DNA of 64,000 nt, from IMG/VR virus record IMGVR_UViG_3300020469_000021, positions 32,001 through 96,000 of that record. One strand, written 5' to 3'. Within the stretch, counting starts at the first letter, position 1. Each line of letters begins with the position of its first letter. The notes below the pieces were generated by a model. That model had not been told where the DNA came from. It did no database searches and saw only the letters and a list, made by a program, of their open reading frames with translations. A program made the position numbers and the translations under genes. This DNA comes from a virus. Positions 1-64,000 of the stretch are shown piece after piece.

Positions 1-48
1 TGACGATTAAAACACTTTCAGAACTCTAATACTTGTGTAATTATATTT

Positions 49-453
49 GTGAGTGATAAAAAATTAAAACACAAACATTTATTAGTGAACGCTACTTTTC
101 AAAACACGCCTTTTGTCTGTGTCGATTTTACTGAATCTTGGATCAAAATGCTGGTTAAAAAGATAGGCATGGAAATACTTTATGCGCCAAAAGCGGTAAT
201 CTGCGATAAAGAATACAACGAAGGCATAAGTGCATTTTGCCTTATTACAACTAGTCATATAAGTTTACATTCTTGGGAAAAATCTAATCCAAATTTAGTC
301 CAACTTGATGTTTATAGTTGTAAAAATTTCGATCAAAGCGTCATTTTAAATGAATTGAATAAATTTAATCCTTTATTTTTGGGTTGTAAATTTCTTGACA
401 GAGAAATAGAAAATACAAAAGGCTGGAGAATGTTTGGCGAAGATTTGGCATGA
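49..453 (+). CDS. speD: S-adenosylmethionine decarboxylase proenzyme
   Basis: GISAFCLITTSHISLHSW...LDVYSCKNF matches the AdoMetDC self-cleavage (xSH) and DVYSC motifs; 134 aa. Confidence 0.85.
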   Translation: MSDKKLKHKHLLVNATFQNTPFVCVDFTESWIKMLVKKIGMEILYAPKAVICDKEYNEGISAFCLITTSHISLHSWEKSNPNLVQLDVYSCKNFDQSVILNELNKFNPLFLGCKFLDREIENTKGWRMFGEDLA

Positions 454-1232
454 GAATATATTTCAGACATTATTCTGGGGCAATCATGGAATACGATTAT
501 CTTTTTTTTGACTGCATGGCTCGCGTTCCTGCGGAAGATGAGGATAAAGCATTAGTTGAAGGCTGGTTACCAGATGACTATTTTAACCCTAAAAATGATG
601 AAAAATCCCATTGGTATCAAGCTAGACAAACAAGAATATGCTTAAGTAAATTTCTAGATAGCAAAAGCAATAAAAAGACAAGAAAAAAATGCAAAAACAT
701 ATCAACTAAAGTCATTAGGGCGCAAGATGTGAATATGGATATCTTGAATTCTATTTTTGAGAAATATATAAAATATAGAAATTTTAAACCTTGGAAGCTT
801 GAACCCCTAATTGAGCTAGAAGTAGATCGTAAATTTTTTATAATATACTACGCTAACTCATCGGAAGGTGGTCTGCATAACCCAATAGCATTTACATATA
901 TGAGAGACGTAGGAAGTAATAGCGTATTTTCCACACAATTTGCTTGGGATTACGCAAACCCCAAATTATACCTTGGCAAATATGCGAACCTAGCAGAAAT
1001 AGACTACTGCATTAAAAACAATAAAGAATACATGTATGTAGGCGCAGGATACGAAAATTGTTGTGCATATAAAGCAGATTACGCGGGCTTTGAGTTCTGG
1101 ACAGGAGAAAAGTGGTCAGATGATTCGGATCACTACCGCTGGCTATGCGAACGCGACTCGAAGGTCGAAAAAACTAAAGATTTAGATAAAATAAAGAAGT
1201 ACGATGATAAAAATTTTTTTATAAATGATTGA
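450..1232 (+). CDS. Arginyl/leucyl-tRNA--protein transferase-like protein (ATE/Bpt family)
   Basis: C-terminal WDYANPKLYLGKYANLAEI...YMYVGAGYENCCAYKADY..FEFWTG.W resembles ATE_C; N-terminal TRICLSKF..SK..KK resembles ATE_N. Confidence 0.7.
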   Translation: MRIYFRHYSGAIMEYDYLFFDCMARVPAEDEDKALVEGWLPDDYFNPKNDEKSHWYQARQTRICLSKFLDSKSNKKTRKKCKNISTKVIRAQDVNMDILNSIFEKYIKYRNFKPWKLEPLIELEVDRKFFIIYYANSSEGGLHNPIAFTYMRDVGSNSVFSTQFAWDYANPKLYLGKYANLAEIDYCIKNNKEYMYVGAGYENCCAYKADYAGFEFWTGEKWSDDSDHYRWLCERDSKVEKTKDLDKIKKYDDKNFFIND

Positions 1233-1677
1233 GGATTACATAGAATATGTTTCACTAAAGAGAAAAGAGCTTGGCGGCCATGCAATTTGCCCTTTTGCAA
1301 AACCTTTTCTTGATAAAATTCAAATAATAGAATCGGCTGACATTTGGCAAGATGCGGTAAAGTGCATGAGCAATGAAGAACATCCAATGCTTTATTTATT
1401 GTATGCAGATAAAGATAAATATGATACAGATTGGCTAGATTGGTTTTGTTCCATTCATGAGAAATATTCTAGGAATAGAGATCTTTGGTTAATTTGGGAT
1501 CACCCCGACCAAATTAATAAAATTAATGGTATAAAAACCAGCAACAATGAATATGCAATTCTTTTCATACAACCTCTGTCGGAATTGAACAAATACGCAG
1601 ATCGATTAAGCAAGACAAATTACTATAGTTTTTGGGATAAAGACTATTACTTAAAAATTGTTAAAAATAGAAATTAA
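1225..1677 (+). CDS. Hypothetical protein, DUF1415-like
   Basis: ICPFAKP, DHPD and C-terminal L.KTNYYSFW motifs; overlaps the upstream gene. Confidence 0.45.
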   Translation: MIEDYIEYVSLKRKELGGHAICPFAKPFLDKIQIIESADIWQDAVKCMSNEEHPMLYLLYADKDKYDTDWLDWFCSIHEKYSRNRDLWLIWDHPDQINKINGIKTSNNEYAILFIQPLSELNKYADRLSKTNYYSFWDKDYYLKIVKNRN

Positions 1678-1717
1678 ATACTTTAATTTTTTATAAGTTT
1701 GTGTATAATAAATTGAT

Positions 1718-2386
1718 ATGAAAGAACTAGACTTTAGTCAAGAAATTAGGGCTCAGCTCAGAGATGCTGAAGGCACTGAAGAAGAATTAACGCAAGAAGC
1801 TTGGGCTGCCGAAGAAAATAAAGGCAAAAAACTTAACAAACCTTTTAGAACTCCCAAAGGCCCAAAGAAATTTTCTGTATATGTCAAAAATGAAAAAGGC
1901 AACGTAGTTAAAGTTAATTTTGGCGATCCAAACATGGAGATAAAACGTGATAGCCCTGAGCGCAGAAAAAGCTTCCGAGCTAGGCATAATTGTGACAATC
2001 CCGGCCCCAAAACTAAAGCTCGTTATTGGAGCTGTAAAATGTGGAGCAAAAATAGTGTAAAGAAAGTAACAAAAGGAGAAGAAGATCACGAAGATGAAAT
2101 GGTTGAATTTCTTGATGAGTCAGATGCTAAAGGCAAAGGCTTGTGGCATAACATTCGAGAAAAAAAGAAAAGGGAAGGCAAGAATTACAGACCTGCAAAA
2201 CCCGGAGACAAAGATTATCCAGATCCCAAATCTTTAAAAAAAGCTCAAGAATCCTCAAAGAAAAAGAAAAAGAAAGAGAAGTCTAAGGCTGAACACGAGG
2301 GAGGTTACCCACCTAATTGCAAACCGGGTTATATGGAAAAAGATGGGCAGTGCGTCCCTAAACCTTCTGCAGATAGCAAAAAGTAA
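1718..2386 (+). CDS. Lys-rich conserved phage protein
   Basis: KKFSVYVKN..GNVVKVNFGD...RRKSFRARHNCD...ARYWSC..W module typical of large phages; preceded by GTGTA motif. Confidence 0.6.
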   Translation: MKELDFSQEIRAQLRDAEGTEEELTQEAWAAEENKGKKLNKPFRTPKGPKKFSVYVKNEKGNVVKVNFGDPNMEIKRDSPERRKSFRARHNCDNPGPKTKARYWSCKMWSKNSVKKVTKGEEDHEDEMVEFLDESDAKGKGLWHNIREKKKREGKNYRPAKPGDKDYPDPKSLKKAQESSKKKKKKEKSKAEHEGGYPPNCKPGYMEKDGQCVPKPSADSKK

Positions 2387-2392
2387 ACTTTT

Positions 2393-2758
2393 GTGCAGAA
2401 AAAAAACACTATTTTTTGCGATATTGACGGCACTCTATTTAAGTATAGAAAATTTGAGACTTATTTAAGTTCCAAACCACAGCTTTTATTTGGGGTCAAA
2501 AAAAAATTAGATTATTGGCGCGAGTGCGGACATATGATTATATTAACTACCGCTCGTCCAGAATATTTGAGAGATCACACAATTCAAGAGCTTGCTGAAC
2601 ACAATCTTCCTTATGATAGGCTTATAATGGAAATTGAAAGAGGCCCAAGATTTTTAATCAATGATATGGATCCTGCAAAGCCCGGAGCTAGGGCAATAGG
2701 AATAGATCTTCAAAGAGATGAGGGTTTGGGTTCAATTCAGTGGCCTAAAGGTATGTAA
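2393..2758 (+). CDS. HAD-superfamily phosphatase
   Basis: IFCDIDGTL (motif I), ILTTARP (motif II), LINDMD. Confidence 0.75.
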   Translation: MQKKNTIFCDIDGTLFKYRKFETYLSSKPQLLFGVKKKLDYWRECGHMIILTTARPEYLRDHTIQELAEHNLPYDRLIMEIERGPRFLINDMDPAKPGARAIGIDLQRDEGLGSIQWPKGM

Positions 2759-2837
2759 TCTCTTAAATTACTTTTTTGTGTAAATATCTCCGATTATATT
2801 TTATAATAAATTATATTAACATTTAATTAAATTTAAA

Positions 2838-2975
2838 ATGACAGACAAATCTAAATCTAAAACAAAAACAGAAGCTCCCGCAGAGGAAGTGAAAGTTACT
2901 TCTCCAGAAGCTGGAGTCCAAAAGCCTGTTTCTACGCCTGCAAAAGGGCAAAGACTTAAAGGTCGCTGGGTTTAA
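2838..2975 (+). CDS. Small hypothetical protein (45 aa, not in ORF track)
   Basis: ATG..TAA ORF MTDKSKSKTK...GRWV fills the intergenic gap downstream of a GTGTA motif. Confidence 0.45.
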   Translation: MTDKSKSKTKTEAPAEEVKVTSPEAGVQKPVSTPAKGQRLKGRWV

Positions 2976-3029
2976 GAACACAATATATTATCCTTGACTT
3001 TTTTCTTGGATTGTGTTAATATAGTTTAT

Positions 3030-3272
3030 ATGACTATAGCTGTTTCTGTTTGTGAAGAATTCTCTAGCGACATTTGTGTGTCGACTATTATGTATCAAGC
3101 CGAAAGCGACGCTCAAACTCAATGCGAAGAGATTAAATGTAAGCTAGGCATCAGCTATTTGACTGCGTTAATAGAAAGAATGGCTCAAATTGGCTATTGC
3201 TGCACTCAGGTTCAAAAAGATTTGCGGCTTGATAGTTGCACAGTTTGGTTCGAACCGATTAGTATAAAATGA
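3030..3272 (+). CDS. Hypothetical protein (start corrected to MTIAV)
   Basis: The TTG at 2994 is the -35 box (TTGACT); ATG lies 7 nt after TAATAT. Confidence 0.5.
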   Translation: MTIAVSVCEEFSSDICVSTIMYQAESDAQTQCEEIKCKLGISYLTALIERMAQIGYCCTQVQKDLRLDSCTVWFEPISIK

Positions 3273-3463
3273 AATCAAAACCTAAACAAAAAAAATCAGA
3301 GAAACAAATTGTTAGAGATTTTAACAGTAAATATAATACTCAGGCAGGAAAAGGAGACCAACCTCGAAACATTTTTTCGGAGCAGTACAGGGAAAATTTT
3401 GATTCAATCTTTTGCAAAAATTCAAAAACCAAAAAAAATATTCGACATAGGAATAAGTTATAG
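3269..3463 (+). CDS. Small basic hypothetical protein
   Basis: AGKGD.PRN..S..YRENFD.IF motif; translationally coupled to upstream gene. Confidence 0.55.
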   Translation: MKSKPKQKKSEKQIVRDFNSKYNTQAGKGDQPRNIFSEQYRENFDSIFCKNSKTKKNIRHRNKL

Positions 3464-3636
3464 TGGACGATAGACAAAAGAAATATGCCCTAACAGAATC
3501 GGGAAAAAAAGCTCTTACGCGCGCGCGTAAGAAATATGATGAAGAAAATTTAGAAAAACGGAGGCAGCAAAAACGAGACTATATGCGAAAAAAAAGACTT
3601 GAAAATCCAAGTTATTGTAAGTGGAAATAAACATTA

Positions 3637-4557
3637 ATGAAGTTTTTTATTTACAAGGAAAATTTAAATTTCTGCGCAGAAAATGCCGCCCAAAAATATG
3701 CAAAAGAGATTATTGAAGCTTTAAAAAACACGACCCACGAAGAAACTTTAGACCCACTAGAAGCAAAAGTTTTTTTTACAAATATTTCTAACGAAAGAAA
3801 TTATGAAAAATTTACCTCTTCAGGTTTTGGAGAATTAAAGCCGATCAATTATTTAAAAATTTGCCAAAAAGTTGTTTCATCAAAATATTTAGAACTTGGC
3901 CCGCATTTCACTTTTTTTCATCGGCTAGATAACAAAGATTATTACCCCGTATTAAACCACAAAAATGTAGTCAATATCCCTTATCATAATCCAAATTTTC
4001 AGCCTCTTAAGGATTTTATCATATCTCCCCCTGCGATAAAAAAAGTTTCTTTTAATGATAGTCTACTAAAGCGTTTTCTGCTTTCTTTTAAAGGCCACTG
4101 GGGAATAAGAAGTATTAAAGGGCGAGATCACAGGTGGGGCTGTCTAGATAAAATCTCTAAGTTAAATAACGATCACATTATAATTATAGATAGCAAAGAT
4201 GACCGACATAATTATATTGATTTAATGAGTAATTCTCTCTTTTCTTTAATTACCGAGGGAGATGAACCTTGGTCCTACAGATTAAGCGAAGCTATATGTG
4301 CTGGATCAATTCCTGTGTTATTGGAAAAAGATTGGCACAACCTTCCATATAGTAACATCATAAATTATGATAATTTTATTATAAAAATAAATTATTTAAA
4401 TCCAGAAATGGTATACAGTGCAATTATGAACTGTTCTCTGGAAGAGATATCTACAAAAATTAAATACATGAAATCGATTAGACATTTATTTTCGTCAAGA
4501 AGAGATCAAATGCAATTGCTCTTAGATTTTTATGAAAAATATCAAGATAATGCTTGA
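3637..4557 (+). CDS. Exostosin-family (GT47) glycosyltransferase
   Basis: LLSFKG...YIDLMSNSLFSLITEGDEPWSYRLSEAICAGSIPVLL....LPY matches the exostosin C-terminal motif. Confidence 0.75.
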   Translation: MKFFIYKENLNFCAENAAQKYAKEIIEALKNTTHEETLDPLEAKVFFTNISNERNYEKFTSSGFGELKPINYLKICQKVVSSKYLELGPHFTFFHRLDNKDYYPVLNHKNVVNIPYHNPNFQPLKDFIISPPAIKKVSFNDSLLKRFLLSFKGHWGIRSIKGRDHRWGCLDKISKLNNDHIIIIDSKDDRHNYIDLMSNSLFSLITEGDEPWSYRLSEAICAGSIPVLLEKDWHNLPYSNIINYDNFIIKINYLNPEMVYSAIMNCSLEEISTKIKYMKSIRHLFSSRRDQMQLLLDFYEKYQDNA

Positions 4558-4599
4558 CAGAAGATTGTTTTTTTGTTAATCTTTTACTAAATAGTAAAA

Positions 4600-5424
4600 A
4601 TGATATTAGTAACTGGCCATAAAGGATATATAGGGAGTCACCTATACAAAAAAGTTAAAATGCTAGGTAAACCTGTAGTAGGAATTGACTTAAAAGATGG
4701 AGAAGATTTGAATGAACGATTGCCTGATGGCGATTTTGATTTTGTATTTCATTTTGCGGCGCTTCCTAGAGTTGAAATGTCTGTGGAATCACCGAGCTAT
4801 ACTTTAAAGCAAAATGTTCTATCTACTTCTAGACTTCTAGAGTGGAGTAAAGACCATGGGGTAAAAAGGTTTATTTTTTCTTCTTCTTCTGCAATCATGG
4901 GGCATGGAGACGGAGTTCCCTTATCTCCCTACGGACTACATAAACGAATGTCAGAGATGGAGTGTGAGCTTTATTCTCGCATATATGATCTTGACACAGT
5001 TTGCTTGAGATATTTTAACGCGTATTCTGAAGATCAGCCATATGGAGGAGCTTATACTACTGCAATTGCAGCTTGGATGGAAAAAATAAGGAGTTGTGAT
5101 CAATTAAGAATGGACGGAGACGGAGAACAGACCAGAGACTTAGTTCATGTTGAGGATATTGTATCTGCTAATATTTTTGTGATGAACAGTGAGCAAAAAT
5201 TTAATGGAAAATATTTCAATGTCGGATCTGGAGAAGCTGTATCAATGAACTATATCAAAAACTATATTGACGAGTACAATAAAGGCGTTTCTTGGAAATA
5301 TGCTTTAGCGAGAAAAGGTGATGCGAGAAATACTCTTGCAGACATATCAGAACTAAAAGCTTTAGGATGGGAACCAAAGGTAAGTATTGAAGAAGGGTTA
5401 AAGAGGTGTTTTAATGCGAGTTAG
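4600..5424 (+). CDS. NAD-dependent epimerase/dehydratase
   Basis: VTGHKGYIGS, FSSSS, YGLHK (YxxxK), LRYFNAY, GEQTRDLVHVED. Confidence 0.9.
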   Translation: MILVTGHKGYIGSHLYKKVKMLGKPVVGIDLKDGEDLNERLPDGDFDFVFHFAALPRVEMSVESPSYTLKQNVLSTSRLLEWSKDHGVKRFIFSSSSAIMGHGDGVPLSPYGLHKRMSEMECELYSRIYDLDTVCLRYFNAYSEDQPYGGAYTTAIAAWMEKIRSCDQLRMDGDGEQTRDLVHVEDIVSANIFVMNSEQKFNGKYFNVGSGEAVSMNYIKNYIDEYNKGVSWKYALARKGDARNTLADISELKALGWEPKVSIEEGLKRCFNAS

Positions 5425-5617
5425 ACAGCGTAGAGAGCCTACCCCATGCGAGCAGTACTCAGTTAATATTAACAAAGAAGATTTGATTAATATCTATGTT
5501 AAAGAATGGGTATTGAAATGGTGCAAGAAATATCACCCAGAAGCTTTTGATGAAGCAGAAAAATTTGTCAAAAATAATCTTGACAATTAAATTTTTTTGT
5601 GCTAATATTTAAGAATA

Positions 5618-5899
5618 GTGAAAATTAAAAGATCTTTAAAATACGCAAAATTTGAATGGGATGATGAAAATAAAACATTCACCATCACCCAAGCAGACGG
5701 CAGTAAAGTTTGCTTAAATAAAGTTTACGCTTTTTCTTTCATGCGCTTTGTTACAAGTATGGCGCAGAGGAATTGGTTTCGCAAGACAGAAAAAACCCAA
5801 ATAAAACAAAATCATTTAAATAGCTTAGCCGAAAGCGGTCAATTCGTTTTTGATGAAGCTTTAAACGTTAATCAAATATTAGAAAACAATGAAGGCTAA
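5618..5899 (+). CDS. Hypothetical protein
   Basis: ORF after TTGACA-17-TAATAT promoter at 5580. Confidence 0.55.
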   Translation: MKIKRSLKYAKFEWDDENKTFTITQADGSKVCLNKVYAFSFMRFVTSMAQRNWFRKTEKTQIKQNHLNSLAESGQFVFDEALNVNQILENNEG

Positions 5900-7025
5900 A
5901 GTTAAAACCACCAATAAAATTAATTCAAATTCAAAAATGATTACAGAAGCCGCAAGAAAACAATCTTCACCATATTTTGAAATGGTAGACGGCAATCTTA
6001 AGCCTGTTCACCGCTTTATATCTTCTTATTATGACCCAGTGCCTGTCTATGTTAATATTAATGGCGAAGAAGCGAAGCATATTTTAGAATATTTCAATGG
6101 TTCCAACCGAATCCTTAGAAAAGCTTTTATAGAAGGACATGCTAGGGCAATGGAGAGAGGGGAATGGAAGTCTGGAAACGATTGTTTAATGTTTACTGAA
6201 GACGGAACTCGTATTAATGGGGAGCACAGACTTACAGCGCTCGTTTTATATGCAGAACGAATGAACCCTAATAATCTTGCTGAAACTTCAGTCCCCTTTC
6301 TTGTTTTGACAGGTCAACCGCCAGAAATGGCAGATATCGTAGATGGTGGGGCGTCAAGATCCCTAGTAGACACCGCAGTTATTAATGGGACTATCAAGAA
6401 AGGGGATACAGTCAGCGCAAAAGCGCTTAAACTTATATATAATTCATTTATAAAAACTAATAGTGGAGAAGGCTTCAATAAGGGCTTATGCACCAAAAAA
6501 GAAGCCCAAGAAATTATGGAAAGAGATTTTCCGTCAGAGCCAAGTAAAACTTATGGTCAAGTAGCGAGAGAAGCGGTTGATATCATAAACCATCAAGACA
6601 AAACGAGACCTCTTTTTGATGGACATCATGTGGCTCTTTTCCAATATATGGAATACTATCCCGAGCAAGCGAAAACTCTCTGGCAAATGCTTACTTCGGA
6701 CGCTGACGGTCTTATCGATCTTCAAAAAGAAGGGGTCAATATTGCAATGCAAGGAGAAGATTGCCCAGATGAAAATGTTGTAGTAGGTAAATTTCGAGAA
6801 GTGTCAAGAGTAAGATATTCTGATAAAATCAAGAGAAAACGAGGGTCAAAATCTCACGGTGGCGGAGCTTTTAGCGGGTTTTATCGAGAAATGTTGTTTG
6901 TTATACAGTGCTATCACAATAAAACTCGAGTATCGCGCCTTAGAGAAAGGTGCTTAGTCACAGAGCAAGAATACAAAGAAAGAGGAAAGGCTAAGACAAA
7001 CTTTCATTGGGGGCTTTTGAAATAA
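5889..7025 (+). CDS. ParB/Srx-like N-terminal domain protein
   Basis: NR.L...M.RGEW...G.RINGEHRLTAL...D.G..RS motif series. Confidence 0.55.
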   Translation: MKAKVKTTNKINSNSKMITEAARKQSSPYFEMVDGNLKPVHRFISSYYDPVPVYVNINGEEAKHILEYFNGSNRILRKAFIEGHARAMERGEWKSGNDCLMFTEDGTRINGEHRLTALVLYAERMNPNNLAETSVPFLVLTGQPPEMADIVDGGASRSLVDTAVINGTIKKGDTVSAKALKLIYNSFIKTNSGEGFNKGLCTKKEAQEIMERDFPSEPSKTYGQVAREAVDIINHQDKTRPLFDGHHVALFQYMEYYPEQAKTLWQMLTSDADGLIDLQKEGVNIAMQGEDCPDENVVVGKFREVSRVRYSDKIKRKRGSKSHGGGAFSGFYREMLFVIQCYHNKTRVSRLRERCLVTEQEYKERGKAKTNFHWGLLK

Positions 7026-7029
7026 TTTT

Positions 7030-7311
7030 ATGAAAAGCATTAAAGCATCATTCGTTACAGGTTCTAGAGAAAAACTAATTGGTCAAACAGAAGAATTTAT
7101 TTCTACCCCAACTAGCCAATCCAAATTAGCATTAAATAGCGAAGACATCGTTTTTGCGACAGATTTTTTAGAATTTTTTTACAAGGACAGTGATTCTCCT
7201 GTAGAAGAAGGCGATCCCATAGGTTTTGAAATGGATATTGGTAAAGAGGTAGAACTAGTTCTTTTTGACAATATCTACTGGAATCCTCAATATGATGAAT
7301 ACGAGGTTTGA
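7030..7311 (+). CDS. Acidic hypothetical protein
   Basis: Tightly packed + strand ORF. Confidence 0.5.
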   Translation: MKSIKASFVTGSREKLIGQTEEFISTPTSQSKLALNSEDIVFATDFLEFFYKDSDSPVEEGDPIGFEMDIGKEVELVLFDNIYWNPQYDEYEV

Positions 7312-7322
7312 AATTCACTTAA

Positions 7323-7736
7323 ATGGGATTTACTTTAGTTACCGCAGAGAGCCAAGAAGAGTTTAATATAAACTTTTTTGAGTGGAGGCCTTTACTCTTA
7401 TTAGGAGAAGCTTATGGATGGAATCCTGCTGGGACTCTTATGGATGTAGATGAATCTTGGGATGGCTCTTATCTTAGCAATGATGGCCAAAAAATAACTG
7501 AAGAAGATTCTGAAAAACTAGCAAAGGCCATCGAAGTTGCCTATGAAGACGTTCCTGCCGAACAAATTACAGATTTTTTTAAACATTTCGGAGAAACTGA
7601 TGACGGCTATGAAGATTACTACGATGCGCTTCATAATAAAGACCACAATACATTAATGATGCACTTTAGCGGTAATAAAACTTTTTTGTCAAAATTTATA
7701 ATTTTCCTAAAAAAAGGAGAAATTTTCATTCATTAA
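7323..7736 (+). CDS. Hypothetical protein
   Basis: W..LL.L...YGW.P.GT...W.GSY.SNDGQ motif. Confidence 0.6.
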   Translation: MGFTLVTAESQEEFNINFFEWRPLLLLGEAYGWNPAGTLMDVDESWDGSYLSNDGQKITEEDSEKLAKAIEVAYEDVPAEQITDFFKHFGETDDGYEDYYDALHNKDHNTLMMHFSGNKTFLSKFIIFLKKGEIFIH

Positions 7737-7739
7737 TTT

Positions 7740-8270
7740 ATGACGAAATTAGCTGAAAATTGCTATTTCAAAAATATGTCTGATAATCAGGCTAAGATAA
7801 AAAATTTTGTATCCTCAATACATTATTACTCTGATGAAGTTGGTGATATCCTACAAGAGACTAACCTTACTCTTCTCAAAAAACGTGACGATTTTGATAG
7901 TTCGAGAGACTTTTTGCCTTGGGCTTTTTCTATAGCTCGCTTTACGCTCATGGCTTTTAAAAAAAAGAGAGCTAGGCATTTAAGTAAAGTTTCTTACGGA
8001 GCAGAATCTCTTTATGAATTTCTCGTAGATGAAAATGTCGGAGATAAAGTTTTGCACGAAATAGAACAGGAAAGAATCTATTTAATACAAATAATCAGAT
8101 CCAAACTTGGCTCAAAATATTTAATCTTTTTCGATAAAATGCTTGATGGTAAAAGCCCCAAACAAATGTCAAAAGAAACCGGCTATTCGATGCGGGATAT
8201 ATATAGTTATAGGCGCAGGACTGTTAATAAAGCTAAAAAAATTCTGAGTAAATACAATGAATCCAAATAA
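7740..8270 (+). CDS. ECF-type sigma-70 factor
   Basis: Region 2 [31 protein letters not shown]; region 4 [17 protein letters not shown]. Confidence 0.8.
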
Positions 8271-8541
8271 AAAAAATCAAGGAATGGTAGAAGTTGAAGG
8301 TAAAATAACAGCAGTTTTACCAAGTACCATGTTTCGCGCAGAGCTCGAAAATGGCCACGAAGTTTTAGCTCATATATCTGGAAAACTCAGAAAACATTTT
8401 ATTAAAATTACCGTTGGTGATATTGTCAAAATGGAAATGAGTCCGTTAGATTTAAGCAAGGCCAGAATTACATACAGGCTTAAAAATTCTTCTTCAAATA
8501 AGCAAGCCCCTAAAAGAAGTTTCGGCCCCAAAAAAAGATAA
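8257..8541 (+). CDS. infA: Translation initiation factor IF-1
   Basis: [54 protein letters not shown]. Confidence 0.95.
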
Positions 8542-8542
8542 A

Positions 8543-9403
8543 ATGATTCCAAAAATTATTCATCAAAGTCAAAAAAACGAAGACTCGATAACTCAAGAGG
8601 AAAATTGTTATCGCAAACTTTTGCAAGAAAAAAATGCTGGTTTTGAATATAAGTTCTGGTCAGACGAAGATAATTTTAATTTAATTAAAGATCACTACAA
8701 CTGGTTTCTCCCCACATATAATTCTTATAAATGGCCAGTGCAAAAAGCTGATGCTTGTAGATATTTTTACTTACATCGCTATGGAGGAATTTATTTAGAC
8801 TTAGATATGGAGCCAATTCAGCCTATTGCTAAAATGATCAATTTTCTAGACAAAGGAGTCATTCAACCACTCGATAGATCTGGCGCAGGAGCTAAATCAG
8901 TATTTCTTTTTGAAGAATATCCTAATGCTTTTTTTATGCAAAAAACAATTTTTAACGGAGCTATGGTTTCTTCAAAAGGCGATCCATTTTGGCCTTTCGT
9001 TCATTTTTATTTGCAAGCTTACCAATTTTTGCAAGAAAAAAAATTAAACGCAAACTCCCATGTTAACTCAAAGACCCAGAATGTATTAAGAACTACAGGC
9101 CCAAGATTCTTAAGAGAAGCGTATGTAAAATATAAAAACGTGACAGAAGGCTTACCAACTGGCAATGGAGTTAATGTATTCCCTTGGTTTTGCATTAATC
9201 TACCTAGAGTTCCAAGTGTTGATAAAGAAAATCCTTGGGTAGTTTACGATAGTTTTCATCCAAAAAATTTAAGTAAAGTTGATAACGACAATCCAGCTTC
9301 TTCAGTTTGGTCAAGATTTTTACCCTTTACTGCCAAAGCAGAAGATTACCCAAATACTTTTTTTATCCACCAAAGCCTACAGACATGGCATAAAGATTTA
9401 TGA
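8543..9403 (+). CDS. DXD glycosyltransferase (GT32/Och1-like)
   Basis: MIPKIIHQ, YKFWSDED, KADACRYFYLHRYGGIYLDLD, TTGPRFL. Confidence 0.88.
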   Translation: MIPKIIHQSQKNEDSITQEENCYRKLLQEKNAGFEYKFWSDEDNFNLIKDHYNWFLPTYNSYKWPVQKADACRYFYLHRYGGIYLDLDMEPIQPIAKMINFLDKGVIQPLDRSGAGAKSVFLFEEYPNAFFMQKTIFNGAMVSSKGDPFWPFVHFYLQAYQFLQEKKLNANSHVNSKTQNVLRTTGPRFLREAYVKYKNVTEGLPTGNGVNVFPWFCINLPRVPSVDKENPWVVYDSFHPKNLSKVDNDNPASSVWSRFLPFTAKAEDYPNTFFIHQSLQTWHKDL

Positions 9404-9960
9404 TTGAAATACCATTTAGCCCTACAATGATTGCAGAGGCAAAAAAAAAGGCAGAAGAACTTGGAGAAATAAATAATTCAATAACTAAAGGTGGGGGCAA
9501 TAGAGCTGGCTATTTAGGAGAATTTTCAATTGCAAAACATATTAAGGCAAATAATGTTAGTTGCGAACTTGGTAGATCCAAATATAACAGAGATTTAATA
9601 AAATACAAAGGCTCTACGGAGATTGACCTTGAGGTAAAGACTAAGCGCAGGACTGCCAACCCTAAGTCTTATTACGATGCTTCTATAGCAGACACAAGCA
9701 AGCACCAACAACCTAATTATTACTTATTTTTGAGCATAACTTTTCAACGCTCAACAAAAGAGCATCCTAGACAGTATTACAATCCATTAAGCGTATGGTT
9801 TTGTGGTTTTATGGAAAGAGATGAGTATTTTAAAAAAGCTAAACTATGGAAGAAAGGAGATGTGGATAATAGCAATGACTTTACCACGAAAGTAGACATG
9901 TATAATCTTCCTTATTCTGAATTAATTCATCCAAAAGAATTTTTTAATATATTTAAATAA
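9400..9960 (+). CDS. PD-(D/E)XK nuclease-fold protein
   Basis: GYLGE...RDL...IDLEVKTK. Confidence 0.55.
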   Translation: MIEIPFSPTMIAEAKKKAEELGEINNSITKGGGNRAGYLGEFSIAKHIKANNVSCELGRSKYNRDLIKYKGSTEIDLEVKTKRRTANPKSYYDASIADTSKHQQPNYYLFLSITFQRSTKEHPRQYYNPLSVWFCGFMERDEYFKKAKLWKKGDVDNSNDFTTKVDMYNLPYSELIHPKEFFNIFK

Positions 9961-9962
9961 AT

Positions 9963-10754
9963 ATGAATCTACCAAGTTATTATCTATCTTTTGCTCAACA
10001 AATGGGTATAGATGTAGCAGATATTGTTAGGCTAGACAAATTTAAGTTCATTAATAAAGATTTTCCATTAGCTTCTATTTTAATATATGAATCACCTTTC
10101 AATAAAATTCGTGTTGGCAGAGATGGAGATGGAGGTTATGTAATTGCAGAGGGTTTGACTTACGATTGCTTAATTAGTGGAGGAGTCAATGACGATGACT
10201 CTTTTGAGCAAGATTTTCTATCTCTCAATGATGTTCCATCTTACGCTTTTGATGGCTCTATAGAGAAGATGCCTACAAAAGATAGAAGAATAAAATTCTA
10301 CAGCAAGAACATCTCAGATAAAAACTCTAAAAAAGAAGATAATTTATCTAACTTGTTGAAAGACTATGATGACATTTTTTTAAAGATTGACATAGAAGGA
10401 GACGAATATATTTGGCTAAATAGCCTTGATGATGACCAGCTATCTAAATTCAAGCAAATCGCCATTGAGTTTCATGAGCCATATGAGCGATACAAATGGA
10501 GGTGCTTAGAAAGATTATCTTCAAGCCATTGGGCAATTCATTTTAATCCCAATAATTGTGGTTCTGTTTGCTATCATGTTAATGATGAAGTTTCCACAAG
10601 AGTTGCCGAGTGTTTTGAAATGACATACATAAGGAAGGCAGACATAAAAGGCGAGCTGAATCTTAATAAATCAACATTTCCAACAAAATTAGATAAACCT
10701 AACGACCCAAATAGGAGAGTCATTAACTATCAGGGGTTTCCCTACTCAATATGA
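9963..10754 (+). CDS. FkbM-like SAM-dependent methyltransferase
   Basis: RVGRDGDGGYV, S.GV..DDSFE, FLKIDIEGDE, QIAIEFH. Confidence 0.8.
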   Translation: MNLPSYYLSFAQQMGIDVADIVRLDKFKFINKDFPLASILIYESPFNKIRVGRDGDGGYVIAEGLTYDCLISGGVNDDDSFEQDFLSLNDVPSYAFDGSIEKMPTKDRRIKFYSKNISDKNSKKEDNLSNLLKDYDDIFLKIDIEGDEYIWLNSLDDDQLSKFKQIAIEFHEPYERYKWRCLERLSSSHWAIHFNPNNCGSVCYHVNDEVSTRVAECFEMTYIRKADIKGELNLNKSTFPTKLDKPNDPNRRVINYQGFPYSI

Positions 10755-11422
10755 GCATGCAAAATATCTACATTTCTTTGGGTTATGGATGCCAAATAGC
10801 TGAAAAACTTCGAGATTTAAATTTAAGGAATTTTTCTTTGCCTTTCGACTGGGTAATACCCCACGGAGGAGTTTCAGATATAATTAAAAATAATTTTAAA
10901 AATTTTTTACCTCAAGATAAATTTATAAATTCTAGAGGAGATGAGCATCCAATGAATTTAAACTCTAAATTAATTTTCCCTCATAATGCATTTCCTAGGG
11001 ATGAACAAGCAATGAAAAGAAGAATTCTTCGTTTCATGGAATTGCTTAAACTAAAAGACGATCAATTAATTTTTCTTAAACGAGGTCATTTGGAATCTCA
11101 TCATAATGCAGAATATACGACAAAACATGGTTGGCCTATAAAAAATGATATATATGAATGTGAAGAGCTGAGCGCTTACTTGAAAGAAAAATACCCTAAA
11201 TTACAATTTAAAATTGTACTAATCTTACTATGCTCACTTTGCTTTCAGCATACCGAAACTTCCAATTCAAAAAATATTTTAATATATAATTGCGCTTTCC
11301 CAAATTGCAATCGCCAACAAAAAGACGAAATTGCAGACAAAGCTTTAGTAAATATAATTAAATCATTAAACAAACATGAAAACTATAACAAACAAGATAT
11401 TCAGAAATTGGTTTATTCATAA
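10751..11422 (+). CDS. DUF1796-like putative papain-like peptidase
   Basis: YISLGYGCQIA..L..L.LR..SLPFDW, FPH, RRI.RF. Confidence 0.65.
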   Translation: MSMQNIYISLGYGCQIAEKLRDLNLRNFSLPFDWVIPHGGVSDIIKNNFKNFLPQDKFINSRGDEHPMNLNSKLIFPHNAFPRDEQAMKRRILRFMELLKLKDDQLIFLKRGHLESHHNAEYTTKHGWPIKNDIYECEELSAYLKEKYPKLQFKIVLILLCSLCFQHTETSNSKNILIYNCAFPNCNRQQKDEIADKALVNIIKSLNKHENYNKQDIQKLVYS

Positions 11423-11570
11423 TGTTATCGGGCATCCAATCATACAGATGATGGGAATGCTATTTTGTGGTCATGATTACACTCAGGTTGCTAGCTACGG
11501 CATTGGAGGCATGTGGGAATGTAAAAAGTGCGGCAAAAAAGAGGTTAGAGAACTTGCAGATTTTTATTAA
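11376..11570 (+). CDS. Small protein with C-terminal Zn-ribbon (possibly chimeric)
   Basis: LFCGHDY...CKKCGK motif; see finding on the apparent insertion. Confidence 0.45.
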   Translation: MKTITNKIFRNWFIHNVIGHPIIQMMGMLFCGHDYTQVASYGIGGMWECKKCGKKEVRELADFY

Positions 11571-11736
11571 CAGACAGCTAAATGTCTCAGAGATGCTTTA
11601 TTGGGTGATTCTTCCATTTGACGCGACAAAAGCTAGTGTAGTCTCAGTTTGGTTTCATGATTCTACTTGCCCAAATAAAAGCCATAAAGACGAGTCGTTT
11701 ACCTAGAATTTATTTGCCTTAAATATATAATATATT

Positions 11737-12015
11737 GTGAAAAAAGAGAAGCATGAACAACCAAGGCTCTACACCTTCAGGGTTAAATATAACGCGGGTG
11801 CAGGGCATGAAGCGAATGATTCGTTTCATTATTTTAAAGCAATAAGCGCCGATCAAGCTTTAGACTTTCATTTTGCAATGATGGAAAGAAATAATTTCAT
11901 TAGCCAAACTATTAGCGTGGAAAGAAAAGATCCCTATGCGGATAAATGGGTTTTAGAAGAAAGCAAAAAAAATAATAAATGGACAAATATAACGGAAAAT
12001 TGTTTCAAACAATAA
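11737..12015 (+). CDS. Hypothetical protein
   Basis: ORF in + strand gene run. Confidence 0.5.
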   Translation: MKKEKHEQPRLYTFRVKYNAGAGHEANDSFHYFKAISADQALDFHFAMMERNNFISQTISVERKDPYADKWVLEESKKNNKWTNITENCFKQ

Positions 12016-12557
12016 ATGGTGGAGATAAAAAATACTCAAAAGTCCACAGGAGATGTCTCGAACATGATGGGTGTATCGTAGACCTAGGTTGTTTAATGTG
12101 GAATTGGAGCAAATTTTTTATAGGTAAAAAAACCGTAATCGGCGCAGATCCATTTGAAAAACAAATCGAAAAAACTTTATTCTTCGAAGGGCTTGTGTCG
12201 AATTTCGATGGACATATAAACATGAAGAAAAAAGACTTTCTTGCTTCAAGTGATATGTTTGAAGAAGGGGAACACAAAAAAGAAGTTTTATCATGGAAGT
12301 CTTTTTTGAATAAATTTAGTATTAAAGAAATATCTGTATTAAAAATGAATATTGAAGGAGCAGAATACGACCTATTAAGAAGTTTAACTAAAGAGGATTT
12401 TAGCAAAATAGACCAAATAGCAGTAAGCTTTCACGAATGGCTAAACCCGCAATGGACAAAAGATACAGAAGAATGCATATCTATATTAAAAGAAAACAAT
12501 TTTGATATTCTCAACTTAGGTCAGTTTGGGTGGAGATTATGCATAAAAAATGATTAA
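11979..12557 (+). CDS. FkbM-family methyltransferase
   Basis: IVDLG, GADP, VLKMNIEGAEY, IDQIAVSFH. Confidence 0.75.
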   Translation: MDKYNGKLFQTINGGDKKYSKVHRRCLEHDGCIVDLGCLMWNWSKFFIGKKTVIGADPFEKQIEKTLFFEGLVSNFDGHINMKKKDFLASSDMFEEGEHKKEVLSWKSFLNKFSIKEISVLKMNIEGAEYDLLRSLTKEDFSKIDQIAVSFHEWLNPQWTKDTEECISILKENNFDILNLGQFGWRLCIKND

Positions 12558-12589
12558 ATTAATTATATTTGGCTTTAGATTAATATTTT

Positions 12590-12665
12590 GCCACTTTAGC
12601 TCAGATGGTAGAGCACCTCACTTGTAATGAGGATGTCGTCAGTTCGATCCTGACAAGTGGCTCCA
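12590..12665 (+). tRNA. tRNA-Thr(TGT)
   Basis: Cloverleaf: acceptor GCCACTT/AAGTGGC, anticodon arm CCTCA-CTTGTAA-TGAGG, T loop TTCGATC, encoded CCA. Confidence 0.95.
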
Positions 12666-12666
12666 T

Positions 12667-12843
12667 TTAACCGCCATGTTCATTTATTTTTTTTACAATT
12701 TCTTTTTTTTCTTCTTCGGTCAGCTTCTCATATTTTTCTTCAGCAAGCGCCCAAGCAGCTCTAACTCTCACCGCGTAATGGACTTTAAAGCTCTTGTCTG
12801 CCATAATTTCCACAGTCAAATAATCAACTATTCTGTTCCTCAT
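12667..12843 (-). CDS. Small hypothetical protein (58 aa, not in ORF track)
   Basis: MRNRIVDYL...NEHGG*; GTGTA motif just upstream on - strand; converges on the tRNA. Confidence 0.5.
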   Translation of the reverse strand: MRNRIVDYLTVEIMADKSFKVHYAVRVRAAWALAEEKYEKLTEEEKKEIVKKINEHGG

Positions 12844-13757
12844 ATAAAAAAATACACAAAAAGCTTGACTTTGCCTGCCAAATATGCATTATTGTTCTTA
12901 GTTAACGAGATAAAAATCTCAAAACAAAAACAATAAAAATTCAAATATATAAAAATGGATAATACATCGTTTATACAACTCACAGAACTATGGCAAGACG
13001 GCGGCTTTTCTGAAGTCGGAAATATTATTAACGAAGAAAAGTGGAGCGCTTCTAAGGTCGCAGAATTTTGCGCTTATGTTACAAGGTATCTTGGTACTTC
13101 TCAGCTAAATATACTATATAAATTTTTGTAATGGAAACCGAAACCGAAGTGCTTTATTTAAATTCCGCTCATGAAATTATGGAGGCTAGTTTTGTATCTA
13201 GTCCATTTGAAATGAAGTTGGTTGCGGAAGCAATTTCTGAATTTACAAAGAAGCATTATATAAATAATGAATCATTAGATGATTTTCGCTTAAAGCTTCA
13301 ACAGGCATATCAATCCCACCATAATTTACATGAAAATGATTTCGGCTTCATAGAAGAAGATCGACAAGAGGTGTACGGAGCTTTTTAATCGTGAAAAGAA
13401 AGGAGCAAATAGAATTACTATGGATGACCCATGATTTTTTACTAGAAAAAATATATCCTCTTGAAGAAGAAAACGAAATACTTTATGCAAATATAAAAGA
13501 ATTCCAAAAAGAAGTAAACAATCCCCACAAATTACTAACGGCATTTCTGCAAATAAACAAAGATTTAGATTTGTTTTATGGCAAACAATTAATTTGCTTG
13601 GACGATATAATTCCTTTGCATGAAGAGAATATAGACATTCCGCCAGAAAGAGAAATTGACATCGAGACGCTTTATGCTTTGAGATGTGCTACCATTAATT
13701 TATTAGAAAACCACAGGGTCACAGGCGAAGAAATTAAACAATTAATTGACGATTTAA

Positions 13758-13946
13758 ATGAAAGAAATTGAAAACAGGCGCAAAGAAAGGCATATCCTGC
13801 TTAAACTCGCGGAAGAATTGAGTGAGCTATCGGTAGAAGTTTTGCATTGCGTAAATAAACCAAAGAAAGAAAATTTAAATGAAATCTTTTCAGAAATTAA
13901 AGATGTTGAAAAATGGATTTTAAAATTTAAAGAACTTAAAAATTAA
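13758..13946 (+). CDS. MazG-like NTP pyrophosphohydrolase fold protein
   Basis: KLAEELSEL...EIKDV. Confidence 0.5.
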   Translation: MKEIENRRKERHILLKLAEELSELSVEVLHCVNKPKKENLNEIFSEIKDVEKWILKFKELKN

Positions 13947-14538
13947 TTTAAATAAAAATATTATGATGAATGTTATACAAGTAGAAGATGCAAATAATGA
14001 AAAGTATCATATAAACCCGAAGCAGGTTATGTATGTAAAAGAAAAGGTGAGTGGTAGCTCAATTCTTTATAGAATAGCTCTAGCAAATGGAGAGTCTATT
14101 GTTACAAAAAATTCACATGGAATAGAGCAAATTATACGCTCTATGAAAAAATAATTTCAAAAAATGATTGAGCAAATAAGTGAAGAAATAAACTATCAAA
14201 AAGGCTACGACAAAGGTTGGACAGATGCCCAAGAATATCTTGCTAAAAAATTTGAAAAAAGTATGCTAAAAAATAAAACGGAGTCATACGATAAAGGCTA
14301 TCAAGAAGGTGCGAATCAGAAAGATAACCAACCTTGTCTTTGCGGATTTTGGGGTAATAAAAAATGAAAATATCAATTACTAATTACAATAAAACTTATA
14401 GCGTTGAATCTGATGAAGATGTAGATGCAGAAGGCTTGGCAGATATGTTAAAGGGCTTAATGGTAAGCATGGGCTTTCATCCTAAAAATGTAGACGAATT
14501 ATTTAACACAGAATACGAATGGTTCTCCGAAGAAGAAA

Positions 14539-14856
14539 ATGATTAATTGGATTAAAATTGAAGACGAAATACCCGAAGAGGGGAAGAGACTGCTTTACTT
14601 TTTTGAAGGTACAGGTGTTTGGGTAGGTTTTTATTATGGAAGAGATGAAACTTACCCCGACTCAAATAACCATGTGTTCGGTTGCGAGGCAGGATTCTTA
14701 ACAGGAGATGTCACTCATTACTGCTACATTGATTACCCCGAAGGTGGGGAATGGAGAGTCGAAGCAGATAAAGAATTTTCTAAAGAAGCAAAAAAAGAAA
14801 TGCTAGAAATACAAAAAGAGCAGAATGAAATATTCAATAATTTACTTGGTGATTAA
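14539..14856 (+). CDS. DUF551-like phage protein
   Basis: WIKIEDEIPE..G..L...VTHY..I..P. Confidence 0.5.
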   Translation: MINWIKIEDEIPEEGKRLLYFFEGTGVWVGFYYGRDETYPDSNNHVFGCEAGFLTGDVTHYCYIDYPEGGEWRVEADKEFSKEAKKEMLEIQKEQNEIFNNLLGD

Positions 14857-15152
14857 AATATGAAAACATTACATAATACTAAAAATTGCAAATACAGAAA
14901 ATACTTGCATAAAAAATTAAAGCACGGCAAAATAAGTGGTAAGTTTTATAAGTTTCTTTGCAGAAGCTTTCCTTATCGACTTACTGCAAGAGAAGTTGAA
15001 ATTTGTGTCACAATGGTTCTTGATGGCAGAATGAGTGAGAACAAAGCTATCACCACTTTGCAAGGAGCAGAAACTGAACTTAAGAGACAAAGAGAGTTGT
15101 ACAAGTCAAATGTAGAGTGCAGAAAAAAAATAGGGTGGAAACAAATAAATAA

Positions 15153-15578
15153 ATGAAAACAGGAATTACATTTTCAACTTTTGACCTTCTCCATGCGGGT
15201 CATATCTTAATGCTAAAAGAAGCAAAATCTGTCTGCGATTATCTTATTTGTGGTCTTCACATTGACCCGCAGATTGAGCGCCCTCAAAAAAATAAACCTA
15301 TTCAAAGTGTGGTCGAGCGCTATATTCAATTATCTTCAGTAGAATATGTTGATGAAATAATTCCTTATAATTTAGAGATGGATTTAGGCGACATTCTTCT
15401 AGGGTATAATATTGATGTTAGAATTATTGGTGCTGACTACAAGGGCGAAAACTTTTCGGGACTAGGCATTTGTCAAACCAAAGGTATTGAAATTTATTAC
15501 AACGAAAGATCACATAGTTTTTCAAGCTCAGAATTAAGGAGAAGAATCGCCAATGCAGAACAAGAGAGGTTGCAATGA
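15153..15578 (+). CDS. Glycerol-3-phosphate cytidylyltransferase-like nucleotidyltransferase
   Basis: TFDLLHAGH (HIGH motif), YLICGL, VDEIIPY, RSHSFSSSELR. Confidence 0.88.
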   Translation: MKTGITFSTFDLLHAGHILMLKEAKSVCDYLICGLHIDPQIERPQKNKPIQSVVERYIQLSSVEYVDEIIPYNLEMDLGDILLGYNIDVRIIGADYKGENFSGLGICQTKGIEIYYNERSHSFSSSELRRRIANAEQERLQ

Positions 15579-16189
15579 AATTTTTAGAATGGGCATGGGA
15601 TACTATTTGCGTAATTTGCATACTTTGTTATTGCATTTTTGCTAGTTTTAAATTATTATTTACAAATGATGAATAAATTATTATACAATATGTTAAAAAA
15701 CTCCGCACAAGCGGATATAGATAAAGCGAAATTAAGTCTCCATTTACTTGGAGAAAAAGCAGTTGGCATAGGAGATCATTCGACAGAAGATTTCTACAAC
15801 AATGCCAAGGAAGCTCTATGCTTACTCGATGACGCGCAAGGTAGGCTAGAAGTTTTAAAACAATTTGAAAAACATTAATATGTAGAAAAATTAATTTAAA
15901 TAAATTTATTATGTTTGATAGCGGTGTAGATAATCAGTTTGAAGAAGCTCATCAAAAAGGCTTGCACAGAGGCTTTGATCTAGGTTGGTCTTATAAAGGT
16001 AGATACTACCGACAAATAGTTAGAGATATGCTTAATGACAAAGACTATTTAATAAAGTCGGGAGAAGGAACTCTCAAAAGGCTCTTGAAGAAAATGGAAA
16101 GAGATAAAGACAACAGAGAGAACATTACAATAAATAGTTGGTAAATAGTTCTTGACACCTTCGGCTTCTTGTTATATAGTTGAGAAATT

Positions 16190-16708
16190 ATGGCAGAAGT
16201 AACACAAATAGAAGGAAATCTTTTGGACTTCCCAAATGATATTAATAGCATTGCTCATTCCTGCAATACTAGACATATCATGGGTGCAGGTATAGCGAAA
16301 CAAATTAAAGATCGCTACCCCGAAGCGCACGAAGCAGATTGGAAAGCGTTCAATCAAGAGTACGACCACAATGGACAATTTGTTCATTGGCTCGGTAAAT
16401 TCTCAAAAGCCAAAATAAATGGCGACAAATATATATACAATATGTACACTCAAGCGAGCATCGGGACAGGTAGAGAAGTTCATTATGAAAAATTTTGGCA
16501 AGCATTAAAGAGGGTAGAACAAGACCTTTTTGAGATGAATGTAAATAAACATGAATACGATCCAACTCCACCTCCTGTCCTTGGATTGCCTTATGGCATC
16601 TCATGTGGGCTTGCAGGGGGAAATTGGGGAATAATAAAAGCAATGATCGAAGATATTTTTCTTGACTCTCCTATAAAATGCTATATTGTTAAGTTTGATT
16701 TAGCATAA
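16190..16708 (+). CDS. Macro domain protein
   Basis: IEGNLL, IAHSCN...MGAGIAKQIK..YP, NMYTQ, PYGISCGLAGGNW. Confidence 0.88.
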   Translation: MAEVTQIEGNLLDFPNDINSIAHSCNTRHIMGAGIAKQIKDRYPEAHEADWKAFNQEYDHNGQFVHWLGKFSKAKINGDKYIYNMYTQASIGTGREVHYEKFWQALKRVEQDLFEMNVNKHEYDPTPPPVLGLPYGISCGLAGGNWGIIKAMIEDIFLDSPIKCYIVKFDLA

Positions 16709-17091
16709 TGAACATTTTATACATAGTCAGAGGTCTTTCGGGGAGTGGCAAAACCACTCTTGCCCATAATTTATCTCCTGTTGTTTATTCTGCTGATGAT
16801 TGGTTTACAGATCAAGTAGGTAACTACGCTTTTAATCCAAATGAATTAAAAGTAGCGCATGAAAATTGTCAAAGAAATGTCAAATATGCTATGACGCAGA
16901 AAGCCAATGTTATAGCAGTAGCAAACACTTTCTCTCAAGCATGGGAAGCAGAACCTTACTTTGCTTTAGCCAAAGAATTTAATTACTCCCCTTTTGTTAT
17001 TGAGTGTCAAAACTCTTTTCGAAATACACATGGAGTATCACAAGAAACAATTAACTCAATGAAAGATAGATGGGAGTCTAATTTAATATGA
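16708..17091 (+). CDS. P-loop kinase (polynucleotide-kinase-like)
   Basis: RGLSGSGKTT, SADDWF, AH..CQ, VANTF, HGV...I..M..RW. Confidence 0.82.
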   Translation: MNILYIVRGLSGSGKTTLAHNLSPVVYSADDWFTDQVGNYAFNPNELKVAHENCQRNVKYAMTQKANVIAVANTFSQAWEAEPYFALAKEFNYSPFVIECQNSFRNTHGVSQETINSMKDRWESNLI

Positions 17092-17634
17092 AAGAAAAAG
17101 GATTATATGATAGATTTGATTTAGAAGAAGCAATTCAAAAAATGGGCATGGTAGAAGAGGATATAGAATCAATAATGTATGCTTTTTCTGACGCTCCAAC
17201 GGCTTTTGTTGGGCATCCCTCTGAAGACCAAATATTAAATATGTTGATTGGGGCAAAAGAGTTGCATAAAGTTAGACAAGAAAAACTTTTTCATATTTTT
17301 GAAGATTTAGTTAAAAATAAAATTATAAAATGAATAAAAAAAATGATCCATTCTACGATGAAGATTTTAATATCACTTGCCCCATCACAAATAAAGATGT
17401 TCTTGATGATTGCCATATCGTAATAGAGTTTGGTTATGGTAGTGACAAAGATATGACTACTTATACTTTTTCCGCTGTACATGATGAAGTGGGCAAGAAA
17501 GTTGTAGCTTACATACAATCGCTCATGCCCAAAGGTAACTCCGTAGAAGATTTTAGTACAAATGTCATGGACGAATTGTTTGGGAGCGAAAGTTCTTGAC
17601 AATTATTTTTTTTCCCTCAATATAGGAAGGTATT

Positions 17635-18588
17635 ATGGAATCAGATACAATGTTTAGTGGCTTGGTAGGACAATCAAGCGTCAAAAGAAAGTTAGCTTTT
17701 TATAAATCCGCTTTCAATCAAACTAGCCTATGCCCATTTTTGTTATTCGCAGGTGCTAAAGGCTTGGGCAAGACAGAGTTTGCCAAAGCTTTTGCTAATG
17801 AACTTAACAATCGAAGTGGTAGTAAAAGACCATTGCTAGAATTAAACTGCTCTACATTATCTAATGTTGACACATTTTTTGAACAAGTCTTTCTGCCAAT
17901 TATTAATAATAATGAAGTTTCAATTTTATTTGATGAAGCGCATGAATTACCCAAAGACCTAACCAATGCTTTTTTGACTATTTTTAATACTGAAAGTAGC
18001 CCTAATAAGGAATTCATTTGGCAAGAGTCTGTCTGTCATTTTGATTTTACAAGACAAACCTATATGTTTGCAACGACTGAAACAGATAAGTTGTTTCCAC
18101 CCTTGAAAGACAGGTTGACCCCAATAGACTTTGAGCCGTATTCTTATGACGAGCTTTCAAACATTATGGCTCTAAATATTAGTGATGACATTCATATTGA
18201 TGACGATGCCTTAGAAAGACTTAGTAAGACAACTAGAGGTAACGCGAGAAATGCAGTCAAAAGAGCTAAGGAAGTCCATCTCTATTGCGAGGCTAAAAGA
18301 AAAGATAAGTTTTGCCTTGACGATTTGAGAGATTTAAAAGATACTTTAGATATTCTTCCGTTTGGAATATCAAGAACAGAAAAGGAAATCTTAGAAATAT
18401 TACATAAAGATGGGTGTTGCACATTAACATCTCTATCAGCAAAAACAGGTTTAAGCAAGACTGCGCTAATGCAAGATCATGAAATGTACTTATTGAGAAA
18501 GTCTTTTATTGAGATTGATGGCAAAAGAAAGCTAACTCCAAATGGCAGAAAATTAATAGCAAGAATATTAGAAGGAGAAACAAAATGA
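17635..18588 (+). CDS. ruvB: Holliday junction branch-migration ATPase RuvB-like
   Basis: LVGQ, GAKGLGKT, LFDEAH, FATTE..L..PL.DRL, RGNAR, C-terminal winged helix E.YLLR..FI....R.LT..G. Confidence 0.8.
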   Translation: MESDTMFSGLVGQSSVKRKLAFYKSAFNQTSLCPFLLFAGAKGLGKTEFAKAFANELNNRSGSKRPLLELNCSTLSNVDTFFEQVFLPIINNNEVSILFDEAHELPKDLTNAFLTIFNTESSPNKEFIWQESVCHFDFTRQTYMFATTETDKLFPPLKDRLTPIDFEPYSYDELSNIMALNISDDIHIDDDALERLSKTTRGNARNAVKRAKEVHLYCEAKRKDKFCLDDLRDLKDTLDILPFGISRTEKEILEILHKDGCCTLTSLSAKTGLSKTALMQDHEMYLLRKSFIEIDGKRKLTPNGRKLIARILEGETK

Positions 18589-20209
18589 TTGATATAATAA
18601 AAACTTGGCAAGCGCCCGATAAAATTGCTTTAGAAATAATTGACTTAGCTTTAACTCACATTAAAAAAGTTGAGCTTAACCCCGAAGTCGAAACCGAAGG
18701 AGATAACTTTGACTATTGGAATAGTTATGATTTGGGAGATGGTAATTATATAGATTATAATATTCATTGTGGAGACGAGTGGTGCGAACTTAAACAAGAT
18801 AGCTCGGGAGAGTATGAATATACTGATCCTAGCACATGGTCTTGGGATGTTGCTTGTTATGCAGTTAATCCACCAACTGAAGATAACCCCTATCATCAAA
18901 TAGATACAGATAGAGAGCAATACTTATTTAGTTATAATAAAAAAGGAAATAGAGAGGTGGAGTTTGAAAATGAGTAATGGCAATTATTACGATAGAATTG
19001 ATTTAGCTAAAAAGAATACTTATGTATTCAGCGTCCCCGCAACTTACTTTTATGAAGTAGATGCAGATTCCGAAGACGAGGCTAGAAAACTATTAGAAGA
19101 AGAAGGGGGCATGGACATCATGGGTACTCTTGGAGAAATCACCCACAAGGATTATATGAATGCTACTCTTGAAGAGACTTGGTCAAGTGAATAAATATAA
19201 TAATATGAAATTTTTTTTTGAGTTACTTATTATTGCAACTATTACCATTCTTTTGTGGTGTTTAGTATTTTGATGAACGAATTTCACGACCCAAAAGATA
19301 ACTCTTGGAGTAAAAAAGATATTTTTTTGTTGACATACGCTATCGTTATTAATATACTCACCCTTAGTTTTATATTATACATTATACTTTAAATTATGAG
19401 TGGAGAAGGTTTATCAGTTAGTTTTAGAAGAACGAAAGCGACTACCAAGTCTAATCAAGAACTCCTTAGAGAGTTTCAAAAGATTATCTATGCTAGTCGA
19501 GTGACTACCCACATGAAATGGTATGGTGAAGCTCATAGTGTTGACATACTAGAGCATGGTGACGACAATCGACCAAAGTTTCAACAAGAATATGTTGCGA
19601 TTAAAGATACTTTTCAATTTGAGATTAGCGTTTATGATTCTTGGTATCAAGATGCAGACCTATATGAATCCCATGAGAGAGAAGATAGCTTTGTTTCTTT
19701 TGCTAGAAAATTTGCCGAAGATAATAATTTAATGTATTTCCCCGATGGTTTTCCTGCTGAATGGATTGAGCAAGAAATAATTGATGGAAAGAAAAATTGG
19801 AATCATTATAATGTAAAACCCGATGACAAAAACATTGACAAGATATGTGAAGTGTGGTATAAATATGGTATGAAAAAATTACAAAACGATTCTGATTCCC
19901 TTTGGTATAATACTAGAGATGAAATAAAAGAATTAATGGAGAAAAAAGAACATGAATATAGTAGCTGATGTAAAACATGACTCAGTAGGGAATGACGATG
20001 GTTCTTTTGGTGGAGAAGATTTTGTTTTAACAGGTGGAAACGCTTGGCTTAGAATAGATGGATATTCTTTAATGATTAGCAACCATGAAGACAGAATTTC
20101 AATTGCGCTCTTCCATCTTGGGAAAGAAGCTGACGATGAGCTTGAGAGTTTTGATTATTTTAAATAATATCTTGACATCACCTTAAATGTATGTCAACAT
20201 TATTGAGTA

Positions 20210-21403
20210 ATGAAAAAACTAGACACACTATATAAAGTAGATACCAAAGGTAAATTGCGTGAATGGACTATGCACATTGATGGCAATTCATTCTATGCAG
20301 TCAAGGGTCTTGTCGAAGGCAAAAAGACCCAAGACAAAGCTACGACTACAATCGCTAAAAATGTTGGCAGATCAAACGAAACAACTCCCGAAGAACAAGC
20401 GGAGCTTGAAGCGCAAGCAAAGTTTCAAAAGAAATTAGATTCGGGCTATGCGCTTAATGAAATAGACGCGCAAGACAAAAAGTTCTACGAACCAATGCTT
20501 GCACATAATTATAAAGATCGCAAGAGTGAAATTGAGTACCCGATCTACTCCCAACCAAAGCTCGATGGCATTCGTTGTATCGTTCGCATGGAAGGTGATA
20601 TGCTCGTAGGACGCACTCGTAATGGCAAGGAGATAGAGTGTATCCCTCATATTCTCAAAAGCCTCAATAGCTTCTTCCTTGACTACCCAAATGCCATTCT
20701 TGATGGAGAGTTGTATAATCACGACTTGAGGGACAATTTCAATAAGATTACTTCACTTGTTCGCAAACAAAAACCAATTAAATCAGACAAGATGAGCGAT
20801 AATGCTTTCGCAAAGAAGGTTGCTGATTACGAAGACAGGCTTGCAGAAGCAGAAGAGACGATTGAATACCATGTGTATGATGTACCTTATCTTAATCATT
20901 ATTGCACAGAGAATACTACATTCGATATGCGCTTTAATCAACTTGAAAACGCTTTCAACAAAAGTGCAAACATTATTCAACATAATGTGTTGCTTGTAGA
21001 AACATCTAAAGTCGAGAATGAACATGAGCTTGACAATTTGTATGGTCAATATATCGACTTAGGCTACGAAGGTCAAATGGTTCGCAAGGACGAATGCTAC
21101 GAGAACAAGCGCAGTAAAACTCTTCTTAAACGCAAAGAATTTATTGATGCAGAATATCGAGTTATCGACATTGATGTGGGCAATGGTAATCGTAGTGGGA
21201 CTGCAAAGCACCTAGTATGCTTTTGCGAAAATACTCAAAAAACTTTCAATTCAAATATTAAAGGTTCATTTGATTACCTTAAAGAAATTTATGATAATCG
21301 CAAGAATTATATTGGTCAGTTAGCGACCATCAAATTTTTTCAGCTTACACCCGATGGAATACCTAGATTTCCATATGCAATCGGATTTAGAAATTATGAA
21401 TAA
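20210..21403 (+). CDS. ATP-dependent DNA ligase
   Basis: PMLA, QPKLDGIRC (KxDG), LDGELY, YHVYD, YEGQMVR, LLKRK, IPRFP. Confidence 0.93.
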   Translation: MKKLDTLYKVDTKGKLREWTMHIDGNSFYAVKGLVEGKKTQDKATTTIAKNVGRSNETTPEEQAELEAQAKFQKKLDSGYALNEIDAQDKKFYEPMLAHNYKDRKSEIEYPIYSQPKLDGIRCIVRMEGDMLVGRTRNGKEIECIPHILKSLNSFFLDYPNAILDGELYNHDLRDNFNKITSLVRKQKPIKSDKMSDNAFAKKVADYEDRLAEAEETIEYHVYDVPYLNHYCTENTTFDMRFNQLENAFNKSANIIQHNVLLVETSKVENEHELDNLYGQYIDLGYEGQMVRKDECYENKRSKTLLKRKEFIDAEYRVIDIDVGNGNRSGTAKHLVCFCENTQKTFNSNIKGSFDYLKEIYDNRKNYIGQLATIKFFQLTPDGIPRFPYAIGFRNYE

Positions 21404-23323
21404 TTTTTTTATATTATGCACTTAGACAATTCACCAACACACAAATATATTTTGATTGACACATCTTTAAAGCCTTGCTATGCTTTCATAAGTTCTGCAT
21501 ATTTGACAGAATATGAGGCGAAAACCAAGAACTATGCTTATGCAATGAATCGTGCTAAAAAGAAATATATATTAAAGAAAGATTGGAAATAATGAGTGCA
21601 AAAAATAGCCACTTAACAATAAGAGAAGATTTACTAGAAGAAGACCCCAACATCTCTGTTCCTATTCGATTTCTTGACCATCAAGAAGATGCTTGGATTG
21701 GAGATAGTGATACTTTATATATAGATGAAGTATATTCTCCCGAAAATGGAGAGCAACTAGATGATATGTGGGGCTACAATATGATTATTAAAATCACCGA
21801 CCCTAACCAAAAAGATCAATATGGCAATGTTTGGAAGGATAGACTAGCTTTCGCAATATCAGCAGATTTTGATTGGAATTAATGTTATGCCAAGTAAAAA
21901 AAATCAAGCAGTAGCAAATTGGAAAGACATAAACGGAGATAATTTAGATAGCCCCAAACCGAAAGAAGTTATAATGGAGTCTAATAAAAAGTTTTACAGA
22001 GAGCAAGTAAAAACTATAATGATCGCAACGACAATGTTTTTGCAAATTATTATTTTTTTAAAAGTATTTAATTTAATATGAGTATGACAATGAGTGGAGC
22101 AAGACTCCGAGGCAATGTAGACAAAGATAAAATTTTAAGAAGGTTTGAGAATGTCTTACAATTAGTTTACATGAATTGTTTGCCAACAAAAGATGGCAGT
22201 TATAAAATTCCTAAAAAAGTTTTTGAATCCGTTCAAACTGAATTAGACTTTAATCCACCATCAGAAAATGTTGAAGAGCAAATAAAAAAACGCTATCGAA
22301 AAAGAGAAACTTATCGTTTTTGGAAAGAGTTTTTGTGGGCATCAAAAATAGGCAATCAAATTGACGCAAAAGAATATCTAATGAAAATATATACCCTTTG
22401 TGATAATAAAGGTGTTTATGGCAGTATGACGCATTCTCGCTACGCTTTAGAGACAATGACTCTTGCGCTAGATGATTTGTACGGAACAAATGAAACAATC
22501 ATATCCCAAACCCCATTTAGAGTAAATAAGAAAAAAGTAATTATACCTATTGTTGGCGGTCAAGGTATTGTTTACAAAAAAAAAGAAACTGAGCAGGACG
22601 ATCCTGCGGATCAAGTTCCATTTTGATCTTGACTATATAAAAACAAATAGTATTATAAACATAAATGATTACCGAAAACATAAGTACAGAAAAGTTAGAA
22701 CAACTATCTCACCAAATAGTAGACTCATGGGACATGGATACCTTAATAGAGTTTGCTTTAGATAAAGTTGAGGTAGGGTTAATGAGTTTGTCAGATGAAG
22801 AATTTAATGAAGAATATGAAAGGTTTTTCAATGACAGATAAAAGTGATTTAAATAAAATAATTTTAGATTCTTTAATTTCTCTTAAAGCAAAGCAAATTA
22901 ATCTTGATTCTGAATCGGGCAGACAAATAGTTGCAGATGTAGTTGAAGAAAAAGTTCAACCATATTTTTTTGATCAAATTGAAGCAATCGTTACTCCGCA
23001 AAAATCATACGCTTACTCTAAAAATGTTTGATAAATGGCAGAGCGATGACTTAGAAATAAATAAGTTGGTAGAGAATGTTTCTCATTTAATTAATAATTG
23101 CTTACAAATACTAGATGAAAATGATTTAATTATTGTTCAAAAGAGAATGAATAGCTTATTAAATAATGGTTTTTTTTGGATGCGTCAAGACAATAGAGAA
23201 AGATTTTATTATGATTTAAAAGATTTCGCAAATTGGTTGTGTGACTTTATTGCAGAAAAAGAAAGAGAATCTTGGGATAAGTCTTGACATTTATTTTTAT
23301 TTATGGCAGAATAGTATTATATT

Positions 23324-24319
23324 ATGAAATTAGGTTTAACTTGTATTAGTGAAGAATTAAAACAGAAGGATAAGAAAAAGTATTCTTTTAAAACTATGAC
23401 TCGCAAAAGATTTAACGATCTTTGTGTAAGAGATGGCAAAGATGAAGCCATTAAAGAACTATCAGAAAGGATTCTGCATAATGTTCGTACTACTCGCTAT
23501 ATTATTCGCCATTGCATTAGTAATAACATCCTACATTATCGTCTTAGCTCTGCTCTTTTCCCTCTTGTTACTGACGAAAAGACAGAAGTTGCTTTCGATG
23601 ATTTACCCGATAAAACTTCAATACAAGAAGAGTTAGATTTTGCGGGTAAAATCGCTAAAGATTTTGGCATATCTATCGGTTCTCACCCCGATCAGTTCAA
23701 TGTTCTTGCCTCTCCCGATAGAGAAAAAGTTACTCGCACAATTAATGAGTTAAATTTTCAAGCAAGCGTTCTTGATATGTTGGGTCTTCCACAAGATCAT
23801 ACTGCGCCAATGAACATTCACATAAACTATACTCCAAAAGCAGATGAAACGCTAGAGTTAGTTGCTACTAGATTCTTTCGTAATCTTTCTATGTGCGATA
23901 AAGGAGTTTACAAACGACTTACTATTGAGAACGAAGATAAAGGCTTCTTCAATGTAGATAATTGCATTAAATTTAGCGACTATTTATTTAAAACATTTCA
24001 AGCAAATATCCCTATTTGCTATGACAATCTACATGACTTTTGCAATCCATCAGAAGATCACAATGTCATTTTTCAAGCAGAGCGTTGTGCATATACATGG
24101 GTGAATCAAGGAGAAGGTGATAATAATTTTCTTGCTCCTGTCTTTCATTGGTCAGAAGGTAAGCCCGAAAAACCTCGCTCTCATGCAGAGTATTTTGCTT
24201 TGGGTAATATTCCACCTGTTATTGCTATCGATCCAAATAAAGAAGTCAAGTGGGAGTGCGAAGTAAAGCAAAAAGACAAAGCTATCCGCTTAATGAGAAA
24301 AAACTTAGCTTTTGCCTAA
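23324..24319 (+). CDS. uvsE: UV damage endonuclease UvsE/UvdE
   Basis: LGLTC, YRLSS.LFP, SHPDQF.VL.S, NIH, RLTIENED, YDNLH, FHWSE, ECEVK.KD.A. Confidence 0.9.
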   Translation: MKLGLTCISEELKQKDKKKYSFKTMTRKRFNDLCVRDGKDEAIKELSERILHNVRTTRYIIRHCISNNILHYRLSSALFPLVTDEKTEVAFDDLPDKTSIQEELDFAGKIAKDFGISIGSHPDQFNVLASPDREKVTRTINELNFQASVLDMLGLPQDHTAPMNIHINYTPKADETLELVATRFFRNLSMCDKGVYKRLTIENEDKGFFNVDNCIKFSDYLFKTFQANIPICYDNLHDFCNPSEDHNVIFQAERCAYTWVNQGEGDNNFLAPVFHWSEGKPEKPRSHAEYFALGNIPPVIAIDPNKEVKWECEVKQKDKAIRLMRKNLAFA

Positions 24320-27123
24320 AAAAGTCTTGACTTTTTAATTAATTTACTTTAGTCTTTTGGATATGAGTGAAAAAGATACAATAGATAAAATTAGAAAACT
24401 TCGTGCTGATCGTGCGGAACGATTAAGACAGGCTATTTCTGAGCATAATCCCGAAGCATTATTCGCTGATGGTTTTGATGAGTCGATTATCGGTTATTCT
24501 AGTGATGGAAAAGTCATCTATTCTGTTGATATGATCGTAGGAACTCTTGTCAACAGAGATGGCATGACTCCCGATGAAGCGATAGATTATTTTAATTTTA
24601 ATATGGAGTGCGCTTACCTTGGCGAATATACTCCAATCTATATGTACGAGGAATAAATAATGAATAAAGGATTATACACAGAAATAGTTTGGTCTAAAGG
24701 TAGAACAAAAGAAGAGATGGTGAAACAAACATCTTGGTCTAGTTCAAAAGATTATAGTGGGCTAAGTGGTTTGAAGTTCCATTGTTACTCTTTTAATAAT
24801 GATGTTCAAATTACTGCAATTACTAGCCAAGGAGTTAGCCACAATAAATATTTACAGATTCCTGTTGACAAGATCGAAGAAGTATGTAAGACTCTCATGC
24901 GATCAAAGAAACTAATGGAGAGTAATTAAATAAAGACCTATGAAAAGAGAATATTGCGTTGGAATTAAAATTATTAACTGCTTTTATGTTGAAGCAGAAA
25001 GTCGAGAGGAAGCAGAGGAAATAGTAAGAGAGTATGACCCATACAAGACTCTTGACGATTGTGATTTTAATATTGAATATGCTGACCCTACAAATGGGGA
25101 AACTGCATGGAAAATAAAAGCAAATGAAATTGATTGGTCTGAACTTTGTGATGAGCATGATAATTATCTTGACAAGCGCATAGATGATCTTTATGGTGAT
25201 GATCCTACTTACGAAACAAAATGAATAAAAAAGCTATGGAAGGTTTAAAGAAAGAAGAAGAATTAAAAAGCGAGATAAGAGATGCTTGTTCTCATATTAA
25301 AGACTTAGAGGCAGAATTGGAATGGATGCACTCAAGAGAACCCCATGAAGTAGAATATATTGCTAGGCTACAAAAAGTTTTAGATGAACAATATGCAATA
25401 ACTACAAAACTAGATGTTGAATTTCTCGCAACAAAAGGAATTAAATAATGAGATTAACAAAATATCAAAAAGCTAGATTATTAGAATATAATTGGGATGT
25501 AATAACTAATGAAGTTGATGGTAAAGAGCAAAATTGCTCTTGGATAAGTATCTCTCCCGAAGATGGTGCAATTTTTGGTCAAGTTGTTGAGCATTTTAAA
25601 TTGACAGGAGAAGGTGAAGATGTTAAATTGTTAGTTATTGGAACGGCTGAAGAAGAATGAGAACTACACAAAGAGAACTTAGACAAGGCAATCCTACTAT
25701 CCACGAAATGAGATATGATCTTGCCGAACAAGAGGCAATGAACATGAGTGTTACAAATATTATTGATATGCTTGTAGATGGGTTCGAAGGATTAGATAAT
25801 TTACCCGACATTGAGATAAGAGAAGAATGGGAACAAATTTTCGGTGAATTAAAAAATTGGGAGACAAAGTAATGAATTTTAAAGAAGCACTAGGAATCGT
25901 AGTGAACGAGGCAGAAGTTTCTGCTCTTGGGGAAAGGACAGATGAACATTTAAGAATTTTGAAAGCGTGTGAGATCGTTCAAGAATTTCTGAATCATTTA
26001 GAAAAAAATGATATATTATTTACAAATGATGAATATATATCAATAGGACAAACTAATGAATGAGGCAAGCGTATATATATCAAACTTGCTAGAAGAAAAT
26101 AAACTTTCTTACTCTGAAGCGCAAATTTTTCTTGACTATGCTTATGATTTGGTATTAGATGGGTATGGTGATCTTGAGATAGAGAAACTTATCACAGAAA
26201 ATATCAATCAAAAATTAAAAGAAAAAAAATAAAATGAACAATTACTTCGCAAATCAACCGATTCATTGGAATCAATTTAGTTCTAGGGACATCTATTTCA
26301 AAAGCAATGCTATAACCAAAAAGCTATTGCCCGAAGATAATATTTTGTCTTGGAAAACAAAGGAAAGTAGGCATAATGAGGTAGCAAGTAAAACAGGCGC
26401 TACTGCCCAAACGAGCAGGGGTTGGAATGGGCAAGTTCATACTTACTACTCTAGGGATAGCTACAAAGGAGTTTTTGTTCAACTTACGAATGTTAAGAAA
26501 GAATATGTTACTGCAAATTTAGACTTCATTAATTATAAACCGAAAAAAGATAGTCAAGGCAATCACCTTGCAGGTCTTGACGCTCTAGTTTACATTGGTT
26601 CTTTCCATGATAGGCATGAGTGGGTAAAAGACTCAAGCGGTAATTATAGTATGCAAAAGACAAACAAAGTGTCCCTTAATGATTACGAAGGTTATAGAAT
26701 TGCGTATGGGGGTCAAGGAGATAGCAACTATCTAACTCACAGAGAGTTGATAGAGATAGCCGACATTAGCGAATCAGTCAAAAAATTCCTTATAGACATG
26801 GTCTTGCCACTTAAAAGGGGTATTCTAAATAAAGATTTGGCTCTAGTCGCATAATGGATTTTTCTGATATATTGCAAATGAATTTTACGGCAATAACAAT
26901 TACATTAGTTATTTTATTTTTGTTAATAGTTTCTTCCTATGATTAATTTGTTAAAAAGATTAGTGCGTTTGTTTCGTAAAGAAAAGCAATCTAAATTATC
27001 AGTTGCCCAAATAGATGAGTTAATTGAAACAAATAAAAATGTATTAGCGCAGTTAGGTGACGAAGCAGATTATGATGGCATGGGAGATTGGGGAAGATTC
27101 CCGCCAATTAAAAAGAAAGAATA

Positions 27124-27501
27124 ATGGATTTACAAATATCAGACTATTTACAACTTATAGTAGGAATTTCTATTCTCTCTGTTTGGCTTCTTCACGCTCA
27201 TGTGCCAACCAATTTCAGAGTTGGTCAAGCTCAAACACTAAGAGAAGAGGTTACAGAAGCAGGTTTGCCCGATTATGTTTATGATGTTATGAGAATAGTT
27301 AAACCTATTTTTGCTTTCTTTTTAATCATGGGCATACTATGGAATCCCATTACCTTGCCCTGCATGGCATTTACAACTATTTTCATGGTTGGCGCAGTTG
27401 TTATGCACATTAAAGTTAAAGATAATTTATTTAAAATGATTCCTGCCTTGACATTGCTTTTATTTTGTTTTATTATATTTACTTGTCCATCAAAATGGTA
27501 A
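27124..27501 (+). CDS. DoxX-family membrane protein
   Basis: Four hydrophobic segments; VWL...T.FR.G.A..L.EE...GLP, M.GAV.MH.KV.D. Confidence 0.7.
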   Translation: MDLQISDYLQLIVGISILSVWLLHAHVPTNFRVGQAQTLREEVTEAGLPDYVYDVMRIVKPIFAFFLIMGILWNPITLPCMAFTTIFMVGAVVMHIKVKDNLFKMIPALTLLLFCFIIFTCPSKW

Positions 27502-27693
27502 ACTATATAACGACAAATGACTTTAAAAGATAAAATACAAAAAGAAATTGAAAGGTTAAGTAGCGACCATAGCGAAGAAACTATCAATCTCATAAATAAT
27601 GTGTTGCTTCCAATGTTGCAATACATCAGAGATCACGAAAAAATTTTACGAGATATTGCTAGGATTAGTGGTAAACATGGTGTATAATATGTT

Positions 27694-27987
27694 ATGCGCT
27701 ATTTATTATTTTTACTATTATTGACAGGATGTGGTCAACCCACTATTATTGAAACTGAATCAGAAGACATTTCAAAAGAAATAAACGATCTTTTGGCTCA
27801 AGACAAGAAAAACAAATTACTTGAATTGGAATATTTAGAACAAATTAGAATCGCTCAAGAGAACAATGATACCGAAGCCTTTGAATTTTTTCTACAAGAA
27901 TATATTGATGTGGATAGATTACAAATTCCCGAAGAATTAAAAAAAGACCCAAATTATTTCCAAGGTGGACAGAAGGTTAAATATTGA
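27694..27987 (+). CDS. Putative lipoprotein
   Basis: MRYLLFLLLLTGC lipobox; GTGTA motif upstream. Confidence 0.6.
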   Translation: MRYLLFLLLLTGCGQPTIIETESEDISKEINDLLAQDKKNKLLELEYLEQIRIAQENNDTEAFEFFLQEYIDVDRLQIPEELKKDPNYFQGGQKVKY

Positions 27988-28919
27988 TATGAGCCAACCC
28001 ATGCAACGGCAAATTAATTTCATTAAAAATATATCCAAGTTAATTAAGCAACAGACAGATAGAAGAAATCAATGAAAACATATTTGAGTAAAGTTTTCTA
28101 TTTTTTAGGAGACTTAGTTTCTTATCTTTTGCATTATAATATAACAAGCATAATTTTTTATCCATTGTATAGATGGTTAATGTTAGTTAGTATTAGCCTT
28201 GACAAAGATAGCATTGTATGGGAGAATGTAGAAAAGAAAGAAAGCTCAAGAGCAGATTTAATTTTAAAAGTAAAAGATGAAAATAGATTTAGGAGTAAGA
28301 GGTAGTGAGGATGCGATAAATCATATATTACTTAGAGTAAACAATGATTTTATTTTGCAGACTAAAGACAATTTATTTTTTTCGGGAGAAGAAGGTAGAG
28401 ATAAAACAGGGAAAAATTTAGTTGAGTTATTAGAAACTTTATCTAAAGATCACGAAATATCTGTTCGCAAAAATGTTGCGGAAGAAATTGAAAGAGAATT
28501 AAATTTAAATGGAGAAATAATTAAATATGTCTGAAATAAAAGAATTATGGGATTTATCGTGGACTGATGGTTTATTGTTGACATTTATGTTGATGGCGCT
28601 ATATACTTATAAGGTTTGGATAGATAATAAATTTAAGAAATAAATAAGACAATGGCACACGATGAATTTAATAGCGGAGCAAGACATGGATTCTGCATGG
28701 CGAAACTTGCGGTCAGAGATATTGACAGAACTTTAGAGTATCCCAATGAAGAAGATCACACGCAAAAAAGTTGGTGTTTAGCATACGAAAAATATCATGC
28801 AGAAAAAGATTTATTACACAAAATATATGAAGCAATTAACAAATCAATGGAAGAAGAAGTAAGTGAAAACGATTATTAATTTCTTGACATAATCCAAAAT
28901 TTAGTCTAGTGTTTTAATC

Positions 28920-29438
28920 ATGGACACAAATGACGCAAAAGCACTTGCCCTACTTCACATGGACGAACATGGGCTTTTTGACGAACTTTGGCATTTTGAT
29001 TTTGAAGATTGCAAACGCTCTCTTGGTCGATGTCATTATACAAAAAGAAAGATTTCTTTGTCTGAATGGTATGTCGAGCTAAACAACGAAAAAGATGTAG
29101 AAGATACCATCCTACACGAAATTGCTCACGCTTTATCGTGGACAAGATATGGCAAAAAAGCCAAGGGTCATGGCAAGCTATGGAAACAGGTTTGCATAGA
29201 GATTGGCGCAACTCCGCAAAGATTGCACAAAGGTATTATAACATATCCTAACAATCATTACAAATATATAGATACTTGTGGTTGCAATATTACTTATAAA
29301 AGGCATCGTTTAAGTGAGTTTAGATCATATCGTTGCCCAAAATGCAGAGAACCTCTTTTTAATTCCAAAAGAAAAAAAGAATGGTTATCTTCAAAAGTTA
29401 CTGCTGATTATTTAATGGAAGAACTTTTTGGGGCTTGA
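28920..29438 (+). CDS. SprT-like zinc metalloprotease
   Basis: LG.C, DTILHEIAHAL (HExxH), GHG..WK, C-terminal CxC...CPKC. Confidence 0.88.
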   Translation: MDTNDAKALALLHMDEHGLFDELWHFDFEDCKRSLGRCHYTKRKISLSEWYVELNNEKDVEDTILHEIAHALSWTRYGKKAKGHGKLWKQVCIEIGATPQRLHKGIITYPNNHYKYIDTCGCNITYKRHRLSEFRSYRCPKCREPLFNSKRKKEWLSSKVTADYLMEELFGA

Positions 29439-29562
29439 CAATTAGATAAACAATGTTATTCTAAGGGTTATCAGTTACGAAGATTTCTATAAGGAGTTTG
29501 GTTTTGATAGGTCTGTCTACGAAGATAAGACGCTATACCAAGGCAAGACTAGAACACAATGG

Positions 29563-30690
29563 TTGAGAGATACAAAAATTATGACAGACAATCCAATTAG
29601 CATAAAATTTTTTGAAGAGTGCGGGAAAATACAAAAGCCCTTCAAAAATTATGGTATTGAAAAAAATGGAAATTATTATCCAATAGACAACAGAACTTAT
29701 GTTTCTCATTCCACTTACGATGGGATTGAACCTTTAGTAAAGCATTTAGATTTTTATTTTGCAAATTTTGCTGACAATCTTTCAAAGAAGCATACAAGAA
29801 AAGATTTCATAAATTTTGCTTTAGATTTAAATAAGTTTATGGGTGAGATCGATTTCTATTTTATTTTATCAAAAATAATGCACTTGCGAAACGCTTGTCA
29901 ATTTCAAATTCAGAAAGAAGTCTCAAGAGATGCTTTGTTTTGTGATAGCTCTCAAATAACTAGCGTTTCAGATATACCTTGGTTTCATCATAAAGTTATT
30001 GAATTTTTCTTTGAAGATTCAGATTTACCTACTTTTTTAGTTTACAGAGGTTCTTTTGATGGATTAGTAGATGAGTTTAACATTCCGCATAAAGTTGTCG
30101 GCAAGCAAGAAGAAGGAATTCATTTTTTTGCAGAAACCCCGACTTTAGGTTCGGTTCTATTTAGCGTAGATAACGAGACTTTGCCCCTTTTATTTTCAAG
30201 AAATTACAATGAATTACTTTCAGTCGTAAATTCTGACACAACTTCCAAATTAACGCTCAACTCAAAAGAGGGTGCAGAACTCACGAAAGAGGAAATCCCC
30301 CATCTAGTTAGTGGAGTCGTTACTTGTTTGAAATCTATGGTTTATGCGCATTGCGATCCTACGCATATTCGACATAATGCACCTCAATCCACTCTAAAAG
30401 ATGGCAAAGCAAAGATAAAGGGTAGACCAAAAAGCGAAGTGAATAAAATTATTTATGTACCTAAAGTTCAATATGAGAATAGCGCCTCTTCAAATAATGC
30501 CTCAAAAGAAAAACGAAAATTTTTAGGCAAGTTACCTTATTTTCGCATTTACAAAAATGACAGGTATGTGAACATGGAAAAGGATAAGAAATATTTTTAT
30601 CCTAAAGTGTTGGGCGAAAACGGAGAAGACCCTGTTGAGCGTGAGTACACGAAATATATTGCGAGAAAAATCAATACTCCTTTCAAATAA
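29563..30690 (+). CDS. Hypothetical protein (start probably further upstream)
   Basis: 375-aa ORF; frame open from 29446. Confidence 0.6.
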   Translation: MRDTKIMTDNPISIKFFEECGKIQKPFKNYGIEKNGNYYPIDNRTYVSHSTYDGIEPLVKHLDFYFANFADNLSKKHTRKDFINFALDLNKFMGEIDFYFILSKIMHLRNACQFQIQKEVSRDALFCDSSQITSVSDIPWFHHKVIEFFFEDSDLPTFLVYRGSFDGLVDEFNIPHKVVGKQEEGIHFFAETPTLGSVLFSVDNETLPLLFSRNYNELLSVVNSDTTSKLTLNSKEGAELTKEEIPHLVSGVVTCLKSMVYAHCDPTHIRHNAPQSTLKDGKAKIKGRPKSEVNKIIYVPKVQYENSASSNNASKEKRKFLGKLPYFRIYKNDRYVNMEKDKKYFYPKVLGENGEDPVEREYTKYIARKINTPFK

Positions 30691-33493
30691 TTCTTGACAA
30701 GTACGGAAAAACAATCTATTGTTCCCTTTATGAATACATCAGAAGCATTTTTAGCAAGCATACAACAATCAATCGCAAGCGCAGAGAAGATAGCAAATTC
30801 AATTCCCAAGAAGGGTCTTAATGTCTATCTTGACAAGTCAACTATGGTTATGCAAACTTTTAGTGATCCTAGTGCATTTGCTCATGCCAAGAAAGTTACT
30901 GCAAGAGCAGGGCAATCAAGTTGCCTTCGCAATGTGTTAGATGCAGGGGGCAGATTACAATAACGCTTGATAAAAGATGCAAAATAATTGTTTAATTACA
31001 TAAATACTAATTTTTAATTAATAACACAATAAAATGCTTGACATATCATGCAAAATGGACTTGAATAACGACATGGAAGAATTACAAACATACGAAGAAT
31101 ATACAAAAGATATGCCATTAGTAGATCAAATAAAATTTTATTATGATGTTGACCTTAAAGATTTTTTCCCCGATGGATGGATGGTTGACCCTTGGGAAAT
31201 TGTCGCACAAGTTGCAACCAATCCTAATTGGCTAAATGAATTTAACAAAGAGTTTGAAGAAAGTTTAAGAGAAAGGGAATATATAAGATGAATGAATTAA
31301 AAGAAAAGTTAAATAAAAATATTGCTTACCATGTAGAACGAGTAGCTGAAACAGGTTCATCAAGTTTCTCTACTTGCGATTATCGTGGATGGGATAAAGA
31401 TATTTGGAATCATAGACATTCTATCATTGACAAACTAGTCAGCACAGGTTATCGTGTTGAAAGTGCAGTTAATCATGGAGTGCTAGATGTAACAATAACT
31501 GCAAATTTAGAATTATGAAATATGTAAGAAAAGTTTGGAATATCGAACCACAAAAAATGTTAGATTATATCCTTGAGGCAGACAGATCAAATGGTTTGCA
31601 CAAAGAAGGAGATTATAGTCCTGTATTTTATGTTGGAAAAGATTTAGATTATATTCGTGAAGTTTATGAAGATTACAATGGTCTTGATAGTCTTACCGAA
31701 GCAGAGCAAATAGAGAACGAATATTACAGATTGGAGATAGCATAATGGAATATACATCAGAAAATATCGACCAAGTTGCAGAGGAAATTGTCAACAATAT
31801 GTCGCTAGAAGAATTAAAGGCTTTTGTATATGACGAAATTTATGGTGAAATGTTTGAAGATGAAGAGGTTTTTCAACTTAATTTAAAAAAAATATAATTA
31901 TGGAATATACAGATGATAATATGCAATTAGTTGCAGAAAAAGTTGTTTTAAATATGTCTTTAGCAGACTTGCAAGCGTATGTATGCGAGGATTATTTCTT
32001 TCGATTTGACCAAGATAGTGAATTTTTTGAAGACCAAGTAAAAGAATTGGGGCTTGACAATGAGAGTAACTAGTATAAGATATTTTGAGACAAATAGAGG
32101 TCTTGGTTATCAATGCAAAACCAACATCGATGGCATCGAAATATGGAACGATGGAAATGGTGGAGCAACTTATTTAGATGGTGCATATAAATATACAAAA
32201 AATTTCGAGCATTTATCTGAATCATACTTAGAAAATTTAATTGACAAATACGAAAAGTGTTGACAGAATCATTTTAATATAATAAAGTATGGATATGAAC
32301 GATTACATGGAAGATAATATTAATAAATTAGAATACGATTGCTTCACAGGAACTTATTGGTTAGCCGATGAAGAGTGGGAAGAACCTATTGAATTTACTG
32401 AAGACGAATTAATTACAGAAGGAATTTATTTAAATGAGTTTAATCAAAGAGTATAATATAAATCTTGGTCTAACCGATCAAGATATATCTGAAATTTCAG
32501 ATGGTAGAATTAAGTTACATTTTTTACCAAATAACAATACCGACTATGATGAGAAAATAACAATTTCAATCGGAAAAGTTGAGGATGATGCACCTTTATC
32601 GGAGTGCATGGATTTAGTTGTAGGAAATTTTCAAGATTCGGAAGATTTAGAACTAGGCTTGACAGGTTTATCTTAATAGTTTAATACATTGGAATAAATA
32701 TGAGAGATTACCTTATTGTAAAACTTAAAGATTTAGTTGCGAATAAATTTATTCACATCGAAAGAGCGCAACAAATGCTTGACTCTTACGATAAAGATTT
32801 AGAAGAGCAGGGTGAAGATTCAGCTATTGAGAGGGCGCTAGATCACATAAATATTATTATCAATACAGAGGGGCATGGAGAATGACGATAGTACAAATAC
32901 AAAACTTTCTTTATGAAATAGACTCTATTTTAAGTGATGACCAAATAAATACTTTAGCAGAAGAAATATTTAATAATCAAGAAATTTTAATAGAATTAAT
33001 TAACAATGAGAAATTCACATACAATTCAAATACATAAGGACAACGATTATCCACATCACGATAAGATTTTAATTCCTGTTCTTTTTTCCTTGACAGACGA
33101 AGGCGAAAGAGTTTATGATGTTGAGCTTATGCACGAAATACTTAGAGATTATATTGAAGGAATAATTGAACATGAAAAAGTTTACTGATGAGCATGGTTG
33201 TGACGAACTTTTTTACAATCATGATTTAACTAAATATCATGGCGATCAAACTCATGGAGACAGAGAAGTAGTAAGTTGCGAGAAAATAAAATGAAAACAT
33301 TTGAAATAGAAATAGCAAGCACGACTTATCGCACTTACTTTATTGATTCAGAATCGAAAGATGATGCAGTTAGTAGAGCTTTTGATGAAATGGAAGCTGA
33401 TTGGGAAATAAGTAAAGCATGGAAACAGAATGCTGAAGTTAGTTTCACAGAAGAGAGAGAGAAAGAATCTGAAGAAGATTCAATGGAATTAAA

Positions 33494-33793
33494 ATGAAAG
33501 TTTCAGAATTAGAAGTTAAGCAAAGTTTTGATGGTGAATTATATTTTCGCTTGCCCGATGATCTATTAAAAAGATTAGGATGGGAAGTTGGTGACGAATT
33601 AGAATTTATCCCACAAGATGAAGCATTTATTATTAGAAAAGTTAAAATTGATTTACGAAAATATAAGAAGATTGAGCTTGACTTTAGTAGCGATGATTTG
33701 TTAAAGTATATGATGTTCGCACATGAAAAAAATATTACATTTAATGAACTCTGCGAGGAAGCAGTAAAAGAAAAACTAAAAGAAAATGAATAA
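33494..33793 (+). CDS. AbrB/MazE-like DNA-binding protein
   Basis: GELYFRLPDDLLKRLGWEVGDELEF. Confidence 0.7.
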   Translation: MKVSELEVKQSFDGELYFRLPDDLLKRLGWEVGDELEFIPQDEAFIIRKVKIDLRKYKKIELDFSSDDLLKYMMFAHEKNITFNELCEEAVKEKLKENE

Positions 33794-34689
33794 AATAGAA
33801 GAAGCACAAAAAATAGATAGTTTGTTTGAGGTTGAAAGTGGATTAGACACTCGTCTTTTCGAGTTGGCAGGTTATCCTCTTATCGAAGACATTGTAGAAC
33901 AAATGTTTCAATTAAAAGAAAAAATGAACAAGAGGCTCAATGACAGAGCAAAACTTTTAGGTATAGGTGGAGAGTTTGGTGTTGTTCCACCCGATACATC
34001 TCACTTAAATAATGATGACTTTGGCGCATTTATTAGGGAAGAGATTAGTGTTGACAAGTAAAAATATACTTGCTAAAGTACGAACATGAAAGAAATTATA
34101 GGAGACGATTATCCAACTTACGAAGAATCTGTAAACATGAGTCTTGCAGAGCAAGCTAGGAAGAGGACAGAAGATATGGAAAATTTGAGGAAAGAAGAGA
34201 AGGATGTAACTAAAAGCAATCTCGAAAGATTGTTACAAGAAAATTTTGAACTTAAACATCGATTGGCTTGCGTTGCTGATGATATTGAAATTATAGATAG
34301 GCATATCCAAAATAATTGCAATAAAAGATTTAAAAGACCAAGTTTACTTGAAGATGGAAGCACCCATGCAGATGAAGCATGGCATAACATTACTAATATA
34401 CAAATTGCTTGCGACTTAAATGATGATGATGTATTAGAATGGACTAGCGATGTTAGAAAAGCGCAAGAGGCAAATAAAAGAAAATGAATAAATTAATAGA
34501 GTTAATTGACAAAAAAATTGAAGAGATTGAAAATTATGCAGTAGATACTCAAGAGAACGAGGAGAGATACATCCATGAGATAAATTGCTTAATTCAGACT
34601 AAGTTTTTGTTAGTTGGAAATAAAAATCTTTTAGTGGACTGAAAAAAACATTTGACATTTCCAAAATTCTTGTCAAACTTATTAGCATT

Positions 34690-34998
34690 ATGAAAGAAGA
34701 GCTAGACAATAAAACATTAAAGAAAATTTTGAGAGGCAAAGAAACAGGTGGATGGGGAGACTATTCAGCTTTTCGCCATGCACAGAAAAGAGCGCTTCAG
34801 AGGCATGGAATCGACATTAACATTAGGGTTTACAGAGAACTCTGTCTGAAGGCTCTTAATTCTCCTGTCAAAAGAAAAGCAAAGGGCGGTAGAAAAGTCG
34901 TCTCCCTTCCACATAGAAAAAAAAGATTTAGGGTTGTTTTTGACCCCGACACAAACACGATTGTAACCTTTCTTCCAAAAATGGAAAAAAAACCTTGA
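34690..34998 (+). CDS. Basic protein, possible RelE/BECR-like fold
   Basis: HA.KR..QR.GI ... FRVVFD....IVTFLP; own promoter. Confidence 0.35.
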   Translation: MKEELDNKTLKKILRGKETGGWGDYSAFRHAQKRALQRHGIDINIRVYRELCLKALNSPVKRKAKGGRKVVSLPHRKKRFRVVFDPDTNTIVTFLPKMEKKP

Positions 34999-35070
34999 CA
35001 GGCATTATCCTTTATGTAATATTAGAGGCTCAATCAAATTTATCACACAAAAAATAGAAATTCGCACAAA

Positions 35071-37413
35071 ATGATTATCGCACAAGACAAGTCTAAAAAA
35101 GTAGTTCAATCTCATGATTTTGAGCAAGTAAATTGCACCATCGATGCAGAAGATATGCGCTATGTCGCATCTCTTTTGAGAAACAATTACTCCAATCCAC
35201 CTCTCGCAGTAGTTCGTGAGATTACCGCAAATGCGCTTGACGCAAATCTTGAAGCAAATTCAAGTCGCAGGATTGAAGTTACTATTCCATCTGCTCTTAA
35301 TCCTCATTTTGTTGTTCGTGATTTCGGGGGTGGACTCAGTAAGGAAGATATTTTTGGTCTTTATTCTAAGTATGGAAAATCAACGAAAAGAGATAGCAAT
35401 AATTATATCGGTGCTTTCGGCATTGGTAAGTTTGCCCCCCTTTCTTATGGTGATAATTTTACTTGCGTATCCTACCACAATGGTACGAAAGCTACATATA
35501 ATATTTTTGTTAATGACGATGACGATACCAAGATTGTCGAGTTGCAAAAGCCTCAACCATCTGACGAACCAAGTGGTTTAGTAATAGAGGTTGCAGTTGC
35601 CGATGAAGATGTAGACACTTTTAGAGATGTTTGCAAACAATTCTTTCGCTTTTTCTCTGAAGAAGAAAAACCTAAGTTTATTGGTGTTGGAGAAGATGAA
35701 GAGTTTTTCGAGCCATACAAGGTTGTAATGGAAGCTGAAGATAAATCTTGGTGGATTCTTGAGGATGAAAGAGATTATTGGAGTAAAAGCCATGCAGAAT
35801 CTCATGCAGTTATGGGTAGGGTTCACTATCCGCTTAACACAAATGCAATAAATTTCTCATCAATTACAGATGGAGATGAATCTCTAACTAGAAACTTGAA
35901 AGAGTTAGCTTCGCACGAAAATCTTTACATTCGTTTTGATATTGGTCAACTCAAATTGCATCATAGCAGAGAATCTTTAGAGTACAACAAGCAAACTCAA
36001 AAGGAAATTCTATCTGTTTTAATGAATGTCCAAAAGGATATTGAGAAGATTGCAAAGAAAAAACTTGGTGATGCAGAAGATTTGTGGGACGCAAAAGCCA
36101 AGTATGCTCAAGTAATTAATGCTCTTCCTTATGGTCTTAAAAACTTATTTCAAAATTCTTTTGAATGGGATGGCATAAAGATCAAAGGAATAGAGATCAG
36201 TAGGGATTACAAGTATCAAGACGATATTATTATTACTGATTACCACAAGGATTCCGATGCAGATGCGACCGATGGTTATAGAGTTCGCTCTACAAAAATT
36301 CACAGAATCCTTCCGCATGAGAATACTCAACTCTGTATTCAATTCAATAAGCATCCTCATGGCAACGCTCAAAGAGTCAGAACCTTGTTCCAACAGAACG
36401 AAAATCTTGATAAAGTTACTTGCGTTTATGCTACCGAAGTAGGAGAAGAGCATCTTTATGATATTGATGGTATGCAGTTTAACAAATTTAAGAAGGGTAG
36501 AACCATTGACATTTCTACTATTGAAAAGGCAAAGTTGCAATCGAGAGGAACAGGTGTTTCGGGAGAAAGTCGAGCAGATGTCCCTCTTTTTGAATTTGAT
36601 GCAGATAATAAGAATAAATGGCAAAGGAAAAACGCAGACTATTGGCTTAATTGTATAGAAAAAATTGATGAATTAGAGTCTATTGCTTCAGAAGGTGGAG
36701 ATACGCTAATTTATGTTCCGATTTCTAATTATAAGATTGTCGATGACAAGGTAACAGGTCAAGAAGCAGTTATGGGATTGGACGCTTTTAAGAGAGATGT
36801 AAAAGCAATTTTCAATATTCAAAAGGATCAAGATGATTCATTCAGTCAACCTTTAATTTTAGGTATACGCAAAAAAGATTGCAATAAACTCGATAAAGCG
36901 TATTGGAAATCATGGGATGACTACAAGAAATCTTTTGCAAAGTCTTATTTAATAAACAATAAGCATATAATTACAAAATCTGAGAAGGCAATGGCTTATA
37001 AGGAGAATCAGTATAATATGAAAAATTATCGTTTACTTCATTCTTTGTTGGATAATCCTAATTGGAGAAAATTCGTCCAAGCTAATTTGCCTTCCCATCA
37101 CATTTGGTCTGAACTCATGGAAGATGTTGAGTTGATGATTGCAGAAGGCGCAGAAGAGCAGAAACTTACAACTATTTATCGTCTAGTAAACTTCTTGAAG
37201 AAAGAGGATGAAGAATGGGTCAAGGAAAATATTCAGTCAGATTATGATGTGAATGAATTCGACAATAAATGTTTAGAAATTTCTAAGCAATACCCATTGC
37301 TCGTCAATATTTGTGAAGGAATTTACGGATGGAGAAGTATGCAAGAGGGAAGCATTGGAGACAACATAATTAGCTACATAAATTTGTGCGATAAAGTGGG
37401 GGTTGGGAATTAA
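35071..37413 (+). CDS. rIIA: rIIA-like protein (N-terminal GHKL ATPase)
   Basis: YSNP.LAVVREI.ANA.DA, VRDFG.GLS, YG.STKR.SN..IG.FGIG, SRESLEY; adjacent to rIIB. Confidence 0.85.
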   Translation: MIIAQDKSKKVVQSHDFEQVNCTIDAEDMRYVASLLRNNYSNPPLAVVREITANALDANLEANSSRRIEVTIPSALNPHFVVRDFGGGLSKEDIFGLYSKYGKSTKRDSNNYIGAFGIGKFAPLSYGDNFTCVSYHNGTKATYNIFVNDDDDTKIVELQKPQPSDEPSGLVIEVAVADEDVDTFRDVCKQFFRFFSEEEKPKFIGVGEDEEFFEPYKVVMEAEDKSWWILEDERDYWSKSHAESHAVMGRVHYPLNTNAINFSSITDGDESLTRNLKELASHENLYIRFDIGQLKLHHSRESLEYNKQTQKEILSVLMNVQKDIEKIAKKKLGDAEDLWDAKAKYAQVINALPYGLKNLFQNSFEWDGIKIKGIEISRDYKYQDDIIITDYHKDSDADATDGYRVRSTKIHRILPHENTQLCIQFNKHPHGNAQRVRTLFQQNENLDKVTCVYATEVGEEHLYDIDGMQFNKFKKGRTIDISTIEKAKLQSRGTGVSGESRADVPLFEFDADNKNKWQRKNADYWLNCIEKIDELESIASEGGDTLIYVPISNYKIVDDKVTGQEAVMGLDAFKRDVKAIFNIQKDQDDSFSQPLILGIRKKDCNKLDKAYWKSWDDYKKSFAKSYLINNKHIITKSEKAMAYKENQYNMKNYRLLHSLLDNPNWRKFVQANLPSHHIWSELMEDVELMIAEGAEEQKLTTIYRLVNFLKKEDEEWVKENIQSDYDVNEFDNKCLEISKQYPLLVNICEGIYGWRSMQEGSIGDNIISYINLCDKVGVGN

Positions 37414-37585
37414 TTTTCCCTTCCCTCATATTTTTGTTGACAAGTTCATGTATATTCGCATAATTGTAGGAATGCTTAGATAAAACAACTTTTTTAAAAT
37501 TTAAAATCATTAAAAATAAACTTGACAGAATCAAAAATTTTTAGTATAGTATAGCAATAACATTAAGAAATAGAGATAAAAAATT

Positions 37586-38764
37586 ATGAGTGAGAGAATA
37601 CCATATACATTAAGTGAAAGTTCAATTTGCGTTTTTTGGGAAGGCAAGCCTTATACCATTCGCAAAGACAATGTAAACTTTGAAAATTTGAAGCAAGCGA
37701 TATTTGACGCTAGATACGAGGATGTTCCACAATATCTTGACATCGTTAAGGCAGTAGAAAATTTTGTTGAAGGCGACATCGAAGTTCGTGACGAAGTAGT
37801 TTACTACAAAAGTCATCGCTTGCATGGTGTTGTCGTGAATAAGTTGCTTGAAATGCTTCGTGCAGGAATGAAAGACTCTGCTCCGCTTACTAATTTCATT
37901 TCTCGTTTGCAAGCCAATCCAAGCGCTAATTCGGTAAATGAACTTTATTCCTTTATGAATTACAAGATGCTTCCTAACACTCCCGAAGGTAAGGTTTTGG
38001 GATACAAAGGAGTTCAATCTGATTATTGGTCAACCACAGGTAATGCAGATACCATTGTTCTTCAAGGCAAGACAAACGAAAGGCATCAAATTTTGAATGA
38101 AGTTGGCACAACCATCGAAGTTCAACGCAGATGCGTGGATGACAATAAGGACAATCATTGTTCTTTTGGGCTTCATGTCGGTTCTTATGATTATGCTGAT
38201 TCTTGGGCAGGAGATGGTGGAAGATTGCTTGTAGTCGAGTTTGACCCTGCTGATGCAGTTAGCGTTCCGACTGATTGTGATTTTCAGAAATTGAGGGTTT
38301 CCAAGTACAAGGTAGTCGAAGACATTACTGAACACAGGAAAGAGATGAATAAACCTGTCTACGAGGCTAATAAGCCCATCTATGGATCGAATAATGATAA
38401 TGATTATGAAATTGAGGATGAGGATGAAGGTCGTGATTATCTTTATGATGATGATGGAATAGATGGTGATTATGACATGGATCAAACCGATTCGGATGTT
38501 GAATCAAGAGATTCCAAAGAATTCTTCAAGAGATTTGCGAGTGCTAAAAATGAGGAAGACTTCTTAACGCATTTAGCTATACGAAATTATGTAGACAATA
38601 AGCATGACAAGGGCATCAATCCTTCTGTCAAGCAAGTTCGTTCTTTACAAGTTGTTCGTGATGCGAAGTTTGATACTGCACAAGTTGGAGACATCTTAGA
38701 TCAATTAGGGTTTAATTTAGATGGAAATGGTTGCCTTACCGACAAGTTGGTTTTAAGAAACTGA
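37586..38764 (+). CDS. rIIB: rIIB-like protein
   Basis: NPS..SV.ELY.F...LP.TPEG..LGYK, CS.GLHVG...YA, V..DP.D.VSVP.D....KLRV.KY.V. Confidence 0.85.
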   Translation: MSERIPYTLSESSICVFWEGKPYTIRKDNVNFENLKQAIFDARYEDVPQYLDIVKAVENFVEGDIEVRDEVVYYKSHRLHGVVVNKLLEMLRAGMKDSAPLTNFISRLQANPSANSVNELYSFMNYKMLPNTPEGKVLGYKGVQSDYWSTTGNADTIVLQGKTNERHQILNEVGTTIEVQRRCVDDNKDNHCSFGLHVGSYDYADSWAGDGGRLLVVEFDPADAVSVPTDCDFQKLRVSKYKVVEDITEHRKEMNKPVYEANKPIYGSNNDNDYEIEDEDEGRDYLYDDDGIDGDYDMDQTDSDVESRDSKEFFKRFASAKNEEDFLTHLAIRNYVDNKHDKGINPSVKQVRSLQVVRDAKFDTAQVGDILDQLGFNLDGNGCLTDKLVLRN

Positions 38765-39299
38765 TATGTCAATTTCTCTATTAGAAAGTTCGCTCAAACA
38801 AGCGTCAGTTACTCAAATTGACGCTTGTTGGGCGATCTTGAAATATAAGGATATGGGTATTCTAAGAAAAGTTCGTTGCATTAGTTTTGTCCTCGATATA
38901 GATTATGACACTTTTCTAAAAGAATGTCCATCTAGTAATGAAGGTAGAATTTACGATCAGCATACTCGTAATATGATTGATGCGAGTTTGAAGAAATATT
39001 CTTGACTATGTTCCAATTATATCGTAAGATTGGGGCATAAATTAATTTTGTTAAAATGGTTACTTTAAATAAAGATGGTACTCCTCGCAAGAAGGGGAGT
39101 GGAAAGACAAAAGGTTCTACTTCTTTCGTTGAAATTAAACTCTCTACGCTCAAGAATCTAGTGAAGGATGGGGTTACAATTCCTGTTAGCAGAAAGTGGC
39201 TAAATGCACTTGGATACAAAGAAAGTTCTGTTGCTTCAAATAAATCCAAGGAAGAGAGTTCAGATAAGGTAGAGTTTACTATAACAAATTTTGAATAAA

Positions 39300-40460
39300 C
39301 TTTAACCAACATAGACAATTAATTTAAATTTAATATAATTTATTTTACATAATAAAAAATTGTCATTTGTGGTAGAGCGAAAACAAGAAAGACGAACGGA
39401 AAAGTCAAATTCGGGGCGCTAGTTAATTAAATACAAAAATATGATAAGTAATATCAGATTCAAAGCAATAGACGATTTGAAAAACTTGAGAGCAGAAGTT
39501 CTGACATTGCCGAAGCCAAGCAAACAAGATGATGAAAGAATAAGTAAATTAGCTGAAGAAAACAAGTTAATCAAAATAGGAATTATTAAGCAAACCGCCA
39601 AAAAGAAATAGATAAAAAATTCTTATTTATTAATATAATTTAATTATAATTTAAAATAACCCAAACTAAATTTTATAATGAGCCACAACGCTTACCAAGT
39701 ATATGATGCTAAAGGCAATTTTCATGCAGGATATGACATTGATTGTCGTTCATGGAGTCAAAATGATGCACTCAAATGGGCTAAGATTACCGCCAAACAT
39801 ATTCATGGCTTAATTATGCTAAAGTCCTCTGAATCAGAGACTTTGCGAGTCATCCACAACTTCTCCCATAAGAAATATAACAATAATGCTAATAGTAAGA
39901 ATAATAAGCAAAATAATAAGTAAGAAAATATATGGGTTTGAGATGTGGAGTTTTTAAATATATAAAAAATAAGATAAAATAAGAAATTTTAAATTAATGA
40001 AAACTTTACCTATGTTATGTTCGATGGTTTTGTGGGGCAAGCTGAGAGCTAGAAAGAAACAAAACAAAATAGAACAAAATAAAACAAATAATAAGCGCCC
40101 CAAGAAAGTGCAAAGAAATGATTATGGATTTCCTACATTTAAATAGAAAAAATTACTAATCAAATTTTCACTAAATAATAGAACTTAATAAAGATTTATA
40201 ATAATTTTAATAAGATTAGGGCGCATTTAATTAAATTTAAAATAATTTAAAATAAACACAAATAAGCATCTGCGAAATAATCGCCCGAATGAAAAGCAAA
40301 CGCGGAAATAATTAAATAAGAAAATACATAAAGTACAAATAATCTAATTGCAAAAGATTTTTTGCGGAAATAAGATAAATGCAGAGCAAATATTAAAAGA
40401 ATACAAATAATATTTAATGAAATAAAGAATCAACGCAAAAGTTAATTATATAGATTTTTT
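39300..40460. other. Very AT-rich, A-skewed, mostly non-coding region with iterated AAATAA (candidate origin)
   Basis: Only one plausible ORF (39678-39923); AAATAA/AAAATA recurs throughout the + strand. Confidence 0.4.
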
Positions 40461-40545
40461 TGTGTTTTATGTGACAATTTTTTATGTTGACATTATGTAT
40501 AATTCTGTCAGACTTAGGGTAAACAATGAGAAACCAAATATCAAT

Positions 40546-41070
40546 ATGAGTTTAGCAAGAGAAATAAATAAGAAATTAGATGAAATATTGTCAATTAAGA
40601 ATGAAATAAATAAGTTGAGAGAAGAAGTTTCTCCCGATGCACTCTTGACAAATCACGAAACAGGTGATACTATGTCTCGTGATGATGCGATAAAGGTAGC
40701 AGAAGGTGTTATCGAGCGTATCAATGACGACCTAAATAAACTTACAAACCAAGGACAAAATGTTAGAAATATCTTTGATAATACTTTCTATATTAATGAT
40801 TTACTTCAAGATAAGGAACGACCCGATGGGGTAAAGAGTAAAAAACAAACAAAATCAAATAAAATAAAGAAAAAATATTCTAAAAAATGGAGCGCACCGC
40901 CTTCGGGCTTTAAGTCTTCACCCAAACCACAGGCAGATGCGTTAAATGAATTAAAAAATAAATTAAATAAAGATGGATATTTTGATAAGAATGGTAAAAT
41001 TTCACAAGAAGAATTCATGAAAAAATTAAGAGAATACTATAACCGAAAACAAGATGAAGAACCTTGGTAA
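40546..41070 (+). CDS. Hypothetical coiled-coil protein (start probably MSLAR)
   Basis: Upstream part of the track ORF contains the TTGACA promoter at 40487. Confidence 0.5.
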   Translation: MSLAREINKKLDEILSIKNEINKLREEVSPDALLTNHETGDTMSRDDAIKVAEGVIERINDDLNKLTNQGQNVRNIFDNTFYINDLLQDKERPDGVKSKKQTKSNKIKKKYSKKWSAPPSGFKSSPKPQADALNELKNKLNKDGYFDKNGKISQEEFMKKLREYYNRKQDEEPW

Positions 41071-41530
41071 AAAAGAATAAAAAAGGTGTTGACTTTTTAA
41101 AAAAACCTGTCAGACTTATAGAATAACAATTAAAACAGGAGGAAAAATATGGCAAACATAGCAAAATGCGCAAGGGCAACTGCGGTAATGAACAAGGTAA
41201 AAGGGAGAGACCCACACGCTTTCAATCGCAGGTTTCTAGGATATAACGAGGCGATAGAGGGCATCATTGCCCAACAGAAACAAGCCGATCTTCAACTCAA
41301 GCAAATACAAGCTCAAAGAGCAATTAGAGTAGCAAAAGGGGTAGCATAATGAATTTATCACAGGAAAATAATTTAATAGAAAAAATTGCTCAATTAATAG
41401 ATGAGTATCTCGAAACAGAAGTCGAGGACTTGAGCCACATAGATAAGATGGTTCAAATACAAAAGCAAGAGGCAAAGAAACTACAAGAAAAAAATAATGC
41501 ACTTGACGCAATAAATGGAGGTAGCAAATA

Positions 41531-41746
41531 ATGATTGATCCCGACGAGTGGATGGAGGAAGCAATAGGTGCAAGTGATCCTTTTAATTCATTATTATATA
41601 AACTTAATCAAATAAAAAATCAGATGAAACAAGAGTTGGGCAGAGAGCCTACCGCAGAAGAAATTTCTTCTGAAACAAAAATTGAAATTGGAGTAATAAC
41701 AAAACTACTTCCTATCGTAAAAAAGAGAAAACTTCACGAACAATAA
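41531..41746 (+). CDS. Stand-alone sigma-70 region 3-like mini-protein
   Basis: KLNQIKNQMKQELGREPTAEEISSE matches the region 3 signature (ELGREPT.EE). Confidence 0.7.
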   Translation: MIDPDEWMEEAIGASDPFNSLLYKLNQIKNQMKQELGREPTAEEISSETKIEIGVITKLLPIVKKRKLHEQ

Positions 41747-41754
41747 AATTGTAC

Positions 41755-41783
41755 TTGACAAATATCAAATATTGTAGTATGAT
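41755..41783 (+). promoter_or_regulatory. Sigma70-type promoter of the large ncRNA locus
   Basis: TTGACA-17-TATGAT, followed by boxA-like GATCTTTAACA at 41833-41843. Confidence 0.7.
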
Positions 41784-41849
41784 ATATAAATAATCAAAAT
41801 TGAGAACCAAACTCAAATAAATAAAATAAATCGATCTTTAACATTTTAA

Positions 41850-42270
41850 TTTTCCAAGAGGCAGGACAAGCAATGGAGTTGAAAAACCTTAAATGGTTAG
41901 TAAGAAAATTGCTGGAGAGCCTTTAGAAGGACTGAAGTTACCTATAGAGCTTAAGTAGTTACTGAAGAAAATTTTTTCACTTTTATTTTCCTAGCTACTA
42001 CTTCGTATGAAGTAAGTTTCGCAAAAGGAGTTACTGACGAAATTCACTCTTGGAAAACACTTTGGAAGGGCTTATAATCCTTCCTGTGGGTGACTGAACT
42101 AATCCTGTCGTGAGCGGGATAAAGTATGCAAATTCCCTGTGGTAGGGTAGGTAGAGTCCAATCGGATGAGCTTAGTACGATTCCAAGTATAGTTTGTAGT
42201 TCGAAGTAGGTAATCCTGAACTGATGTTCACGCCGAAAAGTTGGAGGTATACAGTAGTCCTCCCCCACAC
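41850..42270 (+). ncRNA. Candidate large structured non-coding RNA
   Basis: 11-bp long-range helix 41850-41860/42047-42057; second domain closed by TGTGGG 42085/CCCACA 42264; many hairpins; no credible ORF. Confidence 0.65.
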
Positions 42271-42296
42271 CTATTTGTTTCATATTATTATTCCTG

Positions 42297-42445
42297 TTTG
42301 TGGTAAAGGTTGTATTTGGACTGAAACGTTTGAATAACCTTCTTTGCGAAGGGGTACTAAAGGGTATTGTAGCGGATTTCGTAGTCTGGTTATTTCATCG
42401 CCCTTCCCGTAACTACATAAAAGCGTGGAACACTTTCCCACTCCT
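42297..42445 (+). ncRNA. Second structured RNA or 3' domain of the large ncRNA
   Basis: Closing GTGGTAAAG/CTTTCCCAC; long hairpin AAGGTTGTATTTGGAC-TGAAAC-GTTTGAATAACCTT; AAGGG/CCCTT stem. Confidence 0.45.
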
Positions 42446-42448
42446 CCG

Positions 42449-42487
42449 ACCCTCACCTGCTTTTTTTTGCAGGTGGGGGTTTTTTTG
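42449..42487 (+). terminator. Intrinsic terminator
   Basis: ACCCTCACCTGC/GCAGGTGGGGGT stem followed by T-run. Confidence 0.8.
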
Positions 42488-42778
42488 TTGTTGACTTTGT
42501 GAGTTATTCTGTCAGTATATAGGTATGAATACATTAAAAGAAATTATAGATTGTTGGGGGTTTGTTAATTCTATTCAACTTAAAGAGTTGGCTCAGTATT
42601 TTCCAAACACTCCATTAGTTATTAAATGGGGTATGCGTCAGAGGGAGATCTGCCAAGCTTGCGATGTTGCTGATCGCATCGAAAAGGTAGAGTCTGAGTC
42701 AGACGACTATGTTCGTGAAGTTTTCATTCAAGTAGACAACTTCCGCCAATTAAAATCAGTACTAGGAGTAGAGGAATA

Positions 42779-43177
42779 ATGGAACTAAGAAATCAAAACA
42801 ATATTAGATACAAAATTGATTATAATAAAAAGGTTTTTGTTTATAAGAATTTACATAGAGACTGTTGGTCTATAAAACAGGGCGGGTTGGTAAAAGCCCA
42901 TGCCAATGAAGTTGATCTTTGGGATTGTGCTTTTCAAGTCAATGCCACAGGCAGGAAGAAAGTTTTGGAAGAGAGGCGCAAGAATGTTCACGCAGGAATC
43001 AAGGGTTATATGGATAAGGAGCCTATCGCATCGTACGAAGATTCATTTGAAGTAACTTACAATCCCTACAAGTACGAGACTTTTGTATACAAAAACTCAG
43101 AGAACCCAATCTACGCCTCTCATTCAGTCAAGCTATCACACAACAAAGTGCTGGCAGACTATGGACCCGAGCGATAA
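42779..43177 (+). CDS. Conserved phage hypothetical protein
   Basis: VYKNLH..CWSI...GLV..H...GR..VL.E.RKNVHA.I.G motif. Confidence 0.65.
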   Translation: MELRNQNNIRYKIDYNKKVFVYKNLHRDCWSIKQGGLVKAHANEVDLWDCAFQVNATGRKKVLEERRKNVHAGIKGYMDKEPIASYEDSFEVTYNPYKYETFVYKNSENPIYASHSVKLSHNKVLADYGPER

Positions 43178-43311
43178 CAATCTAAACAATAAAACAAATA
43201 TATGGAAATAATTATAATATCTATAGCAGTAGGAATATCAATGTATATTAGAACAAATAATCTTATGAATTAAAATTTGCAATACTATAATCAAGCGCGT
43301 AGCTTTTTGGC

Positions 43312-43380
43312 CTAAGTCACTGAAGATCAAAGGGTTACGGCGCTCAGAGCGGTGTAAGTTGTTGGTATTCAGTAAGTTAA
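43312..43380. repeat. 69-bp tripartite element, copy 1
   Basis: CTAAGTCACTGAAGATCAAAGGGTTAC-GGCGCTCAGAGCGGT-GTAAGTTGTTGGTATTCAGTAAGTTAA. Confidence 0.85.
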
Positions 43381-44864
43381 GTTTTTTTAAAAAAAAAGTG
43401 TTGACTTAACCCAAGAATCTGTCAAACTAATAATTATGAAGATTGAACAAGACAGCGAATACCATCTCTCACTTGCCATTGAGCAAGTGATGATGAAACT
43501 ACAAAGCCTTGGAGCTACCAACGAAGATAGTCCTTTTGGAGAAACATTTGCCACGCTTGCCGTGCTATTAATGAAAGTTAGAGAAGAGGAGGAACAAAAT
43601 GAAAATGCAGATGCTTAGAGTTAAGATTCCCGTTTCCCAATGTATTGAGGAAGTTAAAGATTATATTTTATATAGTGAAATGGAGGGCGAGGTAGACAAG
43701 ACAGATCCTTGGTACTCAACCTTCGAGCTGCTAGAAGAACTAAAACAAAAAGTACTAGACGAGGAGGAAATGTCAAATGAATAAACTAATGGAAGCACAC
43801 AAGAAAAAGTTGGAGGAAAGATGTTCAATCACCGACGCAATCTCTGGAGTTGCAGATGAACTCTACGAAATGCGAAAGAATAACGATGAAACTTTCTTTC
43901 AATTAAAAAACATAGCGGGATCTCTCGACCTAGTTAGTCAGTACCTCTACGACATTAGTTGGGAGTTAAAGAAAAGCAACGAAAAAAGTGTTGACACAGA
44001 CGCATTAATTCAATAGTATTTTAACTATGATTACATTAGACACACCCGAACAAATCGATATGTTTCGATTCCTCAGTCTCAAATCCGCACTCAAGCTAGA
44101 GTGTCTTGGAATGAGCAGAAGAGGTCAATCAGCATATTCAATTATTAAAGCCGAGTACGGATTCAAAGGCAACAAGAAGTCCGTCTTAGAACAAATGGAA
44201 CAAATTATTAAGGAGTTTAAAAATGACTAAAGCACAGATAGAATCAAGAGTAGAAGGTTGGAATTGGAATATGAATATCTTCGAGATATATGATGAGCTC
44301 AGAGATGGGCATACGGGAGAAGAGCAAGAGCAACTTTTAACTTTTGCTTATAATTATTTCAATAACGATACAATGATCAAAGAGCTTGCGGATCATTTTT
44401 GCATAACTATTCATACAGACGAAGACTCACCAATCCCTTGCTAAGATGGAATTTGAGCAAAGAATGATAGATTATGCCCAAAAGTGGTATGAAGTAAACG
44501 ACCTAGAGACAGAGAAAAAGAACGGAAACGATCTTTATCTTCGAGTCAATGACAATGTATTTACTGAAGTCTCACACTGCGACATCAGACAAAAAGCCAT
44601 GCTATGGTTAGAATCAGAATTAGAAGGAGTAAACAATTATTAAAATGAACAATTACATAGAAGCAATCTGTATCGGCAAACCATTGGACTTGCCCGAATA
44701 CAATGAAGACACAGAACTTTGGGAGGTTCACTTTGAGGAATCACCCACCCCTTGGCATCCATATGATGAACAAGATTTAATTTCTTATAGTTGTGACTCA
44801 GCCGAAGAGGCATGCGAGTTGTACAACTATTACAACCAAAACCCTGTAACAAAGGATAATACAA

Positions 44865-45098
44865 ATGAAGAAGATAATTAATAAAATTAAAAGAATGTTC
44901 AACCCATTGTATAGCTTGGTCTATACTACTAAGGATGGACGCACCGAAATGTATACCATTGAGAAGCCTTTGCATGTCAATGAGTTTGGCAATGTAACTG
45001 AGAAGCTTGTTACTGCAGGCTTCAGAGCGTACTGCCATAACAAGAATGGTATTCGCTCCTTTCGATATGATAGAATCGTATCGCTAAATCGAGCCTAA
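44865..45098 (+). CDS. WYL-like small protein
   Basis: Y.TKDG.T...AYCH...GIRSFRYDRI. Confidence 0.5.
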   Translation: MKKIINKIKRMFNPLYSLVYTTKDGRTEMYTIEKPLHVNEFGNVTEKLVTAGFRAYCHNKNGIRSFRYDRIVSLNRA

Positions 45099-45148
45099 CC
45101 AAATAAGCCTTTGAGTATGTTCGTGTTATAGGGTTAATAGAAAACTTC

Positions 45149-45217
45149 GCAAGTCGTTGGTTATCAGCGGCTTGCGTCGCCCTGAGCGGCGTAAGTGCTT
45201 GATAGCTAGCAGGTTAT
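45149..45217. repeat. 69-bp tripartite element, copy 2
   Basis: GCAAGTCGTTGGTTATCAGCGGCTTGC-GTCGCCCTGAGCGGC-GTAAGTGCTTGATAGCTAGCAGGTTAT. Confidence 0.9.
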
Positions 45218-45312
45218 GACTATTTTAACTTTACTTGATTTTTTTTCTTGCGTTTTACTTATCACCTGTCATACTCATATATACAAAGCAACTTAAACAT
45301 AAGGAGAAAATC

Positions 45313-45723
45313 ATGGGGCTAGATCAATACGCATACGCTAAAGACGAAAACGAAGAGACAGAACATCTCGCAGAGTGGAGAAAACACAACCGCCTCCAAG
45401 GATATATGGAGAAACTTTGGGAGGACAAGGGCAGACCATTTGATGGTCAGTTGGATGATAACCCAATGGGAGATTTCAACTGCGTGCCTGTCGAGCTAAC
45501 GCTTACTGACCTTGAGCAACTCGAAGCAGTTATCGCTCAAAAGGATATGCCTGAGACAGGCGGTTTTTTCTTTGGTAGTGACTCCTACTCTTGGGAGCAA
45601 GAGGATGGAAAGCCCTACAAGGATGGCGATTACTTTTACAAAGAAACTGACTTGCAGTTTATATCTGATGCATACAAAGCCATGGCAAAAGGCAAGAAAG
45701 TATTTTACTCTTCTTGGTGGTAA
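45313..45723 (+). CDS. Conserved phage hypothetical protein (start corrected to MGLDQY)
   Basis: SD AAGGAG upstream; MGLDQY..WRKHN...GFFFG...YSSWW. Confidence 0.7.
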   Translation: MGLDQYAYAKDENEETEHLAEWRKHNRLQGYMEKLWEDKGRPFDGQLDDNPMGDFNCVPVELTLTDLEQLEAVIAQKDMPETGGFFFGSDSYSWEQEDGKPYKDGDYFYKETDLQFISDAYKAMAKGKKVFYSSWW

Positions 45724-46423
45724 ACGCTTGACAACTTAACGAAATTTTCTTAAGATTTATACTATGGAAACAATAGATATCACACCAACATGGTCAGCAC
45801 TCATTCCCATTATGGTTGAGGTGTTGAAGAGCCCAAAAGCAAGCAACTCTGCAAAACAAGAAGTTGTGGTTGAGTTAAAGCGTTTAGCTAAAATCGTTGA
45901 CGATCAAAACAGAAAGGCGAAACAAAATGGATAACTTAACTGAACAAGAATTAAAGGCAGTCTTTGATGTGGTTAATGTTTACGAACCCGAAGACATAAG
46001 GCATGTCTACCCCGCAATGGCGACTGATGAATTCATGAAAGATATAAACTCTGCATGGAGAAAGATTTTAAACTCTCTTGACAATACCAACAACAACTGA
46101 GAAAATACTATTATGCACGAAAAAATAGAGCAACCCGTAAATTCCTACACCGAATTCGAGAAGCTTCAATGGGCTTGTGATAAGCCAATGCCATCGATTG
46201 GCTCAGAAGTTAATGTCAAGATCAATGGTATTGGTCGATCAAAAGTCTTAAAGTATTTTGTGGAGTATGGCTTCATTGGAATGCTTGTTCAGCCTTTCGA
46301 CCCACCCGCTTGGTATATAAAGCAAAACGGGGCAGATGAGCCTTGTCATGTTTTTCCTGCTGAGACTGAAGAGCTTAGGGTTGAGAAAAAAGGCTTTTAC
46401 GAATCTATTCACAACGCAATGGC

Positions 46424-46492
46424 GTAAGTCACTCTATAACAACAAGTTAGGCCGCTCTGGGCGGCGCAAGTCTTTGCCGTCCAACGACTTAC
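46424..46492. repeat. 69-bp tripartite element, copy 3
   Basis: GTAAGTCACTCTATAACAACAAGTTAG-GCCGCTCTGGGCGGC-GCAAGTCTTTGCCGTCCAACGACTTAC; its TAA is the stop of 46113-46427. Confidence 0.9.
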
Positions 46493-46989
46493 GAGACTAT
46501 AAGCTAAACTTATTTTAGCTATAAGCGACAAAAGAAACTTCACTTAAAAACTTTTTTTTGCTTGCGGTTTACTCAGAATCTGTCAGTATATATATTATGA
46601 AAGCAAGGGAAATTAAGATTAGAAAGCCGATCCTTTTCACTAAGGCTCGCCCCTTCAAGATGAAGAACAAAACCTTAGAGAGAAAACTTAAACACAAAAA
46701 ACGCTATGAATATTAACGAAGATTTCACCAACGAATTTGAATGCCCCGAAGCCCAAGAGGTTATGGATCAAAGCATGGATTTCATATTTGACAAACTTAT
46801 CAACCCCATGAATGAAATGGGAAAGCTCACCGAAGAGGACTTGGCAATGATTAGCCTTATCGGCATCAGTCTCAAGATCATTTCCGAACAAGCGTCACTT
46901 TACGAAAAGTCTGTATCAGAAGATACTTCACAAAACTTTTACAAAAATTAATCCTTGACAATCAACAAAAAAACTGAGAGAATATAATC

Positions 46990-47919
46990 ATGTCAGAAAC
47001 AAAAAACAGAATTAACCTCGCCATCTGCGGAGGCGAGCATAAGGTAGTAACGCTAGGGGAAGTCGCTGATGTAGTGACTCCCGATATCGAGTATCGCAAA
47101 GAGGCGAACAAGGACGGAACGCACTCCGTTTCTTATCAGCCTATTTCGCACAATCTCTTGATTGACAAGACTCGTAACCATCTTGAGCAAGGTGGGTTTG
47201 AAGTTGTAGACGAGTGCCACAACCTCGCAAGAGGTGGCAAACGCTACTTTGGATTGTTTGAGGTCACTCACCCAAACAGGGAAAACACCGAGAGAGGCAC
47301 AATCGTTGGCTTGCGTAATGCTCACGACAAGTGCTTTCCTGCGGGATTGTGTGCAGGTGATGCTCCATTTGTTTGCGACAACCTCATCTTTACCAATTCG
47401 GTCAAGTTGGCTCGCAGACACACTAAGAACATCCTTTCCGAGCTAGATCATGTGATCTCTCGCACTTTGGGCAAGTTGTTCAATTTTTGGATGGGTCAAG
47501 ATCAACGCATCGTATCCTACAAGGATTTTGATTTGACTAACGCTCAAGTCAACGATCTTGTGATTCGTGCGTACAAAGCAGGTGCAGTCAGCAAGACTAA
47601 GATTGCTGATGTGGTTGACCAATGGGAAAAGTCTGATCACACCGAGTTTTGGGACAGAAACATGAACTCCCTTTACAATGCCTTTACCGAGGTATACAAG
47701 GGCAATCTTGTTGCCTTGCCTCAACGCTCTGAGGCATTGCACTCTGTTCTTGACTCTGAGGTCGGGTTCGATCTTTCAGCTTTCGATCCTCAAGTCGAGG
47801 AAGCTGAACTTGTCGAAGTTGCTCATGCCCCTGCCCCTCAAGTTCTTGAGGTAGCAGGTAACATAGATGGCGAAGTTCCTGCCGATCTATATGATGCAGA
47901 GGATGACTACCCTTTCTAA
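46990..47919 (+). CDS. DUF932-family protein with acidic tail
   Basis: PISH, G.RYFGL, GLRNAHDK, FVCDNL.F, RRHT, LYNAFTE. Confidence 0.7.
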   Translation: MSETKNRINLAICGGEHKVVTLGEVADVVTPDIEYRKEANKDGTHSVSYQPISHNLLIDKTRNHLEQGGFEVVDECHNLARGGKRYFGLFEVTHPNRENTERGTIVGLRNAHDKCFPAGLCAGDAPFVCDNLIFTNSVKLARRHTKNILSELDHVISRTLGKLFNFWMGQDQRIVSYKDFDLTNAQVNDLVIRAYKAGAVSKTKIADVVDQWEKSDHTEFWDRNMNSLYNAFTEVYKGNLVALPQRSEALHSVLDSEVGFDLSAFDPQVEEAELVEVAHAPAPQVLEVAGNIDGEVPADLYDAEDDYPF

Positions 47920-47944
47920 AGGGTTGGTCGCCAAATAGGCAAAT

Positions 47945-47973
47945 AAGCCCCCTCACCCCGAGGGGGCTTTTTT
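47945..47973 (+). terminator. Intrinsic terminator
   Basis: AAGCCCCCTC/GAGGGGGCTT stem plus T-run. Confidence 0.85.
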
Positions 47974-47991
47974 ATTGGGCATTTACTTTCT

Positions 47992-48060
47992 GTAAGTCAT
48001 TGATGATCAAGGGCTTACGGCGCTCTGAGCGGCGCAAACTATTGATTGGTAGGTACTTAC
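47992..48060. repeat. 69-bp tripartite element, copy 4
   Basis: GTAAGTCATTGATGATCAAGGGCTTAC-GGCGCTCTGAGCGGC-GCAAACTATTGATTGGTAGGTACTTAC. Confidence 0.9.
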
Positions 48061-48143
48061 GACAAAAAGAAAAAAAAGTATTGACTTCACTCGATATTCT
48101 GTCACAATTGTATTTAGTTCTTTTGACAATCAATTTCATTTGT

Positions 48144-48260
48144 GCCCTCTTAGTTTACATTGGTGAAAACAATGGCTCTCGGCAGTATACTAGTTAAGCC
48201 TGCGAGCGACCGATCATCGTTTTGGAGTCAAAGAGGTGAGTTCGAATCTCACAGAGGGCT
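48144..48260 (+). tRNA. tRNA-like RNA with 43-nt anticodon-loop insertion (possible intron-containing tRNA-Gln(TTG))
   Basis: Acceptor GCCCTCT/AGAGGGC, D stem GTTT/AAAC, T arm GTGAG-TTCGAAT-CTCAC; 50-nt loop ending TT-TTG-GA; no CCA. Confidence 0.6.
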
Positions 48261-48261
48261 G

Positions 48262-48336
48262 CTTTTTCTGTAGATGCGAAAGCATTGAACAACGAGGCGT
48301 CAGCACACGCCTACAACCTTCGGGAGAGAGAAAAAG
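48262..48336 (+). ncRNA. Small multibranch RNA candidate
   Basis: CTTTTTCT/AGAAAAAG closing helix; ATGC-GAAA-GCAT, AGGCGT/ACGCCT and CC-TTCG-GG hairpins. Confidence 0.5.
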
Positions 48337-48346
48337 GTTCACAATT

Positions 48347-48439
48347 TTGAGAGTGCAGTACCAAGCCTTATAGGCACCTAGTGTCACATCCTCGGTAAGA
48401 CGGGGTAGCATTTACCACGGGCGGCTCCGTGGCTCTCAA
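48347..48439 (+). ncRNA. Small multibranch RNA candidate
   Basis: TTGAGAG/CTCTCAA closing helix; GTGC/GCAC, CCTCG/CGGGG and CCACGG/CCGTGG stems. Confidence 0.5.
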
Positions 48440-48779
48440 TTCACTTTATTATGACACAACAGCAAACATTCTCACTAGCATTCTTAATCATCATGATTGC
48501 CATCGCAATAGTTCATTTTCTTGGGCTTAGCGGTTGACAATCAATAAAAAATTGTTTAGATTTATATCATGAAACATTCAGAGAGCGGTAATCGTAAAGT
48601 TCTAAAGCAAATAAAGAAATGCCCAGATATTGAGGAGATTCGGGCGACTGCAAATGGGTATATGATCATGGCAAAGAACGGAGAGCAATACTTGGCTCAT
48701 ATGTCTGCCAAAGCATTTCACCCGCTTCGCAGGTGGCTAAAGAACAATACAAGACTAAAGGCATTAAAGTTCTAATTTC

Positions 48780-48848
48780 ATAAGCCTTTGCGATTCAAGG
48801 GTTTACGACGCCCTGAGCGACACAAGTCCTTGCCGGGCAACAACTTAC
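48780..48848. repeat. 69-bp tripartite element, copy 5
   Basis: ATAAGCCTTTGCGATTCAAGGGTTTAC-GACGCCCTGAGCGAC-ACAAGTCCTTGCCGGGCAACAACTTAC. Confidence 0.88.
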
Positions 48849-49732
48849 AGCGTTAAGCAAAACTTTCTTGCGATTTAGCATTTTTTTTCTTGCAATTAAG
48901 GCAAAACGGGCTTAGTATCTATGTATGATTATTAACTACGACATACCAAACTACATTTCAGATTATCAAGCCGATGCCCCAAAGAGTAGACTCAAGGGGT
49001 TTGATGATTTAGTTTTCGAGCCTCATTTAGGATTTGCCGATGGCAAGGCTATTCAAGCCATACTTGATTTTGGTTCGAGGAATCAATTCACCATATCAGT
49101 CGTGCAAAACACTAAAGACAACATTGGATTGTATGGCAACCCTTCGGATAACACTTACGAAGTCGCAATGTGGTATGATGGCAGAGAAACCATGCTTCCT
49201 TTGTCTGTTGGTGATGATGTTCTTGCATGGCAAACTCCCGTTCAGATCACTAAGCTAATGCATCAAGCACATCTTAACGATTTTGCTTGGGTCACCCTTC
49301 TTCATAACATTAGACAAGACTACAACAAAGAATTAGGTCTTGACAACTTAGACCAATACTGAGAGAATACTATCATGACAGATCGAAACCAACAACTCAC
49401 GGGCAACGCTTTGCTCATTTACTTAATGTCTCGCTTTAACATGACAAAGCCAGAAGCTCTCAACTCAATGAGAAGAGCAGGGCACAACACGGACAACCTA
49501 TAATTATGAGCTATAACGGATGGAAAAATAGAGAGACTTGGAATGTCGCCCTTTGGATCGGCAACGACGAGGGAATGTATAATTTCGCCAAAGAGTGTGG
49601 AACTTATGATAACTTTGTCGAGCAGATGAGAGAGGTTGGATATACCGAGACTCCCGACAGGGTAGCTTACAACGACAGCAGCCTTGACCTTCCAAGGCTC
49701 GAAGAGTATTTTGATGAACTAAGAGAAGACGA

Positions 49733-49801
49733 CTAAGTCGTTGACAATCAGCGACTTGCGTCGCTCTGGGCGCCGGAAAGTCTTGGTATTCAAGGACTTA
49801 C
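49733..49801. repeat. 69-bp tripartite element, copy 6
   Basis: CTAAGTCGTTGACAATCAGCGACTTGC-GTCGCTCTGGGCGCC-GGAAAGTCTTGGTATTCAAGGACTTAC; its TAA is the stop of 49506-49736. Confidence 0.9.
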
Positions 49802-50093
49802 AACTATTTTTACTTAGTTGCAATTTTTTTCTTGTGTTTTACTGAGAATCTGTCAGTATATAGGAATGAAAGAAACAGTAAAAGTACTAATGTCCCGCGA
49901 TGGTTTAACCCAAGCCGAGGCGGTCAAGCAAGTTGTTCAATTCTTTAACGAAATGAAAGCTGATTGGGAAGCCGGCGGCGACCTTTCCGAATGGGAGCAT
50001 ATTTTCATGAGTGATTTTGGGCTTGAGCCTGATTACTTTGAGGATTTTATTTTTAGGCTTGCATAGTCAAACTAATTCAACTAGTATTCTATT

Positions 50094-50810
50094 ATGATTA
50101 AAACAACTCTACTCACCGCAGGGAATGCCAAGATTACAAAGGGCGAGGCATTCGGATATTTAACTAAAGGCATTCACTTAGCTCCCGCTAATTTGTCGGG
50201 TTACGAAGTTTGCCAATGGCGTTCTAAAGGTTGCACTATGGCTTGCCTCAACACAGCAGGTCGTGGGCAAATGAATTCTGTTCAAGATTCACGCATTGCC
50301 AAGACTAAGTTGTTCTTTGAGCAAAGGTTTGACTTCCTTGCCAAACTATCAAAAGAAATTACTTCCACGATTAAGTCGGCAAGCAAGAAAGGTTTGCAAG
50401 CGGTCTTCCGCCCCAACCTTACAAGCGACATTGCATGGGAAAACATTATCAATGAAGATGGTGTGAATTTGTTTGAGAAGCATAGCAAAACTCAATTTTA
50501 TGATTATACTAAGTCATTCAAAAGGATGCAACGCTTTCTCAATGGTGAATTGCCTAGTAACTACCACTTGACTTTTTCTTGCTCCGAGACTAACGAAAAG
50601 ATTGCCAAACTTGTTTTAGAGATGGGCGGCAATGTTGCGGTTGTCTTTCGTAACCAATTACCCGACACTTGGAATGGTGTCGAGGTTGTCAATGGCGACG
50701 AATCAGATTTGCGATTTCTTGACAAGCAAAGCGTTGTCGTTGGACTTATAGAAAAAGGTCTTGCCAAAAAAGATTTGACAGGATTCGTTAAAGAAGGTAT
50801 AAATTCATAA
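50094..50810 (+). CDS. Gp88-like phage protein
   Basis: LAPA...C......C...CL..AGRG, RPN.TSDI.W, FYDYTK, NYHLTFS, NVAVVF, GD.SDLRFLD. Confidence 0.7.
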   Translation: MIKTTLLTAGNAKITKGEAFGYLTKGIHLAPANLSGYEVCQWRSKGCTMACLNTAGRGQMNSVQDSRIAKTKLFFEQRFDFLAKLSKEITSTIKSASKKGLQAVFRPNLTSDIAWENIINEDGVNLFEKHSKTQFYDYTKSFKRMQRFLNGELPSNYHLTFSCSETNEKIAKLVLEMGGNVAVVFRNQLPDTWNGVEVVNGDESDLRFLDKQSVVVGLIEKGLAKKDLTGFVKEGINS

Positions 50811-50976
50811 TGGACTATTACGATTCAGCCGAGGACATCACTATAACGCAAGACCGAGCTTTGCAAGAATTGGCAAGGCACGGGATCACATCCAATGAGG
50901 ACATTTTAGAGTTCTTTGCAGATGTGGGCGAGTCTCAAGAGTATGACGCACAAGAGGTTTTAGATTGGCTAGGCTA

Positions 50977-51045
50977 CTAAGTCATTGATAATCAGGCACT
51001 TAGGGCGCTCTGGGCGGCGCAAGTCATTGAAGTGCAAGGACTTAC
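50977..51045. repeat. 69-bp tripartite element, copy 7
   Basis: CTAAGTCATTGATAATCAGGCACTTAG-GGCGCTCTGGGCGGC-GCAAGTCATTGAAGTGCAAGGACTTAC; its TAA ends ORF 50810-50980. Confidence 0.9.
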
Positions 51046-51148
51046 GTATTATTAGAGAAACTTATAAAGGATATAAGCGGGCGGACAAAGTGATTATTTT
51101 ACATTTTTTTTTGTTGCAGTTTGCTCAAAAGTCCTTAGTATTTTATGT

Positions 51149-51334
51149 ATGATAACTATTAAGAAAAACGCTAACTTTCCCAAGTGGATTCAAGTCTTCG
51201 CCTTCGGTAATTTCATTGACGAGGTAGAAGGTAACGCAAAGGCATTGCGTCTAGCAAAGACTATTGCCAAGAAAAATGGAGTCGCCCATATTAATGTTTT
51301 TGGTGAAGTAAAAAAAATTGAAGAAAATGCCTAA
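51149..51334 (+). CDS. Small hypothetical protein, paralog of 53828-54004
   Basis: MITIKKNANF.K..QVFAFG.FIDEV. Confidence 0.7.
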   Translation: MITIKKNANFPKWIQVFAFGNFIDEVEGNAKALRLAKTIAKKNGVAHINVFGEVKKIEENA

Positions 51335-52040
51335 TGGGCTTGACATTCAACCGATAATTTAAGAGAATACTATCATGGAAAATCAAAAAGAACAACTCAC
51401 TCAAGAACAACGCATCGAGCTTATCCGTCAAGCAGTCGAACAAACAAAAGGAGTCGCTCTCAGCGATCAAGCCCAAGAGTTTGTAGAGGATGTTAAAACT
51501 GAAGAGTTAGTCGTCGAACATGGTTTGTTTGACACTCACAAAGAAGACTTGGAAGACGAGTCTCAATTTTTGTTCAGCGACTCTGCTGAAGAAATTGATG
51601 AAGAAGACGAATCTATCGGAGTAAGTTCCGAGATGAGTGAAGTCTATAACAACAACAACTAAGGAGGAAAACATATTATGCAATCAGAATTCTCATTCAT
51701 ACAAAAAGCTAATGCGGTGGCAAAGTATCAACCGCAAAATGTAAACAAACAAGGAGACAAACTTTGCTTCTCTTACATGAATAATGCAGGCGTTATGGTC
51801 AATGCTTTTTATGAGTATAGCTCACGCAAGTTCAAGTCTGCGGTCAAAGGCAGTCAGTACGGAGATGGTGTTGCCATCAGAAACCTTGTAGCAAAACCTG
51901 TTGTTGAAGGAATCTTGAGCAATGGATGAGTGGGTTGATCTTTTAATCTTCTTGCCGTGGGCTTTAGCTTTTGCTTTTTTGTGGCATTGTAATGAACATA
52001 TTTAGTGGTTAGTTATATTATTAGTTAGTATGTTAGTGTG

Positions 52041-52084
52041 GGCCCCTCACTCGCCCTTCAAAAAGGCGGATGGGGGGCTTTTTT
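52041..52084. terminator. Terminator at the convergence of the + and - blocks
   Basis: GC-rich hairpin GCCCCTCA..CGCC/GGCG..TGGGGGGC plus T-run. Confidence 0.7.
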
Positions 52085-52134
52085 GCAAATAGTCAAATAA
52101 AATCTTGAGGGCGGGCGATAGAACAATGCTTTTT

Positions 52135-52203
52135 GTAAGTCGTTGAACATCAGTTACTTGCGTCGCTCAGGGCGGCATAAGTAGCTGACTATAAAAGACT
52201 TAA
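52135..52203. repeat. 69-bp tripartite element, copy 8
   Basis: GTAAGTCGTTGAACATCAGTTACTTGC-GTCGCTCAGGGCGGC-ATAAGTAGCTGACTATAAAAGACTTAA; TTA at 52200 is the stop of the - strand gene. Confidence 0.9.
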
Positions 52204-52570
52204 GCTAAGTAACGCTCCCAGTCTTCTTGGTCAAAGCTGTCAAACGCTCCCCATGTATCAAACTCTATCCACTGGTGGACGACTTCACGAAGGCTTTCGT
52301 TTTCTCTGTCCCACAGGTGGATTTCTAGCTGAAACTCAGCTTTTAGTGGAGAGTTGATATATTGCTCTGCTAAAGCGTAGCAGCTACTAAGACCATCTCG
52401 ATCTTTTGGAGTAGAGAGTGCTACCTCTCCGTCGTGAACTAATTCGTATCTTAACATATCCATAAAGTAGTTTAATTTTGGTTAAAAGTCAAGAGATTTT
52501 TAAACAAATTTTAACAAACACAATGCCAAATAACTGCCCCGGGCAGAATTTTGCTTTCAACTATGTTTCC

Positions 52571-52639
52571 ATAAGGTGTTGGTGATCAATGACTTATGTC
52601 GCTCAGGGCGGCGTAAACCCTTGATTATCAAGGATTAAT
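52571..52639. repeat. 69-bp tripartite element, copy 9
   Basis: ATAAGGTGTTGGTGATCAATGACTTAT-GTCGCTCAGGGCGGC-GTAAACCCTTGATTATCAAGGATTAAT; overlaps the stop of 52635-52895. Confidence 0.9.
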
Positions 52640-53762
52640 GAAACTGTTTTAAGGTTTTCTTGCGGGTGACTGCTCGGGTGATTAGCTCGTCAGGTTCTAG
52701 CATATGGGCGTAGACGCCCGTGGCGTCTTGCTCGCCATAGCCTCGGGAGTACCAAGGTCCGCCCGTATTTATATCCTTGCAGGCAAGGGCTGCGTTAATG
52801 CCTCGGTCTTGCCAAAACTTTTTCCAAGCCAAGTCAACACTTTGAGAGAGACCTGCAAGTGTTTCGTTGTATCGTGCAATTTCTTCCTCACTCATTATGA
52901 GTTGGCTTTTGAAAGCGTTGGGATTACTAAAGCAAAGAAAACCATAAGAATCATTTCGATCATTTTACTTACCTAAGTAGAATTTTACTTGCTCGGATGT
53001 GGCAGGACTCAAGTCTTTAAACAAAACCTCGGATTCTATCATGTCGGAAGCGTGATGCTTTAGCGTTGCAACCTTTTGGGTTTGGTCTGCCCGAAGTACT
53101 CGGACGATACAAGCGTTTGATTTTGAGAAGTAGATTTGTCCATTTGTTATTTTCATAATTATAAAGTATTATAGTTTTTAGAGAATTGCAAGTTTTTTTT
53201 TACTTTTTTTGTCTCTTAGGCAAGACAAATGCGAGGAGGATTTTTTCTCTTTCAGTTAGGATCTGCTCCTCCTCTTGCCATCTACGGATGACTTGCTGAG
53301 CGGCAATCTCAGCCTCGACTCGAGAGCGTTCCTCAAATTCGAGATCGGTCATGCCGAAGGCGTGGGCGGTGCGGGTGAGTGAGTCATTATTTTCCATAAG
53401 TATAAGATTAAAGATTTGTAATTATATTTTAAAACTAAACTATTTTTTAGTGAATTGCAAGGGAAAAGCGAATTATTTTACCGCTTCCACTATCATGTCG
53501 TAAGTCCAAACGTGACCACCGACATCTTCCCAAAGATCATAAGCCACCGCCATGGGGCTTGCTTGGATACGTACAAGACCATTGTCTTGAATGAATTTTT
53601 CTATTTTCTTATCTAACATACCTATAAGGTAGCATATAAAACGCATATTTACAAGATTTTTTTTTACTATTAGCTTCTTTTTAGCTGAGCTTATAGCTTG
53701 CTAAACCCGGGCTTATACTTGCCGCGAGTCATAAGTTGGCACGCTATATGAACATCGGTTTC

Positions 53763-53831
53763 GTAAGTCATTGAATGTCAGCTAGTTAGCCGGCGCAGGG
53801 CGGCCTAAAGCCCTGATTATCAACGATTTAG
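53763..53831. repeat. 69-bp tripartite element, copy 10
   Basis: GTAAGTCATTGAATGTCAGCTAGTTAG-CCGGCGCAGGGCGGC-CTAAAGCCCTGATTATCAACGATTTAG; TTA at 53828 is a stop. Confidence 0.88.
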
Positions 53832-54004
53832 GACACTTCTTGCATCAAGCCGTCAACATTGATGAAGTCTTGCTTGTGTTGCTTGGCTAGCTTGGTAGCC
53901 ATGCGTAAGGCTTTACTACGACGCTCTACCTCGTCGATGTATTGCCCAAAGGCGAACACTTGAAAGAACTTAGAGAAGTTAGGGTTTTGTTTTATTGTTA
54001 TCAT
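53828..54004 (-). CDS. Small hypothetical protein (58 aa, not in track), paralog of 51149-51334
   Basis: MITIKQNPNFSKFFQVFAFGQYIDEVERRSKALRMATKLAK... Confidence 0.7.
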   Translation of the reverse strand: MITIKQNPNFSKFFQVFAFGQYIDEVERRSKALRMATKLAKQHKQDFINVDGLMQEVS

Positions 54005-54605
54005 TTTAGTATATGTATTGATCTGTTGAGTCGATGAAGGAGTGAAGGATTGCTACTGACATAACCTCCCAAGGATTATTATCCCAATCAGCTTTCCCGA
54101 AAGCCCAAGCATGATTTAGCTCTTGGTCAAGGTCAGCACTTACTCGCATCTTGTAAGTCCGTTGTTCAGATGGGTTGCTTTTGAGCCTATCGACAACTTG
54201 AATGGTTACAGCTTGAAACTCGACTCTGCGAGTGGGAACATTTCTATTTGAAGTATTTAACATATTATAAACTTAAAGGATTTTTTGTGGAATTGCAAGA
54301 AAAAAATGAATTATTTTTACTCCCATTGGGAGTGATGACCAAAGTCGATGTCCTCGACTTCTTGGAAGTCAAGGAGTGCAACCTTGTCCTGAAGGTCGCC
54401 GATTTCGTTGCGAATTGCAACAAGGTCAGCGGAAGAGAGGACGGAGTCCGCAAGGACTTCGCGAAGGAGAGAGATTTTGTTGAGCATTTCGGACTTAGTC
54501 ATAATTTTTTTTGTGTTAGGTTTTCTTTATCTTATATATACAAAGTAGCAGAGTTTTCGCCAAAAGTCAAACTTTTTTTCACTTTTTTTTCATTTTTTTT
54601 GTGTT

Positions 54606-54674
54606 GTAAGTCGTTGGAAATGAGATACTTACGCCGCCTTGCGCCGGCTAACCGGCTGATAGTCAACGACTTAT
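54606..54674. repeat. 69-bp tripartite element, copy 11
   Basis: GTAAGTCGTTGGAAATGAGATACTTAC-GCCGCCTTGCGCCGG-CTAACCGGCTGATAGTCAACGACTTAT. Confidence 0.88.
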
Positions 54675-55694
54675 GAAAGAGCCGTTCAGGTTTCGTGCCA
54701 ATTTAGATGACGAGAGGATTGGTCATCTTTGTGTTGCTAGCAAACCAATCGAATGAGTTAATTTCTTGACCGTTTAAAACAGGCTCAAAGTTAACTTGGT
54801 GAACGCCTGCATTTGCAATGCCGTTAACGCGTTCGCGTGTGGTGGGAGTATTCCACCCCGCCAAGCTCCAACGGACTAGCCCGTCAAAGTCGCGTTTTAC
54901 GATGGCGTTACCATGTAGCCAAACGGTTTGCCCGTCTGTCTCGGTGTTGCCGACTTTTTTGGATGTGCCTTGCTCGAAGGCTTCTTTTATTTGTTCTGTT
55001 ACTTTTCTCATGGTATTATTTAAAAAATGGATGATGGCGAACATCACGAAGGCGGATGCCGTGAACGATATTCGTTCTGTACTTGCGAACATTTGCACAA
55101 GCCCCCCAAGTTGGGTGATCGATTGGGTCATCAGTAAGTTGATAGATTTTCTTGCAACGCGTCAGCACAACATCGCCCTTTTTGAATGTGTTAGTGTTTT
55201 TCATATATATAAAGTAGCACGTTAAAGGTTAAAGGTCAAATTATTTTTTGCAGTTATTTATCATTGCCAACCTGTCTTGAGCTTTCCATTCGTCAAGCCA
55301 AGCTTGGTTCTTTGCCAAGAGATCCCGGGCAATGCTGACCATTTCGGCATCGGTATCGTGAGCGATGATCTCCCGAAGGAGTACCATCTCGGCTTTAACT
55401 TTTGAAGTGAGGCTAGCTGATTTATTCATAAGTATAACTTAGCAAAAAAACCCCGAAAAAGCGAGAACAAAAATCGGCATTAGGTGCGTTTGTAGTTCAG
55501 CTAATGGGGTTATTAGTAGCTCTACTACTTACCCCCACCCCGGTTTTTTAAAAAAAAAGATTGACAAATCGCTTGACAATTGGCGGGGGGTGGTTTTCTT
55601 CAATATGAAAACACAAAAGTATACTATAGAATCATGGTGGTCAAAAAAAATCGACGGCCAATTTTCTACAGAACAAACAGCTTGGCGGCTTGCT

Positions 55695-55889
55695 TTATTT
55701 TTTCTTAATTAGTTTTTCCTGAAAATCAAACTCAATAGCCACTCGTACTTTATCTATATCTCTATTTTCTAAGATAAGTTTTGCGGGTGTTTCATTATTA
55801 AGTTTTTTATTTTCAGTTTTCAACCAAACTGTCGCTTCGTAGGGAGGAGCCACTTGTGACAGAGTTTCCATGATCTTAGTTTTAGTCAT
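55695..55889 (-). CDS. Xre/MbcA/ParS antitoxin toxin-binding domain protein
   Basis: A..WLKTENKKLNNETPAKLI......V matches the A..WL..PN..L....P..LL pattern. Confidence 0.6.
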   Translation of the reverse strand: MTKTKIMETLSQVAPPYEATVWLKTENKKLNNETPAKLILENRDIDKVRVAIEFDFQEKLIKKK

Positions 55890-55946
55890 CTATCTTATAT
55901 TATGTTATTTTATGTTTATTTCAATTTATAGTGTACTATTGTTGTA

Positions 55947-56666
55947 GTGATGGCTAAAAAGTCTACCAACAAGCCTGAGATATATATACCTCAGTTACCT
56001 CAAACTATTCACGTCAATTCTTTAAAACTAACAGAGAAACAAAAAAGATTTATTTCTATTGCGTTTAATGAAGATACTAATATAATGTTTATTGCCGGCC
56101 CGGCAGGGTCAACAAAAACTTATATGGCAGTATATGCGGCATTAAGATTATTGAGCGCTAAAGAAGAATTAGATTTACTGTATATAAGAACTGTTATAGA
56201 AAGCGCTGAAAAAGGCCTCGGGGCTTTGCCGGGTGATATTGATGACAAGTTTAATCCTTATATATCTCCTTTAGAAGACAAATTATCTGAAATGCTTCCA
56301 AAAACAAATACTTGCAAAAGAGAGCTTTTAGAAAATGGTAGAATTTCAGCTATGCCAATAAACTATTTAAGAGGCGCAAGCTGGACAGATAAAGTAGTTG
56401 TAGCAGATGAAGCACAAAACTTTACATATAAAGAGCTGACCACATTGCTTACAAGAGTAGGGGAAAATTGTAAGCTTTTTATCTGCGGTGATTTTATGCA
56501 AAGCGACATTAATGGCAAAAGCGGATTTGGCCCAATGTTCGATTTATTTAATGACCCAGAAAGTAAAGACAGAGGAATACATGCTTTTAAATTTGGGAAA
56601 GAAGATATTCTAAGAAGCGAGATATTAAAATTTATTATATCAAAGCTAGAAGGAAAAGCGAGCTAA
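55947..56666 (+). CDS. phoH: PhoH-family protein
   Basis: GPAGSTKT, LG.LPG...K..PY..P, YLRG.S, DEAQN, LLTRVG, GD..QSDI, DILRS. Confidence 0.92.
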   Translation: MMAKKSTNKPEIYIPQLPQTIHVNSLKLTEKQKRFISIAFNEDTNIMFIAGPAGSTKTYMAVYAALRLLSAKEELDLLYIRTVIESAEKGLGALPGDIDDKFNPYISPLEDKLSEMLPKTNTCKRELLENGRISAMPINYLRGASWTDKVVVADEAQNFTYKELTTLLTRVGENCKLFICGDFMQSDINGKSGFGPMFDLFNDPESKDRGIHAFKFGKEDILRSEILKFIISKLEGKAS

Positions 56667-56852
56667 AAATTTATTTATATCTTTTTATTCCCCACCAAAC
56701 ATTCCTAAGCAAATATTTAAGTCTTTTCACTTTTTTCCAATTACCAAGAAGTTTTTGTTGTGAAATTTCTTTTTCCGTAGATCTATATTTGCGAGAAACA
56801 TTTTTACGTTTACTATATTCTAATATCCACCAAGGTTTTCTATCTTTTCTGC

Positions 56853-57272
56853 TCATAGCCAGTGATTATTCATGTTTAAAATACTAATAAATTTCAATTT
56901 CCACACTTGAAAACAAGTTTTTTGAGTTCCTTGCCAATTACAAACGTTTTGAGTATAAAAGAAATCTTCTATGTCTATATCGTTATTTAGGTAGTAAATT
57001 CTGCAATGCGCTTTTAAATTTTCATCCGAAATAGATTTGATCGAGACTATCGGATTATTTTTCATTATTCCCCCAACTATCCTCTGATAATACAATAAAG
57101 AAAATTTTGGGTTTTTTGTCATCTTAACCTTGTCCAAAGGTTTATCTGACTCGTCAACACCAGTCAATAAAAAACAGTCAACAAATTTATCGTGGAAAGA
57201 ATGTAGCTTATCTTCAAATAAAAGGTCAGCCTCTTGGAAGACGTGTTTTTCTATCTCGGCGTTTTCTTGCAT
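56853..57272 (-). CDS. Hypothetical protein
   Basis: ORF with GTGTA motif upstream on - strand; followed by 56671-56856. Confidence 0.5.
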   Translation of the reverse strand: MQENAEIEKHVFQEADLLFEDKLHSFHDKFVDCFLLTGVDESDKPLDKVKMTKNPKFSLLYYQRIVGGIMKNNPIVSIKSISDENLKAHCRIYYLNNDIDIEDFFYTQNVCNWQGTQKTCFQVWKLKFISILNMNNHWL

Positions 57273-57377
57273 TGGATCTCAACATTTTCTTACACCTAGA
57301 AAGATCCTCCTGTAACGAAGAAATTTTTTTTATATATTTTAACTCAAGACTTTTTTTCATATTTATTTACCTATTTA

Positions 57378-57902
57378 TTATTTAATAAAATACCAACTAG
57401 GATATCTATCTTGCCATTTAGTCGTATCTACCCCCGGAATCACTTCGATATTTTTGCCTACAGAATTAGCAAAACTGTCTACAGCTTTAACTGTTTTTGG
57501 CCATGATCTATTGTCGTAGTCGTGTCCAGAAAATATACCACCAATTTTTAACTTTGGGTACCACTCATGAAGAATTGTTCCGTCTTCCTGACCAGTATGA
57601 GCGTATGCATCAATATATATAAAGTCAAAATAAGATTCAGGGAAAAGACACAAGACATCGCTGAAAGAGGATCTCATCACAATGCTTCTCGTTTTGTGTT
57701 TTGCAAGAAGCTTGCAAGCTTTAACGTACTCCGAATCATTATGGTGATCTAACCAGCGGTCTATTGAAAAGAGTCGTTGTACATTATTAGATGCAAGCAG
57801 TGCGTCCGAGAAATGCCCTTGAGCAACACCAAGCTCAACGCCAATTGCGTCTTTTGGAAAAAGTGACGAAAGTCCACGGCGACCAATTTTAGAAAAGTTC
57901 AT
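57378..57902 (-). CDS. Class I SAM-dependent methyltransferase
   Basis: GVELGVAQG, SIDRW, FDFIYIDA.AH, LK.GG...GHDY. Confidence 0.85.
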   Translation of the reverse strand: MNFSKIGRRGLSSLFPKDAIGVELGVAQGHFSDALLASNNVQRLFSIDRWLDHHNDSEYVKACKLLAKHKTRSIVMRSSFSDVLCLFPESYFDFIYIDAYAHTGQEDGTILHEWYPKLKIGGIFSGHDYDNRSWPKTVKAVDSFANSVGKNIEVIPGVDTTKWQDRYPSWYFIK

Positions 57903-57903
57903 T

Positions 57904-58488
57904 TTATTCTTTTAAATAAGTAACCCTAGATCCGAACTCACAAAGAAGTTGATGCTCAACCTCTCCATCATGCTCCTTAGGTTTTCCAAATGATTGTTTT
58001 AACCAATAGTGGTGCTGCGAGCTTTGCTCTTTAGAAAAATGATCGAACCCTAATAACGTAACTTGTTCAATACCAACTTTTTCCAACAACCAACAAGTAG
58101 TTAGAAATCCACTCGAAGGCAAGATCGGGGCTTCGTTTCTTTTTTTTGATTTTACGATGTCTTGGATAATTTTTCTTTTTTCTTGATGGTAATGATATGG
58201 AATCCTAAAAATATCATGATTTTCGATATCTTTTATTCGGGCGCCCTCATGAGTTAATATTACTTTTTTTGGCGGCTCCGTGCCTTGCGGTCTTTCTCCT
58301 CTTCCGAAGGTTGCCCAGAATGTAACTTTTGTTCCAAGGTTTTTTTCAAAACCATTTATTTTAAACCTGTTAAACCTAACGACTTCGTCAAATTGATCTA
58401 TTTCACTTCCAAGCTCGAACATCGCAGATGATGGTCCGTTGCCAATCAATATTACTGATCCATTAATTTTTGGAATAGAATTACTCAT
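57904..58488 (-). CDS. GT29 sialyltransferase-like glycosyltransferase
   Basis: Sialylmotif L (IGNGPS...LG.EID.FDEVVRFN...G.E..LG.K), S (PSSG...V.L.GFD), III (HHYW) and VS (H....E). Confidence 0.8.
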   Translation of the reverse strand: MSNSIPKINGSVILIGNGPSSAMFELGSEIDQFDEVVRFNRFKINGFEKNLGTKVTFWATFGRGERPQGTEPPKKVILTHEGARIKDIENHDIFRIPYHYHQEKRKIIQDIVKSKKRNEAPILPSSGFLTTCWLLEKVGIEQVTLLGFDHFSKEQSSQHHYWLKQSFGKPKEHDGEVEHQLLCEFGSRVTYLKE

Positions 58489-58562
58489 ATAAATATATTA
58501 TATATTGGGGCTATCAAATTCTAAATTACATTTTTTTTGTATTTTGTGTATATAATATTAAC

Positions 58563-58997
58563 ATGGGACCTATATTATACACCGTGATGGGCGCGGGAAT
58601 TAAAATTCTCTGCAATCTTATTAATCATTGGCTGGAGCAAAAAAGGCAAGACCAAATGATGCTTGCCGCAAGAGACAGAGAGCTTACGCTAGCCATTATA
58701 GACAATCAGAAAAATCAAGCAGGAGATTCATTTGTTAAGGTAACAAGAAGAATACTATTTTTATCTATTACTTTAACGCTTTGTTATTTAATGTTGTATT
58801 ATGCTATGAATCCAAATATATCCTATGATGTCATTGTGCCCAAAGGGGATAATGCAAAATGGGGATTTTTCGGATGGGTGTTCGGAGGAACTGACTGGGT
58901 TATAGTAAAATTAACCGGCGGCTTGTTGCTTACATCTTTTATGGATTTATGTTTTATGGTTGTAGGGTTTTATGCTATCCCAAGCAAAAAAAGATAA
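58563..58997 (+). CDS. Membrane protein, possible holin
   Basis: 2-3 hydrophobic segments and basic C-terminus; GTGTA motif upstream. Confidence 0.45.
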   Translation: MGPILYTVMGAGIKILCNLINHWLEQKRQDQMMLAARDRELTLAIIDNQKNQAGDSFVKVTRRILFLSITLTLCYLMLYYAMNPNISYDVIVPKGDNAKWGFFGWVFGGTDWVIVKLTGGLLLTSFMDLCFMVVGFYAIPSKKR

Positions 58998-59001
58998 TTA
59001 A

Positions 59002-59334
59002 ATGAAATACTTAATCAACCTATTTTTATTTGCCGCGATCCTAGCATCCCTAGGAGGCTGTATGTCTATGAATAGGCATGTTGCCCCTCCTAGAATTGAG
59101 CAACCATCTTTAAGGCCTTCTATATCGTTCACAGAGATAGATGCTAACAATGACGGTGACGTCACCCGTAAAGAAATAGAACAATACAACAAAGTAGAAG
59201 GCGCGTCCAATTTAACGTATAATGAACCTACAACTACATTTCTGTATATAATTATTGCAGTTTTTATTTTATGTGGTAGTAGCATGGTCTACGAATTATT
59301 TAAAATTAAAAAGGGAGATAAAAAGAAAGATTAA
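59002..59334 (+). CDS. Lipoprotein with EF-hand and C-terminal TM helix
   Basis: Lipobox LGGC; DANNDGDVTRKE EF-hand loop; FLYIIIAVFIL TM segment followed by Lys tail. Confidence 0.6.
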   Translation: MKYLINLFLFAAILASLGGCMSMNRHVAPPRIEQPSLRPSISFTEIDANNDGDVTRKEIEQYNKVEGASNLTYNEPTTTFLYIIIAVFILCGSSMVYELFKIKKGDKKKD

Positions 59335-59927
59335 TGGAAACATCAACTGCGACAGTAATAGCGGCTGTACTATCCGCAATAACCACGCTCACAGGCATTT
59401 GGTTAAGAAATAAAGTATCTTATAAGAAAAAAAATTGCATAGCTAATCAGGCTCGCATCGGTATAAACGTATATACCGCACTGGAATATATTCAATCAAT
59501 TATGAAATCTGATAGAACTTATGTTTTTGAGTTTCATAATGGCGGCCAATTTTTTTCGGGAAGAGGGCAGCAAAAGTTCAGTTCTACCTATGAACTTGTT
59601 GAGCCCGGCGTTAGCGCTGAGGCCGACAATTCACAAGATTATAAAGTATCAAGATATAGTAAATATCTTCATAATCTTATTAAAGATGGTTATTATCAAA
59701 AATCTATAGATGAAATTACAGATGAAGGCTTTAAATCTTTACTGAGAGATAAGGGGGTAAAATACATATACAATGTCCCTATTACAACGCTTAATGGAAA
59801 AGTCATAGGAATACTAGGAGTAGACTATGTAAAAAATAATTTTGAAGGATGTAAAAATTGCGAAGAAGATGATGTGCATAAATTCATGAGAAGGCAAGCA
59901 AGAATAGTAAGCGGATATCTAGTGTAA
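59334..59927 (+). CDS. N-terminal TM plus GAF-like domain protein
   Basis: TM ~6-24; DRTYVFEFHNG...YE.V.PGV...NVPI...GKVIGILGVDY. Confidence 0.7.
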   Translation: METSTATVIAAVLSAITTLTGIWLRNKVSYKKKNCIANQARIGINVYTALEYIQSIMKSDRTYVFEFHNGGQFFSGRGQQKFSSTYELVEPGVSAEADNSQDYKVSRYSKYLHNLIKDGYYQKSIDEITDEGFKSLLRDKGVKYIYNVPITTLNGKVIGILGVDYVKNNFEGCKNCEEDDVHKFMRRQARIVSGYLV

Positions 59928-59966
59928 TTTATTTGAAATTTAATTAAAAAGAATTAAAATAAATAA

Positions 59967-60317
59967 ATGAATAAATTCTGCACAGAATGTGGCTCTAAAA
60001 TTGAGTTTTCCGCTAATGAACCTCCAAAGTTTTGCTCGTCTTGTGGCGCTCCACTAAACGGAGCCTTAAGAGCATCTACAATTACTGAAGAAGTTGAGCA
60101 AGAGGAAATTACAGAAAGTACAAAAATAAGGATACCCAGAAACTTAAAAATTGAATATGAAGTTTCCTATGCCGAGGGGCCTAAGCCAATGAATCAAGTA
60201 ATGAAAGAACAGAAGCTAGGGCTTGGCAAAATCCAAAGAAACAAAGTCGAAGGCGACCCTCTAGAGAGAGCCATGAAAGAATGCAGGCCAGCTAGAGGAA
60301 CCATCGACCTTGGATAA
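59967..60317 (+). CDS. Zinc-ribbon protein
   Basis: FCTECG...FCSSCG. Confidence 0.7.
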   Translation: MNKFCTECGSKIEFSANEPPKFCSSCGAPLNGALRASTITEEVEQEEITESTKIRIPRNLKIEYEVSYAEGPKPMNQVMKEQKLGLGKIQRNKVEGDPLERAMKECRPARGTIDLG

Positions 60318-61029
60318 AAAAAAGAAAAGAAAAGTTTCCTACGAGGAAATGTTTCCTGCTATTGATCAAGAGATCAAAAAAAGAAGGGGAAAATGGTCTT
60401 TAAACTCTTTGGCTTGGGTGGACTATGACGACGTGTCTCAAATAATTAGAACGCATATATATAATAAATGGGATCAGTGGGATCAAGAAAGACCTCTTCT
60501 TCCTTGGATAAATAAGATTATCACAAATCAACTTAAAAACATTCTGCGGAATTATTATAGTAATTTTGTGCGACCATGCCTAAGCTGCCCTTTTAATCAA
60601 GCAGGACCAAGCAAAGCGGAGCAAGTTGATAGCTTGTGCGGCTTCACGACCAGTGGGCTCCAAGACTCTGAATGCCCTCTGTTTGCAAAATGGGAAAAAA
60701 CTAAAAAATATGCATATGACATAAAAATGCCTGTTGCTTTAGAACATCACTCTCATGAAGCGCATCACATAGAGGAAAGCTTTTACGATATGGACACTGC
60801 TAGAGGAAGACTTAATCGAGCGATTAAAGAAGTTCTTTCCGATAGGCAATATTTAGTTTACGAACTTCTTTTTGTGCAAAATAAAAGCGAAGAGGAAGTT
60901 GCAAAAGTACTAGGATTCAAAACTAGCGAAAAAGGCAGAAAAGCAGGTTACAAACAAATAAAAAACCTTAAAAAAATGTTCGCCAAAAAAGCTGAGCATA
61001 TATTAAAAACGCAGGATATAATCTTATGA
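60310..61029 (+). CDS. Phage sigma-70-family factor (probable late sigma)
   Basis: Region 2-like DDVSQII...W..WD..RPL.PWI..I..NQ.KN..R; Cys insertion; region 4 LSDRQ..V..L......SEEEVAK.LG. Confidence 0.7.
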   Translation: MDKKKKRKVSYEEMFPAIDQEIKKRRGKWSLNSLAWVDYDDVSQIIRTHIYNKWDQWDQERPLLPWINKIITNQLKNILRNYYSNFVRPCLSCPFNQAGPSKAEQVDSLCGFTTSGLQDSECPLFAKWEKTKKYAYDIKMPVALEHHSHEAHHIEESFYDMDTARGRLNRAIKEVLSDRQYLVYELLFVQNKSEEEVAKVLGFKTSEKGRKAGYKQIKNLKKMFAKKAEHILKTQDIIL

Positions 61030-62072
61030 GCGACTTATCAGAAGAGCAAAAAAAGTTTATAAGGGAAAATGTTCAAAAATACCCCAATCTCACTGATATG
61101 ACTAGAAATGTTTTTGACGACCCTTTTCTAGATGGCAGAACAAAAGAAGGAAGAGCTGTCAGGCAGTTCATGGCGCAAGAGGGCATTGAATATAAAACAA
61201 GCAAGGTAGACCTAGTCAAAGACATTGAGCTTTCCAAAGATGACAAAAGAATAATTGACACTTATTCAGAAGAAGGCTTGAATTCCTATCAAATTGCAAC
61301 AATGCTTTTTCCTGATAGAGAAATAACTCCCTTAAGTAAACCTACTTTAGTTGTTCAAAAATATGTAAAAGAAGCCAATAAACACAGGCTTAGTGACGCA
61401 GAAAAAAGCAAAAAATATATTCCTGAAAAAGCTTTCGATGGAGTTTTAAATAAAATTAATATTTGCGCCGGAAATTCTCTAGAAAAAGAACAAATTAATA
61501 TGAACCAAAGGCTTTGTATAGAGCAATTAATGAATTACTTGCAATCTCCTAGGTTTGTTCAGGTGGTTAGTGGATACTCAAACGATTTAGACCGAGAACT
61601 GTTTGAGTCAGAATTTATTAGAGCGACATGGGATAAGCCAGATCTCACAACAGACGAAATCAACTTATATATAAACGTATGCATGGAATATATTAATATT
61701 AAACATATTTCTAAAGCTATGGATAAATTGAATGCTATGTTTGACAATGCTGAAACGCAGCAAGAGATGACTGTAAGATTAGCAGAACTTTTAAAAACAA
61801 AAAGCGAAGAATATAATCAATGCGAAAAAAGAATGGAGTCATTGATTCAAAAATTACAAGGAGATAGATCAAAAAGAGTTTTGGATAAACAAAAACAAAA
61901 CGCAAGCCTATTAAATCTAGTAGCAATTTTTCAGTCCGAAGAAGAAAGAAAAATTATGATAAAAATTGCAGAGTTGCAACGCAAAGCTGTAGAAGAAGAA
62001 GTCGAAGAACTTGAAAAAATGCCCGAATGGAAAGCTAGAGTATTAGGAATAAATAAAAACGATGCAATCTAA
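61026..62072 (+). CDS. Coiled-coil protein, possible terminase small subunit
   Basis: HTH-like N-half, helical C-half; position upstream of terL (inference). Confidence 0.35.
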   Translation: MSDLSEEQKKFIRENVQKYPNLTDMTRNVFDDPFLDGRTKEGRAVRQFMAQEGIEYKTSKVDLVKDIELSKDDKRIIDTYSEEGLNSYQIATMLFPDREITPLSKPTLVVQKYVKEANKHRLSDAEKSKKYIPEKAFDGVLNKINICAGNSLEKEQINMNQRLCIEQLMNYLQSPRFVQVVSGYSNDLDRELFESEFIRATWDKPDLTTDEINLYINVCMEYINIKHISKAMDKLNAMFDNAETQQEMTVRLAELLKTKSEEYNQCEKRMESLIQKLQGDRSKRVLDKQKQNASLLNLVAIFQSEEERKIMIKIAELQRKAVEEEVEELEKMPEWKARVLGINKNDAI

Positions 62073-63010
62073 TGAAATTTCAATGCAAAATTTGCAAGGA
62101 AGAATTCGATTCCGAAGAAGCTCTTATAAAGCACATCAAGGTGCATTCTGTAACCCTAGCAGAATACTATACGACTTTTCACCCAAGATATAATTTACTT
62201 ACCGGAGAACGGTTGCCATACAAAAACAAAAAAGACTATTTTTCTAAAGATTTTACCACCAGAACTCAACTTAAAAAATGGTGCCAGACAAATCTTCAAG
62301 AAACAGTAAAATCTTACATATTGAAACTCCTTAGAGCTAGAGTAGAAGAAAAAAACTTATCTCACGGCCCAAGCCACCTAGAACTACAATTGAGAATGTT
62401 GCCAGAAATAGAAGAGTATCAAAAACACTATGGAAGCTTTACCCGGGTTTGTGAATTAGTTAATGTAAAACCGTTATTCTGCAATAGACTTCCTAATGAC
62501 TTTTTTGAGGTAAACGTCCCGAAAAAAATGGAAATTATCGTAGATACCAGAGAAAAACAACCACTGAACTTCAATTGTTTTGTCAAAAAAAAATTAGACA
62601 TCGGAGACTACGCTTTAACTGATGAAAATACACTGACATTTGTTGATAGAAAAAGCGAAAGCGATTTCAAAAGCACTTTTACGGTAAAAAAGAATTTAGA
62701 TAGATTTAAAAAAGAAATCAATCGAGCAGTAGAGTTAAATGGATACTTGTTTATCGTCATAGAAAGTAGTATTCAGGACATTTACAAAAACAACAACCAA
62801 CGATGGCAGCACAAAAGCAATCTCGATTATCTTTGGCATAATATTATAGATATTGGGCACGAGTTTGCAGGTCGCTGCCAATTTGTTTTTTCTGGTAGCA
62901 GAGAAAACTCAGAAGATTTAATTCCAAGAATTCTTTACTATCAAGATAGAATATGGACTGTTGACTTACAACATTATATGGATAGCTGGATAAAAAGGAG
63001 GAAAAAATGA
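62072..63010 (+). CDS. C2H2 zinc finger plus ERCC4-domain nuclease
   Basis: CKIC...HIKVH; IVDTREK.P, LDIGDY, VDRKS..DF, IVIE. Confidence 0.8.
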   Translation: MKFQCKICKEEFDSEEALIKHIKVHSVTLAEYYTTFHPRYNLLTGERLPYKNKKDYFSKDFTTRTQLKKWCQTNLQETVKSYILKLLRARVEEKNLSHGPSHLELQLRMLPEIEEYQKHYGSFTRVCELVNVKPLFCNRLPNDFFEVNVPKKMEIIVDTREKQPLNFNCFVKKKLDIGDYALTDENTLTFVDRKSESDFKSTFTVKKNLDRFKKEINRAVELNGYLFIVIESSIQDIYKNNNQRWQHKSNLDYLWHNIIDIGHEFAGRCQFVFSGSRENSEDLIPRILYYQDRIWTVDLQHYMDSWIKRRKK

Positions 63011-64000
63011 CTTGGGAGGAAGGCTCTAATCCTAATCCGGTAACAAAGGGTTCAGGACAGTTAAATAAACAATTGCTTGAGATTGAAGGCTACTTAGAAG
63101 AAAATGAAGCAAAGATTGAGCTTTATAAATTTTTGCGCAGTAACATGACTTTTACAGTTGACTTAATATCAGGAGTAAAACTGTTCCCATTTCAGCATTT
63201 AGCAATTAAAAGCATGTTTGAGTCAGATTACTTTATGGGAGTATGGTCAAGAGGAATGTCTAAATCTTTTACCACTGGAATATATGCTTTTTTAGATGCG
63301 ATTTTAAATCAAGGTGTCGAAATAGGTATTTTATCTAAGTCTTTTAGGCAGGCAAAGATGATATTTAAGAAGATAGAGGATATAGCCGCAAAGCCAGAAG
63401 CAGGATTTTTAGCGCAATGCATAACTAAAAAAAGTAAAAGCAATGATGAGTGGTTAATGGAAATCGGGTCTTCAAGAATTAGAGCTCTCCCTCTTGGTGA
63501 CGGAGATAAGCTTCGCGGATTTAGATTTCATCGTATAATTATAGATGAGTTTGCTCTGATGCCTGAAAGAATTTACAATGAGGTTATTGTTCCATTTCTT
63601 TCTGTTGTAGAAAATCCTACAGAAAGAGAAGATTTAGACCAAGCAGAAGAAGAGCTAATACTTCAAGGCAAAATGGATAAAAAAGATAAACACGTTTGGC
63701 CAAACAATAAATTAATTATGCTATCTTCTGCATGTTATAAGTTTGAATATATGTACAAGCTTTATGAGCAGTTTGAACAATTAATTAATGAGGCATCTCA
63801 AGACCCAACTTCTGCTAAAAGGGCTATAATGAAATTTAGTTATGACTGCGCTCCAAAACAGCTCTATGATCAAAATCTTATTACCCAAGCTAAATCTAGC
63901 ATGAGTCAAAGTCAGTTTGAAAGAGAGTTTGGCGCAATATTTACAGATGATAGCTCAGGGTACTTTAAAACATCAACAATGGCTGCCTGCACAATACCAG
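63007..64000 (+). CDS. terL: Terminase large subunit (5' part; runs off the window)
   Basis: Manual translation: LFPFQ, Walker A WSRGMSKS, SFRQAK, KLRG.R, Walker B IIIDE, motif III LSSA, FEREFGA.F. Confidence 0.88.
   Translation, partial: MTWEEGSNPNPVTKGSGQLNKQLLEIEGYLEENEAKIELYKFLRSNMTFTVDLISGVKLFPFQHLAIKSMFESDYFMGVWSRGMSKSFTTGIYAFLDAILNQGVEIGILSKSFRQAKMIFKKIEDIAAKPEAGFLAQCITKKSKSNDEWLMEIGSSRIRALPLGDGDKLRGFRFHRIIIDEFALMPERIYNEVIVPFLSVVENPTEREDLDQAEEELILQGKMDKKDKHVWPNNKLIMLSSACYKFEYMYKLYEQFEQLINEASQDPTSAKRAIMKFSYDCAPKQLYDQNLITQAKSSMSQSQFEREFGAIFTDDSSGYFKTSTMAACTIP

Follow-up and report, generated by a model that had tools for sequence, protein, structure and literature searches.

A structured RNA gene of an uncultured marine phage, first annotated as one large RNA of a new or GOLLD/ROOL-like class, is built around a known family: its 3′ half is the manA RNA (Rfam RF01745), and what had been taken for a long-range helix domain in its 5′ half is an optional insert. 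We read the whole as probably a composite, free-standing early gene, whose NusB/S10-protected transcript would join the manA core to swappable modules and act as a stable RNA in its own right. manA was put forward as a riboswitch candidate in 2010 and has stayed an orphan since; according to a 2026 preprint, its RNAs build RNA-only cages in vitro. The present locus and more than 100 relatives make up one large manA branch that appears not to serve as a gene leader, is separately promoted and terminated, and carries an rRNA-type boxA-like leader; separate promotion and termination together with this leader argue for a trans-acting or structural role of manA. What the module site carries changes even between nearly identical phages, and both of its states were found in a single sample, which offers a new handle on the interaction partners of the RNA. 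The core family was already known; new for this window are the polymorphism of a 207-nt module, the presence of that module in RNA libraries, the statistics of the variable site, and a recurrent element in the 3′ tail.

Genomic setting of the RNA gene

The window, i.e., the whole 64,000-nt stretch of DNA analyzed here, corresponds to bases 32001–96000 of a 104,956-bp IMG/VR virus record with an estimated completeness of 79%, and is AT-rich (G+C about 33%). Genes resembling rIIA and rIIB lie at 35071–38764, just upstream of the RNA gene, and the phage also encodes a DNA ligase, a clamp loader and a terminase; the source of the RNA gene is an uncultured large marine phage with rIIA- and rIIB-like genes. 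Because its rIIA is less than 31% identical to that of any isolate phage, no cultured relative or host is known. Among 50,697 isolate phage records, blastn found no match to the RNA region; the manA core alone drew only chance matches to tRNAs. The window itself contains a tRNA gene at 12590–12662 (Rfam tRNA, 69 bits).

The RNA gene fills the interval between a 71-aa ORF, which ends at 41746, and an 84-aa ORF, which starts at 42525, and no credible protein-coding gene lies between the two (Table 1). The 71-aa ORF (41531–41746), placed directly upstream of the manA promoter, matches Sigma70 region 3 (PF04539, E 6.5e-8). L002, the closest relative, lacks this entire gene, a second indel besides the 207-nt one described below, and a scan with the 71-aa ORF recovered zero relatives.

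Table 1. Components of the manA unit and its downstream neighbor, in window coordinates
Feature	Position	Strand	Basis and remarks
Sigma70-type promoter, TTGACA-17-TATGAT	41755–41783	+	Consensus scan, 11/12 matches; same place in relatives
Leader hairpin, TTGAG, loop AACCAAA, CTCAA	41800–41816	+	In 95/103 distinct leaders
boxA-like element, GATCTTTAACA	41833–41843	+	A-rich spacer before (41817–41832), TTTTAA after (41844–41849)
Strain-specific 207-nt hairpin module	41850–42056	+	Closed by 11-bp helix; boundaries ambiguous by 2 nt
Linker ACACTTT, between variable site and P1 of manA	42057–42063	+	Kept in relatives with and without inserts
manA RNA core (Rfam RF01745), divergent subfamily	42064–42273	+	cmscan 76.3 bits, E 1.2e-17, model positions 1–192
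Tail hairpin	42293–42354	+	MFE fold; common to L002 only
Recurrent structured element, ~85 nt	42362–42440	+	14 copies in 14 loci
Intrinsic terminator	42448–42481	+	13-bp stem, 8 G-C pairs, T-run
New promoter (TTGACT at 42491) and 84-aa gene (42525–42779)	42491–42779	+	Kept downstream in relatives

The core is a divergent manA RNA

A cmscan of positions 41500–42700 against Rfam 15 returned a full-length manA match well above the curated gathering score of RF01745 (55.2 bits), which identifies the 3′ half of the stretch as this known RNA. No other Rfam family came near its threshold; matches to PyrR, SNORD14, mir-268, sRNA41 and JPX_2 reached 16–21 bits, far under their cut-offs, and were taken as chance. 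Covariation among homologs supports the helices: when 114 cores of the lineage were aligned, 26 of the 42 predicted pairs showed compensatory changes. RF01745 is catalogued as Cis-reg, that is, as a 5′-UTR element; here, a terminator and a new promoter separate the core from the next gene.

These results revise the first-pass annotation, which was made by eye and had offered either a divergent GOLLD or ROOL RNA or a new class. Neither assignment survives: GOLLD and ROOL gave no match at E ≤ 10 within 41500–42700, and the core belongs to manA. Most of the structure that had been noticed is nevertheless genuine. Five of the listed hairpins (GGAAGG/CCTTCC, ATCCTGT/GCGGGAT, CCCT/AGGG, TGAAC/GTTCA and GGAGG/CCTCC) fall inside the full-length covariance match and are therefore far beyond chance; the suggested ACTG/CAGT pairing falls inside it as well, and the remaining hairpin, TACTTC-GTAT-GAAGTA, is present within the 207-nt insert, not in the core. 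The long ORF-free interval from promoter to terminator, with its many helices, had made it natural to see one ornate RNA of about 700 nt organized by a long-range helix. However, its modules occur independently of one another (the core alone, the insert optional, the tail element elsewhere), and this, together with the missing GOLLD or ROOL match, refutes the assignment to a single large RNA family, a reading we now consider hardly tenable at all.

Limits and coding potential of the transcription unit

Both the near-consensus promoter and the strong terminator that had been claimed for this region were recovered (Table 1), and transcription would start near 41790. The span originally proposed, 41755–42270, coincides at its 3′ end with the end of the manA core, but the predicted transcription unit continues to 42481. 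A second promoter candidate, TTGAGA-16-TAAAAT at 41800–41827, was dropped because the same bases form a covarying RNA hairpin and lie within contigs from RNA libraries. Folding-energy z-scores (insert −1.7, tail −3.2, entire unit −1.6) are unremarkable taken alone.

The claimed lack of a credible ORF also holds: the minus strand offers at most frames of 79 and 84 aa, the plus strand one of 64 aa. We nonetheless considered whether the unit encodes small proteins, either through one of these 64–84-aa frames or through a 16-aa ORF at 41874–41924, whose ATG at 41874 has an AGGA 6 nt ahead of it. Against this, the insert, and hence the mini-ORF, is missing from all relatives; the minus-strand frame across the manA core is open in just 20 of 112 relatives; indels in the tail relative to L002 (17, 3 and 1 nt) do not keep to multiples of three; and conservation in both the core and the tail element is accounted for by RNA covariation. 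With no conserved frame to explain the region, a coding function is very improbable. A variant from RNA libraries (X19) that is unchanged over 41863–41934 was weighed as a sign of mini-ORF coding and was read as a recombination mosaic instead.

A lineage of separately promoted manA units

Relatives were collected in three ways: by the downstream 84-aa protein, by a leader/core pattern in IMG/VR, and by a core pattern specific to the lineage, run against marine metagenomes, the last of which gave at least 119 matches, most of them from ocean samples of TARA and JGI. The same architecture recurs in at least 110 distinct marine phage loci, in which a TTGACA/TATnAT promoter is followed by a 5-bp hairpin, an A-rich spacer, the boxA-like element, TTTTAA, a variable site, ACACTTT and the core. 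Members of this lineage score 75–88 bits against the manA model, in contrast to 155–196 bits for canonical manA RNAs of the cyanophage type from these collections. The canonical RNAs have no such leader and begin 5–10 nt past their promoter, and many of them sit directly before an ORF, often at 10–45 nt. Canonical cyanophage manA in L069, L027, L054 and L080 is followed by a conserved hairpin, GACCTAAGATGCAAC...GGGCAGATGGTC, with a U-tract, which may be the ‘abiF’-like match reported after manA in phage S-CREM1 (PMC9964418).

A strict scan detected a terminator after the core in 75 of the 119 units listed, at distances of 12–340 nt, and inspection by eye showed that most of the units it missed have large-loop terminators. 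Beyond the terminator, a TTGAC promoter follows in 70 of the 75 strictly detected cases. Exceptions downstream of the core include units in which an ORF follows directly (L147 and L162) and one in which a promoter and a tRNA follow (L244). Between core and terminator, the sequences of relatives are unrelated, and in L003–L005 other genes, terminators and promoters intervene before the 84-aa gene.

This arrangement bears on the function for which manA was first proposed. Weinberg et al. described it in 2010 as a candidate riboswitch found in 5′ UTRs, both of marine phage genes and of those in Photobacterium (PMC2864571). In this reading, the core could sense a metabolite or factor and set terminator read-through into the 84-aa gene and its neighbors. 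Such a cis-acting riboswitch or attenuator would suit the short spacing between canonical cyanophage manA and its ORFs, the terminator that comes soon after the structured RNA in the manner of a transcriptional riboswitch, the recurrence of the same 84-aa gene family downstream in many relatives, and the ORFs that directly follow the core in L147 and L162. However, the varying distance from core to terminator and the unrelated modules in between make a poor fit to an overlapping expression platform, and the relatives have no common overlapping alternative pairing. The fresh promoter past nearly all strictly detected terminators and the gene order in L003–L005 speak in the same direction, and no ligand is known. 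We therefore regard cis-regulation as unlikely in this branch. With its own promoter, its own terminator and then a new promoter in most relatives, manA here is, as read from the sequence, a separate transcription unit and a free-standing RNA gene, not part of a 5′ UTR.

Beyond the viral collections, the lineage pattern gave 18 matches in a genome collection, of which three are real; these are contigs in MAGs of inconsistent taxonomy and are probably mis-binned phage. Matches in Photobacterium stayed under the manA cut-off, so no host was inferred from them. In L264, a contig of 210 kb assigned to a Cellvibrionales bin, the manA leader hairpin is separated from its promoter by a small lipoprotein-like ORF, and the RNA would there be co-transcribed behind a gene.

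The 5′ leader and its boxA-like element

The leader hairpin, which recurs in nearly all distinct leaders (Table 1), shows compensatory variants (ATGAG/CTCAT and TTAAG/CTTAA). In 47 of the 95 leaders with the hairpin, its loop can pair with sequence just 5′ of boxA to form a pseudoknot, compared with 18.9 ± 2.5 in a partner-swap control; the window’s own loop has no such pairing.

The boxA-like leader claimed at first pass is conserved across the lineage. TCTTTWANA is found at the boxA position in 126 of the 126 eligible units listed, compared with 5–7 of 126 in reversed, shuffled and downstream controls, and the lineage form is G(A/T)TCTTT(A/T)A(N)A (GWTCTTTWANA). Relative to the gammaproteobacterial consensus GYTCTTTAANA (PMC5725501), which may not be that of the host, the window element matches at 10 of 11 positions, with A in place of Y at position 2; a perfect match to this consensus occurs in 17 of the 126 relatives listed. 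The leader thus combines resemblance to the boxA consensus with promoter-proximal conservation. Published comparisons include the E. coli rrn boxA, UGCUCUUUAACA, and the B. subtilis rrn boxA, AUGAUCUUUGAAA, which comes after a small hairpin at the 5′ end and was shown by NMR to bind NusB; boxA is also found ahead of CRISPR arrays (PMC13753749). The window sequence, UCGAUCUUUAACA, joins GAUCUUU as in B. subtilis to AACA as in E. coli. Since the element resembles boxA and is strictly kept where a long untranslated RNA begins, recruitment of Nus factors by the leader is the best reading, by analogy with these systems. In these respects the first-pass view was correct, namely that the region specifies a structured RNA that is non-coding and has a promoter, a terminator and a boxA-like leader of its own.

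Presence in RNA libraries

Transcription could be checked on metatranscriptome contigs, and the RNA libraries of three studies cover the unit, with leader, insert and core contiguous. One contig spans 41795–41977 with 0 differences (X11), a second 41864–42057 with 3 differences (X18), and contigs of the third study (X19) span 41804–42098 with 11 differences at a depth of 35, and 42072–42261. This evidence consists of assembled contigs, from which strand, ends and level are not readable and in which DNA carry-over is possible. Contigs of two studies start at 41795 and 41804 without loose ends, close to where the −10 box would place the start; this hints weakly that they mark the transcript start. 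No RNA-library contigs lie over the flanks or the tail, and this was given no weight as evidence.

A hypervariable site between leader and core

The perfect 11-bp long-range helix described at first pass is exact: TTTTCCAAGAG and CTCTTGGAAAA form an inverted repeat at 41850–41860 and 42047–42057, with 186 nt between the arms. It does not, however, organize a single large RNA, and instead closes an optional 207-nt module. L002, whose 84-aa protein is 98% identical and which has the same promoter, leader and core, lacks window bases 41850–42056, its leader reading ...GATCTTTAACATTTTAA joined directly to ACACTTTGGAAGG.... An independent DNA sample (X4) contains both states: one contig carries the insert and matches 41802–42084 with 0 differences at a depth of 7, and in another, at a depth of 3.1, 41847 is followed directly by 42055, so that exactly 207 nt are left out. 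The module is thus polymorphic, present or absent, both between close relatives and within one DNA sample.

Searches for further copies of this module came back empty. The phage record holds no second copy, nhmmer found no homologue among about 250 loci, and patterns built on an 18-mer of the insert or on the two inverted repeats with their gap had 0 matches in IMG/VR. Within the insert, an 18-nt direct repeat, AAG(T/G)AGTTACTGA(A/C)GAAA, occurs at 41953–41970 and 42025–42042 with 72-nt spacing. A second repeat, TTT(A/T)ATTTTCC(A/T)AG, occurs at 41845 and 41981, hinting at a possible internal duplication.

The site itself is generally hypervariable. Among the 126 units listed, 77 carry 20–340 extra nt at this position and 49 are empty; by sequence, the 77 inserts group into 26 clusters, of which 16, including that of the window insert, have a single member. 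Nearly all inserts consist of one to three hairpin domains with closing helices of roughly 6–19 bp. The plus strand folds better than its complement in 66 of the 77 (Wilcoxon p = 4e-11), a G-U signature that, for the set as a whole, points to structure at the RNA level. Insert state is shared by 88% of pairs at ≥97% core identity, by 57% at 94–97% and by 30% at 90–94%, and yet 120 pairs share an insert cluster at <85% core identity. Turnover faster than core divergence, combined with clusters common to distant cores, makes this a pattern of cassette exchange and not one of a multi-copy mobile element. The largest cluster, with 16 loci (among them L156, L145, L144, L184 and L196), is a hairpin of about 45 nt with CUGAUGA and CUGAG motifs reminiscent of box C/D, and the insert of L218 contains a tRNA T-arm-like GGGGTTCGAGTCCTC hairpin. 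A module marked by GTGGTTTTGTTGGGAAGCT lies 5′ of the core in L138 and L140 and 3′ of it, in the tail, in L226, so that modules move between both flanks.

For the window insert taken alone, neutral or selfish DNA is a serious possibility, if not one that we think likely. A MITE-like element or slippage palindrome tolerated at a permissive site, adding nothing to RNA function, would account for the perfect 11-bp terminal inverted repeats, the precise presence or absence with a junction ambiguous by 2 nt, the singleton status, and the near-equal folding of its two strands (−51.0 vs −50.1 kcal/mol, with a marginal z of −1.7). Of the hallmarks of a MITE, the terminal inverted repeats are there, but multiple copies and a target-site duplication are not: the insert is single-copy and without homologue, and its junction shows the 2-nt ambiguity only. 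Lacking a second copy in the genome or the searched collections, it does not behave as a mobile family. Moreover, 61% of the relatives listed have the site occupied, inserts as a group show the plus-strand folding bias, and the window insert is carried in RNA-library contigs. In the X19 variant, five of six substitutions at predicted paired sites of the insert keep the pair as G-U, which lends weak support as one comparison. On balance, we prefer to see the insert as one of a set of exchangeable RNA modules that may contribute to the function of the transcript.

The three CUGA motifs of the insert, together with its 18-nt direct repeat, could also suggest an RNA of the guide type, such as a stem-loop TIGR-Tas unit hitch-hiking on the strong manA promoter. 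TIGR-Tas systems pair a Nop-domain Tas protein with arrayed units; in the 105-kb record, itself 79% complete, no Nop-domain protein (PF01798) was found at E ≤ 1 and no array is present, and 207 nt is far beyond the size of a tigRNA unit (PMC12045711). A guide function for the insert is accordingly highly improbable.

The 3′ tail and a recurrent structured element

As a whole, the stretch from 42274 to 42447 is common to the window and L002 only among about 250 loci. In the tail hairpin, the differences in L002 turn G-U into G-C pairs, as read by eye. The structured element that follows it has a far wider distribution: it is present in 13 further loci, where it usually does not adjoin manA and often directly precedes a manA promoter. 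It starts with GGGTATTGTAGCG in the window; across its copies the start is GGGTATTGTRGCG, then come a nested hairpin and TCATCGCC, and a second hairpin forms the end. This second hairpin has a conserved loop, GTAACTACATAAAAGC, with the invariant form GTAAC(Y)ACATAAAAGC, and a U-run usually comes next. Compensatory changes occur at 10 of 21 predicted pairs among the 14 sequences, and cmscan found no Rfam match to the element. Loci in which it is found with the invariant loop GTAACYACATAAAAGC include L150, L161, L165, L167, L182, L186, L226, L227, L238, L240, L250 and L254. The element often ends the unit right before a manA promoter, and it may be a terminator-linked motif of this phage group. 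With this element in the 3′ tail and inserts on the 5′ side, the core is flanked by modules on both sides.

A model for the composite RNA gene

Under the reading that we favor, host RNA polymerase would initiate at the near-consensus sigma70 promoter, and the first ~60 nt of the transcript would comprise a small hairpin at the 5′ end and, after it, a boxA-like element left single-stranded. On the analogy of rRNA operons and CRISPR arrays, this element would recruit NusB/S10, allowing a long untranslated, structured transcript to escape Rho and fold co-transcriptionally. The transcript would then run through the hypervariable site (occupied here by the 207-nt module), the divergent manA core and the 3′ tail element to the intrinsic terminator. 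Its product would most likely be a stable RNA acting in its own right, possibly in trans, and not a riboswitch ahead of a gene, with the variable modules as swappable accessories exchanged among related phages by recombination in the conserved flanks.

Like ROOL and GOLLD, manA RNAs are reported to form RNA-only multimers and cages in vitro, the assemblies including pentamers, decamers and a 60-mer icosahedral cage held together via kissing loops, and some manA RNAs are monomeric (preprint 10.64898/2026.07.01.735769). Homo-oligomerization in vitro is the sole biochemical activity reported so far for manA RNAs, and the variant described here may share it. A bolder proposal, which we think quite improbable, is that the unit is a gene for a self-assembling RNA particle, made in the manner of rRNA with the help of Nus factors, whose hypervariable modules, as swappable cargo or surface parts, would act as decoys, guides or handles for processing and be diversified by selection in conflict between phage and host or between phages. 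If this were true, one conserved RNA scaffold would present a fast-changing repertoire.

Comparison with known systems

In its mode of variation, the manA unit recalls the PeSL-type early-gene cassettes of T4-type phages, reportedly described by Arbiol et al. in 2010. Those too are small early units framed by a terminator and an early promoter, with rapid module exchange among relatives; they differ in that PeSL modules are protein-coding ORFs, whereas here hairpin modules shuffle within one RNA gene.

The leader resembles those of rRNA operons and CRISPR arrays in its order of parts: a small hairpin at the 5′ end, then an unpaired G(A/U)UCUUU(A/U)A(N)A, then a long untranslated structured transcript. 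Unlike them, it is phage-encoded, precedes an RNA of 200–700 nt and has A or U at position 2.

With ROOL and GOLLD, the manA unit shares the status of a phage-borne structured RNA of unassigned function, and closed homo-oligomers have been reported for manA in vitro (10.64898/2026.07.01.735769). In contrast to this likeness, there is no match in sequence or structure, the manA core is much smaller, and the oligomers were seen for other manA members. A functional analogy between manA and ROOL or GOLLD would thus be far from empty, even though the family assignment fails.

The closest comparison is with manA itself. The window core retains the conserved blocks GUGACUGAA, GUGGU, GGUAUACAGUA and CCCAC, the multi-stem fold with its enclosing GUGGG/CCCAC helix, and the marine phage setting. 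It departs from canonical cyanophage members in its score (76 bits vs 155–196) and in two remodeled central helices. Around the core, the window RNA has a hairpin and boxA-like leader of about 60 nt that canonical members do not have, carries optional 5′ and 3′ modules, and ends at its own terminator ahead of a new promoter, which places it outside any 5′ UTR.

Follow-up and report, generated by a model that had tools for sequence, protein, structure and literature searches.

In Escherichia coli, the BIME-1 or RIP (RIB) element places two inverted REP palindromes around an IHF site and is thought to act via nucleoid proteins and on the boundaries of transcription units. IHF sites themselves are classically asymmetric and are known upstream of sigma54 promoters as well as of phage early promoters (e.g., pL in lambda or Pe in Mu). 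Mycobacteriophage L5 and phage P1 carry many copies of a single site dispersed over intergenic gaps (stoperators and C1 operators, respectively), and the L5 stoperators block transcription elongation between genes. T4-type phages carry promoter-early stem-loops (PeSLs; Arbiol et al. 2010, PMC2839356; Comeau et al. 2014, PMC4122927), for which gain, loss, and reshuffling of cassettes by homologous recombination have been proposed (PMC2839356; PMC4122927). Here, we describe a 69-bp repeat from an uncultured marine phage, in which the copies separate small accessory-gene cassettes. Our best reading of the sequence is that it could be a boundary module, analogous to the PeSLs of T4-type phages, to which a DNA-bending protein of the host binds, and we give this reading about an even chance of being correct.

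The 104,956-bp phage genome carries 11 copies of the element, all at positions 43312 to 54674 of the window, by which we mean the whole 64,000-nucleotide stretch of DNA that was analyzed. Each copy comprises 27 + 15 + 27 bp (two arms flanking a core), and the 11 copies align without gaps, with 19 invariant columns and a mean column identity of 69%. All 11 starts in a first-pass annotation were correct, as was its consensus for arms and core, and its claim that no copies exist outside this 11.4-kb block held up: a position weight matrix built from the copies and scanned across the whole genome recovered exactly these 11 (71 to 89 bits), with the next best site at −2 bits. A looser arm pattern returned 16 arms in the block and one chance-like match elsewhere in the genome, compared to 0 for the reversed control. 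Arms start 42 bp apart in every pair of this genome. The core is GC-rich and mostly dyad-symmetric, is 15 bp long in this phage, and has a length that is fixed within a lineage. Copy 10 is an inverted copy of copy 11, including the flanks (105 nt, 74%). The core had also been described as reading with local transcription; CTG does lie on the coding strand in copies 2 to 10 and is flipped in copies 1 and 11, but the transcription-linked polarity is weak, as the orientation rests essentially on one central base and 9 of 11 gives a P value of about 0.07 (two-sided, our own binomial estimate).

Placement is strictly intergenic, always at a gene 3' end (11 of 11 copies) and mostly upstream of a sigma70-like promoter (10 of 11), and each cassette has a promoter of its own. 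The distance from element to promoter ranges from about 19 to 113 bp with no helical phasing, and the stop codon lies inside an arm in six copies. Copy 1 (43312..43380; the copies are given without strand) begins 135 bp past an L5_gp82-like ORF (42779-43177) and ends 20 bp before a TTGACT promoter-like site, while copy 2 (45149..45217) begins 50 bp past ORF 44865-45098, with a T-rich tract and a cTTGCG promoter-like site following it at about 29 bp. In copies 3 (46424..46492, with a degenerate left arm), 6 (49733..49801, followed by a GP88-family cassette), and 7 (50977..51045), the TAA stop of the preceding ORF (46113-46427, 49506-49736, and 50810-50980, respectively) forms element positions 2 to 4. 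Copy 4 (47992..48060) follows a DUF932 gene (46990-47919) and a canonical intrinsic terminator on the plus strand (47945..47969; 10-bp GC-rich stem and T run), and it precedes the TTGACT promoter of a tRNA-like gene by 20 bp. Copy 5 (48780..48848) lies 5 bp past ORF 48569-48775, and a TTGCGA/TTGCAA promoter-like region follows after 19 bp. The stop of a minus-strand ORF (52200-52463, 52635-52895, and 53828-54004, respectively) falls within the right arm of copies 8 (52135..52203), 9 (52571..52639), and 10 (53763..53831), and copy 8 occupies a convergent-gene junction without a promoter on either side. Copy 11 (54606..54674) lies 29 bp beyond the stop of a minus-strand, Kyano_Gp96-like ORF (54703-55131), and on the minus strand an A-rich tract and then a TTGACT site follow. 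The label of "earliest" gene region given to this block was not supported. On sequence grounds, it is about evenly probable that protein binds each of the 69-bp elements as a double-stranded module at the boundary of two transcription units in an accessory-gene island.

The arms follow the pattern YAA-N4-TTGAT-W-ATCAR-N4-TTR, which is that of two inverted IHF-type consensus sites sharing the central W. Across 327 arms from about 25 to 26 viral loci (25 related), WATCAR-N4-TTR was perfect in 168, position 19 was always A or G, position 26 nearly always A or G, and position 2 nearly always T or C. Whether the arms covary or fit a binding logo had been posed as a check: palindromic partners showed no covariation in these 327 arms (positions 2-26 were T-A in 205, T-G in 30, C-A in 29, and C-G in 3), positions 8-20 were mostly G-G, and the degenerate positions were exactly those of the IHF consensus. 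This supports a reading in which the arms would behave as double-stranded protein-recognition sequences and not as RNA or single-stranded DNA hairpins.

An alternative hypothesis is that the element acts at the RNA level: its transcribed palindromes would form between one and three hairpins at the 3' ends of mRNAs and work as factor-independent terminators, as sites for RNase III-type processing, or as stabilizers of 3' ends between early units, as in the early region of T7 or in REP sequences. The position of every copy at a gene 3' end, often overlapping the stop codon, is consistent with this, as are stable predicted folds (−12.6 to −33.5 kcal/mol; z-scores of −1.7 to −5.7) and a core dyad retained through compensatory changes (30-40 as C:G or A:U; 33-37 as U:A, C:G, or G:C). 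Some bacterial copies (see below) have extended complementary or A-run/T-run flanks that look terminator-like, and the lack of a separate canonical terminator near 8 of the 11 copies leaves room for an RNA-level role. However, the arms, besides lacking compensatory covariation, conserve mismatches at 7-21 and 8-20, and a long hairpin formed from arm to arm was rejected, with 71.3% pairing compared to 72.4% in shuffles (66 ungapped 69-mers); in the same set, a three-hairpin model gained just 2 points, mostly from the core. Most copies lack a following U tract, and the canonical terminator 23 bp upstream of copy 4 means that the element is not needed as a terminator at that junction; the same order of gene, terminator, and element recurs in the relative L004, where most copies have a canonical terminator beside them. 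The asymmetry between G.T (G.U in RNA) and A.C in the arms follows local GC skew (rho = 0.58, P = 0.02) and not gene strand (rho = −0.18), and the sense RNA of copies 8 and 9 would have A.C mismatches where the plus strand has G.T. Finally, N4 and flanking positions are not complementary in the copies of a Microscillaceae genome. We therefore regard an RNA-level element as unlikely.

The fixed length of the element had been taken to reflect a strict geometric constraint of four helical turns. Length is indeed constant within this genome, but relatives have arm-to-arm spacings of 40, 41, 42, 44, 50, or 53 bp depending on lineage, with some genomes mixing 40/42/44 or 41/42. The 50-bp class (about 4.8 turns) is as common as the 42-bp class and the two differ by 0.76 helical turn, meaning that the family as a whole shares no one bend geometry and that the four-turn constraint is lineage-specific. 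Related phages commonly carry the module, with strong conservation of the arms and a GC core that varies in sequence and length. Key arm positions are identical across phages whose flanking genes are at 65 to 80% identity, and across bacterial phyla; this identity indicates purifying selection on specific bases.

The arm palindrome also occurs singly in intergenic DNA of bacterial chromosomes from many phyla, where the 25-mer sits in ordinary intergenic regions beside housekeeping genes (e.g., argS, GH20, and DHDPS). Akkermansia yielded 24 sites compared to 0 for the control. In Planctomycetota, the palindrome lies 28 to 37 bp upstream of TGGCAC-N5-YTGC sigma54-type promoters (3 matches in 151 genomes compared to 0 for the control, plus locus L086; chance expectation of about 0.005 by our own estimate), a location upstream of sigma54 promoters being the classical position of IHF. 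A host-wide REP or MITE, which the first-pass annotation had set against its own reading, was in part what we found, the arm being a recurrent bacterial palindrome and, in one Microscillaceae genome, a genome-wide intergenic repeat (5,940 sites, 90% outside ORFs). This distribution bears on a second alternative, in which a dimeric DNA-binding protein of the phage would occupy every arm, in the manner of the P1 C1 operators or L5 stoperators, and switch accessory or early units off or on together, with the lineage-specific core possibly its coevolving site. Each phage has its array in a single block, the sites fall beside promoters in the gaps between units, and cores are alike within a genome and unlike between genomes, all in line with a phage operator. 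Phage arms also conserve the "N4" positions (GTCG/ggAC), which is more than E. coli-type IHF recognition would need; E. coli IHF does not read these positions, so a different palindrome-binding protein is possible. Yet the same 25-mer in many bacterial phyla and upstream of sigma54 promoters points to a cellular protein, ten block ORFs scanned included no candidate regulator, and arm polarity is independent of transcription, unlike that of stoperators, making a phage-encoded regulator improbable.

The same cassettes recur in relatives and natural variants with their order shuffled. A homology block with L020 (49734-50981) begins where copy 6 does and stops where copy 7 begins, and one with L009 begins at 47993, at copy 4. 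In L012, the cassette at 52176-52483 is replaced, and variants X5/X7 replace 52082-52484. Natural-variant joints start 5 bp past the end of copy 9 (52644->53258) or end exactly on the first base of copy 11 (54305->54606), and loose ends occur in the right arm of copy 1 (43366/43377) and near copy 10 (53758). Homology-block ends were not enriched at elements (10/94 compared to 8% expected, P = 0.22), and several of the variant joints coincide with promoters or gene starts. Such shuffling could also be expected of a repeat with no dedicated function, selfish or hitchhiking (MITE/REP-like or spread by gene conversion), that is kept by traveling with promoter-gene cassettes and supplying homology for recombination. 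Homogenized cores within genomes, tandem multi-arm arrays in L004 and L005, and the thousands of copies in a Microscillaceae genome that also encodes three Y1 transposase-like ORFs would suit such a repeat, but the identity of key positions across diverged phages and phyla, spacing quantized per lineage, strictly intergenic placement at 3' ends, and the lack of a Y1 transposase in the phages make it quite unlikely. Integron-like (attC-like) sites for a dedicated site-specific recombinase are very unlikely: genes do end inside the repeat, imperfect palindromes bound the cassettes, and some joints fall exactly at element edges, but a search of five element-bearing phage records (one complete) turned up no tyrosine recombinase, serine recombinase, or Y1 transposase, each cassette brings its own promoter, sequence and not structure is conserved (the opposite of attC), the 3-bp arm center does not match the 6- to 8-bp crossover regions of tyrosine recombinases, and many rearrangement joints are at promoters. 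Of the recombination or organizing site proposed earlier, what stands is that the elements mark cassette boundaries at which relatives and variants differ in several cases; with no gene of these three families detectable, any recombination is probably ordinary homologous exchange.

For the boundary module that we favor, we propose that a single dimer of a DNA-bending HU/IHF-family (DNABII) protein from the host occupies each arm, a binder suggested by motif resemblance; six element-bearing phage records (one 100% complete) contained no DNABII gene. Sharp bending at the arms could turn the element into a compact, symmetric nucleoprotein knot that insulates adjacent units in either direction, by blocking RNA polymerase that reads through and/or by confining the supercoiling that transcription generates. 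The knot may further influence DNA shape ahead of the early-type promoter that follows. The arms would also be where cassettes enter, leave, and change order through ordinary homologous recombination, for which the arm (with the nearby promoter) is a natural place because it is the only sequence common to unrelated cassettes.

The 69-bp module is apparently undescribed: Rfam and named phages gave no match to the element and we found no published description, which agrees with the first-pass annotation, where it had no known name. Like stoperators and C1 operators, it presents one putative protein-binding site in many dispersed intergenic copies; those sites are short and asymmetric, point along transcription, and are recognized by a repressor that the phage itself encodes, whereas the palindromic sites here come in pairs without regard to gene direction and are shared with bacterial chromosomes. 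As with known IHF sites, the arm fits WATCAR-N4-TTR, the phage elements lie upstream of early-type promoters, and in Planctomycetota the palindrome lies 28 to 37 bp upstream of sigma54-type −24/−12 elements. In contrast, classical IHF sites are single, asymmetric, and often accompanied by an A tract, while each arm here has two inverted consensus halves with conserved N4, the distance to the promoter is not fixed, and binding is putative. BIME-1 likewise is an extragenic repeat of three parts found at the 3' ends of genes, with GC-rich palindromes, IHF-type sites, and many copies, but the order is inverted here, with IHF-like sites that are doubled and symmetric on the outside and the GC palindrome inside, phage copies are confined to one 11-kb block, and RAYT, the transposase that spreads REP elements, was not found in the phages. 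PeSLs as described lack conserved flanking palindromes, whereas here the 27-bp IHF-like arm pair is the best-conserved part and its spacing is quantized; the GC dyad here has no U tract behind it and terminators occur separately, named phages show no similar sequence, and the host group differs, ours being marine uncultured phages. In both systems, however, short composite repeats lie between small genes of mostly unknown function in a hyperplastic region, a GC-rich dyad is followed by an AT-rich stretch and a sigma70-like promoter, no dedicated recombinase is known, and the flanked cassettes are inserted, deleted, replaced, or permuted from one relative to another.

The 11-copy array is real and far above chance. 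All copies reported by the first-pass annotation (starting at 43312, 45149, 46424, 47992, 48780, 49733, 50977, 52135, 52571, 53763 and 54606) were recovered by a repeat finder and by ungapped MAFFT alignment, each of 69 bp (two 27-bp arms around a 15-bp GC core) with zero indels, giving 19 invariant columns and a mean column identity of 69%. When a position weight matrix built from the copies was scanned across the whole 104,956-bp genome (a single contig, with the window at 32,001-96,000), the 11 copies scored 71-89 bits and the next best position only -2 bits. This puts the family at exactly 11 members, none of them outside 43,312-54,674, and the statement that none lie beyond this block now extends from the window to the entire genome. 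The phage sequence comes from marine metagenomes. The G+C content of the block is 0.38-0.43, compared to 0.31-0.36 elsewhere in the window, and because the elements make up too little of the sequence to account for the excess, the cassette genes themselves must differ in composition; the G+C-richer cassette island spans 42000-56000. The genes are + strand as far as ~51.9 kb and - strand between 52.2 and 55.4 kb. Pfam and PHROG scans of the block ORFs matched DUF932, GP88, L5_gp82 and Kyano_Gp96, and returned no DNA-binding candidate. Bordering the array is a PhoH-like gene (55947-56666, + strand), a conserved anchor beside the arrays of many related viral loci (L004, L006, L015, L018, L021, L024). 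Copies 10 and 11 with their flanks (53732-53836 and 54601-54705) form a 105-nt inverted repeat (74%) enclosing a two-gene segment that is rearranged in the related locus L012 and in natural variants.

A stringent left-arm-plus-core pattern identified 25 related loci in IMG/VR contigs of 11-170 kb, and an arm matrix applied to these and the window yielded 327 arms (271 distinct) with the consensus GTAAGTCGTTGAyTATCAAggACTTAC. Arm-to-arm spacing is quantised by lineage: 42 bp in 64 pairs (including the window phage, L012, L007 and L020), 50 bp in 48, 41 bp in 31 and 40 bp in 5, with rare spacings of 44, 53 and 61-62 bp and mixtures within some genomes (40/42/44 or 41/42). The fixed length seen in the window thus holds within a lineage but not across the family, where spacing varies from 40 to 62 bp. 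The geometric constraint suggested to underlie it is likewise lineage-specific, as the bend geometry at 42 bp (4.0 turns) and at 50 bp (4.8 turns) cannot be the same. The core is GC-rich, alike within a genome and unlike between genomes, and mostly symmetric around its centre with compensatory changes. Each of three whole records has its array in one 11-14-kb block. Tandem versions with three to five arms at 34-44-bp spacing were observed in two related loci (L004:1896-2006, L004:2510-2650 and L005:6052-6229), implying that the module can grow via arm duplication.

A palindromic arm could act as a hairpin in single-stranded nucleic acid or as a duplex protein site, and the first-pass annotation had posed the choice as one between covariation and a binding logo. 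Among the 271 distinct arms, the highest mutual information falls between neighbouring positions and never between palindromic partners, whose substitutions are independent (at positions 2-26: T-A 205, T-G 30, C-A 29, C-G 3); about half of the arms have mismatches at 7-21 and 8-20. In pairing tests of 66 ungapped 69-mers (alignment A2) against shuffles, a three-hairpin model paired 76.0% of cells compared to 74.0% in shuffles, the excess arising mainly from the core, and a long single hairpin joining arm with arm gave no signal (71.3% against 72.4% shuffled). RNA folding predicts stable structures for the elements, as expected of any palindrome. The excess of G.T over A.C at arm partners tracks local GC skew (rho 0.58, p 0.02, no orientation choice) and not gene strand (rho -0.18), and the sense transcript of copies 8 and 9 would have A.C mismatches where the + strand has G.T. 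The choice falls to the binding logo: partners do not covary, and the fixed positions follow the consensus for IHF. We conclude that the arms are conserved as double-stranded sequence, with structure-like (dyad) conservation in the core only.

The IHF consensus is WATCAR-N4-TTR. The fixed and free positions of the arm (Y2-A-A-N4-T-T-G-A-T-W14-A-T-C-A-R19-N4-T-T-R26) correspond to two inverted copies of it with a common central W: position 19 is A/G only, position 26 almost only A/G and position 2 almost only T/C. A perfect consensus is present on one strand in 168 of 327 arms and on the other in 67. The two AA/TT steps of the arm are 9 bp apart, which we take to match the distance between the two kinks that prolines induce in IHF/HU-DNA complexes. 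A caveat to the resemblance is that the 'N4' bases (GTCG / ggAC) are also conserved in phage arms. A search for HU/IHF genes (PF00216) found none in the window phage and none in five further records that bear the element, including a 100% complete one (170.5 kb); a protein of this DNABII family that binds the element, if any, would therefore be supplied by the host.

The same palindrome is present in bacteria. Searched by itself, the 25-bp arm gave matches at 70 loci of genomes and MAGs (chance expectation ~1-7 by our own estimate), spread over Bacteroidota, Verrucomicrobiota, Fibrobacterota, Planctomycetota, WOR-3, Ignavibacteria and several Proteobacteria. Most matches are single sites in ordinary intergenic DNA, flanked by housekeeping genes with no common partner gene family. 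An identical 25-mer lies between divergent strong promoters 5' of argS in three Akkermansia-type genomes (L063:3067, L080:2667, L069:7538). The few short MAG contigs with a full two-arm module are probably mis-binned phage DNA. This probably includes the short Enterobacterales-binned contig L068, where full two-arm elements are adjoined by TGGCAC-N5-CTGCC motifs; by their sequence, these may reflect sigma54-like promoter use by some relatives.

Abundance was assessed with a degenerate palindrome pattern against a reversed control pattern (0-1 sites). Akkermansia muciniphila has 24 sites (control 0), and a Fibrobacter, an Aureliella and a Pantoea have 2-4. Across 40 sampled Verrucomicrobiota genomes there were 17 sites compared to 1 for the control. 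A single 6.8-Mb Microscillaceae MAG (G001; loci L028, L096-L105) holds 5,940 intergenic sites by the degenerate pattern, at 0.88 per kb with 90% outside ORFs in the 104 kb examined. Its unforced centre is T-W-A, as the IHF consensus demands, and no excess of complementary bases is seen at the N4 and flanking positions. Here too the palindrome is a sequence-specific duplex site and not a hairpin. As each of 40 sampled Bacteroidota genomes has only 0-3 strict sites, the Microscillaceae amplification is lineage-specific. Its palindrome reads TAAnTnnTTGATWATCAAnnAnTTA, several being paired 46 bp apart, and the MAG encodes three Y1 transposase-like ORFs (PF01797). Phage arms appear nearer to the palindrome of Akkermansia, Fibrobacter and Planctomycetota than to the Microscillaceae form, which is only a hint as to the host.

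In Planctomycetota, the palindrome is found 28-37 bp upstream of sigma54-type promoters (TGGCAC-N5-YTGC), with three such composites in 151 genomes, none in the control and ~0.005 expected by chance (own calculation). At L051:6777-6845 and L086:4508-4576, its centre is exactly 41 bp upstream of the -24 element of a TGGCAC-N5-CTGCT motif, and the intervening sequence differs between the two genomes. Genome G167, from the same phylum, has two further places with palindrome and sigma54-type promoter. Upstream of a sigma54 promoter, between enhancer and promoter, is the textbook location of an IHF site.

All 11 copies of the phage element are directly 3' of a gene; element positions 2-4 form its TAA stop in copies 3, 6 and 7, and in copies 8, 9 and 10 a minus-strand gene has its stop in the right arm. 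Along transcription, 10 of the 11 are then followed by an A/T-rich stretch and a predicted sigma70-like promoter ~19-113 bp away (TTGAC(A/T)-16/17-xAxxxT, with A/T runs before it). These distances show no period that would indicate helical phasing. Copy 8 has convergent genes on both sides and a promoter on neither. A terminator scan reported none of the 11 copies as an intrinsic (Rho-independent) terminator, and most lack a T run straight after the core or right arm. A canonical intrinsic terminator lies upstream of copy 4 (47945-47969), and a CCCCCC-GAAA-GGGGGG-T7 terminator adjoins most elements in L004. Repeatedly, a gene is followed by an optional terminator, the element, an A/T tract, a promoter and the next gene. 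Two metatranscriptome runs yielded short assembled contigs inside genes and none across an element, although these have no end or strand information and may include DNA.

Two predicted promoter families, TTGACA-N17-GAGAAT and TTGACTt...TCTGTCAGTATAT, are repeated on the + strand at 46077, 46954, 49339 and 51339, and also at 42483, 43390, 46558, 48070 and 49824. Their -10 element ends ~6-8 nt 5' of ATG, a distance that suggests leaderless or near-leaderless mRNAs for many cassette genes. An Rfam covariance-model scan of 41-57 kb (E-value threshold) matched a manA RNA, a tRNA-like gene and one sub-threshold sRNA, and placed no family on any element. The manA motif (RF01745) is full-length (42064-42273, + strand; 76.3 bits against a gathering score of 55.2) and is followed by a strong terminator (42448-42481) just 5' of the array. 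The tRNA-like gene (48144-48260, + strand; Rfam tRNA, 38.6 bits), missed by ARAGORN, lies directly after copy 4 and its TTGACT promoter, and has a 49-nt insertion at the expected anticodon loop. It may be an intron-containing or decoy tRNA.

Cassette shuffling is real. The closest relative, L012 (~90% identity), is collinear over 46.6-53.2 kb apart from the clean replacement of one single-gene cassette (52176-52483) between copy 8 and the conserved promoter before copy 9, and is rearranged between 53.2 and 54.7 kb. The genes also occur in relatives further away (L020, L010, L009, L017 and L019), where they are 65-83% identical and their order and orientation are permuted; the homology block with L020 (window 49734-50981) starts at the first base of copy 6 and ends in the first bases of copy 7. 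Other marine metagenome contigs have joints 5 bp beyond copy 9 (52644->53258) and at the first base of copy 11 (54305->54606), as well as a replacement across copy 8; loose ends of variants fall in the right arm of copy 1 (43366/43377) and 5 bp 5' of copy 10 (53758). Further joints are at promoters or gene starts (e.g., 49400->49506 and 45738->45871). Across all homology-block ends, 10 of 94 were at elements compared to 8% expected, which is not a significant enrichment (p 0.22). The case for recombination at elements rests solely on the individual clean examples. No tyrosine recombinase (PF00589), serine recombinase or Y1 transposase (PF01797) was found in five element-bearing phage records. 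General recombination could plausibly cross over at the elements together with the repeated promoters. There is unlikely to be a dedicated integron-like system, and the element does not fit an integron attC site: no PF00589 gene was found in these records, each cassette has its own promoter and the sequence is conserved without covariation.

The first-pass annotation had proposed a protein-bound architectural or recombination site. Our best reading, held at about even chances, is that the element is a boundary module, putatively bound by a host DNA-bending protein, that also channels cassette exchange. We speculate further, as a possibility we hold to be rather doubtful, that the arm is an optimal two-fold symmetric IHF-like DNABII site, and that the phages recruit two host dimers per element as rigid insulators between early/accessory cassettes. 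In this speculation the DNABII protein would be common to the Fibrobacterota-Bacteroidota group, the Planctomycetota-Verrucomicrobiota group and some Proteobacteria, and the module would be used by a large family of uncultured phages. The insulators would be protein-based, would end and separate transcription units independently of direction, and would channel cassette exchange as well. Should the reading hold, the most plastic gene island of many uncultured phages, marine and freshwater, would be organised by a standard module that borrows a host DNA-bending protein. This would account for small, strongly promoted genes lying adjacent by the dozen without transcriptional interference, and for the channelling of gain, loss and shuffling of cassettes to safe positions. 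The element could then be a sequence tag in phage metagenomes for accessory-gene islands, probably of host-takeover or anti-defence function. It would also mark a conserved, unstudied high-affinity nucleoid-protein site in Verrucomicrobiota, Planctomycetota, Fibrobacterota and Bacteroidota, for which the Microscillaceae organism with ~6,000 amplified intergenic sites would be a natural test bed; organisms with the palindrome include the cultivable Akkermansia.

The BIME-1/RIP elements of E. coli have the same ingredients as the phage element in the opposite arrangement. REP/BIME elements are imperfect palindromes that recur in extragenic DNA throughout a chromosome, at the 3' ends of genes. 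The phage copies lie in one block; one Microscillaceae genome has 5,940 intergenic copies, and the other Bacteroidota and Verrucomicrobiota sampled have 0-3 each. A REP-type hairpin with an associated RAYT transposase does not fit: the arms show no covariation, and no PF01797 gene was found in the phage records searched. A well-conserved copy had no blastn match among 50,697 named phage records, nor did 12 kb of the window by megablast against named phages. Literature searches with arm and centre strings found no published description; a match in phage DLP6 was only a common 11-mer next to terminators, and one in M13 was a primer. The element is thus still without a name, as at first reading, having no Rfam family, no named-phage match and no paper found that describes its sequence. 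The closest concept is the promoter-early stem-loop (PeSL) known from T4-type phages, in whose hyperplastic regions such composite repeats of terminator and promoter lie on either side of ORFans and bring about modular shuffling (PMC2839356, PMC4122927). The element has no sequence relationship to named phages. Architecture, setting and evolutionary behaviour are common to both: a putative sigma70-like early-type promoter with an AT-rich upstream region is present here too, and cassettes are likewise inserted, deleted or replaced between close relatives. Where a PeSL has a terminator stem-loop, our element has a GC-rich dyad core without a U tract, with separate terminators beside some copies. 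It adds two conserved IHF-like palindromes at quantised spacing; flanking palindromes and IHF are not described in the PeSL papers (PMC2839356, PMC4122927). The element belongs with PeSL-like cassettes and IHF-site repeats, rather than being a categorically new system.

Follow-up and report, generated by a model that had tools for sequence, protein, structure and literature searches.

Palindromic elements at transcription-unit boundaries in an uncultured T4-like marine phage

Results

Eleven copies of a 67-nt element

The window analyzed here is a stretch of 64,000 nucleotides (positions 32,001 to 96,000) from IMG/VR record IMGVR_UViG_3300020469_000021, which represents an uncultured marine T4-like phage. 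All coordinates are positions in this window. By using a repeat search, alignment, and a sequence-only model, we identified 11 copies of a 67-nt element between positions 43313 and 54673. The cluster spans only 11 kb, downstream of rIIA/rIIB and upstream of PhoH, and no further copy is present elsewhere in the 105-kb record. About 30 of the 38 genes in the region have no Pfam match, and affiliation with the T4-type phages is based only on rIIA/B, the clamp loader, the ligase, and a Kyanoviridae gp96-like domain.

In each element, to which no strand is assigned, two 25-nt palindromic arms enclose a 17-nt GC core. Copy 1 (43313-43379) is followed 22 nt further on by the -35 hexamer TTGACT. The gene upstream of copy 2 (45150-45216) stops 51 nt before it, and the hexamer TTGCGT lies 30 nt downstream. 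Copy 4 (47993-48059) comes immediately after a canonical terminator (47945-47969 plus a T run), copy 8 (52136-52202) sits where blocks of + and - strand genes converge, and copy 11 (54607-54673) is 29 nt from the end of a - strand gene (54703-55131).

The arm begins at its outer edge with TAA and has TGA at +8 in another frame, so that abutting genes terminate there. A first-pass annotation of the window had proposed that this TAA is the stop codon of the adjoining gene in five copies, and the observation that elements lie at gene ends is confirmed, with identical copy numbering. The first TAA of copies 3 (46425-46491), 6 (49734-49800), and 7 (50978-51044) ends the + strand genes at 46113-46427, 49506-49736, and 50810-50980, respectively. 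On the - strand, the last TTA of copies 8 and 10 (53764-53830) ends the genes at 52200-52463 and 53828-54004. In copy 9 (52572-52638), the arm TTA misses the stop of a - strand gene (52635-52895) by 1 nt, and copy 5 (48781-48847) begins 5 nt past the stop of a + strand gene (48569-48775). Of the five genes whose stop is exactly the arm TAA, four have conserved counterparts in relatives, and that at 49506-49736 also matches Pfam DUF7249. The gene at 52200-52463 has no homologue among 28 relatives and no Pfam match.

Searches of other phage sequences revealed a family of 472 distinct elements at 76 loci, always as one cluster of 9 to 20 kb per genome. The palindromic part measures 67 to 75 nt, and the spacing of the arms varies by lineage (42, 46 to 48, or 50 nt). 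The GC core is lineage-specific, a very large clade shares a conserved arm sequence, and orthologous copies are kept in place between relatives. Among these 472 members, the arm-edge TAA closes an open reading frame of at least 45 codons at 12.7% of edges, compared with 8.6% for any TAA in the same loci. Frames that are open up to the arm are biased toward the two in which the arm supplies a stop: 112 end at the TAA, 93 at the TGA, and 62 run in the frame in which the arm has no stop. Given these figures, sharing of stop codons is real but modest across the family. It is stronger in the window, where it involves five of 11 elements.

Promoters and terminators

The elements close every transcription unit, on both strands, at its 3' end. 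The repeating unit described in the first-pass annotation, namely a promoter, a run of small genes, and an element, is correct, with one to eight small genes in each. Every unit has its own sigma70-type promoter, and often several. The complete module runs from the stop codon through one arm, the GC core, the other arm, and an A/T tract to a sigma70-type promoter and a start codon, the last mostly leaderless. A T tract with a -35/-10 pair follows all seven + strand copies and three of the four - strand copies, at 22 to 108 nt. The distance from element to -35 is 22, 30, 41, or 69 nt on the + strand and 35 to 108 nt on the - strand, and this variation means that there is no fixed helical phasing.

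Two kinds of promoter recur. An element-adjacent promoter with a weak -35 lies behind a T tract and spans 46561-46599 (+; TTGCGG-N17-AGTATA-N6-ATG; repeat families D3, D8, and D12), and sibling -35 hexamers occur at 43402, 45247, 48082, 48889, 49831, and 51114, all read from the sequence. An internal promoter with a perfect -35 is located at 46955-46992 (+; TTGACA-N17-GAGAAT; repeat family D2), with siblings at 43991, 45728, 46078, 48534, 49340, and 51340. It ends 6 nt ahead of the ATG, and the start is therefore leaderless. Most starts in the region are of this type rather than Shine-Dalgarno-led.

A canonical intrinsic terminator with a GC stem and a T run lies just 5' of element 4 (47945-47975, +), and a second, two-tier terminator precedes element 8 (approximately 52040-52085). 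The evidence for these comes from a terminator scan, inspection by eye, and conservation in the closest relative, L143. The elements themselves do not present a GC-rich hairpin directly followed by a U tract, and a consensus scan placed none of the 11 among its 26 terminator-like sites, of which those at 42448 and 47945 are canonical.

Gene order among relatives

We compared gene adjacency in the window with that in 28 relatives, counting only informative junctions and applying a junction-level Mann-Whitney test. Adjacency is kept at 11 of 74 element junctions (15%) versus 100 of 171 other junctions (58%; p = 0.0017). Units have been replaced, lost, or reordered between relatives, and the breaks concentrate at unit boundaries. 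L143 shows a mosaic of identity in which adjacent genes have 98% versus 43 to 59% amino acid identity. In this relative, an unrelated gene replaces that at 52200-52463, and one junction falls inside element 8, between the core and the right arm. The replaced block (52200-52489, -) is a one-gene cassette that comprises the right arm of element 8, the gene, and the -10 and spacer of its promoter; homology picks up again at the -35 hexamer. In another relative, L144, a break lies at the first bases of an arm. The gene-adjacent arm moves together with its gene in unit swaps.

The elements had been proposed to be junctions for gain, loss, or shuffling of cassettes. The part of this proposal that holds is the association: breakpoints in the relatives concentrate at elements, and one lies within an element. 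Specificity for the element does not hold. Promoter-only junctions are kept in 39% of cases (p = 0.07 versus element junctions), homology ends are enriched only 1.6-fold in elements, and some junctions map to -35/T-tract sequences and others between genes. The elements may simply mark unit borders where rearrangement is tolerated. The anti-defense content suggested for the cassettes is likewise not supported, with about 30 of the 38 genes lacking a Pfam match.

Similarity to promoter-early stem-loops

The first-pass annotation also stated that the element matches neither integron attC sites nor the promoter-early stem-loops (PeSLs) of T4-type phages (Arbiol et al. 2010, PMC2839356; Comeau et al. 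2014, PMC4122927). With regard to PeSLs, this is wrong, since a palindrome, an A/T tract, a sigma70-type early promoter, and a start codon in a hypervariable region make up the PeSL layout (PMC2839356, PMC4122927). As with PeSLs, the repeats are dense between small ORFan genes in a hyperplastic region, and insertions, deletions, replacements, and displacements distinguish close relatives at or near the elements, although the enrichment over promoter-only junctions is weak. In structure, the stem-loop portion here is much larger and differs in sequence. A PeSL has a short G(n)-loop-C(n) hairpin, whereas the present element has two conserved 25-nt arms around a lineage-specific GC core, and its arm sequence is conserved over a very large clade and equals the consensus for integration host factor (IHF). 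In PeSLs, starts are Shine-Dalgarno-led and the promoter follows immediately; here, most starts are leaderless, the distance to the promoter is variable, and the upstream stop codon often lies within the element. PeSL cassettes are further characterized by a stem-loop that terminates transcription effectively and by mini-circles that arise on exchange; the consensus scan does not call the present elements terminators. Exchange at PeSLs has been attributed to homologous recombination with no dedicated recombinase (PMC2839356, PMC4122927), and the behavior of the present elements fits this type of shuffling and not an integron.

The arm half-site in other genomes

The IHF consensus, WATCAANNNNTTR (cited in PMC9452768 and PMC10380432), is reproduced in each arm half-site, and the arm logo of the 472 elements reads tATCAAcGAcTTAc per half. 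In the phage half-site, conservation extends beyond the requirements of IHF to three of the four "N" positions (cGAc). In one Microscillaceae genome (Bacteroidota), TTGA-N3-TCAA-N4-TTA occurs 2655 times, versus three to six for controls; the N4 is variable, so that the constrained positions are exactly those specified by IHF. More generally, unrelated bacterial genomes, including some Bacteroidota and WOR-3, contain hundreds to thousands of copies of the palindrome. No clear IHF-alpha was found in the two bacterial genomes richest in the palindrome, and no HU/IHF gene in five phage records.

The half-site is also present in a cultured phage, Stenotrophomonas phage DLP6, where 27 copies (control, 0) are arranged as direct repeats at a distance of 25 nt, in either orientation, beside terminators and promoters. 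The DLP6 report describes PHIRE-predicted "phage promoters in groups of two" (PMC5349666), and from its text together with the sequence we infer that the PHIRE motif is the present half-site. DLP6, a T4-superfamily phage, shares the half-site (AAATCAACGACTTAC/G), which begins 2 nt past a stop codon at the one site checked, as well as its placement beside GC hairpin terminators and sigma70-type promoters. In DLP6, however, the half-sites are direct repeats rather than palindromic arms, are distributed genome-wide, and accompany a true terminator with a T run instead of a core.

Discussion

Our preferred explanation, to which we assign a probability of roughly 60%, is that the elements serve as composite modules at unit boundaries in the early, hypervariable region of this T4-like marine phage, that units are exchanged by homologous recombination, and that the arms are putative binding sites for an IHF-type protein. 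Exchange would proceed by ordinary homologous recombination between short conserved boundary sequences (the element core and arms, the T tract, and the -35), as proposed for PeSLs, rather than by site-specific recombination. The second component of the model, that the arms on double-stranded DNA are bound by a host IHF-type DNA-bending protein, is more tentative, and we would put it at somewhat below even odds. The GC core would act as a small hairpin or pause element, and arms and core together would insulate neighboring units and support the downstream promoter with its weak -35.

A dedicated recombinase appears hardly credible. Integron attC sites are imperfect palindromes of 57 to 141 nt, and the present elements resemble them in lying at gene 3' ends, in their conserved ends and variable center, and in marking exchangeable units; the single swap junction inside an element could be read in the same way. 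An integron-like system would use the elements as attC-type sites cut by a so far unrecognized enzyme. The earlier remark that no recombinase is visible can be extended: tyrosine recombinases (PF00589) gave no match in the whole 105-kb record (G000) or in four further phage records (G001-G004), including the complete 170-kb relative G002, and serine recombinases (PF00239) gave none in G000, the only record searched for them; controls were positive in both searches. A weak UvsX/RecA-like open reading frame is present in G002. The "integron-like grammar" of the first-pass annotation fails in other respects as well. There is no IntI integrase and no attI/Pc, the cassettes are not promoterless but carry their own promoters, and they occur in both orientations. 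Only some copies fit the attC core site GTTRRRY (RYYYAAC), by chance, as with GTTGAAC in copy 8 on inspection of the alignment. Junctions fall at the core/arm border, the arm edge, and promoters, which amounts to no fixed crossover point, and evidence of single-strand folding was not found. Spread of the elements as selfish MITE/REP-like repeats by a trans-acting transposase, with unit borders as tolerated insertion sites, is also very unlikely. The arms do resemble terminal inverted repeats, the copies are numerous and diverged, small mobile repeats typically have stop codons at their ends, and some bacteria contain the single-arm palindrome in high copy number. Yet no Y1 or other transposase was detected in the five phage records, and the Y1 genes of a bacterial genome are not flanked by arms. 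All copies keep to a single region and a single class of position, after a stop and ahead of a promoter; orthologous copies stay in place between relatives, and no target-site duplications were seen.

Whether the arms function as RNA or as DNA is better constrained. The 3' location at stop codons and the palindromic consensus would suit a long bidirectional hairpin that serves in termination, 3'-end protection, or cleavage by RNase III, as at the R sites cut between the early genes of phage T7. Ten of 11 copies fold better than 92 to 100% of dinucleotide shuffles (z of -1.5 to -4.4; 77-nt windows, transcribed strand), and the GC cores resemble the stem-loops of PeSLs (PMC4122927). We nevertheless regard this explanation as improbable. 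Compensatory covariation is absent, with pairing in the window equal to that of shuffles (314 of 500 and 225 of 500 reach the observed value), and across approximately 430 elements the arms are less complementary than within-locus shuffles (z = -9.9; other z values, +0.2 and -3.3). Variable positions are mostly unpaired, minimum-free-energy shapes differ between copies, Rfam gave no match on the elements, no U tract comes after them, the terminator scan passes none of them, and canonical terminators lie directly before copies 4 and 8. Each arm is, moreover, internally palindromic, which a long hairpin does not need. Because of the missing covariation, the IHF-consensus half-site, the direct repeats in DLP6, and the thousands of bacterial copies, the arms are most likely protein-binding DNA and not an RNA hairpin. 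The binder might instead be a phage-encoded, sequence-specific regulator that shuts off or insulates early units, a possibility that we consider unlikely. In mycobacteriophage L5, stoperators bound by gp71, the repressor of this temperate phage, are 13-bp asymmetric sites found across the whole genome in one orientation relative to transcription. The putative binding sites in the present arms similarly are many, short, conserved, and located in intergenic gaps or over stop or start codons, but they are palindromic, clustered, and without a known repressor. More positions are conserved in the half-site (TCAAcGACTTAC) than the IHF consensus calls for, and this holds in phages as distant as the marine clade (33% GC) and DLP6 (56% GC); the sites overlap stop codons and sit between units; and the closely related lineage L149 carries another arm sequence in the equivalent positions, which co-evolution of site and protein would predict. 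On the other hand, we found no candidate binder, no gene of the region tracks the presence of arms, and the abundance of the same palindrome in unrelated bacteria points to a cellular factor.

If the arms are IHF-type sites, as our preferred explanation holds, a close cellular likeness is to the BIME-1 or RIB (RIP) elements of Escherichia coli, in which REP palindromes lie on either side of an IHF site at transcription-unit 3' ends (reviewed in PMC3333891 and PMC2817692). Both are repeated extragenic mosaics of GC-rich palindromes and an IHF consensus. The order is inverted here, where putative IHF-like double sites, recognized from sequence, flank the GC palindrome, and the phage elements comprise 11 copies in 11 kb without an associated RAYT transposase. 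A broader and speculative proposal, which we consider doubtful, is that a DNA-bending protein shared by many bacterial phyla recognizes the 13- to 16-nt half-site (A/T)ATCAAnnnnTTA as its word. A large clade of T4-like phages would have built pairs of it around a GC core into a boundary module that insulates early units, supplies stop codons, and offers shared homology for trading units without a recombinase of its own, and the bacterial copies would constitute an unrecognized genome-wide architectural repeat.

Conclusions

Hypervariable early regions are where phages keep genes for host takeover and counter-defense, and how these genes are traded is poorly understood beyond a few coliphages and vibriophages. 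This work extends PeSL-type modular shuffling to a very large clade of uncultured aquatic phages, in which the boundary element is far more elaborate and more conserved in sequence than the PeSL stem-loop. It also links the element to the IHF consensus, to a massively repeated palindrome in some bacterial genomes, and to a DLP6 motif that was probably misread as a promoter; the last connection leads to a cultured experimental system. Annotators of these phages can rely on the element to mark where units end and which stop codons are true.

Genomic setting

The whole IMG/VR record is 104,956 bp long, with an estimated completeness of 79%, and the window comprises its bases 32001-96000. Because the phage encodes rIIA (35071-37413), rIIB (37586-38764), PhoH (55950-56666), DNA ligase, a clamp-loader-like protein and a Kyanoviridae gp96-like protein, we treat it as an uncultured aquatic member of the T4 superfamily. 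The best matches of rIIA, PhoH and a GP88-like protein (50094-50810) are distant and mixed (phages of actinobacteria, Pelagibacter, Roseobacter, Stenotrophomonas and Xanthomonas), and none of these three proteins allowed a host to be assigned. Among 50,697 named phages, neither megablast with the region nor blastn with one element found anything useful. The G+C content of the cassette region (42-56 kb) is 39-43%, and that of the remaining window is 31-36%. A manA RNA (Rfam RF01745, 76 bits) lies on the + strand at 42064-42273; downstream of it are a strong terminator (42448-42481) and then the first early-type promoter.

Repeat elements and transcription units

The element consists of two 25-nt arms, each itself palindromic, spaced 42 nt apart around a GC-rich core. 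Its consensus is a left arm TAAGTCnTTGA-nnA-TCAGnGACTTA, a 17-nt core CGnCGCTCTGGGCGGCG and a right arm TAAGTnnTTGA-Tnn-TCAAnGACTTA. A repeat search, an alignment and the sequence-only model agree on exactly 11 copies, at 43313-54673, and a search of all 104,956 bp found no others in the rest of the record. The genes between 42.5 and 52.0 kb are on the + strand and those between 52.2 and 55.9 kb on the - strand, and every element sits behind the last gene of a unit of one to eight genes. A T tract and a sigma70-type promoter follow each element except copy 8, which lies at the convergence point.

Seven promoters internal to units (43991-51375) combine a perfect TTGACA with a 17-nt spacer and a -10 box (for example, GAGAAT or TAGTAT) that ends 6-7 nt ahead of the ATG, with no Shine-Dalgarno sequence. 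From this arrangement, their transcripts are probably leaderless mRNAs; the gene at 45313, unlike this set, has a classical AAGGAG. Promoters adjacent to elements are preceded by the T tract and have weaker -35 boxes (TTGCGT, TTGCGG, TTGTGT, TTGCAG, TTGCAA or TTGACT). For + strand promoters, the gap between element and -35 box is 22, 30, 69, 22, 41, 30 and 69 nt, and for those on the - strand it is 35-108 nt; this variability rules out a fixed helical phasing of element and promoter in the window. The element is tied far more tightly to the upstream stop codon than to the downstream promoter.

Other features of the region are noted here as separate observations. Behind each of copies 3 and 7, which have the longest promoter gap (69 nt), lies an additional small AT-rich hairpin with CTTATA/TATAAG words (46495-46530 and 51060-51085). 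Together with flanking sequence (53732-53836 and 54601-54705), copies 10 and 11 form a 105-nt inverted repeat that is 74% complementary and encloses three - strand genes, whose order is not the same in the close relative L143. The segment could be invertible, or could have moved jointly. A tRNA-like gene (48144-48260, + strand) has its own promoter, with the -35 box at 48082. It scores 38.6 bits with the Rfam tRNA model across 117 nt, implying a long insertion, and is not called by ARAGORN, and the stretch is 74-82% conserved in several relatives (L145, L151, L152 and L157). Immediately downstream of an element-adjacent promoter (46597-46716, + strand) is a gene for a very basic 39-amino-acid protein without a Pfam match, which is among the best conserved of the region, being present in 27 of 28 relatives at 55-97% identity.

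Stop codons within the arms

The outer TAA of an arm is the stop codon of + strand ORFs 46113-46427, 49506-49736 and 50810-50980 and of - strand ORFs 52200-52463 and 53828-54004. The stop of ORF 52635-52895 is out of register with the outer TAA by one base, and that of ORF 48569-48775 lies 5 nt ahead of copy 5. Repeat search, alignment and ORF ends thus bear out the first-pass annotation in its description of the repeat, the shared stops and the numbering of copies. Relatives retain four of the five genes that end on an arm TAA, one of which also has a Pfam match; the fifth, 52200-52463, has no homologue in any of the 28 relatives.

The analysis also covered 472 distinct elements, drawn from 76 loci in IMG/VR. 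In this set, 86 ORFs end at the arm TAA, 51 at a TGA located eight bases further in, within GTTGA, and 0-17 at any other position. As proof of stop sharing, however, this spike was rejected as largely trivial, because a conserved stop codon catches any open frame that arrives there. The arm-edge TAA terminates ORFs of at least 45 codons in 12.7% of cases, versus 8.6% for any TAA in the same loci, a difference of only approximately 1.5-fold. Support for a real effect comes instead from a test of frame bias. Among reading frames that reach the arm after 45 or more open codons, 112 are stopped by the TAA, 93 by the TGA and 62 not at all within the arm. Also, A is preferred over G at the last consensus position in 93% of outer half-sites (halves of the arm palindrome) versus 85% of inner ones. 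The arm TAA therefore belongs primarily to the conserved word, and abutting genes are moderately biased to use it. The window, with five of 11 elements, is a strong example of such sharing.

Elements in related phages

A search with the GP88-like protein yielded 80 loci, each taken with flanks of 10 kb. Their similarity declines gradually, from 88-92% nucleotide identity in L143 down to 56% protein identity. Both a pattern scan of IMG/VR and the sequence-only model find the same arms in many contigs. Five records were searched over their full length, and in each the copies make up a single 9-20 kb cluster, which in the complete 170-kb relative (G002) runs across the contig ends. The arms are conserved throughout the clade and also occur singly. 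The core is GC rich but lineage specific, so the arms are spaced 42, 46-48 or 50 nt apart. It is slightly asymmetric, and the loci split ambiguously (14 against 10) between an absolute orientation and one flipping with gene direction. In L149, a close lineage whose GP88-like protein is 80% identical (L153 and L176 are identical to it), the arms are absent. Its unit borders carry a G6-7C6-7 core between TTGCACGATCC-type arms, followed by a TTGACT promoter (for example, at 8124-8240, 9756-9834, 10915-11015 and 12467-12566 of that locus). Boundary elements turn over from one lineage to another.

Gene exchange at unit boundaries

Gene presence is strongly mosaic among the 28 non-redundant relatives, and in L143 adjacent genes alternate between 98% and 43-59% amino acid identity. 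We counted adjacency for neighboring window genes whenever a relative has both. It is kept in 11 of 74 cases (15%) at element junctions and in 100 of 171 (58%) at all others, although these pooled counts overstate significance because relatives are not independent. A one-sided Mann-Whitney test on individual junctions separates elements from all others (p=0.0017) and only weakly from promoter-only junctions (p=0.07). Among the other junctions, adjacency is kept in 23 of 59 cases (39%) at promoter-sized ones and in 77 of 112 (69%) at tight ones.

Individual junctions in two relatives can be located closely. In L143, the one-gene unit 52200-52463 is swapped for an unrelated, GC-richer gene; homology extends across the left arm of element 8 and its core, then stops, so that the right arm leaves with the replaced gene. 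Homology picks up again precisely at the -35 hexamer in the promoter of the replaced gene. Gene 54317-54502 is relocated in L143, with junctions in GAATTGCAA (-35) and T-tract sequences. In L144, unit 49734-50981 has other neighbors, and one of the junctions falls among the first five bases of an arm. Over all pairs, 11% of homology ends fall within elements, versus 6.8% expected by length, an enrichment of only 1.6-fold.

The adjacency and junction data together show that breakpoints are not independent of the elements; independence was the outcome that would have overturned the proposal, made from the sequence, that the elements are junctions for cassette exchange. Breaks concentrate at the unit boundaries, and some junctions fall in promoters. 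A recombinase search beyond the window, as that proposal had called for, found no tyrosine recombinase or Y1 transposase in the five records, including complete G002. Serine recombinases were looked for in the record that holds the window and in no other, likewise without a hit. G002 has a weak UvsX/RecA-like ORF. These data fit recombination between any short conserved boundary sequences, rather than a site-specific system.

DNA word or RNA structure

In the window, 73-77% of positions are pairable under long-hairpin and three-hairpin models, equal to column-shuffled controls, and variable positions are mostly unpaired. Shuffling the arms of approximately 430 elements within loci revealed no compensatory changes: for the local hairpins z was +0.2 and -3.3, and for pairing between the two arms it was -9.9. 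The elements seem to avoid long perfect palindromes. Predicted RNA folds vary between copies (z from -1.5 to -4.4), none of the 11 elements passes a scan for a hairpin plus U tract, and Rfam has no match on them. Real terminators lie immediately ahead of copies 4 and 8, an arrangement kept in L143. The element thus has the defining features of neither an intrinsic terminator nor a covarying RNA. Given pairing at the control level and the lack of compensatory changes, we consider the palindromy to be a property of the consensus, which contains four copies of one conserved half-site, and not a selected fold.

A candidate binding site

The logo of 944 arms is CG-TAAgTCgTTGA-ntA-TCAAcGAcTTA-CG, and each half reads outward as (t)ATCAAcGAcTTAc. 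It agrees with the IHF consensus WATCAANNNNTTR, as printed in the literature (PMC9452768, PMC10380432), at all specified positions. MotA-box, FNR/CRP, Fur, LacI-type and CtrA consensus sequences do not fit in their spacing.

The arm palindrome is also common in bacterial genomes (GTDB; loci L223-L302). If up to one mismatch is allowed, Microscillaceae MAG Prado074 has 463 copies and WOR-3 MAG QQ_bins.197.1 has 200 (controls, 0). For the relaxed word TTGA-N3-TCAA-N4-TTA, the count in the Microscillaceae MAG is 2655 (controls, 3-6). Since N4 is variable in the Microscillaceae word, the positions kept are exactly those that IHF specifies. The MAG sites are intergenic, and some adjoin tRNA genes or lie within longer hairpins with T runs. 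A link to REP-type Y1 transposases was rejected: the five phage records lack Y1 genes, and the arms flank none of the REP-associated Y1 transposases of the Microscillaceae genome.

A literature search for the word led to DLP6, a cultured T4-superfamily phage of Stenotrophomonas (PMC5349666). Its genome (KU682439.2) contains TCAACGACTTA(G/C) 27 times (control, 0), mostly as direct repeats 25 nt apart, and these are found beside stop codons, terminators and promoters (34640-34740, 45310-45350 and 48050-48095). The first pair checked starts 2 nt past a stop codon and continues into a GC hairpin plus T run. At another place, three direct copies point the opposite way and have a terminator on one side and a TTTACT-N17-TATAAT promoter on the other. 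The DLP6 report describes PHIRE-predicted phage "promoters in groups of two" (PMC5349666), which are probably this half-site motif. Because direct repeats are unable to form a hairpin, the functional unit is the asymmetric half-site. The binding site of IHF is likewise asymmetric, and by this analogy the half-site would suit it.

We therefore propose the half-site as a candidate site for an IHF-type protein, with a probability of roughly 40%. Against this reading, the phages also conserve cGAc within N4, and neither promoter spacing nor arm-to-arm spacing is phased. Moreover, no HU/IHF gene was found in the five phage records, and the two palindrome-rich MAGs, which are fragmented genomes, have no clear IHF-alpha (absent or below the cut-off). 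Binding of the half-site by a phage-encoded protein seems unlikely to us.

Relationship to known boundary elements

The element does not have the defining features of integrons. It has the same layout, location and comparative behavior as the PeSL cassette boundaries of T4-type phages (PMC2839356, PMC4122927), but differs from them in the size and conserved sequence of its palindromic part, its IHF-like arms, the leaderless starts and the stop codon shared with the upstream gene. E. coli BIME-1/RIB elements likewise combine GC palindromes with IHF consensus sites at the 3' ends of transcription units, although the order of parts is opposite. On these sequence comparisons, we regard the element as an elaborate form of a known phage boundary cassette. 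The points of interest are then the identity of the protein that recognizes the half-site and the very large number of copies of the word that some bacteria carry, and a cultured phage-host pair now makes both testable.
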